A DNA stretch of 62,728 bases, counting the filler, from Sphacelaria rigidula (lineage: Eukaryota): NCBI GenBank assembly GCA_964200075.2. It is 11 parts of 11 records of this genome, joined end to end, with 100 filler letters (N's around TTAATTAATTAA, not from the genome) between each part and the next. Parts side by side here need not be neighbours in the genome. Positions count along the whole stretch, not along the records: positions 28,561 to 34,172 come from CAXNAA020025871.1; 10 more parts are not named here. One strand, 5' to 3'. Below the pieces are notes generated by a model that searched no databases, was not told the DNA's origin, and worked only from the letters and a program-made list of their open reading frames with translations. The position numbers and the translations under genes are program-made. Position 1 is the stretch's first letter, and each line of letters begins with the position of its first letter. Below, one piece after another: positions 1 through 62,728 of this stretch.

Positions 1-70
1 GGCGCTGTTTGGCCAATTTTTTCGTGACATTTTTTGCTGGTTTTTGGGGGGGGGCTATCGTAGAAAGTGT
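1..70. mobile_element. Terminus of a MITE family with GCGATAGCCCC TIRs (truncated by the window start)
   Basis: Bases 1-60 match the reverse complement of 60852-60912 (gcgatagcc...ggccaaacagcgc). The same terminal motif occurs at 11590-11837. Confidence 0.6.
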
Positions 71-71
71 C

Positions 72-1217
72 GTATCTGAGAGAGACTTCATAATGTTGCG
101 CCGGCGACCACCGCCGTCAGCGAAATGATCCAATGCGGCGGCAGACGCCAATGATCTTCGGAACGCAGCGTCATTCAGCAGTCTGCTGAGATATACCATC
201 ACCACAGCACAGCATCACCACAGTAAAGTGGTCAGTTGGATCAAATGAGTGCCCCACGATAAAGCTGCAGACACACACATCGGGGGTAAGGGTTAGTCCG
301 ACGCCTGGGGTTGTTTCGCCAGTAGTGTCCACGCGAGGCGCTTCATCTAGTCTGAACCAGCTATCACGCCTTGTATGGCCACCTCCGCCGTGGCTGTGTT
401 GAGAACCGGTTTCGCGGTGGAGCTGTTCAACAACACTGCTGTTGTAGTGCAACGCGCTTCAAAAACTCGAGCCGTTTCTTCTCAATTTGAATATCCATTC
501 TGACGGTCCCGAACGGGTGCTGATGCAGCGACGAAAAGCACTGGCACCCTCCCCTCAGATGGGATTTGAGACAATTGTGAGGATATGTGAAGATCGCTCG
601 AAATGAAATATGTAAAACAGTATTCAGGGGTATCGTAAGTACATATTCCCCTGTTCAAAATCGAAATTTCCTTGTTCGAACCCTTTGCACATGTTACAAT
701 GAACGACTTCTTTTCAAGAAAACCCGTTATTTCCGGGCTTCCCCTGGGGTCTAATCGTAGCGCTGAGGCTGTCTCAAATCCCACCTGAGGATGACGGTGC
801 CAGTGCTTTCCGTCGCTGCATCAGATCCCGTTTAGGACCGTTAGAACGGATATTCAAACTACAGCTGCCTTCCACCGCGAAACCGGTTCTCAACACAGCC
901 ACGGCGGAGGTGGCCATACAAGGCGTGATAGCTGGTTTAGACTAGATGAAGCGCCTCGCGTAGGCACTACTGGCGAAACAACCCCAGGCGTCGGACTAAC
1001 CCCTACCCCCGTTGTGTGTGTCTGCAGCTTTATCGTGGGGCACTCATTTGATCCAACTGACCACTGTACTGTGGTGATGCTGTGCTGTGATGGTACATCT
1101 CAGCAGACTGCTGAATGACGCTGCGTTCCGAAGATCATTGGCGTCTGCCGCCGCATTGGATCATTTCGCTGACGGCGGTGGTCGCCGGCGCAACATTATG
1201 AAGTCTCTCTCAGATAC
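72..1217. mobile_element. Foldback element with long inverted arms
   Basis: 72-421 is the reverse complement of 871-1217 (about 7 substitutions and one 3-nt indel by eye). Inner arms 486-573 and 770-858 also pair, leaving a ~200-bp loop. No clear TSD. Confidence 0.85.
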
Positions 1218-1524
1218 ACAACAAGAGGCGCTGGAAAACTTGATGACTAGTCCAAAGAAGTATGTTTTGAACATGCTTTGTTACGTGTTCCGTGGCGATT
1301 AGACGCAAGGGTTACTCGATAGATGCGGTACAATGAATGAGGGCGGCTTTTCGGTTGGACTGCACACCATCATCCTTTCGCTGTAGTGTAGAAACTTCTG
1401 GGTTAGGGGAACATGGTCGAAACCGCTTGCGACTCCCGAGCCTTTTAAACAAAGTAAATGGACTTTCGATGGTCGATTAAACCTCAATAAAATGTTGAAC
1501 CTCAAAAACAAATCCAGGCGTGTT

Positions 1525-1594
1525 CTAAGTTAAAGCAAATGATCAAACTCACTCTCAATCAGCGCTCTACTCTCGATCTCACGAAAGTCTTGTT
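1525..1594. repeat. Isolated right end of the MITE family seen at 51558-51904
   Basis: ttaaagcaaatgatcaaactcactctcaatc...ctcacgaaagtcttgtt closely matches 51840-51904. Confidence 0.65.
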
Positions 1595-2599
1595 CAAGGC
1601 AGAACAAGTCTGCGGCGTACCAAAAAATAACGCTGACAGTGTTTCTTTGTTCTATGTGTCCAAGCTATGAGAGTTAGTTTCACGCGTAGGTATGATAATA
1701 TCTCTGATTGATTTTTCAATCCTGTATCTCCGAAGCACTCTCAATGCTCAATCTCTTTCGCTCAATCAATCAGTCTCACCGAGATGTAAGAGTTCCCTTG
1801 ATCGAGATGGAGCGTAGTAAGCTGAGGGGGGACTCAGCTTGCTTTTCTATCCCTGCTATATACAAGTTTACATCCTGTCTGATCAACTCTAGATAGACCT
1901 GCAGTCTTGAAAATAGCCTGGGATGAAATATAAAGCCGGACTCATCGACGGGTTTGAGGCGGCATGGCAACAAGCTAATATGCTCCTTATGACAACCACG
2001 CCCTACCTTCTGTTGTACGAACGTGTATAGGTGCACGCCAAGGGCAGACTGGAGGGTAGGGTTAGGTGGGGTCACATCGATTATTATATGCCTTGTTGCG
2101 CCTCAAGGGAGATTGGGGAACGGATAGTTTGTGCGATCAGCCGTCATTATACGTCTAGTCCATGGCTGTGTGTGACATGTTTGTCATATAGGGATCGAGA
2201 GTGGTCGGGTAAAATACGCCGACAGTACATATACACGTTTTTTCCGATTTTGACCGGAGATTGCGAGAGAGAGGGCGAATGGTGTTTTTGCTCTGGTGGT
2301 CGACACTAGACATACGCGTCAAGACTACCACGCTCTCGGCGTCAGCTGTCTGTGTCCTTGTTTACACTGGAATAGAGAGCAGTTTTGCTCCATCGGGATC
2401 CGAACACAGGGGGCAAGAGTCGGGAAATGGTGATGTCTTTCCTTGTTCCCGTTGGCGAGAGCTTTGAGGTTGCCGCGCTGTTCTCTGTTCCTCTTCGGTT
2501 TGTCAAGGACTGGACACGGGGGCGGGGGGGTTATCATTCGTGCCACGAATTCTTGTCAGTCGCACCTCATGGTTTTCGTCTCAAGACTTACTTGTGCCC

Positions 2600-3300
2600 G
2601 TCATTTGCTGCAGAGGGTACAAGAGCCGGGAAGGGTTGCCAATACTTTTGTCGATTCAGGATCCACCAAGCGTGTAGTACTCTGCCCATGGTCTTCATCA
2701 CATTGTTTTCCCCTGTCTTCCGAGCTACGTTTTGTTGTTTTCTCCGATCACAATGAGCGCGGTGGAGGGCATGGGCAGGGGCGGGTGGTTCTTCAGGATA
2801 GGATACGGGTAGGGATCGAAACCCAACTGGGTACGGTGACTCTATAATAGTGGGCCCAACTACAAAAGGCAGTTGGTAATAGGGATTGTTGAGTGAGTTG
2901 GAGTCTCGCACTGCCTGTTGCGTCTTTGTTGACGGATGCGGCTGGCACCTATCCTAGCGTGTATGTTGTTTTTCAGCGACATGCTCCGAGTTGAAATCGG
3001 AACACGAAACACGCCCTCGAGGTGTGATATGTGTAGGTAGAGGTTTGTCCCCCTGGAGTCCTCATCCTTACTACGATGAGAGACCAAAACTAAAGCAAGG
3101 GAAGTATCGCTGGTGTAAAGCGATGATGCACTGCCGAAGTGTGGTGGTTCATTTAGTAGTAGCGGTGAGCCTAGGACTTGCTCGAAACAAAGGTAGGGAT
3201 ATGTACAGAAGTCGGACGCCAGTACAACTGGGTAAATACTCTACGATGACTTTTGATTCGAATCTCAATTATTGTGGCCAGAGTTGCGCCATGATATCTC
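2600..3300 (-). mobile_element. Highly degenerate Ty3/gypsy pol C-terminal remnant (tentative)
   Basis: Frameshifted peptides GDKPL/NLYLHIS and ILKNHPP loosely resemble the post-integrase region of algal gypsy elements. No intact motif is present. Confidence 0.25.
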
Positions 3301-3894
3301 GTCCAGTCGAGGTGTACAATATGCCGATAACATGAACATATACTCAAGAGTGCAAGAGAAGGTCCTCCTTGGGAAGATCCTATCAGGATGCCAGCGCATT
3401 TGGACACCGATTACTGTAGTTTACAGTTGTTGATGCTAGCATTATCTTGTTTTGTTGTAAAGCGATGCTGCATAGTCGGTGTTTTCTGTGTGTATGCACT
3501 AGTGGTATACATTTCCTTGTTCATGAGTTACCGGGGGTCGCGCATGGACTAATGGAACCGGCAGGTGGTCCTCGGCAAAAATGCTATAGTGCAAGGTTAT
3601 CATGACGAAATTCGTAGCCTTTGCTGGCCATTGTCGTCACGGGCATGATAAGGAAACCACACGTGGACAGATAGTACTCTGTTGAGCGCACTGTGCAGGG
3701 TCCGTACAGGGTCCTCCACAGTCTTTGTGAAAAACCCTGACAGTGAAAACGCAAATCTGTACCTGTCGCGGCGTTTTTGTCGAAACCCTGCAAGCAACCC
3801 TGTGGAGAGGCCCTCTCAATTTTGAAAATTTCAACCTACTATTTTTATTAACTCCAAATTATTTTGGTGCAAAATCTGTAAATGTATTTTTTTA

Positions 3895-3992
3895 AATAGC
3901 TTGTCCTGCTGTCCGAGATAAATTCCTTTTTGCCCGATTCAAATTTATATCGGGCAAAGAGGGATTTATCTCGGACAGCAGGATAAGCTATT
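3895..3992 (+). ncRNA. Pre-miRNA-like hairpin (or micro-MITE)
   Basis: 44-bp stem (aatagcttgtcc...gcccgat / atcgggc...ggataagctatt) with a 10-nt loop. The three non-Watson-Crick pairs are all G:U on the + strand. Confidence 0.45.
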
Positions 3993-5612
3993 CAAAACAG
4001 ATCCCTTTCTCGCCCAATTTAAATAGGCAAAAAAATGATCTATTTCGAACAGCTTTTTCTGCTGCGCATATCCCATGCACACTGGCAGATTTGGAATTTG
4101 AGCAGCAGAAGAAAGTCGAAATAAATCTTCACTTTGCCCTCTAGTTCATCCAGAAATTGGGCAAAAAGATATTTATTGCAAACAGCGTCAGCTGGGCATA
4201 TCCCGCATACTGCACCGTTATTAGCGTATGGGATCCGACACGCAGAAAAAAACGTTGAAAGGAATTCATCATTTTGCCCCACAGTTCATGTATACATGGG
4301 TTAAAGGATGAATAATTCTCGAAAGCTTTTGCTGAACAGAGATCCCACACACTGGTTACGAGTGTATGTCAACACGGCTGTGCTCCGAAGCATCGCACTT
4401 TAGCGGCAGTCGTGGTAATGATGACATGCCGGTATATACCTCGCATATGAATTCACATGGCTTATGAAAACCCCGTGGTCCGCAGTCTACCAAAATCACT
4501 CAATCGAGCATGCTCTTTTTTATGGAGGTTTTTGCTCGATAGTTATTAGAAGCACAAAAATTTGCTGGGTGCCAACAAAGAATAGGGTAATTCAATAGAT
4601 ACCCCATCGTTCTCCCGAACACGAAAGCGGAACTTCAATACCTACCGGTGCCATTTTTCGATCGTTTTTTTCTGCCAGTACCATACCCGTGCCGTATGGT
4701 GGAGTATATTGTATGTGTGCTGTAAACACTGTACAGCATATTAACAACAATGAACAGTATTCGCGGTGACGAAACCTTGTGAAGCGTCCTGTGCTACGCT
4801 GGAAAACACTGTACAGTAGAATTCCCGCCAGAGACACTGCATAGGGTACGTAAACCCTGTAGACCCCCTCCACAGGGTGCTATCTGTCCATGTGTGACAG
4901 CACCCGAAGCAGCCCCGGACGATACAAAACCAATTTTACAGTAGAGAATGGCACTTATTTCCCACTCACCTTGGAGACTCCTCGCTTGCAGGTGATACGA
5001 GCTGCCTTGAGACGAATCTAAATTACTTTTCTCCTCAGAAATTGCGAAGGTGCATTTCCTTATAGCGAAGCTGCAAAGTTAAAGGAAAAGGAGAAACAGA
5101 AGGAGTGATTTGATAGTTCTTGACAAAAAAATGTCATACAGTAACTCGAAGGAATAAAAAGAAACTCGGGTAGCTTCCGTGAAGGTTCTTTCAACTTGCT
5201 TGTAGGAGGTCCTTGTAATATCTCGGCCAAAAACTATCAAACCTCCTCGAATTGGGCGGGGCAATCCACTTTTTTTGTGACAACGGCTCAAGTCAACCCG
5301 GTGGGTGTAACTAATGTAAGAGGCTTCCACAAGGGCGGAATGTCACGAGTCCGAATCCCCACAAAAAAACGATTTTATTTCTTTACAAAAAATTGCGGTC
5401 TTCCGCTCTAGCTGGCTATTGGTGTACTCGTACCATTCCAATTTAGACCGCCGGTGCACGTTGGTAAGCCTTTCGTTAATCTCGGTCACATTTTCAACTT
5501 ATCCTCTTCCTCGTGGTGAGTCCCTGGGCTCACGGGATCAACATTTAACAGCCGATTTTATATTTTGGGGTTCAAACAAAATATGGGGCTGAAGTGGCAT
5601 ATCTGTCTTGCA

Positions 5613-5712
5613 NNNNNNNNNNNNNNNNNNNNNNNNNNNNNNNNNNNNNNNNNNNNTTAATTAATTAANNNNNNNNNNNNNNNNNNNNNNNNNNNNNNNN
5701 NNNNNNNNNNNN
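5613..5712. other. Artificial contig spacer (first of 10)
   Basis: N44-TTAATTAATTAA-N44, which has stops in all six frames. Identical spacers at 11325, 17037, 22749, 28461, 34173, 39885, 45596, 51307 and 57018 delimit contigs of 5612 bp (x7) then 5611 bp (x4). Confidence 0.97.
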
Positions 5713-5849
5713 CGATGACGATATCACCAGAGAGAGAAGCAACGTCGGAGAGGAACCTCCTCGCCCGTGTCCTTTGTATGCCCTCCCTTGGCGATTACCA
5801 AACTCTCGAGAGACTGGCATCATTGGTGTTACCAGCATTTGCCCAATTT

Positions 5850-6760
5850 GTCATGTGCCGAAACACCGAGCTGCGGAGAGATTCCCTCTCTTCTTACAAT
5901 AGCCTGTCGAGATCACCAATTCGAAGATGGATATCTCTCTGCCTCTCCTTTTGGACAGGGTGCGCCTCTGTGCGCTGTAAAACGGCCGACCTGGCCTCAG
6001 AGGTGGCAGGTGATCGTCGCGGCGCAGCCGACCAATTTCGAGCCGTGGTGGCGCAAAGACGTCGGCGTGGGACGACTGGCCGAACACCTCCATCTGCCTC
6101 CACTCCTTTGCCTCGGCCACGACGGTGCCCATTACCAGGTAAGGGTCGGCCTTCCAATCGGTCTCGTGCTGCAACTTGACAAGCCCGGCTTGCTTGAATT
6201 TTTCCCGGCGTTAACCCCTCCACCAAAGCCTTTGTGATTACGGCAGCCGGGTTGGGAATCAACTCACCATCGGGGGAACGATATACTAAATTATTCCACC
6301 TTCGGATTTTGTTATTATTTCTCCAGATTGGACAGGATTGGCTCCACCCGCTCTAGTATCGTTTTCCCCCGAGACTCCATGGCAACGGCTTTTGCCACGG
6401 CCGCGGACGCTTGGTTCAACTCCACCTCGGCGCCCGCCGCATGCCCAGCATGCTTTTTGATCGCCGCAACCAATTGCGGCGGGGTCATTGTGCTCTCATC
6501 ATGTCCCACACGCGAAAATATCATTTGCACATGCGTCGACACTTGTTGACCCATCGACACTACCTGATGTCGCACTGCACCCCCCGTGTTATCGTGCTCC
6601 ACACGCTTCCTGTACGCTTCCTATACTCCACGTACTTGATATAGAAAGTGCGAGATGCACTCTCGGAGTACCCATCCCCGTATTGTAGAGATCCCAACTT
6701 TTGCCGCATCGCCACGGGCGTCACGCTGGACGCAGCACGCGAGCCGGTCGCCATAACAGC
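5850..6760 (-). pseudogene. Degenerate LTR-retrotransposon gag (gypsy-like)
   Basis: A chain of frameshifted ORFs (6560-6754, 6315-6602, 5894-6262, 5851-6174) reads as one helical protein (ITKALVEGL...WKADPYLVMGTVVAEAKEW). It ends in a decayed zinc knuckle, TCHL*GQVGRFTAHRGAPCP. Confidence 0.55.
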
Positions 6761-7289
6761 AGCTGGCTACCTGCGAACCTTTCGCAGGCCAGCGGACCGT
6801 CGTGAATCGCACACTTCACCCTTTCTTCGTCGCCGCACTAGAAAGTCATAGGAGCCTCCAAACTCCCGCTGCACGCAGATTCAGCAAGTCACCAGTCTCG
6901 ACCAATAACAGGGCAACCGCCGTTCTGCCGATCACCTCAGCTTGAACCCCTTCTACGCGTCCGTGGTTTATCAGGTTGTACACAGCTACCAGACTCTTCC
7001 GCCGGAGTTATTGCAGCAGGTTTCCGCTAGGTACTAGCTCTCGCATCAATATCGATATTTTGACGCAAGTCAGAAGAAGAAGAGCTGGTGGATCACTGCT
7101 GTTCAGGAACTCCCCAGTCCCACTGGCCTCAGTTACCACTTATCAGTCTTCACAACATCTCATTATCAGGAGTGCCCTTGCAGATACAGCTATGCATGGC
7201 GCGTTCCATGCCAGAAGGCGAGTATCATTTTCGGCTTGGTAATATTGATTTGCGTGGATATAACACGCTACAAAGGCAGAATATCGAGT

Positions 7290-7640
7290 AGAAGTGACCG
7301 TAGAGAGGGATGGATCACAGACACTAATGCTTCCAATCATGTTGCCGGAAACATGCAAAACGGAAATGATTCACGACCCCATCCTCACGGTGTCGAGAAC
7401 GTAACCATGGGTGACGGAACCGCATTTCCGGTCAAGGCAGTATGTAGTCTGACATTAAGATTTCACGTGGGATATTTTACACATTTTCCTGCTCCCTCCA
7501 CAAGGTTTCGTGTCCAGTTGTCCGATGTATACGTGGTAGAAGTTCTCAAGTTTTAATGTTTCTCACTTCACCACGTGCAGAAAAAACACTGTCATCCGAA
7601 ACTCGACTGGGATGCACATATTTATTTGCAGATTACGTTT
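7290..7640 (+). pseudogene. Ty1/copia aspartic protease remnant
   Basis: WITDTNASNHVAGN...VTMGDGTAFPVKAVCSLTLRFH...VQLSDVYVVEVLKF*CFSL matches the copia pattern WxxDSGASxH...GDG...V.YVP.L.FNL.SL. Confidence 0.75.
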
Positions 7641-8485
7641 TGATGGTACTTCGCGAACTCTATCGCATTCAACCATGCGTCTTCCCTCAACATACGGTCG
7701 CATTATGACGCCTACAGTCACAACTCCTTCATCCCCCCATAGCGAAAAGGATTCGTCTGCGTCTGTGGAGCTTCGTTCTTCGCCCGATTCCCTCACATCG
7801 AGCAGCAGAACTGATTTTTCCCCTTGTTCCGTAGAGTTTCGTTCCTCCACGAGCGAATTGATGCTTCTTCCCCCAGTAGCGGCGCTGATTCGTCTTCATT
7901 TGTACAGCCTCATTTTTCACCCGCCGGAAAACCCCCAACTGTCCCTTCGCATTCTACTGTAGAGTCTGCACCGACTCATGCTGCGATTGCGTCTGCCAAG
8001 TCTTCCTCCTCGCGTTGTACTGTAGCGTCTTCCCCTACCAGCAGGGTGATTATTGCATGGCTACTGTAGACTCTCGTTTACTTACGAACGAAATCGATTT
8101 TTGTATTGAGACCCCGAGTGCCGTCACAGCCTCAGCGTCAGAGAAAGCTGGCTGGAGCTGTCCCCTCAGTGTTGACTTACACCATATCTACGCCGAATTC
8201 GCTGTATCTTCCCCCTCGGTGTCTGTGTCCAGCCCGCTTCCGCTACAAGCGTTATACGTGATCCCTCACGTGGAAGTATCCAACCCGCTTCCTCTGCAAG
8301 CGGTGTACCTTTCGTGCGGACTGTTTCGCACATGCAGCTTCTGCGACCAACGCTGATGCCGCTCGCCAGCAGTGTGGTGATGAAGTTAGTACCGTCGCCG
8401 ATCTGCAGGCATTCCCGCAGCCGCTGAATCACGCGGTGAAACCCGAGCCGGTAACGGCGTCGCCGTCGCCGCCAACACATGATGC

Positions 8486-8870
8486 GATGCAACTGCTGCC
8501 GACTTCATCGATACCGTCGCCGACATCACCACAGCCTCCGCCGACAACCCAGGGTCGGATGCACCTGCTGCCGACTTCATCGATATCGTCGCCGACATCA
8601 CCGCAGCCGCCGCCGACAACCCCGAGTCCGATGCAATTGCTGCTGACTTCATCGCAACCGCCACCGACGACACCGCAGTCGCCGCCACTACCACCTACCG
8701 CGCCGATAATATCGTAGCCGCTGCTGTTTCCTCGTACCCAACCGATTTCATCGATACCGTCGTCGATAACACCACAGCCGCCGCCACTACCAGATAGCAT
8801 GCCGACAACATAGCAGCAACTGCCGTTGCCGCCAACCTCATCAACACCATTGCCGACAACGTCGCCGCTG
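8486..8870 (+). repeat. 72-bp tandem repeat (about 3 good units plus degenerate units)
   Basis: gatgcaactgctgccgacttcatcg recurs at 8486, 8558 and 8630. One frame reads DATAADFIDTVADITTASADNPGS. Confidence 0.85.
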
Positions 8871-9007
8871 CCAACAAAACAAAGGTTTAGACTCGAGCCA
8901 CCGCCGCCGCCGCCGGCACTGTCATTAACATCATCTCCAGCGATTCCGCGATCGATACCATTGCTGCCGGCTCTGCCAACAGCACCGCCAACAGCACAAC
9001 AGCAACC

Positions 9008-9451
9008 AACACAGGATCTTACAAATTGGGGATGGGTCTTTTATTGGGGATGACAAACCCGGAGGATAAAAATCTTCGTATCCACACCAAACCTTTGAAA
9101 TATGGTTCCAATTCTTCACCCACTGATAGCTATTCACAACTGCTACACGCCATACGAAGTTGGATTTCGATCACCGAAGTATTGGGGTCCTAGGGGAAAA
9201 CCCAATTTGGGGGAATTCCGGGTGTCCAAACTGACGCCAAAATGGTTCCGAAATTGGTTTTTCACCTAGAACTCCAACCCTTCGGTGATCGAAATCCAAA
9301 TTTCTATGGCGGGTAGCAGTTGTCACTACCTATCAGTAGGTGAAGAAATCGAACCATATTTCGAACATTTGGTGCGGATGCGAAGATTTTAATTCTCCGG
9401 TTTTCTCATCCCCAATAAAAGATCCATCCCCAATTTGTAAGATCCTGTGTT
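9008..9451. mobile_element. Complete palindromic MITE with AACA...TGTT termini and 4-bp TSD AACC
   Basis: aacacaggatcttacaaattggggatgg... / ...ccatccccaatttgtaagatcctgtgtt, with ~200-bp imperfect arms. AACC at 9004-9007 and 9452-9455. Confidence 0.9.
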
Positions 9452-10099
9452 AACCGCTGCCGCTGTCGCCGACTCTGTCGGCAACACGGTCTCACGTGTG
9501 GCGTCGTGGTTGCCGGGCGAATGGAGCAGGGGGGCAGGCACGCTCGCTGGCTCTGCCAGCAACACCGCAAAGAGCGCAGCCGCCGCTGCCGCTGCCGCTA
9601 CAATCTAATCTATCGATAATACCGTTCTATGCGTTGCGTCGTCAGTGCCGTCCGAAAAGGGGGAAGCAGGTCAATTGGAATAGAGCACGGAGATGAAGTC
9701 AACGCTTTCGACCGGAAGGGAAATGCAGAGGCCGGAGATAAATTTTGGAGGATAGTATGCTACGAATGTGACCATTTCAAGTCTCCGTTTGTTGATAGCT
9801 CCAGCTTGTCGGTAGGTCATGCTTTGCGTCACGTTGATTCTGAATATGGCTTCAGACACATCGGTTTTGGATGAGGACGCACTTATCTGCCTTCTGCCTG
9901 GCTGCAGTGATTTATTCATGAGATATGTCAGACTTACAATACTTAGTGATTAGGGTGCTTCACTAGGCATTTTCGGATTTATCAGGGATCATTTTTCGTG
10001 GAAGTCGCTTGAACAGCCAGGCCTGTGACTCTGATTTTACGTAGGGATCTCGCTCTGACTTTTTTAGATTGTATCGTACGGTACCACCATCTGGATGTT

Positions 10100-11050
10100 T
10101 CACACATGTGCTACTATAGCCGGTTTGAGTTTGATCGTACCATATACGGTTTTTGATATTATAAAGATACTCAAGTACCCTGAATTATTTATTCGTCTGA
10201 GTCTAGGTTTTGACCAGGTGCTGAAATGGTCAGGGGATCGCGGGATTGGATGACGTGAACCCGTTGATGCATCATGACACACAGCGGACTATTTTTGGTT
10301 GATTTGATCGTCGATCTTGGATTTTGGAATACACGTTTGTGTGTTGGATTACGGAAGAAACATGGCTTGAAATGTACATGAAATATACTGACGCAAATGG
10401 GAACGTGATATGAAATTGGAGGGGCGTATAATGTACAAGGTACTATTTTGTGGACAAATTTGAACTTTTTCATCGCCGAATCTTTTGAGCTTCACAGTAA
10501 TTATGGTATGAGCATCATTGACTTCTGCATGAGGAAGGGATCGTGAGTTTATCCGTGTGATGGTAATCGAGGAGGACCCGCTCTAGTCAGGGGGGCTATT
10601 CAAATATGTCCGGACTGGATCCTTGTACATGTGTGCTTGTGAGAGTGCGCATACAATCTCGGAAACATTGAATGCTGATTGACTTAGGATACAGTACGAA
10701 GGTGGATCAATCAGCACGCGGGGTTGTAGCTTGATTTATGTGCCGCATATGTCACGAGACATCCGCACGACGTCACTTATTTTGGGCTTGCCCTTCGGTC
10801 TACATATGAAGTGCATGTTTGCATAACTAGCTCTGGAGGCGCGTGCATACCGTGGTGTGTGTGATTGGTGAGTCAAGAGAATAGGAGAGATGTATACGAG
10901 AAGATAATACACTTCTTCCCCCGTCAAGAGTACCTCATGTACGAGGCTTTCAATTATAGCCGTATCTCGACAGCCACATGTTCGAATATGCTAGGCATCT
11001 CAAGAGCACCACATAACAACACACGACACAGCGAGAGGTTAGAATATGAG
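10100..11050 (-). mobile_element. Degenerate gypsy integrase/C-terminal remnant (tentative)
   Basis: Scattered peptides such as VSIFHVHFKPC.NP and NSGYLSI resemble the gypsy pol 3' region. Many stops. Confidence 0.2.
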
Positions 11051-11424
11051 GGAGGAATTCGAAAAGGAAAAAGACATGGGGGAGGGGAAGGGGGAGTATT
11101 CCTGCCAGATCCGCCATATTCAGTCCGGTAAATATCTGGCTACATGTTTTACCATCTCTATCCTGGTCTCCTCGGCTGCATTGGTATCCTTCGTTTGGAC
11201 TTTCCTACGCTCATTCCCCTGTTTATCCCCCCACCGAGAAGGACCCCCGATGGGGTTGGCGTCGCTTGGCGATAACGCTGTAAAATACGCCACTCACTAC
11301 GTAAGCTAGGCAACCAGGTGACCGNNNNNNNNNNNNNNNNNNNNNNNNNNNNNNNNNNNNNNNNNNNNTTAATTAATTAANNNNNNNNNNNNNNNNNNNN
11401 NNNNNNNNNNNNNNNNNNNNNNNN

Positions 11425-11502
11425 CCTGCTCGAAAGGGGTTCCGGGTTAAGGGTCAAATTCCTAAGGTAAGCAACAAATGAGTACGCCCCCCCCCCCCCC
11501 CC
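11425..11502 (+). mobile_element. LINE 3' end followed by C16
   Basis: ...aggtaagcaacaaatgagtacg followed by a C-run (11487-11502). Homologous to 32421-32486, 35870-35933, 44462-44530 and 45696-45750. Confidence 0.75.
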
Positions 11503-11589
11503 ATCGTAGGATGCCTCCATCTGACCATTCCCCTCAACATGCGAGGGTTATCGCTGGGTTGCCTACCCTTGACGATACCCTACTGTACT

Positions 11590-11837
11590 GACTGCTGCCG
11601 CGATAGCCCCCCCCGAACCGGCCGAAAAAGTGCACGGAGGCGATGGTCATAAATGCCGTTAGAGCTGGTTTCGTGCCGCACGACGCGACTCTTTTGTATG
11701 TTATTGCTGATTTAGTACTGTTACACGCCTCTCATGTGGGCGGAATTGCTGCAAACGAGCCCAATAGTGGGATTGCAGCCGGTTTGTCGGACGGTCTCCG
11801 GTGCACTTATTGTGGGGGGGCTATCTCGGCATTAGTC
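11590..11837. mobile_element. MITE with GACTGCTGCCGCGATAGCCCC TIRs
   Basis: Left end gactgctgccgcgatagccccccc; right end gggggggctatctcggcattagtc. Related ends at 1-70 and 60846-61090. Confidence 0.7.
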
Positions 11838-14800
11838 TACTACTGATTCCAGGGTTTTTCACATGCATGAGCAACTCTGGATCGGGCATAGGCCTCACAT
11901 GACCATACACCTCTGAACTGTGCGGCAAAAAAAGTGAAAAATCGAAAAATTGACATGACTGCAAGTGTCTTTGAGCCGGTCACAAGCCTCTCTCACATGG
12001 CCATCCCTGAACCTGACCGCAAACGTGAAAATCTTGATGGACACCTTGAAAGCTGCTCAGGAACATGGGCTTGTGAAACAGACACAAATGACAATTCGGG
12101 TATAATGAACCAGCGATTGCGCGCACAATCAAGAAAATTCTTCTTTCTGCCATGCGTGTGGGAAGAATATCTACTATATTAAGTACACAAGCTCGACAGT
12201 GTGCATAAAACGATCGGTCACATGCCTACGTGTTGTTGATCACGAAAGAAAGTCCGTGCACGGTGAGCGTAACGTTTGCTGTGGACATGTTTTGTAAATC
12301 CTTGTACAGCATACCGTGCAGCGCACTTTGAATAATCTGGAAAAATATCCAGTCGGCCCTACACTCGTTGTACTCGTACAGTAAATCGTACTTCGAAGTA
12401 CTAGATGTAAGGTCTCTCCCTTCGGACCACTGTCATCAGCAGAGTCGAGCATTGGCGCTGGACGTCCAAGACAGGGTGTAGTAAGTGATTCTGATGACGA
12501 TTTCCCCCACAGCCTTGGATCTCCAAGAGCTCTCTACGGAAGGCGGCAGACGAAAAATTCAACGAAAGCACAATTACTGCTGAAGAAGTGATCATCGCAG
12601 GGCGCACAGAGCACACGGAAGGGAGCGCCTCCGCCGAAACGATACAAGTTATGCCGCTTCTTTCATAATCTTAACTCCAACATTGTCCACATGAGACACC
12701 AACGCGCCCCGCTTAGTACATTCCGCGGTACAGCAGATGACGCGTCTATATTTCATCACGGAGCGGTAGACTTTTATATTCCTGTTCATGGATGATGGTG
12801 CAGACGAAAGAACGAATATTGAGGCTCGGTGCGCTTGCCCACGAGTGCTTTCGACTTTCCACCTCCTTTCGAACCCTGAACATATCGGGTCTGCGAAGTC
12901 ACACTGATTGGCGAGTACCAAAACACTGTACACAGTAGCAGTAGAGCTGTTGCAGAGCAGGCACTCCTGACGTACACCTGCAACGGGAAAACTGGTCAAG
13001 GTATGATGGAATAAAACGTATCATTTCCGCTTATCGTGTACTTATGTAGACAGTTATCTACAGTTGGTCCCCGACCGTCGGGTATAATCACGAGGCATAC
13101 ATTCCGCCGCATTTCATGTCACCCGAAGGACAGTCGCGTTGTTCCTCCGACGTGGTGTTGCTCGGCACTGCTACTCGTACTGCAGTGTCACCTGCCTGCC
13201 TATCACCAACGCCGACTACCAATAACTCTAAATCATTGCGGCGTCGCAGGCATAGGCTGGAGGATAACAAGACTTCGTCGACTTTCTGCAACGGTAGACT
13301 ACGCTGCGTGGTGCGCATTGTGCTTTCTCATGATATCCAGGTTGAGGTAGCGGTTGGAGCATCGCGAGCAAGAAGAGGGATGGGGGCCCGCGACACTACT
13401 GGAAGGTTGAAAAGGGACACAGCTGACATCTTCGAAGCAAGAGCAGGTGCAGACAGAGGTAAGAGCGCTCGCTGCTTCCCCCCCCCCCCCCCCCTAACGA
13501 GTGTGTGGAATGGCGTAACCTGCCTCAATACTGTCTCAATACTGTAGTGCAGTAGTGCGTAGAGAAGGCAGGGCGTCGGTCGGATGCTGGATATGGGATG
13601 TGTTCGAATGATGGAACCGCCAAACACCTTGGAAGCTTCTTCAGTGCCAAGTGATCACTCTGCGCCCATGTATGCCAACGTGAGCGTTTGTGACATTTAT
13701 TGTATTCCTTGACCGCCAGGGTAGACCATCTGAATCCCAAGTTCGTATTTCCAAATGAAAATAATGCCCATTCAACACATAAACTCACTCTGACGGTCAA
13801 CGGGTAAGATCCCATCTTCACGAGACCCAAAACACGAGGCGACGAGCGAAGCAAGCGTCGAAAAGCAGAATATCGATTGATCACCGCAACCATAGGCCCG
13901 TCGCCCTGGTTGCGGAGACTGATCGACGTGCTGATTTTCGACGCTCGCTTTGCTTCTCGCGTCTTTTTTTGCTCCAGCCAAGGTTGACCCTAAATGGACA
14001 CTCTCCTCCTGCAGCGAACATCCCAGGATCATCGCAAAGGGTTTACCCGCGAGGAATCGATGTTCCACGAACCGGGTGTGTGGTTCGCGTCACGCAGTAG
14101 CATCAATATACTGTACCGAAAGCGAGTATAGCAGCGGGGGAACTGTCATGGCCATGATCTTTCGAGTCTTCAGAAGCGCACGTCTCGATGCAGCCATGGT
14201 GCAGTCCTCGTTGAGTGTACACATTCGCGGCGTGTCGTTCTGTCTCTATTGCTTAACTGTGTATCGGCCATACAACTCTGAGGGCTGGTTTGATTTCTGT
14301 GAGGAAGTGCCAGGCTTTGAAAGTACGGGAAAAATGGGTCTGCGGCGCATCGACAGCCAAAGCTGTTGTGAGCTGTAGTACTGATCGTGGTTATGGATTT
14401 ATCGCCACACGAAGTGTAGGACACGCAGCAGATGATCTCCTCTACAAAGCCCATGGACCCTTTTCTTCATCGCCCGTTACATCATCGCTCCACCTCTTGT
14501 ACTCTGTTGGTGACAGTTACATGAGTCGAAACTTAGTGTGGCTGCCCCAGGGGAACCCACATAGTGAAGTCGAGACACCTACACCCCTACAGTCGGTATT
14601 CGGTCGTTGGAGGGTGTACACCAACTACGTTTCATTATATGAGGCATCTCTAAGGATATGCTGCGTGTACGGACAGTAGACCTTCAGTGCAATTCGGGCT
14701 AACCTACAGTCGCACGCTGCTTGCATTGTCGTGGTGTCGGTTTTTGAATGAACGCCATTGCAGTTGATGCGAAAACCCACATGTCCTTTTTTCTTTTGAA

Positions 14801-17136
14801 TTTTGATGAAAAAATATAGTAAAACTTGGTCACGTCTCAATCATTTCTCCGATGGGAAATGTACCGTTTGCGGGCGATGAAGGAAGCGCACCTAGCAGTC
14901 CGTCATTGGTAATCCTTCATTATTCCCTTACAATTAGGCTGTAGGAAAGCCGGACCCAATTATTGTAGGTAGTTGTCGCGTTCGAAATTTTGGAGTATGA
15001 GTATTTAGATGATATACTCGGTAGAGGACGTCGCTGCTGAGATAGGCTTCGTCGTGTTGTGCAGTACAGTACGGCACTGTACGCCGACCGTACAAAACGT
15101 AGAGTCCACAGTGTAGCGATCACTACAGTAGAGTAAGCAGGACTGTAAGCTGTGTGATGACTGTCAGGATCGTGTTATACATCTATCCGGACAGTAGACA
15201 TACGTTACACCATAAGTCTGTACAATCCGGCTCGGTCCAACGTGCTCGGTCAGCCATGCCTAGTGGCACCAGTACTTACCCTACAAACATCACGTTCGTA
15301 CGTACATGACATTTTTCATCAGTACGTACACAGCAGGCTGAAGCTGCAGCCGATTTTGAGTAACTTCTTACATTTTCAGTCCCGTACTGCAGTAGATGCA
15401 CTGTATTACGTTAAATATACTGCAGTACAGTAGAGTGCAGCATAGATCAACGAAAACATATAGAAACTAGTCTACTTGAGCCGCCAATTGCCTCATCCTC
15501 ACGCTCGTGTTTCGACCTCACAGGAGCGTTATCATTCAATCGCACTTGTTGTTGCATGTAGCGAAGCAAGCTATCAAACTAATACGCTGTATACTTTGCT
15601 CGCCGTGCTACCCGACCTTTTTTTCGGTAGCTTTGACGTTGAGCGCTGTTGATTTATCCCTAGGACGTGTGAGTATGCCTATGGTTCAGCTAGGGGTCTT
15701 CCTGACGATATTCACGACTGTTCTGCTCTACTGCATTCTCCAATCACGAAAACCATGTGTAAGTGTAGCCTGATATCTAGTCTCAGTCGTAATATCCTCA
15801 GTTTTTCTGTGCATTTAGCTAAACTAACGAGCCCTCTTGAAGCGATGGAGATTACACATCCGTCCTGTACCCCAGAAGTGGAAAATGACCGACATGGCAC
15901 CCCCTCGGCCGCGGGTCTGGACATATCCGTCGCATTTTTTTTGTCGAGTTGTACCAGCTGCAATGACGGTATTTTTCTGAAAATAGCCTATAAATCTGAG
16001 GTTCGCAGGATCCCAGATTCCTCGGTGAGCACAACGTGGCACACCAAACTGATGATATCCCTGGGAAAAGGAGATCTCAGCTGTTTATTGCGCCCCGAGA
16101 TCTAGGCCCTCGACTGTTTTCGACAGCAACGTACGCTAACTGAAACTAAAGTGCTGAGACCGCGTTCTAGCGGCAGTCTCTTCATGTTCCGAGCTGTCAA
16201 TTGTCTTGTGTGGTATAGACCCCTCCTGGACTCATAACAAGGTCACAAGACTGCTCCGAGGGCTTCCTCCCTCACTAGGGCTCGCAGACTTCAAGACAGA
16301 TGTTGTTCACAAAACACAGTCTTCGTCATCGGAAGTGACCTGCTGCACCTCCGTGGACACATATAATGTCAAGCAGTCACAGTCATACTCCAGAGAATAT
16401 CTCATGACCAAATTATCATGATGCAAACTTCATATCCAAACCTTAATGCATCAACCTGCAGCTCCTCATGCACCTGCGCGTGTAGTAGGGGTGGATTACT
16501 CTACAGAGGGCAAAGTTCAGGCGCGGTACCTAATGCCATTGAGTGTAACCACACGGAATGTACCATGACGTTCTGTTACAGACGGAATAGTGTTTGCCTT
16601 TAGTGGTAGTTCGCATGCATGTCTCCACTGTACAAGTCGAGTACTAGAGCGAACAACAATAGCATTTCGGTCATGCAGGGTACAAGGTTTTGCTAGCTCA
16701 TGCAAATATGACTTACTTTTACTATTACATATGTTTACACATTTCACCATTCCGTTTGGCACAGTTCGATTTTACTATCATGTCAACCTTCTAGCATCTG
16801 CTCGCTGCTGGAATCAAACACCTTACTCGTACTGTCTCACCGTTACGCTTGAAACAATCGTAAGCTCACAGCATGTGGGTAAATCCAACGTAGAATGACA
16901 CAGGACGAACGTCACGACATGCTTGGTCACAGATCAAGGCCGATTTATTTTCTCTTTCTCTCATTGGTGGTGTCGAGACTTCGCACTTCCGAGAAGGAGT
17001 GGACACCAGGATGCACCCGATTGGGTCGGTCTTCGGNNNNNNNNNNNNNNNNNNNNNNNNNNNNNNNNNNNNNNNNNNNNTTAATTAATTAANNNNNNNN
17101 NNNNNNNNNNNNNNNNNNNNNNNNNNNNNNNNNNNN

Positions 17137-17205
<69 letters not shown>
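17137..17205. repeat. (TAA)n microsatellite at the contig start
   Basis: About 23 perfect TAA units. Confidence 0.95.
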
Positions 17206-17206
<1 letters not shown>

Positions 17207-17486
17207 CAAGGACGCTTTCACGTGAGAAAAGTTGTTCGGTTGTTGGCTTCATTGTCAAAATCGTCTTGCGGACGAAGGATAGTTGGGGACAAATGGGATA
17301 CAGCTGCACCACTCCAGCACGGATAGCTGAAGTTTCCGCGCGCTGTAAACACAACATCCGCAAAAGGTGCTGGGCAAAACAAAACCTGCGTCAACTCGGC
17401 GCTCGACAGGATTGGGCTCGTGTTTCCGTGCAGATGGGCAGTTTGCACTACAAGCCAACGAGAAGATAGGAAAGGCAGAAAACGTG

Positions 17487-17712
17487 ATTGACTCTCCACT
17501 GGTGTGTAGCAAACAAATTGCATATTAAATATATACGCAAGTCGGAATCAAAGTGATGATGCCTGCCGTCGCTGGGTTATTTAGCAGCAAAAGACAAGAA
17601 TTGACTCTCCACTGGTGTGTAGTAAACAAATTGCATATTAAATATATACGCAAGTCGGAATCAAAGTGATGATGCCTTCCGTCGCTGGGTTATTCAGCAG
17701 CAAAAGACAAGA
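17487..17712. repeat. 113-bp tandem duplication
   Basis: attgactctccactgg...gcaaaagacaaga at 17487-17599 and 17600-17712, about 3 differences. Confidence 0.92.
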
Positions 17713-18289
17713 AGCTTAGTAAGTAAACTAACTGCTTCCCTATTCTCGTTATTTTGTCGCGCTTTTACGCATTGGTCGTGAAAAATGGCTGATAACGTGA
17801 TTTCACGGTGCATATCCCGGATCTTTAGAGGGGCTGACAGTACCAAGTGCTCTTCGCATGCCCGAAGGTAGGCGCCGGCTTGAGGTCTGCCAACGCCCAC
17901 ATTGCCTGGAGCAACCTTTGCATCCGCCTTGCCCGAGGGTTCTCGTACGCGTTGGTCGGAGTCAGGGCTAGGGTAAGGGTTAGTTAACAATATTTCAGGA
18001 TCACAGATTTCTGAGAACGCTCCGTCGGGCCATTTCCACGACCAATGCGTGTAGGCAACCCTCTTCTTTTTTTCCTCCGTGCATTCGCGTTGTGGTACAC
18101 GTCTTTCACCACCACAACCCAAGATGCATAATCCATTAAACGTATCACACAGCTTCACCTTTTCAGCCTACTGAGTGAAGTTCAACACACCAACACCATA
18201 TTGAAAACAAAATGCGCCACACCTTCCGAACGAGTACAAGACAGACGTTCGTCGAGCGAGTTGACCCGTCATCATCTCCTCCCAATTAC

Positions 18290-18405
18290 CTGTGCGGGTG
18301 TAAGCATACAGCTCCGTCGTGGGGCCGCTCCCGCAACGCCGCCAGCCGCCCCGCTCTCACGCTCCTCTTCAAACGCCCGCGCCCCGCGACCGTCGGCGGT
18401 GTCCT
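18290..18405 (-). CDS. Downstream exon of the HEAT-repeat protein
   Basis: aacag| acceptor and CAG|gtaatt donor. Its phase-1 start matches the phase-1 end of exon 20307-22491, giving (E)DTADGRGARAFEEERESGAAGGVAGAAPRRSCMLTPAQ. Confidence 0.65.
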
Positions 18406-20306
18406 CTGTTCCGCACATTCATTTCGAGCAAACCAAGAGGGCCGTCGAAACGTTCAGTACTCCGTCAAGCACTTGACAACAGAGTACGCAATCAAAAGGT
18501 GTACTGCGTACAGTATCGACTATTGTGCCTATTGCAACAGAAAATATATTACATACTGTACGCAGTAGATTTTTTTGCAATAGAATCTCTTGTCCATGGT
18601 GTGGTGTAGGTAGGATCTGAAGGTGTATCGTTACGATATCGGTGGTTGCCAATGCAGGCGCCGAGGCGACGGCGTGGGCTTGATCAAACTCAATGTAGGG
18701 ATTTTTCATACGTGAATCGCCTGTATCGATATGTATGTAAGACAGTCGCGGACAGCGGGTGTGATTGATTGAAGACCCATGTGATTTCACGCCTAGGTTC
18801 GGGTCCTACCGTCGACGCCAATATAAGACACAGTCGCGGACAGCGGGTGTGACCTATCCTACCCGGACAGCGGGTGTATGTAGGTCGTAGCTTCTCACTC
18901 GGTGAAAGGGTACGGAGTGTACTGAGCCGAGACGTGGATGTGGACTTGGACTGGACGGACTTCGCAAGGCAGGGTTTGGGTTGAAACACAGAGTGCCTGG
19001 GTAGGGGAGGCTCGCACGGGGGAGCCTCTCAAGACGGGAGAGTGACGATCCTAGACCGGGGATTGGATGATGATAGTCCCAGGGTGACAGGCCCGGTAAG
19101 ACGGTCCGGGTTGACTAACTCGGGGTTATCAGTAAGCGGGTCGGGTCATATAAAGGTCCTGATAACATATGTAAGGTTTAGTAGTAGCGGTACTGGAAAG
19201 GCGAGCCTGCGTCTGTGACCACGGTTTCGGGAGATCGGGCTAATGAGCGTGAATAATGATGACAACACACGAGCTGGGGGAGCTGACAATGATTTCTTGA
19301 ATGCAATCGCGTCCGGCGGTGCTACAGTTGAGGAGTTTGGGGCTGAAATTTTGACACGATATTCTCATCATCAACACGCGCAACATTTCTCGGGATGCCA
19401 AGACACGATAAAATAAAACAAAAAGTTGAGTAATTTGAAATTTCAGCAGAAATCGGTGAAAATTCCGTCAAAGACTCCTGAAAAATAATGGGCCCAGCGT
19501 GGCAATTCTTGTGTGACACCGCTGCGCCCAAGTGCCACAGGACGCTCCAGTTATGGAGGTCATGAAATCGAATCCCGACAGATCCTCTTCGTTTCGTTCC
19601 ATCGTTAAGGTCATGCATCGTACAGTACATTTTCATTTTTTTCAGCGACAGAGCGTGCACGACCAGGTTAGTACTTTACCCTTAGACGACTCGAAACGCC
19701 ATCAACTTCACTTGAAAAGGTGTTCGTTGTCCAGATAGACTACCCTCCTCGCGGTCGAGGGGTTTAAATCGGGCCGACTCGGGACACTTAAGAAGTTGTT
19801 GTGTGCTGCCCGTTTGCACGTTTTACGGCTGGCCGAGGTCGTAATGAGCCGAATTGCTCGGCAGGTCGCGGCAAACAAGCTATGTTGAAGCCAATTATCG
19901 ATAAATAACATACAGCATTAATAATACCGTTAATGAATCCTCAAACGTAGTACAGTATATTGATAGCTATGAAGCGGTAACAAAAGCACTCGCTAGCTGC
20001 AGCACAGATTGCAGATTTACTGCCCCCCCCGACACACACACACATTTTTTCTTTTATATTTCACAGAGCCGAGCGAATGGTGGTCGCTACACAGGATCGG
20101 ATAGCCTTACTCCCGCCCTCGCTCCGCTTGAAAAATCTCGAACCATTTCGAAAAAAAAAAGTTCCCGAGCCCGAACATTAGCCACCTGAATTATCCTTCC
20201 TTGCCCCCACTCCCCCCCTCACCCCCCACTTGACGAACACCCTCGTACCACACACGCTTACATTAATGGCCGAATAATGTTTTGGTTCTACGGTATATCG
20301 CCTCAC

Positions 20307-22491
20307 CTGCAACAGCATCCCCACCAACGGCCGCCGAATCAGAGGTCCCGGCACCTTCACCCTTGCCGTCACCACCACAAACAGCGGGCTGAGGGCAAGG
20401 ACCCGGGCCGAGCTCAGGCACCCATGCGGGCCTCAAGGCCTGCAACATCGTGCACGCCACATGAGCGTTCGTGTCGAGGAGAAGCCTCGCCACGAGCACA
20501 ATCAGCGGATCGCTGCTCGGATTGTATATCTCCACGAACTCGGCGGGATCAAGATTGTTCGGGTTGTCGCTGTCGTCCGGGCTCGGCTGCTCACCGTTTA
20601 TGGCATCCACGCTGCAGGCCCCGCCGGCGCTGCTCGTCCCCGTCTCGTACCCTTCATCATCGCTGCTTGCATTGCCGCCGTCGCCGAACGCGACGGCCGT
20701 TGCCTCCGCCGTCTCGTTCCCCGTTTGATAGTTCGTATCGCCGGGAGATTTGGGTGCCGTCGCCCTGGAATCTGGCAAGGAGCCCTGAGAACTACTAGTA
20801 GACTGCTCTTCGACTTGTTGCTGTCCTTGGCCAGACTCGCCGGCGAGGTGGTGCTGCCCTTGAACGTCATCCGCGGCAGCCTCCATTCCGTCGCCGCTGC
20901 GCCCGGTAGTGGTTACCAGCGGCGGTGAGGAAGGGAGAGAGTCTTGACTAGTGCTGGAGTCTTGTCCTCCGCTGGCGGTACTAGCATCAGTCCCCACCGC
21001 ATCACGCACTGCCATCGTCGGTAAATAAGGCGCGGCTGATGCCGACAGAGGCCTAGCACTCCTCATGGGAGTCTTGGCGGCTTCGGTTTCCAAGGCATCA
21101 GTATTCCTGGACGGCTCAGTCATAGCCCCATCCTCATTTTCTACAATATCGGAAGGTGTACCATCACCGCTACTATGGTCATCCCCACTCACGCCCACAA
21201 ACATACTCTCGGCAAGTTGGTAATTCGTTTCTCCGGAGGAGCCAGGGGCCAAAGCACGCGCTGAATCCTCTTCACCCTCAGCCGTTTCGAACACCGCTGC
21301 CTCGGTGAGCTCGTACAATTCTTCTGCTTGTTCGCCGGAATCACCCAGCCAACTGCTCTCGCTGCCGCCGCCGGCATCTTCTCCCGCATCATCGTCGTGC
21401 TTCGCAAAGGGAAGCCGCGGGCCCTCCGGTGATTCATTGCCGTGGCCGCTTGTGCCAAGCTCCTCATTCCCATCCCCATCCGGGCGATTCTCGGGAGCGT
21501 CAAAGCCGGCTAGATCCATCAGCTCCGCGGCCATGGCGGCCTCGGCGGCCATATCCGCTGCCGCCGCAGCGGCCGCCGCCGCTGCCATCGCCACTTGCAA
21601 AACCTTCCCGTGACACACCCGCCCTCGGTCACCAGCTTCTCCGCCCACCCCTCCGACAATACCCAGCTCTCCCCGTCCTTCGAATCCGCTGAAGTTTGCG
21701 CTGCCATCATCGCACTTATCACCTTCCCCGGTAACGCAGCAGCACGTCGCCATGCTATCGTTCTCCGATCCAGATGACGACCTCGATCGAGCCCCGCCGC
21801 GGCTACCGCCGCTCTCGCCCGCCCCGTTTTCAGCCGCGCCGGCCCTGGAAGCCCCGTGCGCCGCCACATAGTCTTCGAACCCAACCATCAGTCGAAGCAT
21901 CTCGCCTAGAGAGACCGCCGCTGTACCGCGCACCTCAGCGGCGGGGTCATCAACCAAGCACGCGGCGGCGGGCATCAAGGCACCGAGTATATTTTTGCGT
22001 GCTTTTTGACTAGCCTCCCCCAGCCCGCCGTCTCCCGCCTGTCCTCCCTCTGCCGCTGCGGCGTCCAGGGATATCTCTGATTCACTTCGTTCATCCTCGC
22101 CCGCTTGACTGCGGTCAAGGTCGTCGGCAATGTTGGCGATGGGCTCCTCTTCGTTCCCAGCCACCGCCGGTGACCCCGGTGCCCCCGCCTTCGCCGTGGG
22201 CGGCGTAGCTTCCGACGCTGTTGTTTTCATCGCCGCTATTTCGCCAGCACTATCAACGTTGTGAGAACTGGGTTGCCCTGCCGACAGGTCCCTGACACCC
22301 GTCACTTGTGTGACTGCCTCATTAATCGGATCTTCTTTACCTTCGCTGGTACCGCCATCGGCTCCGATGTCCCCTGCACTACTTTCTTCTTTCTCCCCTC
22401 CACTGGTCGGTACTGTTTGCGGCTCGCCCGCGTGGCCGGACATGGCGAACCCCAGGAGTATTCGGGCGAGGCGCGGCAAGCAGCGAATCGC
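20307..22491 (-). CDS. Large internal exon of a HEAT/ARM-repeat protein (PP2A-A/PP4R1-like scaffold possible) with long low-complexity insertions
   Basis: 2185-nt open exon between a polypyrimidine ttttccccctttag| acceptor and a GCAG|gtgagg donor. HEAT-like segments: AIRCLPRLARILL, ILGALMPAAACLVDDPAAEVRGTAAVSLGEML, LIVLVARLLLDTNAHVACTMLQAL. Confidence 0.8.
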
Positions 22492-22848
22492 CTAAAGGGG
22501 GAAAAACAAACGCGTGCGGAATGGGGCACGACGATGGAAGGCGCGTTAATCAAATTTGCCTGCGAGCGCGGGTTTGCAATGTAGAGTTTTTTCGCATGCA
22601 CAGTCCACCGCATGCGTGATACGGTGGGCTTGTGCGAACTTGCGAGAACGTATACAATAGGCTAGCTTTTGCCCAGCACGAGTAATCGGCGGCGGCGGAT
22701 GGCGGCGGCGGGGGGGGGGGGGGGGGGCTTTCGGGGGGGGACAGCACCNNNNNNNNNNNNNNNNNNNNNNNNNNNNNNNNNNNNNNNNNNNNTTAATTAA
22801 TTAANNNNNNNNNNNNNNNNNNNNNNNNNNNNNNNNNNNNNNNNNNNN

Positions 22849-22925
22849 TGGATACGAAGATTTTAATCCTCCGGGTTCTCATCCTCAATGAAAATCTCAA
22901 TCCTCAACTTCGATGATCGGCTGTT
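22849..22925. mobile_element. Right end of an AACAGCCG-type MITE at the contig start
   Basis: cgaagattttaatcctccgggttctcatcctcaatgaaaa...gatcggctgtt. Homologous to 9370-9451, 28392-28460 (reverse) and 57118-57188. Confidence 0.8.
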
Positions 22926-23509
22926 TAAGTCTGTTGGCGCCCATTTGTTCAATGATTACACTCTCCGCTTCCTGGATACACTGCGCATACTATACATGCA
23001 AACCCAAGTGTATAGCACGGAGTAGCAACTGGGATGGTTCAGTGTGTTTTATCAGACTTGGTTGAGCTTATTTAACGCACATCGGCGAACGGACAATCAA
23101 CCAGCGAGTCCGGTTCAGACAATAAGATGGAATGGCTCCATATGGTTCAGAGGAGAGCGGACAAAGCCAGTGTGCGGTATGGACGCGCAGGTAAGTACTA
23201 CTGCGGGGTGCGGCGCTCCGAGCCAGGCTGTTCCATTGCCTGTTAACAAAGGTCATGACAAAAGCGATGCTCTTTTGTCATAACCTTTGTCTGGTAACAC
23301 AATCCATCGATGTTCTTGCTCGCTACCGGTCGGTACTTGTATCGAACGTGCGCAGATCCCTGCTGACGGACCATGCTGCTGGTTTATCCTCACCATCAGT
23401 GGCGGACAAAACTTCTGCAGCTGGCTGCTGCTACTTCACCACCCCTTCCCCCGCCATGCTTATACCATGCCATATGCATGTATAAACGCCTGGGATTGAT
23501 AATAATAGC

Positions 23510-23942
23510 GGTATCTGAAACTCGAGGTTTACGATATATTTGACTGTAAATTACTTTGAAATACACCGGGAATCTTGAGTTTGAGATACCTCTCTAATAA
23601 TGCGTGATCCATGTTCCTACGCATCATCATCGAAGTTTGGCATGTTTTTCATCAGAGAACTGCAAGTTTCGGCCAAAGATCATTATTAGCCGAAATACCA
23701 TCGTCTACGCCTTCCGCGTGCGGGGCGAAGTTTCATATGACCTTCTTCGAACTGGGTAAAAGTCTCACATGGCCATCGTTGAACCATAGCGGGAAATTAT
23801 CACGTGACCATTGAAGCCTGTGTTTGTTGGCCAACTCACCCCACCAGAGGTATCTTAAACTCGAAGTTACCGCGTGTTTTCTCCGTACCCTTGGCGATAA
23901 TTTATTGATGATTATACCGGGAACCTCGAGTTTGAGATGCCT
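23510..23942. mobile_element. MITE whose ~90-bp TIRs are themselves hairpins
   Basis: ggtatct(g/c/t)aaactcga motifs occur in alternating orientation at about 23510, 23575, 23849 and 23925. Block 23847-23942 is the reverse complement of 23510-23592. Confidence 0.6.
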
Positions 23943-24382
23943 TTATCGATACAACAAAAACAGTTACAAAAAAATGGGTGATCTTGTATCAAGTCACACA
24001 TGACCGTCTACATGAACACCTGGGGGAAAAAAAACACAGAATAACAAGCGTAGCGCCGGTCGTACGGACGTGCATGTATCGTGCGCGCATGCACTTTGCA
24101 GAAATAGCACGAATGGGTTTGTTTTGATATCTTATCGGCTCTATTGCCATGGCTCTGTCACTGAGATAGCCGGCAGTAACGGTATATAGTTGCTGTTCAG
24201 TTGATCACGAAGTTCAATAGCAGGGTGTGAACGCCCCCTCCCCTCCTCATTACAAAAACAGAGGGTCTCTAAGCGCACCAGCCGCCAAGCTACTCTGTTG
24301 ACTCCCCCACCCAACCCCCCGCGGATTCTATCATCAAGTTTTTCTGCGCATCTGCAGGGTGCCTTGTAGTATTCCGAACAAG

Positions 24383-24619
24383 ATGAGGCTGCTTTGCTGG
24401 TGCCAGCTGTATGTAGCAATATTTTCCTTTTGTTGGCCTGTCGCGCCCAGCGAGGGTTGCCCTTTCCTGCAGAAGAAGATCGCCGACAGGCAGCAACAGC
24501 AGCAACAACAACAACAACGACCATTTAGCAAGGATGCTGTCATCGAACAGACGACGGTGGAGTACCGCACTGCTTCTGAACAAGATGATGAGCTCTCGGT
24601 GCCAGGCAGCAAGCACCAG
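24383..24619 (+). CDS. First exon of a putative secreted protein with a CPF motif and poly-Q
   Basis: MRLLCWCQLYVAIFSFCWPVAPSEG|CPFLQKK is a signal-peptide-like N-terminus. The exon ends at a CAG|gtgggt donor in phase 0. Possible further exons lie near 25250-25344 and 25582-25662. Confidence 0.55.
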
Positions 24620-27600
24620 GTGGGTAGTACGTACAACAGGCCAGACACGACCTGTGCGCCTTCACAATTCTTGTTCGTTGCCTCTACCGTCGCTCCCTTA
24701 TTCGGCCTTGTGTGCGTACAAAAAAGCGATCATCGCCCTGTTGGTGGTGGTGAAGGAAACTTCACTCAGCAGCGCGAGCAAATTTCGATTGGATCCACGC
24801 AAGCAAGGTTTTCTTTCTTCACATATGGAGCATGCTACTATACTTGTCGGCGGCATTTCGAACTCGTGAGTGAAGAAAATCTCAGGAGAAACATGCGTTT
24901 TCGAGTTTATTGAAATAAGGATGTACCATGGTTGCCGAGTCCCTTGATCATACAACGAAGTTGACACCCGCCAGGCAGCATATAGCATGGGCAGCAGCAT
25001 GGATGAACCCGCCCAGGACAGAAACCCCCGCCCCTTGCCCCCTGCACACTCCTTAAGTCACCGTTGAAGCAAGCATGGTGTGATAACACAGGACATTTTG
25101 CCCAAGCACGTCGAATTTAAAAGCCATGAGCCTGACACGTTTTCGTTCGTGGGTGAGAGAAGAACGGCAGCAGCCTTGCTGAGAGGGCGGGCTTGCTGCG
25201 CTCGAGCAGCATCTCGTAATGATGCTACTACTATGATCCTACTAAAGTTGGCAATAAAGTGGCTCCGTGTACCTTGCAATTCCACTGTCTCTCATGAGTC
25301 AAGCAATTCCTCGCATCTTGACATGGTAGTCGGCACAGGACAAGGTATGGTCTCTCCTGTGTTATTGTGCACTGAAGAACTGGTGTTGCGCGTGATTCTG
25401 TGCGATGTCATATTTTCTGTAGAAGTATACGCAGTCTACCCGATTTACGCCACACGGAGCTAGTAGGTCCCCTCTTTTTAATGCGTGACACCACAGTGGC
25501 GTGTGCAATACCTGTCGTGAAGATCCAACAATACACGGCAGCTGGCATTTCACACTGCCCCCCCTGTTCTGCCCTACATAGACAGAATCACGGCTGCGTG
25601 TGTAAAGTACAATCTTAAGGGCAACTTCGCAATCACGCCAGACTTGGCCCGTGCGTGCTCAGGTAAGTCCTTCGTCGGAAAGTCGATGTCGTGAGGGGGG
25701 AGATGTTGAGCCGCATTGCATGTATGTGAGAGCTTCACGTTTTGTTGATGCAGTATGATACGAAAAAGTGCCGCAAAAAGATAGCACACGTGGTTCGTGC
25801 GGTATTGTAAATTGAATTCCCAGTCCCTAACTTCCCTGTTCCGAGTACCGTGCTGTCGGCCGCGTGTATGCTGTAGGGTGGCTGTAACGGACGCGATACA
25901 GCGGTAGTGCAATACACCCGATGGCAGCGACGGGCTAAGATCTGGATGTGATACTCTCAATAAAACCAAGCATTTCTTCAACTATGAATTTTTGTCGACC
26001 AGTTCGGGTAAACTCTAAACTACTGACCAAAGATCCATATCTTGCTGTCTCAGCTGGCTTTCTGCTTATCTGCCCTGTCTCTGCCCATGAAGCCTACCTT
26101 GTCCGGGTTGACTGTCGCTTCCACACTCAACTACCGGCACTATAAACCCTTATCCTTGCCCCAATCCGATCGGTGTTCGTAATCCTTCAGCCACCAGACC
26201 ACCCACATGGACTTGGGATGGAAGCCTGAAAAACGTGAACAACAACAATTTGACCACACTGAAAACGCCAACGGTAGCAACCGTCGAAGGTGGCCGACTA
26301 TTTTCCTTGTGATATTTAGTCAAGGATTGACCGTAGTCGAGGGGGATAGGCAGTTGGATCACTCGGGATAGCTTGTAGACCGTGAGCGAGTTCGTAAGTA
26401 AAACCCACGGCTTGCCAGCAGTTCGCTGGAAAGATCCCTTTTACGTTGGGGTCCCAGATCCGGCTGTACAGATATAGGAGTTTCGGAACTCCCGGGAACT
26501 ACCCCTGTAACAGCCGTTGACTACTTACACGTGATGAAAGAAAATCTCTCCGCACAAAAAAATGGCGATCTCCACATATTTTACCCGACGGTGTTATGTT
26601 GGGAATGAGTACTGTACTGTTGTGGTTGATAGGAAAGTACTTGACCCTTAGACCGCGGGGTTAGTCTTCCTGGATCATGCGTAATTTTTTCAAGTGAAAT
26701 TGATGCCGATTCAACAGGTGACCTACTCTCGCTGTCCAAGGGTCAACAACAACCTATAATAGAGGTAACAATCACCATTTTAGTGTACAGATACTTGCTA
26801 CTTGCGGGGGCATATGGCAACCGCATGGTGAGGCATGAGTCGGGCCAAAGGGTATGACAATATATTGGTATACAGTAGTAGTAATGGAATACATTTTGAG
26901 TCGGAAAAAATGTTCATAGTGGACGACAAACATCACGTTTGCCCAGCCTTTCCTGCCTGGTCCCAGTGCAGCCGCGGGCTGGCGTGCGGATGCTTGATGA
27001 GAATGCTGTGCAACTTGGACACGAAAAGAAGGATGACCGGCCACTGTACTGCACTGCGTGCAAGCCGTCATTCGGTATCATGTTGTAGGGCTCACTGTGA
27101 AAAATCCGAAGTTTCGGTTGGAACCATCCCATTTCGTACGTCTTGAGCCAATGAGATGCAGGCTTTTGTATTCAATAACCACGTGAAACAGCCGACGTGC
27201 TGGTTATACTGCTTTACCGTGAAGTCTACTGTCTGCTGTATTCTCCCGCTAATAATACTGTATTTCGTACTATCGAGGGCATTATTTGGAACAACACGTA
27301 AGCATTCCGGGTAGTCGTCGGTTCCGAACCGAAACCAAAATATATCGGTTGCTGGGTATGAATTCAATTAACGTCCACGGAACTGCGTCGGTGTGACACC
27401 AGAAAACACCGGAGTGTGTTAGTTTCAGATGAATTGCCCACAGATGCGCAGTAAGTTTGGCAGGAACGATACGTACCCGCAAAACTGAGAACTGCAAGGT
27501 ACTGCCTGTTGAGACCGGTCTCCTCGAAAAACGACGCGTCGCCCGGCATGCGTCTACAGCCCTACAGTAGCTCGATCTATCAATACAGTAGTGAGATTCT

Positions 27601-28391
27601 CATGCGGCCCTGGCTCCGTATGGAATGGCTCACGTTTTTACACGCACTCTGCGCTGATTGCGCAGTTGAACTCCCCGTTCATTCACGCTTCCACGAGATT
27701 ATACTGATATTAAAGTAGTGCTCGTATTGCCGCCTCATGGTGGTGCGGAAAATGCCAACTCGTGTCAACTAACTATATAAAACTAGGGAAGTACACTTAT
27801 CAGCCCGATATAAAGTATCGCTTTGAATTGCAAGCCACCGTGCTGAATCATGCTCTGCCGCTGAAAACAGTGTGCCGCACATAACATATCACCTCTTCAC
27901 GACGGAATCAAGTTCTGCGAAAAAAATGACCATCTGTCGGAAATCGAAGTCGTGACCCTTCGCCCTTGCGGAAGATTCTTACATGGTGCCAGTTGGACAA
28001 CAACGTTCAGCGTCAGAAAAAATCGAATGACCTATGGAAATTTACTATATTATGAGGAGTTTTTAGCCGAAATTTTTCAAGGTCCGTCTTCACGCAAGTT
28101 GGAGTTCTTGACCGACGCAGCCAGAGTTTTCTTCCATCGAGTTACGACGTGTTTATTTTTTTCGAAGTTTTCACATCGCTCTACGGCCGTGTCTTAGCAT
28201 ATTAGTTTTCGGTCGAAAATGTGCGGTGGAAAACTAAAATTCCGTCGTAACTTCAGTCATCGTCGTTAATTTTGAAGGTGGTTGAAATCACGACCTATCA
28301 GATCGAGATTTCTGTTTTCCACCGCACAATTTACTGTAATATGTCAAGGCCGTGTCTCATCAAATTGTTTTCGTGTGGTAAAATCGAGTTT

Positions 28392-28460
28392 AACAGCCGA
28401 TCATCTATGTTGAGGATGGTGCTTTTCATTGAGGATGAGAACCCGGAGGATTAAAATCTT
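28392..28460. mobile_element. Left end of an AACAGCCG-type MITE at the contig end
   Basis: aacagccgatcatctatgttgaggatgg...ggattaaaatctt is the near reverse complement of 57118-57188. Confidence 0.8.
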
Positions 28461-28560
28461 NNNNNNNNNNNNNNNNNNNNNNNNNNNNNNNNNNNNNNNN
28501 NNNNTTAATTAATTAANNNNNNNNNNNNNNNNNNNNNNNNNNNNNNNNNNNNNNNNNNNN

Positions 28561-29284
28561 GAGATACTGATCGAGGCCATCATGACGCTCCTCTCCCTGG
28601 GTATCGAGTCGGACGACGGGCGCGTCCGTCTGGAGATTCTTCGCGAAGCCATGGAGGAGGGCGCTACGCTGTTGCGGGCACACTGCCGCAAATGGCCCGC
28701 CGAGATATGTTGGATCCGGAGGTATGCGCCATGCTGGAGTCCCTCGTTGATGATGACCTGGGTCGGTGGTCTTCGAGCCTGTTTACTAGTGCCGTCGTAT
28801 TCCAGCGGCAGCACCCAATGCCTCCAAATATCGAGGACATGCTTCCGGTTGTGACGCCGCAGTGAACGTTCCTGCGCAACTTTATTGATAGCGGGGGACT
28901 TCGGGGCATCCACATCCGCACATCTTCCCTATACTGTCGCCGACCAAGCGTTCCCGCTCCGGAAATGACCAAATTCGTGACCGACACTGTGTCGTGGAGA
29001 TGAAGGAAGGAGTATCCCGTCGCCGGAACTGCCCATGGGAGCACATCAAGAAAGCAAACCGTCGATCCAGCAACGGGGACGACGGTCCTCGAGCTAGCGG
29101 CGGGGGAGGCGGCGGCGGTGGCAATGGTCGCGCCGGTGGCACTGGTCGCGCCGGTGGCGGCGGCTTGGAAACCGGGGGAACCAACAACGGCCCCAGCAAC
29201 CAGAGCGCCGGGGGCGGCACTGGTGGACGCGGTAATAGCGGTGGGGGCGGGGGCGGCGGCGGCGGCGGTGGGGGCTGCAACTAG
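28561..29284 (+). pseudogene. Gag-like ORF1 remnant with a degenerate CCCH zinc finger and Gly-rich tail
   Basis: HCVVEMKEGV(S)RRRNCPWEH fits C-x8-(C>S)-x4-C-x3-H, followed by GGGG-rich sequence. Frameshifted. Confidence 0.55.
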
Positions 29285-29338
29285 GAGTATGGGCCTCGCG
29301 TCGAGGCGGGGACAACCTCGGACCAGTACGCGGTTTCC

Positions 29339-30984
29339 GTGGAAGGCGAGCAGTCGGGAGGACCGAGGTCGGCGTTGAGCGAGCAACAAGGTGGGGCTGG
29401 GGATGTGGAAGAATGTGCGGTAGCGCTTAAACGGTCAGCGCGCTCAGCCGATCCTCAACCAACCTGTACAGCACTCCATAATGCAGCGGCAAAAAGTCAA
29501 CGTTTTTTGGAAGACAAAAGTGGTTCGTTTAGCAGTATGCTTGAAACTCTGACTGTATTGCCCGTTCCCCGCGTTGATGTATCTCTGATTCGGCGTTGGT
29601 TTGGCGAAGTGAAAGAGTTTCCCGACATAAATCTGTTGGTGCAGGTTGTCAGTATTGGGCCACCGGTTGCGGTATGTGGGCGCGGAGATTTGGTTGCGGC
29701 GCTCCAATACGGAAACAATAGTTCTGTCAGACCATATTCGGAAATTTTGGCAAAACTTGTGTAGGATATGTTACTTGGGAGAGCATTTGTTTTTCCACGT
29801 CACGCAGCTGCTGCTATTCCAGGTCTTCGCGTATCACCTGTGACAGTCGCTGTCTCCCCGTCAAAGGTTCGCATTTGTCATGATTTGTCTAACGCTGTGT
29901 CTGGAAAGAGTGTAAACGAAGATACTGATACATCGGTGGTACCGGAGTGTAAAATAGGACATTTGTTCCGCAATGTGGCGTGGCGAATTTTGTACCTTCA
30001 CGGAAAATTTGTTGGCAATGTCGAGTCCCCCCCCCCGAATTCTGCTTGCCAAAATGGATACCAAGAGTGCGTTCCGTCAAATCCAAGTCGATGTGGATAA
30101 GGCGCCGACGTTTGGGTACGTGTTCGAGGAATTTGTAATAATAGACCGGTGTCTTCAGTTTAGATGGACTAGTTCGCCCGCGTTGTGGGGGGTGGGCGCA
30201 GCAGCTGTCCAGCACGCGCACAACAACACGACTTTCCGAAACGCAGAAGCCATAGAAGAAGGCTGTGCAGCCGCTAGACATGTACGTGTAGAGCCACCTC
30301 GAACAGACGAGGTGCGCGCCGAGTCGCCACGAGATTATGTTCATCCCCCGGGTATGGGCGGGGAGCTGCGCGACAAGTTTTGGGTAGAGACGTTTGTGGA
30401 TGACGCGCTGTTCGTGGAGGCGGAGAGTTTCTTGGCAGGCAGACGGTGTCTTCGCGCTACCCGATCCTTTGCTTCTGACAGTTTTCGTTTGTTTGGTAGT
30501 CGTCGGGAACCTGGAATGCCTCCGTTGTTTGCGCGCGAAAAAACGACGTCCTGGGACACTCGCATGGAAATGTTGGGATGGGCGATTGACACAGTAGCGA
30601 TGACCATTTCCGTCCCACAGCGCAAGATTGAGAATCTGCGGGGCATTTTAGACCAATGCCCAGTAGAGAGGAAGGAAGTGTCAGTTAAGGAAGTGCGGTC
30701 GTTGGTGGGAAAGCTTCTGCACTTGTGTGAGGTCGTGAGACCGGGAACGTTTTTCGTGCGGCGTATTCCGAACCAACTAGGTCTAGCGCCATTCTCGGCA
30801 GGCGAAGCGGCGGACAAAGGATTCGTAGCAAGGCGCGCACAGCGCCGGGGATGCGTTCGGCTGGGTCCAGAATTCCATGATGACCTGGCTTTTTGGAGGT
30901 TGATTTTGGATATGGCTACAGGGTTAGACGGTGTGACTCGGTTAGAAGCACCTCTGCCGTGCTGTTTTTCTGCAGCTCCCAAGC
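29339..30984 (+). pseudogene. DIRS-type reverse transcriptase
   Basis: RVSPVTVAVSPSKVRICHDLS, LLAKMDTKSAFRQI, LQFRWTSSPALW, catalytic FVDD, and MEMLGWAID. There is an in-frame TAG at 29762 and a frameshift in the C-run near 30030. Confidence 0.88.
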
Positions 30985-31593
30985 TTGATAATCATTAGCG
31001 ATGCCAGCGGGGATGCCATGGGAGGATACTGTTTGGAAACCGGGAAATGGTGGAGGATAGATTTCACTCCGGATGTACGTGCACGCCTCCGTACCCGTGT
31101 GCTTTCTAGAGACGATTTGTCGATGAACGTTTTCGAGCTGCTGGCTATGATAGTGACGGCATGGGCGTTGACTGTGCAAGCTGGGGAACGACCGGAGTAC
31201 CTCGGGCAGAGTATCTTGATGCGAGGGGGCAACATGAGCGCTGTTCACTGGGTAAACAAATGTAGGGGGGCAAAAGAGCCACGGTCGGGGGCGCCCATGC
31301 GAATGATGGGCGTGTTGGAAATGCGAAACGGGTGGCGGTTCCGTGCGAAACACACCAAAGGGGTAGCAAACACTCTTGCCGATGGTATCTCGAGGTGGGA
31401 CCGTGCTGACATTGCTCGTTACTTGCACTTTTTTCGGCCCGACATTTGTTGGCAGGAGCAGCGGCTCGGGAAAGAAGCTCTGGACCTTACTTTTGCGGTC
31501 TTGGCGTCGAGCTCGTCGGAAAGTCAATTGCGGCTTCGTCTAAACGAAATTACAAGGCGGGTTTCCGGTCTTGGTGTCTCTTTCGCGGGTTGA
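30985..31593 (+). pseudogene. DIRS-type RNase H domain
   Basis: IISDASGDAMGG, MNVFELLAM, RG(D>G)NMSAV and KGVANTLADGISR. It is joined to RT across a frameshift near 30965. Confidence 0.88.
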
Positions 31594-31619
31594 TAGGCCG
31601 GGATTAATTTTTCGGCGAC

Positions 31620-32686
31620 GAGGCATCGGTCGAAGAGATGACTTGGGATTTGGTCGATTTCGCGGCGTGGTGTTTCAATTCCCAAGGGAACGTAGCTAGT
31701 ACGATATCGGGCAACTTTGCGGCGGTGAAGTATTTTCATAGGATGGAGGTACAAGTAGAAGTCGTCACCACGTCTCCGGTGTTGAAGTGTGCGTTAAAAG
31801 GGATTGCGAGATCGCATGCTGACACAAGCACGTGCCGTCGAACTCGCTTTCCGGTCACATGGCAGATGTTGTTGGACGGAGAATGTTTGATCCCATCGTG
31901 GGGCGTTGGGGGAAAGGTACTGTGGCTTTGCTTGAGCTTGAGCTATTTTCCTGCTCACACGGTCGGACGAGATGTCTGCGAGTACGTCGGGAGTGGTACA
32001 TTCAGTGCATTGTCTTACACGTAGGGACGTGGCGTTTTTTTCAGGGGATACCCAGCTGACGTATCTGCAGTGGCGCCAGGCTGACAGGATAGAGGTACAT
32101 TTCCGGGGCCACAAAGGGGATCAGGGGCAGAGAGGCGAAGTAAGGGTCCGTACGCGAGAAGAAGTCCGTGGTCCGCATGCGGGGTACAGAGCAGATGGCG
32201 GTGCAGTTGCTCTGATGCTGGAGTTGTTGTCATGCTACGCGACATTGCCCGCAGACGCTCCACTATCTTCTTACCACTATGGTCGGGGAGTCAAAGTATG
32301 AAAGTACAACGAGGCACTTCGAACGTTGAGAGAGGTAGTCGAGAAGTCGGGTCGCGACCCGAAAGACTTCGTTTTACACTCGTTGAGGATCGGAGGGACA
32401 TCCACTATGGTAGCAGGGGGCGTACTCATTTGTTGCTTGCCTTAGTCATTTGACCATTGACCACGCATCCCTTTCGAGACGGAGCACACTATGGTAGCAG
32501 GGGGAGAAATATCAGATCGAGTAGCGCAGAGGGAAGGAAGGTGGAAGTCAGATGCATACAGCGTACACTGTTAACAACATAGAAGACTGGCGACGAGTAT
32601 CGCGCATTCTTGGAGATAAGAACAGGGGAGTTAGTAGACAACCGGGGGAAGGTACTGTGTGGGGGAGTTACAAAAAGAGGCGGTGA
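31620..32686 (+). pseudogene. Tyrosine recombinase, interrupted by a LINE 3' fragment
   Basis: LTRSDEM (Arg), FRGHKGDQ (Lys), HSLRIGG (HxxR) and GRWKSDAY. Removing 32421-32504 restores HSLRIGGTSTMVAGGEISDRVAQREGRWKSDAY. Confidence 0.88.
32421..32486 (-). mobile_element. 66-bp 5'-truncated LINE insertion with an 18-bp TSD
   Basis: cactatggtagcaggggg at 32403-32420 and 32487-32504. The insert is the reverse complement of tgctccgtctcgaaagggatgcgtggtcaatgg...aacaaatgagtacg. Confidence 0.92.
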
Positions 32687-32717
32687 ATTCCGATGCAGTG
32701 AAAAACTCCACGACCTC

Positions 32718-33623
32718 GATATAGGTGAAGGAATGGTTGAGTACCATTTGGGGACTTGGTCGATTGAGATTTTCACGTAAATTAGGAGCGTTCATGTGTC
32801 CCCCTGGTTGTTCTAAGGGAGAGAGAGAGACAGTTTTCATGAGCTGAGATACGATAGTCTATGGCAGACGGGTTTAGAGATCGTGCCCTGCAAGAAGTCG
32901 TATTTCTCTCTCTCTTGCCTTCGAGCCCGAAAATATTAATGAAAAAGGAAATTCGAAAGAATAGCAATAAAGGGGAGGTTTGTTCAGAAAGAAGCAAACC
33001 GTCGTTTATTGCAAACATCGAATTGGCCAAAGAAGCGTCTATTTGTTCAGTCGCTCTTTTAGGGTCACGGAGGAACAGTCAAACAGTCAGCCGCCTTTTT
33101 ATTGTTTCAGTCGTCTTTTGAGGGTCACGGGGGAACAGCTGAATAGCCAGCCCCAAGCGTTCACTTTGCGGGAAAGTCCACGGATAGTCAAAACAAGGAG
33201 ACGCAAATCAGCGTAGGTTGGAGACACAAAAGGTGGACAGAGAGAGCATAGAAGGAGTTTGACCAGTTCGACAGGGGCCAACAAGTTTTATCAATTAGGT
33301 GCGCATTTTTGCCGCCCACCCACCCGTTTTCTTTCAAGGGTGGAAGGGAAGGGAGAGGGATTGCTTGATATAGGGTGAAGGAATGGTAGAGTACCATTTG
33401 GGGACTTGGTCGATTGAGATTTTCACGTACATTAGGAGCGTTTATGTGTCCCCCTGGTTGTTCTAAGGGAGAGAGAGAGACAGTTTTCATGAGCAGAGAC
33501 GCGATAGTCTATGGCAGCAGGGTTTAGAGATCGTGCCCTGCAAGCAGTCGTCTCTCTCTCTCTCTCTTGTCTTCGGGCCCGAAAATATTAATGAAAAAAT
33601 CAATTCGAAAGAAAAGCAATAAA
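32718..33623 (+). repeat. Split direct repeats B1 (32718-32971), A2 (32972-33366), B2 (33367-33623)
   Basis: Two ~255-bp highly similar copies (gatatag...gcaataaa) flank a ~395-bp segment that has an internal 60-bp-period duplication (33040-33152). Confidence 0.88.
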
Positions 33624-34112
33624 AGACAAAATCAGCGAGGCACAAGCAGGATTCAGATCAAACCGTAGAGGCGTAGACCATGTGTACACGCGAAGTAAGA
33701 TCATTCAGGGTAGGAAAGTCACCGGGCGGACAACGTACTGTTTCTTTCTAAACGTTCAAAAGGCTCATGACACAGTATGGAGAAATGGGTTGTGCAAGAC
33801 GTTGTGGGAAGCTGGGATCAGAGGAAAGATGTGGAGNNNNNNNNNNGATGTGGAGAATGGTGAAGAAGATGACAGAATGTGCCACAGGTGCCATGATGCT
33901 AGACGGGGAAATATCGAAATATTTCGATATCGTACGAGGAGATGCACGAGGGTGTACGTTATCACCCGCTTCGTTCAAGGTATATATTAATGACTTGATA
34001 ACAGCAATAGAAGCAGCAGAGCAAGGTGTTCGGGTGGGTGAGGATATGGTATCAGGATTGATGTTCGTGGATGATTTTGTGGGGATTCAAGGAACACCAG
34101 AAGGACTACAGA
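33624..34112 (+). pseudogene. Non-LTR (LINE) reverse transcriptase fragment
   Basis: ISEAQAGFRSNR...YCFFLNVQKAHDTVWRNGL...G(D)ARGCTLSP.SFKVYINDL...GLMFVDDFVG. Confidence 0.9.
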
Positions 34113-34272
34113 CGAGTCATCCTACGATAGGGGGGGGGTATTTGGTTGCACGAAAAAAGAGGCTCATAAGTGNNNNNNNNNNNNNNNNNNNNNNNNNNNN
34201 NNNNNNNNNNNNNNNNTTAATTAATTAANNNNNNNNNNNNNNNNNNNNNNNNNNNNNNNNNNNNNNNNNNNN

Positions 34273-34497
34273 CTGTCATCCAAATGCAAGATAATCAGTA
34301 GGCTTTGGGCCGAACAATCTTAGCAGGATGCAGATCACCCCTCATGTGACTCGCCGAACACACCACGGTGCTTCGCGCTTGGTGATTGAGTGCGAGCCTG
34401 GTGAAAACCCGGCATGCTCCGTCCCGGCTTTGTAGGGATGCGAGGTCAATGGTCGTATGACTGTTGCATGCATGATCATGAGTACACCCCCCCCCCC
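34273..34497 (+). mobile_element. SINE-like non-autonomous retroelement, 3' part followed by C11
   Basis: caaatgcaagataatc...gatcatgagtaca followed by a C-run. Copies at 35109-35352 (-), 35356-35661 (+), 44099-44456 (+) and 60505-60790 (-). The last ~70 nt are homologous to the LINE 3' end. Confidence 0.8.
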
Positions 34498-35108
34498 GTC
34501 ATCGTGGCATAACTCGCAAAACAGAACCGATGGAGGAAGTGTGCCCAACGCGGCACGAACCTCGTACTTCATAGTTCAATGGTTACGGAAGACGTATAAC
34601 CCTCCCTTGTGAGACCCGTGTTCAATTTCTTGTGAGGGAGTACCTCATCATCTTCAACCCTTTCGAGACCGGACCCCGAGAAACACGGTGTTTGCACGCA
34701 CGGGCCTTTTCGTGAATTTGCAAAAGTTTTAATCGTTTTCAAGTCAAAATGATGCCGATTCACAAAGAGGTCACTGCATACTGCGTGCAAACACCATGCT
34801 TGTCGGAGTTCGGTCCCAAAAGTGTTGGTGGTATGATATTATTTTCTTGAATTTTGTTCGTACTGTTGTGTACGGTAGGTACTATACTCGAAGTCACACA
34901 ACCCCCCTGTCCTTACCCTCCCCTCTAAGGGGTGGGGTCGATTGGCAACGGCGCTGTGAAACACGCCCCTTATCGCATAAGCCAGGCACCAAGGTAACCG
35001 TTTTGTTCTTTCTTCTTCTCGCTTTCGTGTTTTTTGCGGTAACTATGATGGTGGTCGAGTAAGATTATATATATAAGGGGTGTGTGAACCTTGATCCCGT
35101 TCAAAGAA

Positions 35109-35661
35109 GTGTACTCATGATCATGCATGCCATGGTCATATGACCACTGACCTCGCATCTCTACAATGCCGGGACGGAGCACGCCGGGTTTCCCCCGTAC
35201 CAGACTCGCAATCAATCACCAAGCCCGAAGCGCCGTGGTGTGCACGGCGAGTCGCATGAAGGGTTAGCTGCATCCTACTGAGATTGTTCGACCCGAAGTC
35301 AATTGATAGTCTTGCATTTGGATGACAACCCGCGATGAGCTGCTTCATTTTCACTCCACAGGGGTGAGGCAGCCGTGAGGCAATGTAAACGGTGGCTGTC
35401 TCTGGAAGTGGAGGTACCCGAAAATGAAGCGACTCGTTGTAGGCTGTAATCAAAATGCAAGATAATCAGCACGCTTCGGGCCGAACAATCTTAGCAGGAT
35501 GCAGCTCACCCTTCATGCGACTCGCCGAACACACCACGGCGCTTCGCGCTTGGTGACTGATTGCGAGCCTGGTCCGGCGGAAACCCGGCGTGCTCCGTCC
35601 TCGCTTTGTGAGGGTGAGAAGTTACTGGTATTATTACTATGGCATGCAAGATCATGAGTAC
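35109..35661. mobile_element. Head-to-head inverted pair of the same SINE-like element
   Basis: 35109-35352 is a diverged reverse complement of about 35420-35661. Confidence 0.8.
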
Positions 35662-35680
35662 CTTGCCCCCCACTCCCCCC

Positions 35681-35953
35681 GTCTGGGAAATGAGCGAAGG
35701 TGGCATGGAATCGTTTGGTACATCAGCACTATACTAGGAAATAGATGGTGGCCACCGACAGAGGAACAGGACGCGGATATGATACGTGAAACGTTTCTGT
35801 GTGACGTATGCAAGAAATGTGACGTGCGCCAATATGTTGGAGGCGTTTCCATTAGGAGTAGAAACCGTACCCTGTCTCGACAGGGATGCGTGGCCAATGG
35901 TCAAACGACTGAGGCAAGCAACTAATGAGAATGCCCCCCACCCACCCCCCCCC
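35681..35953 (+). mobile_element. LINE ORF2 C-terminus and 3' end inserted in the C-rich tail of the SINE
   Basis: LGNRWWP...GGVSIRSRNRTLSRQGCVANGQTTEASN*. Flanks ccccccactcccccc (35666-35680) and ccccccacccacccc (35934-35948) look like a TSD. Confidence 0.7.
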
Positions 35954-37127
35954 AACATGTCTGACAGGCGGCTGCTGCGAAACGGGTACGACTTACGACC
36001 CCCAACGGCACTCCAGCACAAGTTACGGTCACCGTCGAAAACCCGGGAGCTTACATGCTTTATGTCAGCGCTGGTCCTCGCTGGCTGGGGAGTACCCAGG
36101 GCCTGAAGCCCTCCGAAGAGCCAATCGCGGTACGTATGCCATATTTATTGCGTATGTAACGATCGGTAGCTCGTGGCTATGGTTAGGTTATGACTCAGCA
36201 GAGCAGTTGATGTGCGACAATTACATCAATGAGTAAATGAGTTAGCTACGGTGCAGTTTATTGAAACAGGGTAAATGAATCCTTGGGCTTTGTTTTTCAG
36301 CGCTGCAACCCCAGGAACGTGCGCACCTCAGGCACGCACGTGTAATTCCGAGAGTGGTTCTTGGAGATATGTTCGATCCGCGATCTGCTTTTCCCTCTTT
36401 TTCAAGCAATCAGGCCTCAGGACTCATAGATTTGGTGATTCGAAGCAGCGATAATTCGCTCGACTGTCCTTGATACTTTCGCCGCGTATACTGTACTAGT
36501 CATCCACTGCGTGTGCACGCACATGCTATGGTCTTTTTCCAAATTTGTTGGTTAAATTTTTGTACATTTCATTTTTCCAATAATGAATCGATCGCATCCT
36601 TTTATTTGTCCCAACCTCACGAATAATATAAATATTTTGTTCAATTTATATCATGCCTTCCTTGTATGTGGAGATGCGCGTTGCGCACGGTCGGTGACGT
36701 TTGCCTGTCCCCGCGACAATCTGAGAGTCCAGGTTAAAGGATAACCTGAGGCTTTTAACGAAACAACTCATTTCGACGGGAAATCGCGCGGGTGCGGGAG
36801 TGCTGGCCCAATGCTTGATTGTGAACTCCAGGACAAGCGCCGTACAGTACCGAGGAGAGATAGGGCGTCGACCCCTCGAAGAATGTGGACTAGTGCTAAC
36901 GAAAGGGGTGTGTGCGTGAGTGATTGAAATACTGACCGTACCGAAAGCCCACCGAGAGGCAAGTCTCAGTCTATTTTGACAAATCGGCAAATTTACCGCC
37001 AAATTATATTTAAAGAAAATGGGTTTTGTTCCCGCAAGACGTTGACGGAGATGATTGCCTCACTTGTTGCAAGATATCGTTTGGCAGTAGCGTAGTGAAG
37101 CGCGGCAGGATTCACTGACAGCTCCTC

Positions 37128-37163
<36 letters not shown>

Positions 37164-37519
37164 ACCTTCTTCTCCGGAATGCGCAACGAAAAATGTTTTG
37201 AGGCAATTCGGTAACATTTTTGCATCAGCAGAGTTGTTGTTCCGCTCAATCAGTCGAGGCGTGGCGCAGGGCAGGTGCAGCTTGTGCTTAGCATTCCTAG
37301 CGCGATTATCCTATTTATTATAAGCGTAATGTCGCTCCGCTGTATACTGCAATCAAATTGGTGGTGTCCGGATTTCTCATACTGTATCCAAGTCACCAAT
37401 GATCCTTGTTACAACAGTACTTTCAACATGCCTCGACGATGGAATTAGACTGCGCCTCGAAGGCTATGGAACTAGACCATAAATTGGAACTTTTATTCGA
37501 AATCTATTCATAGACTCAG

Positions 37520-38320
37520 GTGTGGCTGCCGGCGGCATCACCTCTCACAAAGACGGTCTACGTGTTGGACTTTGCCTCGACTACGGAATTAGATAGTTGC
37601 CGCCGAACATGGAGCAGCTGTTATATATTCAGTCGCTCTTATGGCTTGCGGCTCTCGCATTACACGACAGCAGTATTCGTATGTGCGGTCGCTCTTGTGG
37701 CTTGCATCGCTTGCGGCGGCAGTGAGTCTCGGCAAGCACAACAACGGGGATCGGTTATCACAACCGGTGATCGGTCATCGGCTCTTGAACTACACCACAA
37801 CACTGCAGTCGCTCTTGTGGCTTGCGGCATCACCTCTCACGAAGCCGGTTGGCGTGTTCTGCTCGCCTCTCTCAAGAACTAAGACGCTACGTAGATTTCA
37901 AAAGAGCGCCTGCTATTTGTGCTCACGGCGCCGATTATAAAGGAGCACCAGTCACAGCAGTACTTCATTGCTAATCGCTGTTGTGAGCGTGCTGCACGTG
38001 CTGCACGACGATGGTACTGTGAGTTCAACCTCTATTAACGTACCCGGGAACGGTATTCCAACTTGGAAATCTTTATTTGAAATATATCCATTAGAGATTC
38101 AGTTTTTGGTGATCGGCTCTTGCATTACACTACAAGAGTAGTTCGTATCTGCAGCCGCTCTTATGGCTTGCAGCATCACCTCTCACGAACCCGGTTGACG
38201 TGTTCTGCTTGCCTCTCTCAACAATCAGAACACCACATGGATTTTAACGAAAGACCAGCTATATATGCTCACCGCACGCATTATAAAAGAGCACCAGCCG
38301 CAGCAGCCCTTCATTGCTCA
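37520..38320. repeat. Degenerate ~300-bp tandem repeat cluster
   Basis: gctctt(a/g)tggcttgc.gcatcacctctcac recurs. 37770-37970 and 38108-38320 align end to end. Confidence 0.7.
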
Positions 38321-40358
38321 GTCGCTATCGTAGTGCTGCGAGGTTCCGAGAACATTGGGGGTGTCCACAGGTGTGAGTCGGATGAACTTTTGTGCGTGTG
38401 TCCATCCATCATACATGCTACACTCTGACAAATTATCAAGAGAAAACGCTGCCATTTGCTGTACCCAGCCGCACAAAAGCCAAGGTAGAGGGTGTGGCGA
38501 GTACCAGAGCAGACATCATCATCGCGACTGCAGTATGCGGTTCTGTTCGTTGCAAGTGTGCTGTGGATGTCTCTGCGTGTTTGCTCGGGTTATTTTGTTG
38601 ACGTAAAACGTCGTTCATTCATCTGATTCACACTCACGCCCGTTGCTATTTCCAGACCTATCTGCGACTGCGGAAGAATCAGCCGTGCTGTCGTGACTGT
38701 ACTGTTGTTATACTGGCCACGGTTTCACCCGAAGTCCAGCTAGCTACGGTACTGTTATGAAACACAACGTTAAGAACCCACTGTACTGCGGTAAACAAGT
38801 ACAGGCTGCACTTTGCACATACAGTACGGGGTATGCAGGCATTTGTAGGCGGGTCAGGAGGCGGCCTCTCATGTCGCGGCGGTGTTATCGGCTGTCCGTG
38901 GTTCTACACTGTTGTGACTGTAGGATTCAAGGTTACTTCGTCTATCGTACATGCAGATGATAGGGCATGACATACAAATTGAACGGACAAGCACCAGCCA
39001 AATACGGTAGCTGGCGCATACAGTACAGTGCAGAGCAGCCGGTTACGATGCAGACTTCACGACTGGCTCGAATGGTCAGTGCAATAGAGCAGTGCAGTAT
39101 AGTACACTTGAAAGGTGATGCATTTCGAGGCGGTGTTGTCGGCAATGTCTGTTTCACACCGTCGTGATTGTATGGTTCGAGGACACTTTCTAAATGGCAC
39201 ATGTGGATGCATAGGACATGACATACGGACTGAAGGGTCGAACCCCAGAAAAATTTGCAGTAGCCGGTACGCAGTACAACTACTGTACAGTAGTGCAGCT
39301 GTTCACAATGAAGATTTGACGCCTTGAACGATGGTCAGAGCAACAGTAGTACAGTACAGTACATGGTACACAACAGCGCATGCAGGGTAAAGTGGTAATT
39401 ACAGAGTACACCACAACTAACGAACAGAAGAGCTGAACACCGACACCTAGATGTTGTCTGTTCCGGTGCGCGCCACGCCCTCTCTACCTCGGGTTCCACG
39501 TCCGGCTGGGTACACAAGCGGCGGCGCTTTTCAAACCATGATTCTTGTTTCATCGGACGCATTTTTTCGATCGAAAAAAGGGACGTTGGAATGGATTTGA
39601 GCGAAATTTCCTCATATTTGTAGAGTTGTTCACACGTCGGACAGATCAGTTTCTATGCGATCCAGCTCCTACAGGTGAAGTATGGACACATTTGTGTACC
39701 TGATTCGAATGATACAGTGCAACTAGTCATGGAAAGGTCCTCGTGATCCGGGTACCATCGATCACGAGGGTGATATCTCGTACGGGTCATCAGGATACAC
39801 ACGCTGTTGTTGCCATTTCGAGTACACCTGACTCGGATTACATGGGTGTACGCCAAGAGGTGATGTACGGATGCACAGAGTATANNNNNNNNNNNNNNNN
39901 NNNNNNNNNNNNNNNNNNNNNNNNNNNNTTAATTAATTAANNNNNNNNNNNNNNNNNNNNNNNNNNNNNNNNNNNNNNNNNNNNTTGGTGTGTTGTTCAT
40001 TTTTTATTATTTATATCTATTTTATTATACTTTCGCACTCTCCCCCCCCCCCCCCCCCCCCCCCTCCTTCCTCCTCGGGACGAGTCCGTGATCTCAAGGG
40101 ATCACCGCGTCTCTCCCCCGTACACGCCTTGCATTTTGGTCTCGCGGATTGGGTCAGCACTACTTCCGCACCGCGTCACCTTTCTCGTCGAACAAATTCA
40201 GTCAGTTGCTTTTTCACGGTTCCAATAATATCGTGATTCGACTCATGTTCAGTGTATGTGGGAACCAATCTTACGATTCGTACACGAGTTGTGATTCGTA
40301 TATGTTGTGGATTTGCAATTCGTGCAACACTACTTGGAGTCTACACATTCGTATGGTA

Positions 40359-41146
40359 TGAGTCACGAGTACCGCAGATGTTTCCCGCTTTCCACTCAAA
40401 TGGCATGAATCATACGTACATATTCCCCACCTTTAATTCACACGTGGTGAATCAAGCGTACATGTTTCCCAATTCCCATCCACGCAACATGAATCATTCG
40501 TACGTGTTTCCCACTTTTTCATTTATGCCGCATGAATCATACGTACATGTTCCCCCATAATCTGTTCACATGACATGAATCATTAGCACATATTGTTTCC
40601 TACGCTTCATTCTATTGGGCGCGACTCGTCGGTGTCGCAGCCTTTTTGTAGGTGGGGCAGGCAATTAAGAGCGTACAGGTCACAAAACCGCAAGAGCTAT
40701 ATCCACATTAGACCAAGTCCCAATTATTGTACTCGCACGTAGCGCATCATTTATAGTATAACACACGCAGCCTTGTGGTTTCATGTGTGAGTTTATGTCG
40801 TGTTGTGTGGTACAGTTGATCTACATATACTGTATGTAATACTAACATTTCCCCTCCCACCCATACGCCATGATCCGCAGGTACGTGTATCTTTCCCTTC
40901 ATTATGCAACATGAATCATGGGTACATTTTCCTCATCTTTCACTTATTCGAGGTGAATCAAGCGTAAATGTTTCCCGATCCCCCATCCATGCAGCATGAC
41001 TCATACAATATTTTCTCCCCCTTCCCATCATATGAGGTGAATTGTGCGCACATGTTCCCCAGTTGTCATTCATGTAGCATGAATCATACGTACATGTTCC
41101 CGACCTTCGATTCATACGAGACGAATCAAGGGTGCATGTTTCCCAC
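40359..41146 (+). repeat. Degenerate 42-43-bp minisatellite in two blocks
   Basis: A tgaatca(t/a)..gtaca tgtt(t/c)ccc core starts at 40406, 40448, 40490, 40533 and 40576, and again about every 42 bp from 40912 to 41123. Confidence 0.88.
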
Positions 41147-41437
41147 CACTGATGATAAAGGAATTGTAATTCGTAAATATTTTGCGCTCTTGGTTCGTGT
41201 GGCACTGCTTCACTACTTGAAGTGCACACATTTTGAGCTCATGATTCGCGCGGTATGACCTTGGACGTGGAACTTTGCCTCTCGTGATTTATAGCCGATG
41301 ACTCTTCGGGGCATGATTCGCTTTCACCATTCATGGAGAGTCAACCCCTGTGGATCGTTAGTCCGAAGCGTGCTACTTTTCGTCTAGCCATGTCCTCATG
41401 CTTTCCACTGTGAAAAAAAAATGCTTGGGGAATCAAA

Positions 41438-41512
41438 CAACGGACGGGGAATCGAACCCTAGTTGTCTCGCCCCTAATGGTGACAGTTGAACCCCTAGAC
41501 CGCAAGGACGCC
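41438..41512 (-). pseudogene. tRNA-like pseudogene or SINE head
   Basis: The minus strand has an A-box-like TGCGGTCTAGGGG and a B-box GGGTTCGATTCCC at tRNA spacing. The acceptor and anticodon stems do not pair. Confidence 0.55.
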
Positions 41513-44098
41513 CGGCATATTATATATATATAAGATAAATATGTAAGAACCCCTGATGAAAAAAATAAATCTCTTCGTTCTCGAGCATTTCTTTTATCCG
41601 GCAGAGAGACATCCTAACAAAATGAACGGTGTTCTTGTGATGATGTTCTCATCCTCTATTGTCATAGGAGGAGTACTCTCACCACCTCCGTCGCCGTTGA
41701 ATATCCATCGCGACAGGCCACAAAAATGATACGGTGTCCGCAAAATTTGAGATGATCGACCGTTTGGCGTGAGTAGCAGTACTCAGACGTTGGCTTGACA
41801 TGCTGGACAAGCTGGGCGTCAAATTCCTGTGGTTTTCGTTGTATTCGATGTAAGCATTTACCCGCTAGTGGACTCTTCTATCCCAGTTCGTGTAGACTTT
41901 TGAACAAACCGAATTATGCTACACATGGTTACATTTCGCACGATGCGTAGCAAAAGCGCACAGGGAGCTGCGAGTAACTAAGGGGGAAAAAAACGTCATC
42001 ACGTAGGTACCTTCGTCAATTCCTGCAGTCACTGAATCGCCGGCTAACTTACTGATATCGTTCTTCGGGGTGTATGGAGACGTACCCCTCTGTGCAACAA
42101 TCAAAATCAATCAACCAAACTTTTCGGGGGGGGGGTCATGTGTCAATGTCCATTGATTTTTCAGGATGAAATCTTTGGAGGACGGTATCCACCACAATTT
42201 GCGTCAGTTGCCTTTGCTCGTATGGGACGTATCCTCTTCTCATGTTGGTGCCCCCGCACATGCGTTTTCCGCGGAAAACCCATGTCTGAGGGCTGCAGCG
42301 CGATGTCTTCGTGTCCGCCTGATACTGCACGGGGGTGGGTACAGCACTCGTACGCGCTCGTCAACACGACGTCTACCTCGGTAAAGGTCAACTCTCCGTA
42401 TTTCACATGCATTCATCACGCGTATCAACTTTGTACTGCGCGTTTTGAATGGCAGGGTCGTGGAGAAAGACCTCCCCGTGGCGGTGGAGGATATCGTCGA
42501 CGACTTTTACAGGGGCGCCGTGGTCAACAGCGGGTGAGAGACACCACAAAAACGTACACTATATCACAAGAGATCGCATCCCTGGAACTATTATTGGAGC
42601 TGGGTGTCACTAACAGGCAATGCCCTGTACTGTATGCGTCAAGAAATGTACGAGACAAATCTGCAACGGCGGAAGCCCCGGCGCCACTAGCACCGTACTC
42701 ATACGTAACACGCGTCTCTTCATTTCTCACCGCATGATGCTTACGCGTTTAACATGCGCGGATACGTGCCTGTTGTTTGAGGTGTTGCATTCCATGTAAT
42801 GCACAACTGACATTAACTCCAGGTGGACGAACACCGCATTTTTTTATGGTATCACGAGTGTTTGCGGGGGGCGTGTTTGGCATCCTCACACGAGGGCGCA
42901 TGGAGAGCGATGACGCGGGAGTTGGATCCTACGCAGTGAAGGGGTGCATCATTCTCCTTGACGTGTCCACACCTCGCTCGTGGGACGCATGCGCCCTGCG
43001 TGGTCAAAGTGCCCAATCGGTGCCTCACCTTACCGTCACTTTCCCGCGGAACCATTGCGCTGTCATATTTAAGCGGGGTATTGCGACCAGATTGTCAGCC
43101 TTCTAGACCAAACACCATAAACCGGCACACACACCGCGATGCTGTCATAGATATCGCTTGTGCTCGTGGAGTCGAGATTCAGGCTGTGCGTCTATCCGTC
43201 CATCAACTGAAACCGAAACGGCTGTGGCCAGGCAACGTGGCGGGTTACCGCCGATGTTTGAAGGTCACGCTGTCACACCCGAATCGTATCGTACCCCTTT
43301 TGTTGTGTTGACAAGGTATCCTCGGTTTTCCAAGTTGCAGCTAAAGGCCTCGACCATACCCTTTGTTTTTCAATTTTTATTTGTCGTAAGTTCAGAAGCC
43401 TTGGTTGTAACCATCGCTGTCGCTTCAAGCGTATCACTATGTCCCGTAACACTGGGGCGGCCTAGAGATGAGCTTCCGAATCGCCCCGCTATCCTGTGAA
43501 TATCGCCTTCGTTATCTTGCACATCAAACGACAGCCGCAGCTTGAATTCCATGAGGCCGTGATGGTATGCAACGGGGTGCGTTTCACGTAATGGCACCCA
43601 CGCTGCAACCACAGACGACAGCTTATCTCAACTGGAGCTACCGCGTTGGAGTCTTGCCTAGACAGGTCATCCCCACATAGTATTCCTATGGGAATGTCTC
43701 GTGGCTTTGTGCAAGCTCAGTGTGTCGGGACTGTGTTTCGACGCATATGGTGCTTTCCCGACGGATTCTCTGCATGATGTCATGTGCTACAAAGTAGGCA
43801 GCTGCTTCGTATGCAAGCGAAAATCAAACTGCAAATGGAGCTCAAGGGAAAACTTCAAAATCCCCGCCCTTCGACGTAGACAAATATGTTCAGCTTCGTA
43901 GCCGACAACCCCGCACATGAATGTGTGGAACCGCTGCATATCACACCCGATATCAGGGCTAATTTCGTAATGTTGAAGCGCCCGCGGGTTTTAACGTTCT
44001 CACACAGCCATGAAGCGTTTGCGCTTTCCTTTACAACGTTTTTTACACGCGACCTGGAGTTGAACCATGTTGTGTTGTCTCCTCCCCACCTCCCGCCC

Positions 44099-44456
44099 AT
44101 ATGCAAGATATTCAGTAGGCTTCAGGTCGAACAAACTTAGCAGGATGCAGCCCATCCTTCATGCGACTCGCCGAACACATCACGGCGCTTGGCGCTCGGT
44201 AGTTGATTGCGAGCCTGGTCCGGCGGGAACCCGGCGTGTTCCGTAACGGCTTTGTAGGGATTGTCGTTCTGTTCGACCCCTCTTTTTTTTTTTTCTCAGA
44301 GTGTGTTTCACTTTCATTTTTCTTGGGTACGTCCATCATGACACAACGGCTGGACCCCCGGGGGGTCACTTAAAGTGCGACAATCAATCTATCAATCAAT
44401 CAGGGATGCGAAGTCAATGATAATATGACTACGACATACAAGATCATGAGTACACC
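44099..44456 (+). mobile_element. SINE-like copy split by a nested 140-bp retro-insertion
   Basis: The insert (44262-44401) ends in a (TCAA)n-like tail and is flanked by AGGGAT at 44256-44261 and 44402-44407. Confidence 0.75.
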
Positions 44457-44461
44457 AAACC

Positions 44462-44583
44462 CGGTGCTCCGTCTCGGGAGAGATGCGGGGTCAATGGTCA
44501 AACGACTAATGCAAGCAATAAATGAGTACCCCTCCCTCCCACCCGCCCCCCCCCCCCCCCCCCCCCCCCCCCCGCCCCCCCCC
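44462..44583 (+). mobile_element. LINE 3' fragment with a long C-run directly behind the SINE end
   Basis: cggtgctccgtctcggg...ataaatgagtac followed by a C-rich tract running into a 10-N gap. Confidence 0.75.
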
Positions 44584-44850
44584 NNNNNNNNNNGGGGGAA
44601 AGGGGGGGTAAAAGCAAAACCAACAAATCAAAGAAAAAAATAATTCCCCCCCCCCCCCCCCCCCCCCCCCGTCTGCCCGCGCGCTCGCCTAAACACGACG
44701 GCCGAACGAATTCGCGGAAACTGCACACCTGGAAACGGAAACAATGTTGTCGCCGTTGTACGGGATCTAGTACCGTCTCAAGTGACCTCGTTTGATGTGC
44801 CTGCGTGTGTCTTGCACCGAAACACTGAAAACGAAACTGCCGTATGCCAG

Positions 44851-44966
44851 GTGTTGTGGAGCTGACGAGTTGGTGAAATTGCACGCATACACTCTGATGG
44901 AGTACCACCGCGTGCTGCACCTGGACGTGGACACACTCCTGCTCCATCCAATGGATGAGCTGATGG
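44851..44966 (+). CDS. Exon of a glycosyltransferase family 8 (glycogenin/galactinol synthase-like) protein
   Basis: gccag| ... ATG G|gtgagg boundaries. CCGADELVKLHAYTLMEYHRVLHLDVDTLLLHPMDEL contains the GT8 pattern K-L...Y.RV..LDxD...DEL. Confidence 0.85.
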
Positions 44967-45695
44967 GTGAGGGGTTTTTGAAAAAATTGATGTCGCCGTG
45001 TATATTCAAGTTCGTCAAGGGGGGGGGGGGCGAGTCTCCCAGTATTAAAATGGCATGCAGTTGTTGGCCCGATATAACGGTGGCCTGAATAACGGAACGT
45101 CCGGTTTAGTGGCATGATAATCGCTTGGCACCGCCTCGGCGACATGAGCGGCATTCTCCAGTCAGCGGACCCCCTTCTTAGCTGTGGGGGCTACGCATTC
45201 CACACACAACCACCTGCTCACACGTATCATACTAGCATGCGCGGCTCTAGAACAAGAATAAAAGTGCTATATATCACTGGGAAATGCAGAACTACGACGA
45301 CGCGGCGCACCACGTCCGAAGTAGAACACACACCACTACTGCGACCAGATTCCACGAAGACCTGTCGCTAATAGACAACCCACAGCCATTTCTCCTCTAT
45401 GGCGGCAAAATTGTCGCTATTACCGCACCCAATAGCGGCAAAAATACCACCATTGAGGAACGGCGGTATTGCCCTGAATAGCGGCATCCCCCCCCCCCCC
45501 CCCCCCCCCCCCCCCCAGCGCCCGCCCCCCCCCCCGACCCAGCGCCCGCCCGCCCCGGCCACCCGGACCCACCGCGCCCACCCCCAGCGCCAACGNNNNN
45601 NNNNNNNNNNNNNNNNNNNNNNNNNNNNNNNNNNNNNNNTTAATTAATTAANNNNNNNNNNNNNNNNNNNNNNNNNNNNNNNNNNNNNNNNNNNN

Positions 45696-45762
45696 GAAAG
45701 GGATGCGTGGTCAATGGTCACACGACTAAGGCAAGCAACGAATGAGTACGCCCCCCCCCCCC
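45696..45762 (+). mobile_element. LINE 3' end followed by C12
   Basis: gaaagggatgcgtggtcaatgg...gaatgagtacg followed by a C-run at 45751-45762. Confidence 0.8.
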
Positions 45763-47356
45763 TCCTCCTCGTAATGCCCTGATCCGAAAGTTCGGGTCAC
45801 TAAAGAAAGTAAACGTCTACGGTTGGGAGTAGTGATTTTAGTTCAACAGTTCACCGGTCGAATATTGGCGTGTTGAACGGATAAGCGTGAGATCCGCCTG
45901 AAACCGGAGGTTCGCGTCAACCTCAGTAGCTTCCCTCTGAACTGCCGCTGGTTGTAGTGGTGTGTTGCGGGCCAATATGAGTGTTCGAAATTAATTTCCA
46001 GAAACACAGACCCAACAGCAGGTGTGACACTCGCCACAACCATGAACGAAGCAAGTACCGCTGTCAGCTCCTGCACTAAATATAGGTGGGGAGAGTACCC
46101 GGTGCGGGAATTTGTGGCGAGGAGTAACCGAGCCACATAACCTTTCATGGTATAAGATAAGCTTACGGGGTCGTGGCTGCAACGAATGCTGTCGCCGGGT
46201 GGATATGTCGGATGTACAGCCCGAAAACAGCAGTATACTCCGCTCGTGAATTGCAAGTTCGCACACCGGGCACTGCAAATGCGGGATTACGCTGGCACAG
46301 CAGTAGAAATGCGAATATCCAGGCCGTGGTAGTCACATGAACAACACTACTGTGGTATCACCTTGTCAGTGTCAGTGTCTCATCCTGTCGCTGTGGATCA
46401 TACCAGATCTGAGGTGCCTGGGGAATCTGCTGGACTCTCAAGATACCAATATATGGTGCTTCTTGGAACTTAGATGGAAACATACCTTGCTCCAATCCTT
46501 GGTAGTTCGCTTGGCAGAACACGGAAGCAGCACAACTAGTGCAGTCACGAGCAGGATAACTAATGATTTCATCATGGTCGCCTTCAGTTTTTGTCAACGA
46601 TGGTTCTTCGACACACCCGACACCTCTCGCAAAGATGCAAGCAGATGTGCTATGGTGCCACAATGCCGGTGCCACCGATCGAAGTATGACTTCTTTGTGC
46701 GTGATATATTGAAACATGACGAAAGCGACGGGAATCATTTGCTTGTGCTATCTCAAGTCTGTTGTGTTCACTGCAGAAGCAGCGTTTCCTTACATACAGT
46801 GTTTCGTTTTCAGCTCACCAGTAAATTTGATTCATAATCGTGACGTTGCATGGTGCGTATTGTTGTTTTCAAACGGCCGTACAAAGTAAACTTGGTGTTC
46901 CGAAACACAAACGGGAACTGAGCTTGGTATGATCAATTCAAAATTTGAAAAACAAAAAACTATTACCCGGCATCGTTGATCAACGTTCAACTTTAACGGC
47001 GACCTTATCGCCTTCAGCAGACCAGGAGGCGACCCTCGTGGGCAGCTGAGTCTAGGCTCACGGTATCAAGACCTGTTTCTATACCCGTTCACCAGCGCTG
47101 CTAGCTTCCAGCTTGCTTTGAACAAAGGACTGGGCTACTCCTCTCCGATCCAGCACACACGAGTGACCACCAAAATTCAACCAACTGCAAGTGCAAGTCA
47201 TATTCGTCATCGCTGCGTCAAGAGTGTGCTGCGCTTTAGCTTTGTATAATGGATGTACGGCACCACAAGCCCAGCCCACCGCTACAGTAGGACGATTCCA
47301 AGTTCCTAGGCGCTACTGACACATCTTCATAGTCGGGTCATCTATCATGTCGGTAG

Positions 47357-48231
47357 ATCTAGCGTCGTTCTTGGCGCCCGGCTCGCTCCTCGGCGAAGTG
47401 ACGCAACGCATCATGGAATTTTTGTCAGTTCAAGATCTGCTAGAGTACGTAGCTTCGGCTGCTGCTCCGTGTTCACCGAATGCCGCCGAGCGCCGCTCCC
47501 GTACGGAAGACGTTAGCCGTGTTGGAGGCCCAAATCCTCGAGATGTGGCTTTGGAGATCCCCCAAGGGCCCCGTGCTGGCAAGTACCGTCGTGAAAATGC
47601 ACCTGGCCGTTCCGCGTGTCGTACTACAGTCGGCCGCAAAAGCGATACTCGGGCCGCAGAAGGAGGCAGGCGTGCTCTCCCGCACTCGAAGACGTCAGCG
47701 TTGTCTACCGTTCCCCCGGAAGAGGTGCCGCACGGTCCCGGAGCCGGTGATGAAGCGGGTGGAGTAATGCGCTCTCAGACGAAACCGCATGGCTCCACTA
47801 TCTCCACTTCTCTTCAACATCCTGGTGATTTTCAGGAGCAAGAACGTGGCGATGGTTTACAAGTATGTGTTGTTGATATCGGGTGTCCTGTTGATCCGAT
47901 TAGACAAGAAAAACAGCATATCCGGGCCCAGGAGGGGAACGGTACGTCGGGAATGCCAGAAAAAAAAGGTTTCGGTATATTCGGGGTGGTTCAGGGACTG
48001 AGCTTGCATCCGTTCGCCGCACTCGGAGTCATCGGGGCTGGCGTATCGCAAGGGCTGACTCACGTTCTGCAGCAGGTGCCACTTATGGCGTTGCTGAGGT
48101 GGGCGTCAAGGGGAACGGAGAAGGTGCTGGGCATGACGTTCCGTGTTGTCCTCTTGCCGTATGATGTCACCAAGGGGGTGATTTCTTACGTAGTGGGGAT
48201 GCTGGAGGCTACGCTCAATGTCGCCACGGAG
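47357..48231 (+). CDS. Internal exon of an unknown protein
   Basis: Lies within the 320-aa ORF, between a ggtag| acceptor and a GAG|gtgtgt donor. Helical ends (EVTQRIMEFLSVQDLLEYV; VLGMTFRVVLLPYDVTKG) flank a disordered middle. Confidence 0.65.
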
Positions 48232-48703
48232 GTGTGTCTTGATATATTTCGCGAGCAATGCTCTATGGGGCGTTTTGTGTTGCTGGATGAGCGATGCTCA
48301 GGTTTTTGATGTTGCAATCACTGTGTGCTGCAGCTGCATATTGGAGCTGGTCAAGTTCGCTCTTCCTCTGTTGAATTTATGCCGCAATTTATGAGGGTTG
48401 ATTTTTTCGTACGGTGGGGACCGAAACACACGATCACCCCCCCCTCCATTGGATTGTATCGCACCGTCTTCGTACTAATCCCAAGCACGAGGCATGCACT
48501 CTGCCCTTGTTGCCCCCCGCGTACTCTCACTGTCTGCATTGCAACTGTGCAACAGACGGTACTATCCGCGCATTTTGCGGTCACCTCTTCACGGGAAATA
48601 GACAGCTTGACATCAAATACAGGTACAATCGATAACCGCGCGTGCCGACCCAACAACCCTGAAATAGTCCGCACCGCACCCGTTGGGGTTCAAGAGTAAA
48701 GTC

Positions 48704-49621
48704 TAGAGTTGTGAGCTGGTTAGGCTAACCAGTTGACTGGTTGCAAAAAATTACAACCAGTCACAGTCATCAGTTGAAACTGGATAACTGCCGGCAAAGC
48801 CGCCCCGCGACTCCGCCAGCGTTGCCTGGAAACGCAACGCGGCGGAGTCGCGTAAACGCCCGCCCCCTCCGGCTGGTGAGGGGGGCTCGCCCAGGTCAGG
48901 AAATCTCGCCATTTGGCTTCACGTCTCTCCAAAATCGCGGTAAAATATAATCGCCTAGCGCCAGCAATTCGAACACGTAATCGGTGCACAATATATGTTT
49001 ACATGTATGGGAAAAAGGAAATACCATTGGATTCTGCGACGTGAATCCGAAAAACGAAGCGGTGAGACAGCAGTGCAGAATACACAGCGTTCCGCGTGCA
49101 CCACCCAAGCGCCAGGAACTAATATTAATAGTAGCATGGTAACTTGGTGACGTTATTGAGTGTAACTTTATCAGCCAGGAAAATTTAAGAGAAATCTCGA
49201 CTCTTCATCATGCTTCGGTATCACATTGACCAGCATCCACTGGACGCTTATGACGCTTGAGGCCGAGAATGAAGCAAAGCACACACAAGAACGCTATGAA
49301 AAGCAGTCTTTCTGCACATTTCAGATCCACTCATTCTACAACTGTCCGTGCCCAACCTCTATTTTTTTTCGTATTAGAACATATTGTCTGCGATATTCGT
49401 GTCCACGTCTAGGTGTGTGCGCTGTGCGGTCATGTACTCACCTCTGTAGAAGCGTCTCCATGGTTATTGTGGTGAGACGATACAACAGAAACATTGACTT
49501 GAGTATGACACATATATCGGGTGAAATGGCTGCTTCAACTGATTACAGAACCGATCAATTAACCAGTTGTACAGGTCAACTGTAACTGCTCAGTTAAACT
49601 GGCAGCCAGTTCACAACCCTA
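48704..49621. mobile_element. Non-autonomous hAT-like DNA element
   Basis: TIRs tagagttgtgagctgg / ccagttcacaacccta, with dense subterminal CAGTT/AACTG motifs at both ends. No 8-bp TSD was recovered. Confidence 0.6.
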
Positions 49622-50138
49622 CTGAGTAGCGATAAAAAAATCTGATGGCACAAATGCATCCCGGTATAACGAGCATATACACCGTTATACCGGGCTCTTA
49701 GTTCCGTAGTTGCGGTACCCCGTCAGCCCGCTGCGCGCGCACAGACGAACTGAAACACAACATATAACTTCCCGCACACCATGTCGTGCACGGCCGAAGA
49801 GTTATACAACGTCATACGGCAAAACTGGAAGTAGTAGGCCTCAATGGGCAGCAGTACAGACATCCTTGTTGGGGTGGTTGTGGTGGCTGCCTTCATGACG
49901 GCTGTCCTGCTGAAAACAACGGTGAAGTAGCATTACGAATCCCTGCTCCTTTGCCTTTTTCACATTGCTCTCCATGTTGTTCGTTTGTTCATTCCTGTGT
50001 ACGCCTGCTACCGAGTGCGTTTTGCTGTGCACAGTACGGTATGTAGTACCGTAGGAATAATTTCACGGAAGTTATACGAGGTGGGCCAGCCAAGAGCGGG
50101 TAGTTTTCTCGCTCAGGCGACGCACTGCGTAAAATCAG

Positions 50139-50309
50139 GGATCGAACGCTGAAATTTTGACAGCAGATTGTTATGATCGACATCCAGAATATGACGAGAG
50201 CAGCATACGAGAAAGGAGAGGAACTTACGAGGATTTGAAATTTAATCAAAAACAAGATAGTGTCATCAGTCGAGGAAAAAAGGGAGAGGCTGCAGCTTCT
50301 CCCGCATAG
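50139..50309 (+). CDS. Possible terminal exon of the 47357-48231 gene
   Basis: aatcag| phase-0 acceptor compatible with the upstream donor. 56 open codons, GSNAEILTAD...AAASPA*. Confidence 0.3.
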   Translation, partial: GSNAEILTADCYDRHPEYDESSIRERRGTYEDLKFNQKQDSVISRGKKGEAAASPA

Positions 50310-51557
50310 TATCATTTCCTTGGGTGCAGAAGGTCATCGTGAAATTTCAGCTCAAGATTCGTCGAATTGGGCCGTGCGTGCAGCGTTTTGCGTGATGCTG
50401 CCGCACCCCTACGGGCTGGTTCACGCTCATCACCCAAAATAGTGTTATCAGCAAATGCCCTTCGCAATACCTACCCTATAGTCACATACATAATATCATA
50501 CTGACCGCCACAGACAGCTGAAGAGCGTGGCATAGCCGGATATGTATGTAAGGCCATTGTGGTGACGCTAAGGGCGAAATGTTGTGTCGACCAATCAGCG
50601 CCCGTCAAATTGTTCTGAGATTGAAATTAAGAAGTACAAGCCCAATTTTCACCCAATCTCCACATGCTTCAAATCGTAGTAACCGTCATCGGCTCAGGAA
50701 TCTAACGAAAAAACATATTTCGAAACGCTTACTATGGGGGTCGAGTTATACCCAAAACCGTGATGTTTCGATGATGTCGGGTGTCGGCGTCATCTAATTT
50801 CCACTGATGATGCACACGAAAGACCCAGGGAGCCTCGTGACGGTGTCGCCTATATCTGTTGTAGAACAGCTCGGATCGCCCTCAAACTCGGCAGGTCCGT
50901 AGGTATTGATGCTCCAAATGGAAAAATTGTGTTCTTGGCAATATTCCATGGTTTATCCGTTCTCTACCGGCTTCCGGGGGTCCTCATATGAAGACCCCCG
51001 GAAGGCGGTGTAGAATTTCCAAAAATAAATAAATGATGCGTCCCGGGATAGTCTAAGGAACACATGTACAAAGTCTGGTGGAGAAACTCGGAAACCTCAC
51101 ACAGTTTTTCTTGCCTTGACGTAAAATTCGCCAATGACGTTTCCATACTGAAAGCAAGTAGTCAGGAGTTGTACGTTTCAAGCCCACGTCCTCCACAAAC
51201 GCGCAAACGTTCCACGGTTAGGACAAATCACCACGACTCAAATCACCAAATTCACGATTTCTTCGGCCTAATTGCCCAAAGGGGAGAGAAAAGTTGATGG
51301 CTGGAGNNNNNNNNNNNNNNNNNNNNNNNNNNNNNNNNNNNNNNNNNNNNTTAATTAATTAANNNNNNNNNNNNNNNNNNNNNNNNNNNNNNNNNNNNNN
51401 NNNNNNACCCGCACATCCGCATAATTATATCCGTACGTGTGCATGTTCACTCAGTGTACCTGTTCACATGAACAAAGAGTGCACCTCTACAATGAAACGA
51501 CTCATGACATGAGTACGATCGGGCTCGCGCCCTCACTTGACGCCTAAAGGTGAAAAT

Positions 51558-51904
51558 AACAACGTTTTCGTGAAATTGAGAGTTGAAGATATGATTGAGA
51601 GTGGAAATCGATCAATTAGTGAATAAGCCGTTTCAATTCCGAAGTACACCTCCACCAGGCCCAATATTCTCTCTGTAGTAGCTTGCCACTGAGGCCCTCG
51701 ATACCCCTGAGTAGGATATCAACGTGTAGCTGTAAGCTCATGGCCGTGCTACGACGAACAGAAACACACCCGGNNNNNNNNNNGCTCATGGCAGTGATGA
51801 GACGAAGAGAAACACACACGGAATGAAGAATTGGCCAAGTTAAAGCGAATGATCAAAGCCACTCTCAATCCGCACCCAACTCTCAATCTCACGAAAACCT
51901 TGTT
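51558..51904. mobile_element. MITE with AACA...TGTT termini
   Basis: aacaacgttttcgtgaaattgagagttg / caactctcaatctcacgaaaaccttgtt. Flanks AAAT and GAAT match at 3 of 4 positions. Confidence 0.7.
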
Positions 51905-51984
51905 GAATGTGGATACCACCACCGTGGAAGGGAAACGTTCTCACGAACGAACGCCTGCAGAGGACTCATCAACTTTTCACATTG

Positions 51985-52388
51985 GCGATACCATGAGCTG
52001 ACTCTACAACAAGCTTTAACTCCCGATCCCGATCGACGCAGCGAATAAAAACGTCCCCAAAAGGGTCAAGCGGGCAATAATATACCTTGTGAAGTAAGTG
52101 GGGAATCAAAAATCTGGAGGGACACCAACAAGTGGACTTTATGAGCTCACGGACAAGTCTTCTGCGGAGCTTGTTTGCCATCATTTTTTTTTTTGCATTT
52201 GCGATACCATGGGCTGACTCTACAACAAGCTTTAAGTCCCGATCCCGATCGACACAATAAATGAAAACACCCCCAAAGGTTAAGCGGGCAATAATTACCT
52301 CGTGAAATTAGTGGGTAATCAGGAATCTGGTGGGGGATCAACAAGTGGACTTCATGTGCTCACGCACAAATCTTCCGCGGAGCTTGTT
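51985..52388. repeat. Diverged ~190-bp tandem duplication (period 216)
   Basis: gcgataccatg...gcggagcttgtt at 51985-52176 and 52201-52388. Confidence 0.85.
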
Positions 52389-52879
52389 AGCTTGGCGTCC
52401 CCGCACATGCAAAATATACGTGAACAAGAGGTGCAAAACTATCACCGCTAGCTGACGGAATAGGTTTCCTCTACGAACCCCGTATCGTCAAAGAACGTAC
52501 GAAAGGACTCCTAACAGGGAGAGGGTGATGGCGTGGACACCACCACACAGAAGGGGGAAACACCTACGAGTGCCTGCAGGGCCAATCATTCTCCACACCC
52601 AGACACCGATATTTTCGCAAAACAATATGTCACGATAAAATCGGGACATTAGCTGCGCCGGCACGCCGATATGTATCAAATTCATACAAAAACATAGATG
52701 CGCTATCGTCAAGTTCTACCGAAACACAACTTTACGTGGTGATCATGCATCATGATTTCGGTCCTTGCCGTGATTTTTCGTCACATCGTATTACCTGCAC
52801 CAGCACTAACGCCACCGACACCACCAGCAATGAACAATGGTACGCTTACCGCAACATCAACCATACCAATATCACAAAA

Positions 52880-52960
52880 ACGACGGCAACAGTAACGGTA
52901 ACAACTACAACGACTACAACTACAGCGTCAACTACTACTGCTACTACCACTGCTACACCA
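52880..52960. repeat. Degenerate (ACN)n trinucleotide repeat
   Basis: acaactacaacgactacaactacagcgtcaactactactgctactaccactgct. Confidence 0.75.
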
Positions 52961-54890
52961 TCCGAGCGGTATCATCCCGGTGTGTTTGTCATCACCACCC
53001 GTCATGATCCTGGCGAGAATCATGCTGCTACTGGCGCCTGAAGCTCGTCTCGATACCATTGCCCAGCCTGAGCATCACCCTCTCCCGAGGAGGAACAGGA
53101 GGCGAAGGTGAGAATGCCTGCTCCATGCTTGAGGTCATCGAGCCAAAGGCCCTCATATTTGCTGCCGTCGGCGTACTCACACATGCCTACATCATGATAG
53201 ATAATTACAACGCATCGGGGAGGAGGGGAGCGGGCAGGTCGATGTGAGATGGTGGAGTCGATTTAGGCGGGCGGACTGGTCATTCTCTATCCAATAGTGA
53301 CTCATTTTTCCCACCACCGGCAGCTTTTGAGACCGTGCGGGCTCGTCAAACCGCTCGCACCACTATCACTTCTCCATATCCTCCCTATCTAGTGGGGGCA
53401 TGTCCGTGCCTGACGTGACTCTGTTGAGGCAATTTCTCTCTACATGTTGTGAGGAACAGAGCATTGTGCCTACAAGAGCAGAGATCATCGGACGAGTATG
53501 AGAACGGACGGAATAGTCGTGCAGTAACAACCGTTCTTTTGGGCACAACATTTGGCTCAAATAAATGAGTACGTTGGCGGGAGGGAGGGCTAGCGGGTGC
53601 GGTATTTCGTCAAGGGAAGCGTCGCACTGACGTCCGTCGGGTTGTTTACCGTTCAGATCCCATAGCCGTGGACATGTGCTGGCCGGAGGTGGGTAAAGTC
53701 GGTTTGTCTACAACTACGTGAATACTGTATTTCTTCTCGGATAGTCGGGGAAGCCAACACTTCGTTTCAGAAGCCAGGACGCCAATAAATCTACGTGGTC
53801 GTCCAAACTCTGACACCTGAAGAGATAGCGTTAGGTTTACATACGTGTAAAGATCCTTCCGCGCTGAGGCAAACAGAATTGCATGGAACGGCCAAACTCC
53901 GTTAAGAAACCGGTTTATGGAACCGATATCTTCCTTTCCAATGGAACTCGATTCTCCCGGCGACAGCAGTGCTCATGGGGTCGATAGCCGTATTTTCGAT
54001 TAGATCTCGTTGAAATCGATTGATGGAGCTGTCCCTTCGGTAGTGCAAACTCCTTGCGTTCGAAAAAACCGAGTTCGGAAAATGATATCACGGGGTGCGG
54101 TAACCTCGGGTTTTACCGTAGGTCGCTCGGACGCCTGAGGGGTTCGGGGAAAGCCAATCGTCCGAGCTGGAACCGGATCATAAAATGGCCATGTCATCTG
54201 ACACGGGTAGTTTTGGAACAGCTCAACACCTCACTTGGGCTTAGAGTGACATACAAATATCGACGGGCTAAATGAGAGCGTGTCAGCTTGAGCGGAGATC
54301 CTCACCTCTCCCGCATCTGACACCTCCAACCCACTTGCCGGTGTAGACTTGGCGTGTAAGCCCGCATCGGAATACTCCCAGCCCGTTCTGTCGCCCATTT
54401 CGCCAAGCCCCTGGATTTTTTATGGTGTTTTCGTGTATCAATATGGCTTGATCAAAGATCTTGCGAGCCAGTGCAATGGGTATGGCGTGTACACCCGCGA
54501 CGAAGATCTAAGATTGTTAGCGGAGCTTCCGTCCCTGTCGGGTTAATGTAAAGTTCTAGGATTCTCATTACTTTGTTCTAGAGTTCAGACGGGTTAATGT
54601 AAAGTCGTAGGATTCTCATAAGTACGAATATTCTCATAAGTAAGAACTTAGGCGTAGCGCATTGATCCGAGGGTACTTGTGGGTTGCCCCCACACCCTCT
54701 CACTCTCTTTTTCTTCTTCACTCTCTTCACTGAGATTCTCGGCCACACAAGCGCCAATTTCCAACATCAGTCTTTTCGACAAGCAAGTGTGCTTTACCGC
54801 CACTTCGTGCTGGCTCTGTGCATCTCCTTGAGATATCACGCCATATCAAGAACTACCTCGTTCTTTCATGGAACATACCATCGCTCTCAC

Positions 54891-55920
54891 CCTCATACTC
54901 GCTGCCGTCCGGGAATTCCAACCGCCCGTGTCCCTCCCTCCTCCCGAGCCTATACTCCCCTTCGTAAACGCCACCGTCATTTCCGTGCATCTCTTGTCTC
55001 CCATGAATCAGACCCCGCTCGTCTTCCCACAAACCTTTGATCACCGACCCATACCCTCTCGTGTCGCCGCCGCCGCCGCCGCCAAACGCTTTCCCCCCCC
55101 TACCCGCGCACTTTCGGTTTTGGTTCTGACCTGTTCTCACGTCAAAGTTGATCGTCGTCGTTGTTTCTGGCTGCGCGCGAAGGGTAAGGGTCCCCCTTCC
55201 TTGCGGTCGTCCGTTCACCCATTCGCCCTCATACAGATGTGGAACATCAACGGAGCCGTGAACACCAGCTATCCCCCGCGGTGCCGCCGCCGTAACAACG
55301 CCGCTACTGGTGCTTTGTTCCGACGAACTTGAGGCGATTGCTGTTGTGCAATCGGCGTCGACCGTCAGGCCGACACCGCTGCCGTCGGGGCCGCGCGTAC
55401 ATCTTGTCGAGGAGTTCGCAGCATCGTCGAAAACAAAGCGGCAGGTGCCGTACCCCTCGCGGACACTGTGATTCCAGTTTCCGCTGTAGCTCAGAACCAC
55501 TACAGGACTTTGCTGATAGTGATGGTGTGTAAACGCCGCGGCAACGTCGGTGGCGGTGTCGGTGTTTTCACCGCCGCAGCCGAAAAAGTCTACCTTTTCC
55601 ACCCTAGTTCCCCCCCCCGGCATTCCTGCCGACGACGGGGCCGGATACACGCGCTCGCCGCGCCCGTGCGGCATATCATTGTCCCACTCTCCATCGTACA
55701 CACCATCGCCCTCTCCACTTCCTGCTCCTGTTGCTACTGCGTCTGCTCCTTTGGGAGGCGTGTTGACGCCGTCTTGGGTGCCCGCGGTGGTCGAGGTAGC
55801 GACAGTCGCGGCGAATTTACACCGTCCCCGACCTTGTCGGCGACCTTGTTCGTCGAGCTGACCAGTGTACACGTCCCCGTTTTCGAATGTTACCGTTTTC
55901 CCGCCCTGCTCCTCCCGCAT
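54891..55920 (-). CDS. Exon of a MORN-repeat protein
   Basis: Six YxGxW/F...GxG units, including YTGQLDEQGRRQGRG, YDGEWDNDMPHGRG, YSGNWNHSVREGYG, YEGEWVNGRPQGRG and YEGEYRLGRREGHG. Donor G|gtgag at 54890. The 5' boundary is uncertain (ATG at 55920 or an acceptor near 55906). Confidence 0.88.
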
Positions 55921-57117
55921 GAGCGTATCCAACGGTTCCGTGTTTCATCCGGTATGAGTCGGGGCAATACGTGAGATACAAATAAGCGAAGGGTGGTTGG
56001 AGAGGGCGACATAGACGAGGTCATTCGTGTGCAGGGTGGTGAGCGTATGTAAAGCATTGAATAGGGCATCGCACAGCGCACTATGTCTACATACCTCCAC
56101 TTTTAACCCCTACCCGTCCTCGGGACGAGGGGGATATTCCAAGGGATCTGTTGCAGCTGACATCAGCTATGTATGTAGACGGCGTTTGGAAGTACGCGTC
56201 TCACATGCAATAGGTTCCATACGCAGCTTACCAGTGTTACATTCCAGTCTGGTTTACCGTGCTCCCATAGTCTCTTCATTCAGCTACCCAGCGGCGAAAA
56301 GCCTAATAAAAAAACCATCAGCCATCTGCTTGGAGAGATCTCGCTTGCACTCAAGTCAAGACTTCTTCTCTACACGTAAAAGTGAGTCTATGGTTGGTGC
56401 AGTACTGCATCGGGCTCCCCGGTCTCGAGTCCCGTGTGCTAGGCACACATGAATACACCTATTATTACCGCTGGCCGTTTGCTCTGCAACCCTCAGCTTG
56501 CGTGCCTGCCAGTGTGATCCGCGCACCCTGAGACTCGACCATTACAGATTAGCCCATTTCTCCCCCGCAACACGCCTTACATTTTGGCATCGCAGATTGG
56601 ATGATCACCCTTGCACCGCGTGGACTACAGTCGAACAAACCCAGCCAAACACACTACTTTTGTTACTCACGCCCTCACTCACGCTTTCAACGAAGGAAAT
56701 CAGATATTTCTGACAAAATGCTTTGGCGGGAACCGAATCCGCCTTATCCCCGCCCTACAGGTGTCAGTTGTGGACCACTAAACGACCGGGGCGCGGGCAG
56801 TCTGTACATGTAAAATACACTATGCACGCCGCCGCGCCACGGTGGTGTAATGGTCCCACTGTCGCCATTACGGTGGAAAGAACGGGGATTCCATTCTCGA
56901 AGCGTTCGGTTTTTCTTCGTAATTTACGATTACCACCGTGGAAAGCGTGAGAACGTGAGTAAACAAAGTAGTCGACTGGGTTTGGGTGACGTGAGTTGAC
57001 GCGGTGCGGGAGTGCTGNNNNNNNNNNNNNNNNNNNNNNNNNNNNNNNNNNNNNNNNNNNNTTAATTAATTAANNNNNNNNNNNNNNNNNNNNNNNNNNN
57101 NNNNNNNNNNNNNNNNN

Positions 57118-57188
57118 CGAAGATTTTAATCCTCCCGATTCTCATCCTCAATGAAAAGCACCATCCTCAACATAGATGATCGGCTGTT
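57118..57188. mobile_element. Right end of an AACAGCCG-type MITE at the contig start
   Basis: Near-identical to the reverse complement of 28392-28460. Confidence 0.8.
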
Positions 57189-57933
57189 TCATGTAGATTG
57201 AGGGGATGCGATCGGAAGCCAAAATTGATTTCCTATCCAGGACTCCGACGTGTCGGTTATCAAGATCCACACTTGAACGGCGTGCAGTCGTATCCGAAAG
57301 CGACCAAAATTTGGGGCGGTAGATATTCGGAACATCACTCCTCAGGGCCACTCGCCGGCGTACGTGGTTTTCCTGTATTGGAATTTTGGATGGGCGCTCT
57401 TCAAGACATGACTGCTGGAATGAAATGTCAGTTGTTTTTTCAATTTTTTTAATGTACGGCGTTCTACTGTAATAAGACCAATCCTTCACAATAACGCTCC
57501 AACCTCAACGGATGAAGATGAAACCAAATCCCATGTTTTTTCGGCACTCATTGTTGTGGTTCCTCACACCAAATATTGTCTCCGTCCACTAAATGCATCG
57601 ATCGGGAGCCTCATCGTCACTCTGGTGTTGGCGCTACCTCCCTCGGTGTAGGAATTACTAGATATGGGGTCAAATCAGCGAGCAAATATGGGCCCAAACT
57701 TTTGAGCAGATGGGCACCTTCCCCTTGGTTAGACGACTAATACAAAAATAAGCGAATCACGGCCCAACTCGTCTGTGTCGATAAGGTATTGCTTCTAGAG
57801 CTTGAATCCGTCCTTGGGTTGGACCAGCTCGTACTATTGTCGTATCGAAGAGCAGTCGCGAGAAGGAAATTCTTCTGAATAACAAATAGTTCAGGCACCC
57901 AGTAGTAGACGAGTGCTGTAAGTCTAAGAGCAG

Positions 57934-58272
57934 TGTGTTGTGTTGTTGTCCCATTTATTCTGGGCGCCAGTCTATCCCTTTCGGGATATATGGGCGCATC
58001 AGCCGGGGTCACACAGGAGGAAGGATGAGGCTTTTCTTTTTTATTCCTTTTTAATACCCCACCTTCCTTGTGCGGTACTTGCCTTCTTTTTTTATCGCGA
58101 GAGGGGTTCAGCAGTCCCTTGTCGACCGTTAAGTCGAATTTTGTGTACCACGACGTGGTCGCTCTCCACTGTTGGGCATGGTGTAAGAGAAAATCTCAGA
58201 CCGCTCCGGGAATCGAACTCCACAACTCAATCGTCAAAAGGTTACGAGGTTACCAACTGAGCCACGACCGGC
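57934..58272 (-). mobile_element. tRNA-derived SINE with a (CAA)n-like tail
   Basis: The minus-strand head has A box TGGCTCAGTTGG and B box GAGTTCGATTCCC. The 3' end is ...gggacaacaacacaac. Flanks AAGAGCA / AAGAGTA may be a TSD. Confidence 0.7.
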
Positions 58273-58621
58273 AAGAGTATCACCGAAAAATTCAATCCCC
58301 CAACGCAGCTCAACACTGGACTGTTTTTAACCAAAACCGCGTCGCACGATGTTCAGTCAGCGACGGGAACCGACGAGTTGTTCATGACGAAAGTATGAAC
58401 GAAAAATCAAGACGTAGAAAATGACATGTTGTCGCGACTGTGATCCATCTCTTATTACAGCACTCCACTCGATAGATAGACAGTACTGTCTGCAGCGTAT
58501 CTGGAACCCGGTCCCATCTCCAGTAGAGAAGTAAACACGCGAAGACGGAGATAATATCTACACGCCTCGGAAGTGTCTGTGGCTCATACTCAAGTTCCCT
58601 CCTCGATACACTCACAATAAG

Positions 58622-58810
58622 ATGGCACTTTCTGTAGTCGCCAGGGTCATAGCGACAGTTCTCTCGATAGGAGCAGCAGCTAACGCGTTCGTCACCCCGA
58701 GCGCCTTGGCTACAAGAGGGTGCTTGGCGAAGGGAGCAGGAGCGAGGGTGTCGGGAAGAACAGCTTTACCGCGGGGGCGCGGCGGTGCTTTGTCAATGGC
58801 GGTTCTCGAC
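58622..58810 (+). CDS. First exon of a plastid-targeted protein (bipartite signal + transit peptide)
   Basis: MALSVVARVIATVLSIGAAANA|FVTP is an ASAFAP-like cleavage site. An R/A/S-rich transit peptide ends in LSM-AVLD, followed by a consensus GAC|gtgagt donor at 58811. Confidence 0.75.
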
Positions 58811-60504
58811 GTGAGTAGCGCCATCGTTTGTTCGGAACTGGTAAACATGATGCTCAGAGTTTTTTTACATGTTGCTGAGGGAATTGTATCCTTAGCCCTC
58901 TGGGTGACGGCTGGCACCTGGTATTCGATCTTGGCCGTGATCGCTGCTTGGCCGCTGAAATTGAACTGTATTATGCTTCTAACGCCGCAAGCACTGTAGT
59001 GTTATGTGTCGTACGGTGTCAAAAGTGGCTGTACGCTTCCATCTCTTGGGGTGCAGCAGTGCTGTCCGGAAGAAGGTTACGCTTGAAAACACGTACTTGT
59101 ATCTGTGTAGTTGTTTGTGGTCGCTCATGTTGACGCTGAGATCCGAAAACATGCCGCTTCAAATTCTGCTATCCGCTGTATTGTACTGTTAGTCCAGTGA
59201 CTCTACTGTCTGTTTGCGACTGGATTCCTTACTGAGTGGAGTATTATAGTTTCCCGTTGCAACACAACCACTGTAGACAGTCCAGTGCGGTAGCGAGTAC
59301 AACAATCCAGCACAGTAGTGCATGTAGTACACGTGGAGCAGTTGACATATAAAATGCTGAATATAATGCGAGCACAGCACCGACTGGTCGAGTCTACGTC
59401 CACTACATGCAGTAAACCCCTCTGTACTGTGTTGTTCGGTTGCTGCACCCCCTTCACAAATGTGATGAATAACGTGCAAGACACCACAGATGGATATATA
59501 ATCCCGCTTCACTCGAGCCCAAAGTGTCCCAGGTCACCACGTCAACGTCGCCGGTCTGTGGTCGAGTATCTGTTTTAGCCCTTGAGACCGAAAGACGTAC
59601 GCAGCACGCGTCATCTGTGGAATCGGCATCATTTTCACTCGAAAAATGAGTGAGACACTCATGACCCACCTTGGCGCTCAATGGTGTAAAGGGACAACTT
59701 TTTACGCACAAACCGACCAATAAAGCGGCAGCATCAACAAACTGTTGACCACCGGATATAGAATCAACTGGCGGGGAGTTTTCTGGTCCTCCTTTCAACG
59801 TCGGGGTACAGTTGCAGTACAGCTGTACAACGGGATACGAAGTGCATGTGGAAGCTCATGAAGAACGAATGCGCCGGTTTCGTACGACCCAATGAAGACA
59901 GGGCGTCGGCACGCGTCAGACTTCGGGTCGCACATATCCGGTGCAACCCATGCCGTATAGCGTAAAACTCGGGGGCGGAACGAAGAACGCCATGGGGGAA
60001 TAATGCTCTATTTTACTGGATTGATTTGACCTCTTGACTTCCAGACACCTAAAGATGTATTGCGAAAGCACTCGATGCCAAGAACCGAGGTACAAGGAAC
60101 TACAGCCACTGGGTTCTTGTATACCTCCATGGGCTGAAGTGGGCACCTTCTCCGTAAACGACTTGAATACGAGTATTCGCAATGCTTTTCTTTAGGTCGT
60201 TTCTTATGCAGCCAGTTTTTGCTGCGGAAGTGACACTTTTTCGATCAAGCTTTTTCCTGTTTGTTGTCTTTTCTTTTCTTTTCTTTTCTTATGCTAATCG
60301 TTTTTTGGAAAGTTTTTGTAAGGGAAATTTGGAGGGGTGTACTCCACACCTTGAACAATAGATTACATCGTACTGGGCAATAGATCATATTGTAACAGAA
60401 TGTACTGCGTGCAGTTTAGAATCCATTGTCTGTTGTAATAGGCGAAATGGTCGATACTGTACGCAGTACACTTTTTGACTGTGTATTTCATTGTCCAGGG
60501 TGTG

Positions 60505-60790
60505 GTGTACTCATGATTTTCCATGCCATAGTCTCAAGACCGTTGACCTCGCATCCCTCCAAAGCCGGGACGAAGCACGCTGGGTTTTCGTGGGACCGGG
60601 CTCGTACTCAATCACCAGGCGCGAAGTGCCGCGGTGTCTTGGGCGAGTCGCATGAGGGGTGAGCTGCATCCAGCTAAGATTGTTCGGCTCGAAGCGTACT
60701 GATTATCTTGCATTTGGAAGACAGCGTCCGATGAGTTGCTTTTTTTTCTGGTATCGCCACTTCCAGAGACATTCACGGCTTCATAACTGG
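60505..60790 (-). mobile_element. SINE-like copy of the GAGTAC family
   Basis: Reverse complement of 35385-35661, preceded on the + strand by G-rich gggtgtgg. Confidence 0.78.
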
Positions 60791-60845
60791 CTCCTGGCTT
60801 GCTAATCATTAGTGGGAAGTGGGGAGGGGTCACAAATCGGTAAAG

Positions 60846-61090
60846 TGCTGCCGCGATAGCCGTCACCCCAAACCAGCCCCTAAACTGTCCCGAAGAAAAT
60901 GGCCAAACAGCGCATGTTCGCTGGTTTCAGTCTTCATGAAGCATCTTACATCGGTGACATCGGCAAAAATGGTCCCAAGCACGGGAGTTCCCAGTTGCTC
61001 GGTGTGCTTGGCTTTTTTCATTTTGGTTACATGCATATTTTTCCTCCTCAAGTCAGCAATTTTTGCTCGAGGGGGGGGCTATCGCGTTAT
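60846..61090. mobile_element. MITE of the GCGATAGCC family
   Basis: gtgctgccgcgatagcc... / ...gggggggctatcgcg. Confidence 0.6.
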
Positions 61091-62728
61091 CATTCGGCTG
61101 TCAACATTTTTCTTGTTCTATATTGGCTCACCAGACACTCACACGCCGGCCTGCGACCGCACACACACAGGAGGCCACTCAGCAGACTAGAACTGCAAGC
61201 TATGCGATCAGGCATTGCATATGCAACTTTAGCTCTTGCCATTAACCAGACATTCTAAAGTCTCTGCGCTGATGAACGAGCCACAACTTTGATATCTCTC
61301 TTGGACTCGTTGTTCTCCTCATCGTCATCATCCAAAGGCGCCCGTGACAAGGTCCCAGACTTCCATGCTGCACTACCGCTGTTGCTGGGAAGCAGACAGT
61401 GTGACGGCAAACATAGTCGGCACATCGACATAAGCACCTGCGGCTGCAGCCATTTAATGCTATATCATGCGCCCTGCGGGACAGCATGGTGTGTACCTCG
61501 GGCAACGGACTAGCTCCGCCAGTGCAGAAGCACGTGTGTGAGGGTGCCCTCTCATGTTTATGTGTGCGACAAAGAGATGCAGCGGAAAACATACCCCTGA
61601 ATGTATTCTTCAATCAATAATCAACGAGGCCGATCCGCAAGCCCTCACGTTTTCGGCAGAATTCCCATAATTGAAAAAGTATTGTCGGAAGCTCAAAATC
61701 TGAAATGGGGAATTTTCGACTGCATTCAGAAATTATTTTTTTGTTCATGTCGAAAAAAGATCACTTTTAAACAGGAAAACCGGCTGTATACGAAATGGTC
61801 TTACTTCACAGGCTGCTTGCTTGTCTTGTATTCTCCACATCCTGGACAAGCAGATTACACTGTTGAAAAAAGTGCGTGTGGAATATAGAATTACTTCTAT
61901 ATTGCAATTGACGCAAATAGTCGAAACTGTCCTCAGTACACTTTTTGAAATGATCATCTTTGTCCACGCAGGGTGTGATTTTTTCAGGTTGAGCGGGATT
62001 CGGGTGGGGTGAGTAACTTTTTTTCGCACGTTCTGAGGATAGGATATGTTTTCAAGATACTGAGTACTCCGGTATATTTACCTTATCAAGTACCCCCCGA
62101 GCACCCGGAACACTCAGTACATTGCTTGAGTACTAATACTCTTCTTTGGAAGTGCTGAGTCTCTTGGGGTACCTCGAGTATCAGTACGCTCGAATGCCCG
62201 TAGTACCGGTTTTCATTACAGGGAGTATTACTTTCAAGTGCATAATATCAACGACCTAAAAATCAATGCTCGCGAGTTTCCGGGTGCAGGGTCAGTTCCG
62301 CATGTTGAACCGAGGATGGACGTCAAATATTTTGTAACACCCTAGTCTAACAACCTTTTTCACTCCCGGGAGTATAAATCAGATCAAAGCCAGGCCATAT
62401 TCCTTTCGCAATCCAAAAATCCAATGCTCGCAGTTCCGGTGCTCCGAAATAGTGAGAATCAGTGTTTCCAGAGATGCAGAAGTGACCACTGCCTGCCTGC
62501 AAGTACCGAGTATTGCGGAGTATGTACAGCACCCTTTCTCCTAAAATACTCGTACACGGGACTTGTACCCCCGTCCTAGGCCCCGTTTCGCGCTTTCCTT
62601 CTTGACCAAGTCCATGTGAAAATTGGTCTTGTCTGTACCCCCCTGCCAAAGGTATGTAGGTGGGCGATGGAGATACCAAAGTCTCCGAAAAAAATAGTAC
62701 TGAGGTCACCGTTTCCCGGGGAGGGGGG

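Follow-up and report, generated by a model that had tools for sequence, protein, structure and literature searches.

In L1 retrotransposition, an APE-type endonuclease frees the 3′-OH of a T-run that is complementary to the poly(A) of the L1 RNA, a tail that is added by the cell after transcription. We know of no cellular step that adds C's or a C-tail. Templated simple repeats are found at the ends of the 'stringent' LINEs with partner SINEs, such as UnaL2 of the eel, whose repeat is (TGTAA)n, and the I factor, whose repeat is (TAA)n. In addition, the Dong/R4 and Mino/Kibi/Koshi elements insert into existing microsatellites with units of 2–3 nt.

The closest described relatives of the locus studied here are LINE families of Ectocarpus, listed in supplementary file 1 of an article on the transposable elements of Ectocarpus that appeared in Genome Biology in 2025 (PMC12477816). 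There, the accessible entry for RTEX-1_Ec32 gives 'single EN-RT ORF; (C)n 3′' and a 'C-rich' target site duplication (TSD), and that for RTEX-2_Ec32 gives '(C)n termini/TSD'. The non-autonomous RTEX-N1/N2_Ec32 elements share their 3′ 60–100 bp, their TSDs are likewise C-rich and they are noted as elements that 'can be present in tandem', and the Ectocarpus RTE and CRE elements end in (CAA)n and (CA)n, respectively (PMC12477816). The accessible portion of the main text of PMC12477816 does not discuss the C-run or its mechanism ('c-rich', 0 occurrences), and excerpts of the Saccharina genome paper also report an RTEX-1 element. A first-pass annotation of our locus had known of no described poly(C)-tailed LINE family and had advised looking for a prior description. 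The former statement does not hold given the RTEX-1/RTEX-2 entries, and the latter check finds the behavior already annotated, for a relative (PMC12477816). As judged from these entries, the C-tail itself is not a new kind of LINE end, being known for Ectocarpus RTE-X (PMC12477816). The literature searched yielded no paper that deals with the mechanism behind poly-C or C-rich LINE tails; the bioRxiv supplements and the curated consensus library may hold more.

Our analysis concerns a 62.7-kb stretch of Sphacelaria rigidula DNA, which we refer to as the window. It is eukaryotic, repeat-rich and a mosaic of 11 equal pieces of ~5.6 kb (5611–5612 bp), joined by linkers of the form N44-TTAATTAATTAA-N44 (at 5613–5712, 11325–11424 and then every 5711–5712 bp), and distances that span linkers are meaningless. 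Two LINE tails (11425 and 45696) and one copy of a second repeat family, termed family B (34273), lie exactly at piece starts. The features discussed below are collected in Table 1.

Table 1. Positions of the LINE copies, family-B copies and associated features in the window.
Positions	Strand	Feature	Remarks
11425–11502	+	LINE tail + C16 (11487–11502)	5′ part cut by piece start
29958–32576	+	Decayed host element	RT-like ORF with FVDD; C-terminal reading frame HSLRIGG...GRWKSDAY
32403–32420		TSD copy on the 3′-end side	In element orientation, CCCCC TGCTACCATAGTG
32421–32486	−	LINE copy, 66 bp, 5′-truncated	Final 20 EN-RT ORF codons + TGA + GTACG
32487–32504		TSD copy on the 5′-end side	18-mer match and empty-site joint 32402→32487
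33622–34111	+	Internal RT fragment, same LINE group	72–79% amino acid identity; 3′ side cut off
34273–34497	+	Family B	Ends GATCATGAGTACA + C11
35109–35352	−	Family B	Inverted relative to its neighbor; no C-run after it
35397–35682	+	Family B + C-rich tail (CTTGCCCCCCACTCCCCCC)	Shared tail
35685–35953	+	LINE copy, 249 bp (35685–35933), + C-rich tract	5′-truncated; directly behind family-B C-rich tail
44097–44455	+	Family B with ~130-bp internal insertion	LINE copy directly after it
44456–44583	+	LINE tail, ~70–75 bp, + long C-rich run	Directly behind family-B 3′ end
45696–45762	+	LINE tail + C12 (45751–45762)	5′ part cut by piece start
60498–60771	−	Family B	No clear C-run after it

The insertion that defines the target site to the base is the 66-bp copy on the minus strand. 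The first-pass annotation had described it as a LINE 3′ fragment between perfect 18-bp TSDs, and both the count of the 18-mer and the identity of the insert bear this out. The TSD CACTATGGTAGCAGGGGG is present as two perfect copies (32403–32420 and 32487–32504) and has only these 2 matches in the window at ≤3 mismatches, versus 0.02 by chance. The segment 32416–32487, which spans the 66 bp, aligns at 100% to sense positions 5086–5157 of L134, a contaminant contig of 5259 bp that lies behind locus L120 and carries the LINE. In reverse complement the insert reads TGCTCCG...GCAAGCAACAAATGAGTACG, with the terminus ...AAATGAGTACG, and by tblastn it matches ORF2 amino acids 662–681. The 3′ end of the element at 32421 directly adjoins the C5 of the TSD, and since each of the two TSD copies has a run of C5, this insertion gained no C.

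The pre-insertion site is also preserved in contigs of public sequencing runs. We compared contigs from four runs (X1–X4; at most three samples from two studies) with positions 31900–33000. One contig each in X1 and X2, which belong to separate studies, joins 32402 directly to 32487, skipping 84 bp with 18 letters that fit both sides; the shorter side of this joint is just 19–20 letters, which makes the support good, not overwhelming. Among the contigs placed on 31900–33000 in X3 and X4, a bridging contig was absent. The joint without the 84 bp confirms that the exact pre-insertion site is known, as had been claimed, and the TSD gives the proposed first-strand nick position, GGGGG/A, on the plus strand of the window.

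The insertion lies in a repeat that is multi-copy in runs X1–X4, and excision of the 84 bp joins ...HSLRIGGTSTMVAGG to EISDRVAQREGRWKSDAY.... We read this host element as DIRS/Ngaro-like with a putative tyrosine recombinase, based on a His-x-x-Arg to Tyr end and motifs recognized by eye; with Pfam at E up to 5 there was no match for its RT-like or recombinase-like frames. Because the recombinase-like frame contains a further stop upstream, the host copy is decayed, and because 84 bp is a multiple of three, the downstream host frame is kept with or without the insert. The earlier statement that excision restores the recombinase frame thus stands in part. The insert brings in-frame stops that excision removes, but there is no frame shift to undo, the upstream stop remains, and the name recombinase is an assignment by eye.

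Copies outside the window provide the coding context of the 66 bp. An internal 18-mer pattern returned 114 loci from metagenome contigs, 4 of them true copies and 110 chance matches, and a terminal 19-mer pattern returned 6 loci from prokaryote genome bins, including 2 true copies, both on clearly algal contaminant contigs. A scan of viral contigs gave 4 loci and 0 true copies. The bacterial bins G001 and G002 carry algal LINE contigs (L119/L136 and L120/L134, respectively), which represent eukaryotic contamination, and G001 holds at least 7 RT matches together with 10 family-B matches. Contig L134 encodes an intact single EN-RT ORF of 1382 aa, whereas L017 and L047 each have a 680-aa frame that is open at the locus edge and runs through the 66-bp region. 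All three frames end in ...KASNK-TGA-GTACG followed by a C-run, in agreement with the earlier observation that the ORF2 stop is 5 nt from the end. It had also been suggested that a full-length ORF2 be rebuilt and its endonuclease inspected, and the L134 ORF carries an APE-type endonuclease (Pfam Exo_endo_phos, E=8.1e-11, aa 193–415; Exo_endo_phos_2, E=1.4e-7) along with RVT_1 (E=6.7e-32) and a Cys/His motif at its C-terminus. RVT_1 was likewise identified in the 680-aa frame of L017 (E=2.8e-33). The best solved relatives of the LINE RT are the L1 ORF2p and R2 reverse transcriptases (E ~1e-21; structures including 8UW3 and 8C8J). No second ORF of ≥100 aa was seen on the L134 ORF strand in the 1 kb upstream, and the 5′ end of the element lies beyond the 5259-bp contig. 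The non-LTR RT domain and the N-terminal apurinic-like endonuclease identify the element as an autonomous LINE of the APE-endonuclease type with a single EN-RT ORF of ~1380 aa. Copies 5′-truncated to 66, ~70–75, 249 and 338 bp and copies of >2 kb all have the same terminal base.

The closest named proteins are unnamed Ectocarpus sp. products, the best of which aligns to 99% of the 680-aa query at 58% identity. The single EN-RT ORF of L134 is the arrangement recorded for RTE-X in the Ectocarpus curation, where the element is ~5.5–5.9 kb. The other recorded trait, a (C)n 3′ end with a C-rich TSD, is represented by a C-run in 11/11 copies, one TSD starting with C5 and one C-rich flank pair. Based on these protein matches and shared features, the LINE most likely belongs to the RTE-X group of brown algae. 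Membership in the L1 clade was rejected, with an A-tail in 0/11 copies and no ORF1 seen on L134, and a SINE was rejected for the 66-bp insert, which is the coding end of ORF2. A Pfam scan of 188 window ORFs of ≥90 aa found no LINE body adjoining any window tail; its matches were a weak RVT_1 at 33848–34171 and MORN repeats at 54856–55944.

The 3′ ends of the LINE copies have a common continuation. The 20-mer at the 3′ end has 5 sites in the window at ≤3 mismatches versus 0.00 expected (11467–86, 35914–33, 44511–30 and 45731–50 on the plus strand, 32421–40 on the minus strand). C-rich 3′ flanks had been reported for the four plus-strand copies, and all four are present: C16 at 11487, a C-rich tract after 35933, a long run at 44546–44583 and C12 at 45751. 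The long run reads C28+C9 and abuts an N10 gap (44584–44593), so that its length is unsure. Outside the window, six copies (L017, L047, L029, L084, L119 and L120) end in ...TGAGTAC(G/C) and then a C-run, with C8, C10, C11, a C-rich 17-mer, C13 and C8-T-C9 among them, and the patterns that retrieved these copies contained no C-run. Overall, 11/11 assembled copies (5/5 in the window and 6/6 outside) have a C-run of ≥5 behind their 3′ end, with lengths from 5 to >37 and interruptions by a single T, A or G. The sequencing runs extend this to many more copies. Tens of thousands of contig pieces in X1–X4 fall on the 66 bp, and the consensus of the loose contig ends beside 32415–32417 is a plus-strand G-run of 16–20. 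Behind this consensus are 233+1248+244 contigs in X1 and 53+243+60 in X4, with X2 and X3 close to X1 in number, giving a range of several hundred to ~1,700 contig ends per run in the four runs. An A-tail was present in 0/11 assembled copies and in none of the four contig-end consensuses. The view of the element as a LINE without poly(A) is therefore upheld by 11/11 copies and four runs, and mostly A-tailed ends or random flanks, named beforehand as the refuting case, were not seen. These observations demonstrate that a C-run after the 3′ end is the rule for this family.

What follows the C-run is less uniform. In three copies the 11-mer ATCGTAGGATG comes after it, at 11503–11513 (+), at 34118–34128 (−) and at L047 88–98 (−), with unrelated sequence beyond. 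Because these three copies share ATCGTAGGATG past the run, the copied RNA can evidently hold the C-run in its interior; they may represent a subfamily whose RNA extends past the C-run, or a 3′ transduction that began with a single source copy. Beyond this short motif, ten downstream flanks that were compared have no mutual homology. Antisense LINE sequence occurs as a downstream flank solely at 34129 (−), where it is an older RT fragment (the flank of L134, as the reference, was excluded). The consensus of the shared tail is predicted to fold into a small hairpin, with negligible covariation (a compensatory change in 1/8 pairs).

Family B is a non-coding repeat of ~270 bp or more that ends in GATCATGAGTAC and has only its last 65–75 nt in common with the LINE. 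Five copies lie in the window, two of them arranged 5′ to 5′ at 35109–35661, and their 3′ flanks are a clear C-run in 2/5, a LINE copy directly in 1/5 and no run in 2/5. A family-B core of ~65 bp is found at 10 places in bin G001, and the family-B end had 0 matches in genome contigs. Family B probably corresponds to the RTEX-N elements of Ectocarpus.

The target sites of the LINE are less well defined than its 3′ end. Of four copies with both ends visible, the 66-bp copy alone has a clean TSD, and no exact repeat of ≥7 bases was found around the other three. The 249-bp copy is preceded by CCCCCCACTCCCCCC and followed by CCCCCCACCCACCCCCCCCC, an imperfect C-rich duplication, and these C-rich flanks arise because the copy sits 4 nt behind a family-B C-rich tail. 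The copy at 44456 starts directly after a family-B 3′ end with hardly any C between and has no TSD, nor has the copy at L136:349. The existence of a G-run target rule is thus suggested by very few sites. The sequencing runs contain a further arrangement, in which contigs reach the end of the tail and then go back by 63–73 positions. Such joints, in dozens of contigs per run (X1–X4), are head-to-tail units of the 66–67-nt tail plus C-run, and successive units are separated by G, GG, GGG and so on (plus strand). At the 5′ edge of a tandem unit, many loose ends are again homopolymer, and many tandem units begin at the same base as the 32416–32487 copy. As many units share the start of the window copy, 66–67 nt is a recurrent unit and not a random truncation point. 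Repeated insertion into earlier tails would be expected to give a tandem pattern of tail plus C-run, but does not cover the constant length of 66–67 nt.

The window also contains features apart from the LINE. Several long C/G runs have no recognizable adjoining LINE tail, namely C17 at 13478–13494, C35 at 37129–37163, C23 at 40042–40064, C25 at 44646–44670, C29+C11 at 45488–45535 and G18 at 22710–22727; these could be decayed old tails or stem from another homopolymer source. Three C8–C9 runs (46–54, −; 11607–11614, +; 61071–61078, −) have ...CGATAG before them and similar A-rich sequence after them, and look like a further small repeat, not related to the LINE tail, that contains a C-run. An inverted repeat pair at 68–421 and 871–1220 (354 bp, 97% identity) and two palindromic stretches (9008–9451 and 3890–3997) may be DNA transposon ends. 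The MORN repeats (Pfam E=3.6e-22) lie in a 363-aa open frame on the minus strand (54856–55944) that is probably a host gene exon. A 742-aa open frame at 20266–22491 (−) is a low-complexity sequence with abundant Ala, Gly, Ser and Glu, lies where the window is most GC-rich (0.61) and has no Pfam match.

We consider it likely that these observations reflect an RTE-X-type LINE with a templated C-run at its 3′ end that inserts by target-primed reverse transcription (TPRT) from a G-run. The transcript would have almost no 3′ UTR (GTACG) and a templated C-run in place of poly(A), and since no cellular C-tailing step is known, this run must come from the parent element by copying. At the locus described here, the endonuclease would nick the plus strand of the window at 5′-GGGGG/A-3′, the 3′-OH of the G-run would pair with the terminal C-run of the LINE RNA and prime reverse transcription, synthesis would stop after ~66 nt, and a second nick 18 bp away would generate the TSD. 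The 5′ joint may use a GTG common to target and element. In subsequent rounds, the C-tail of an old copy would present a G-run target on the opposite strand and new copies would land behind old tails, which would account for the copies behind family-B tails and for the tandem tail/C-run units in the runs. Family B is presumably mobilized through its shared last 65–75 nt. The first-pass interpretation as a whole, which this model largely follows, is partly supported. As read from the sequence, annealing of the freed G-run to an oligo(C) RNA end and a G-run-specific endonuclease are plausible; the choice of G-runs may lie with the endonuclease itself or with pairing that selects among its nicks. 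The event at 32421 itself does not need an RNA C-tail, because C5 is present in both TSD copies.

That last point also speaks for the main rival model, in which the C-runs are wholly target-derived. Here the RNA would end in ...TGAGTACG without any pairing, and the endonuclease or chromatin access would pick existing G/C homopolymers, many of them older tails. Nothing was added to C5 at 32403–32504, two copies lie directly behind older tails, and many C/G runs of the window are away from the LINE (25 C/G runs versus 9 A/T runs of ≥8, at an even base composition). We nevertheless regard this model as unlikely. At least 8 C or a longer C-rich tract follows 10/11 copies, and the contig-end consensus is 16–20, while such targets are rare (base rates per window position of 0.0014 for C8 and 0.003 for a following C5). 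Moreover, in three copies the C-run lies inside the copied unit, before the shared 11-mer, and the curated Ectocarpus consensus, according to its catalogue entry, has (C)n as its own 3′ end (PMC12477816).

Two further accounts of the C-runs are less likely still. Untemplated addition by the RT at initiation, or later replication slippage of a short run, would fit the lengths of 5 to >37 and the single T, A or G interruptions, as slippage and decay give. It is improbable all the same, as untemplated addition would have put C's at the 32421 junction, where there are none, and slippage covers length variation but not a run that starts every copy. The idea that the runs are sequencing or assembly artefacts of homopolymers, such as two-color poly-G calls, draws on the one long run that abuts the N10 gap (44584–44593) and on the two copies at piece starts. 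It is scarcely credible, because six unrelated outside contigs (metagenome records and two bacterial bins) and four runs of two studies have the run at one and the same junction, oriented alike relative to the element. In addition, the run is curated, by its entry in the supplementary file, in a near-complete Ectocarpus assembly of the long-read era (PMC12477816).

The model of a templated C-run with G-run-primed TPRT can be taken one step further, with somewhat less than even confidence. This lineage might have its endonuclease, primer and tail tuned to one homopolymer, so that each new tail would be the best next target. Such self-targeting would build arrays of 66-nt tail/C-run units and could chiefly account for the surplus of long C/G runs in these algal genomes.

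Comparison with the described systems places the element closest to RTEX-1/2_Ec32 and RTEX-N1/N2. To the extent of their catalogue entries, the likeness covers the single EN-RT ORF, the (C)n end, the C-rich TSD, tail-sharing tandem partners and a very high copy number. It differs in that the host is another species, the best Ectocarpus protein is at 58% amino acid identity and is not tied to RTEX-1 or RTEX-2, and the exact nick site is given here by one young insertion. New relative to that record are the base-exact nick site, the second host, the picture of self-targeting and tandem units and the mechanism proposed from the sequence; the gain is one of mechanistic detail and a second host, and not a new kind of element. 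For genome annotation, the family accounts for many long C/G runs and tandem 70-nt repeats and for the assembly breaks at these places.

With L1 the element shares, in the proposed mechanism, a homopolymer 3′-OH, here a G-run, complementary to the homopolymer at the RNA end, as well as variable TSD length, frequent 5′ truncation and insertion into older tails. Unlike L1, its C-run would be copied from the parent element, its 3′ UTR is 5 nt, and it has a single ORF with no ORF1 seen on L134. With the stringent LINEs (UnaL2, the I factor and, from the catalogued entries, the Ectocarpus RTE and CRE elements) it has in common a templated simple-repeat end, a very short 3′ UTR and a partner, itself non-autonomous, that has only the tail in common with it. 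In contrast to these, its repeat unit is a single base, so that the tail doubles as a homopolymer target in the manner of L1; in its own tail, the predicted hairpin has negligible covariation (1/8 pairs). As in Dong/R4 and Mino/Kibi/Koshi, the tail repeat is also the targeted repeat, whereas here a G5 inside coding sequence sufficed, and because this was enough, targeting is loose. The locus offers a clean natural example of TPRT on a non-A/T homopolymer with a nick site known to the base. It suggests that the L1 pairing rule, in which the primer run is complementary to the RNA tail, is valid for other homopolymers, with a tail inherited by copying. If true, this LINE would be the C/G counterpart of the L1/poly(A) system, with no need for a cellular tailing enzyme.
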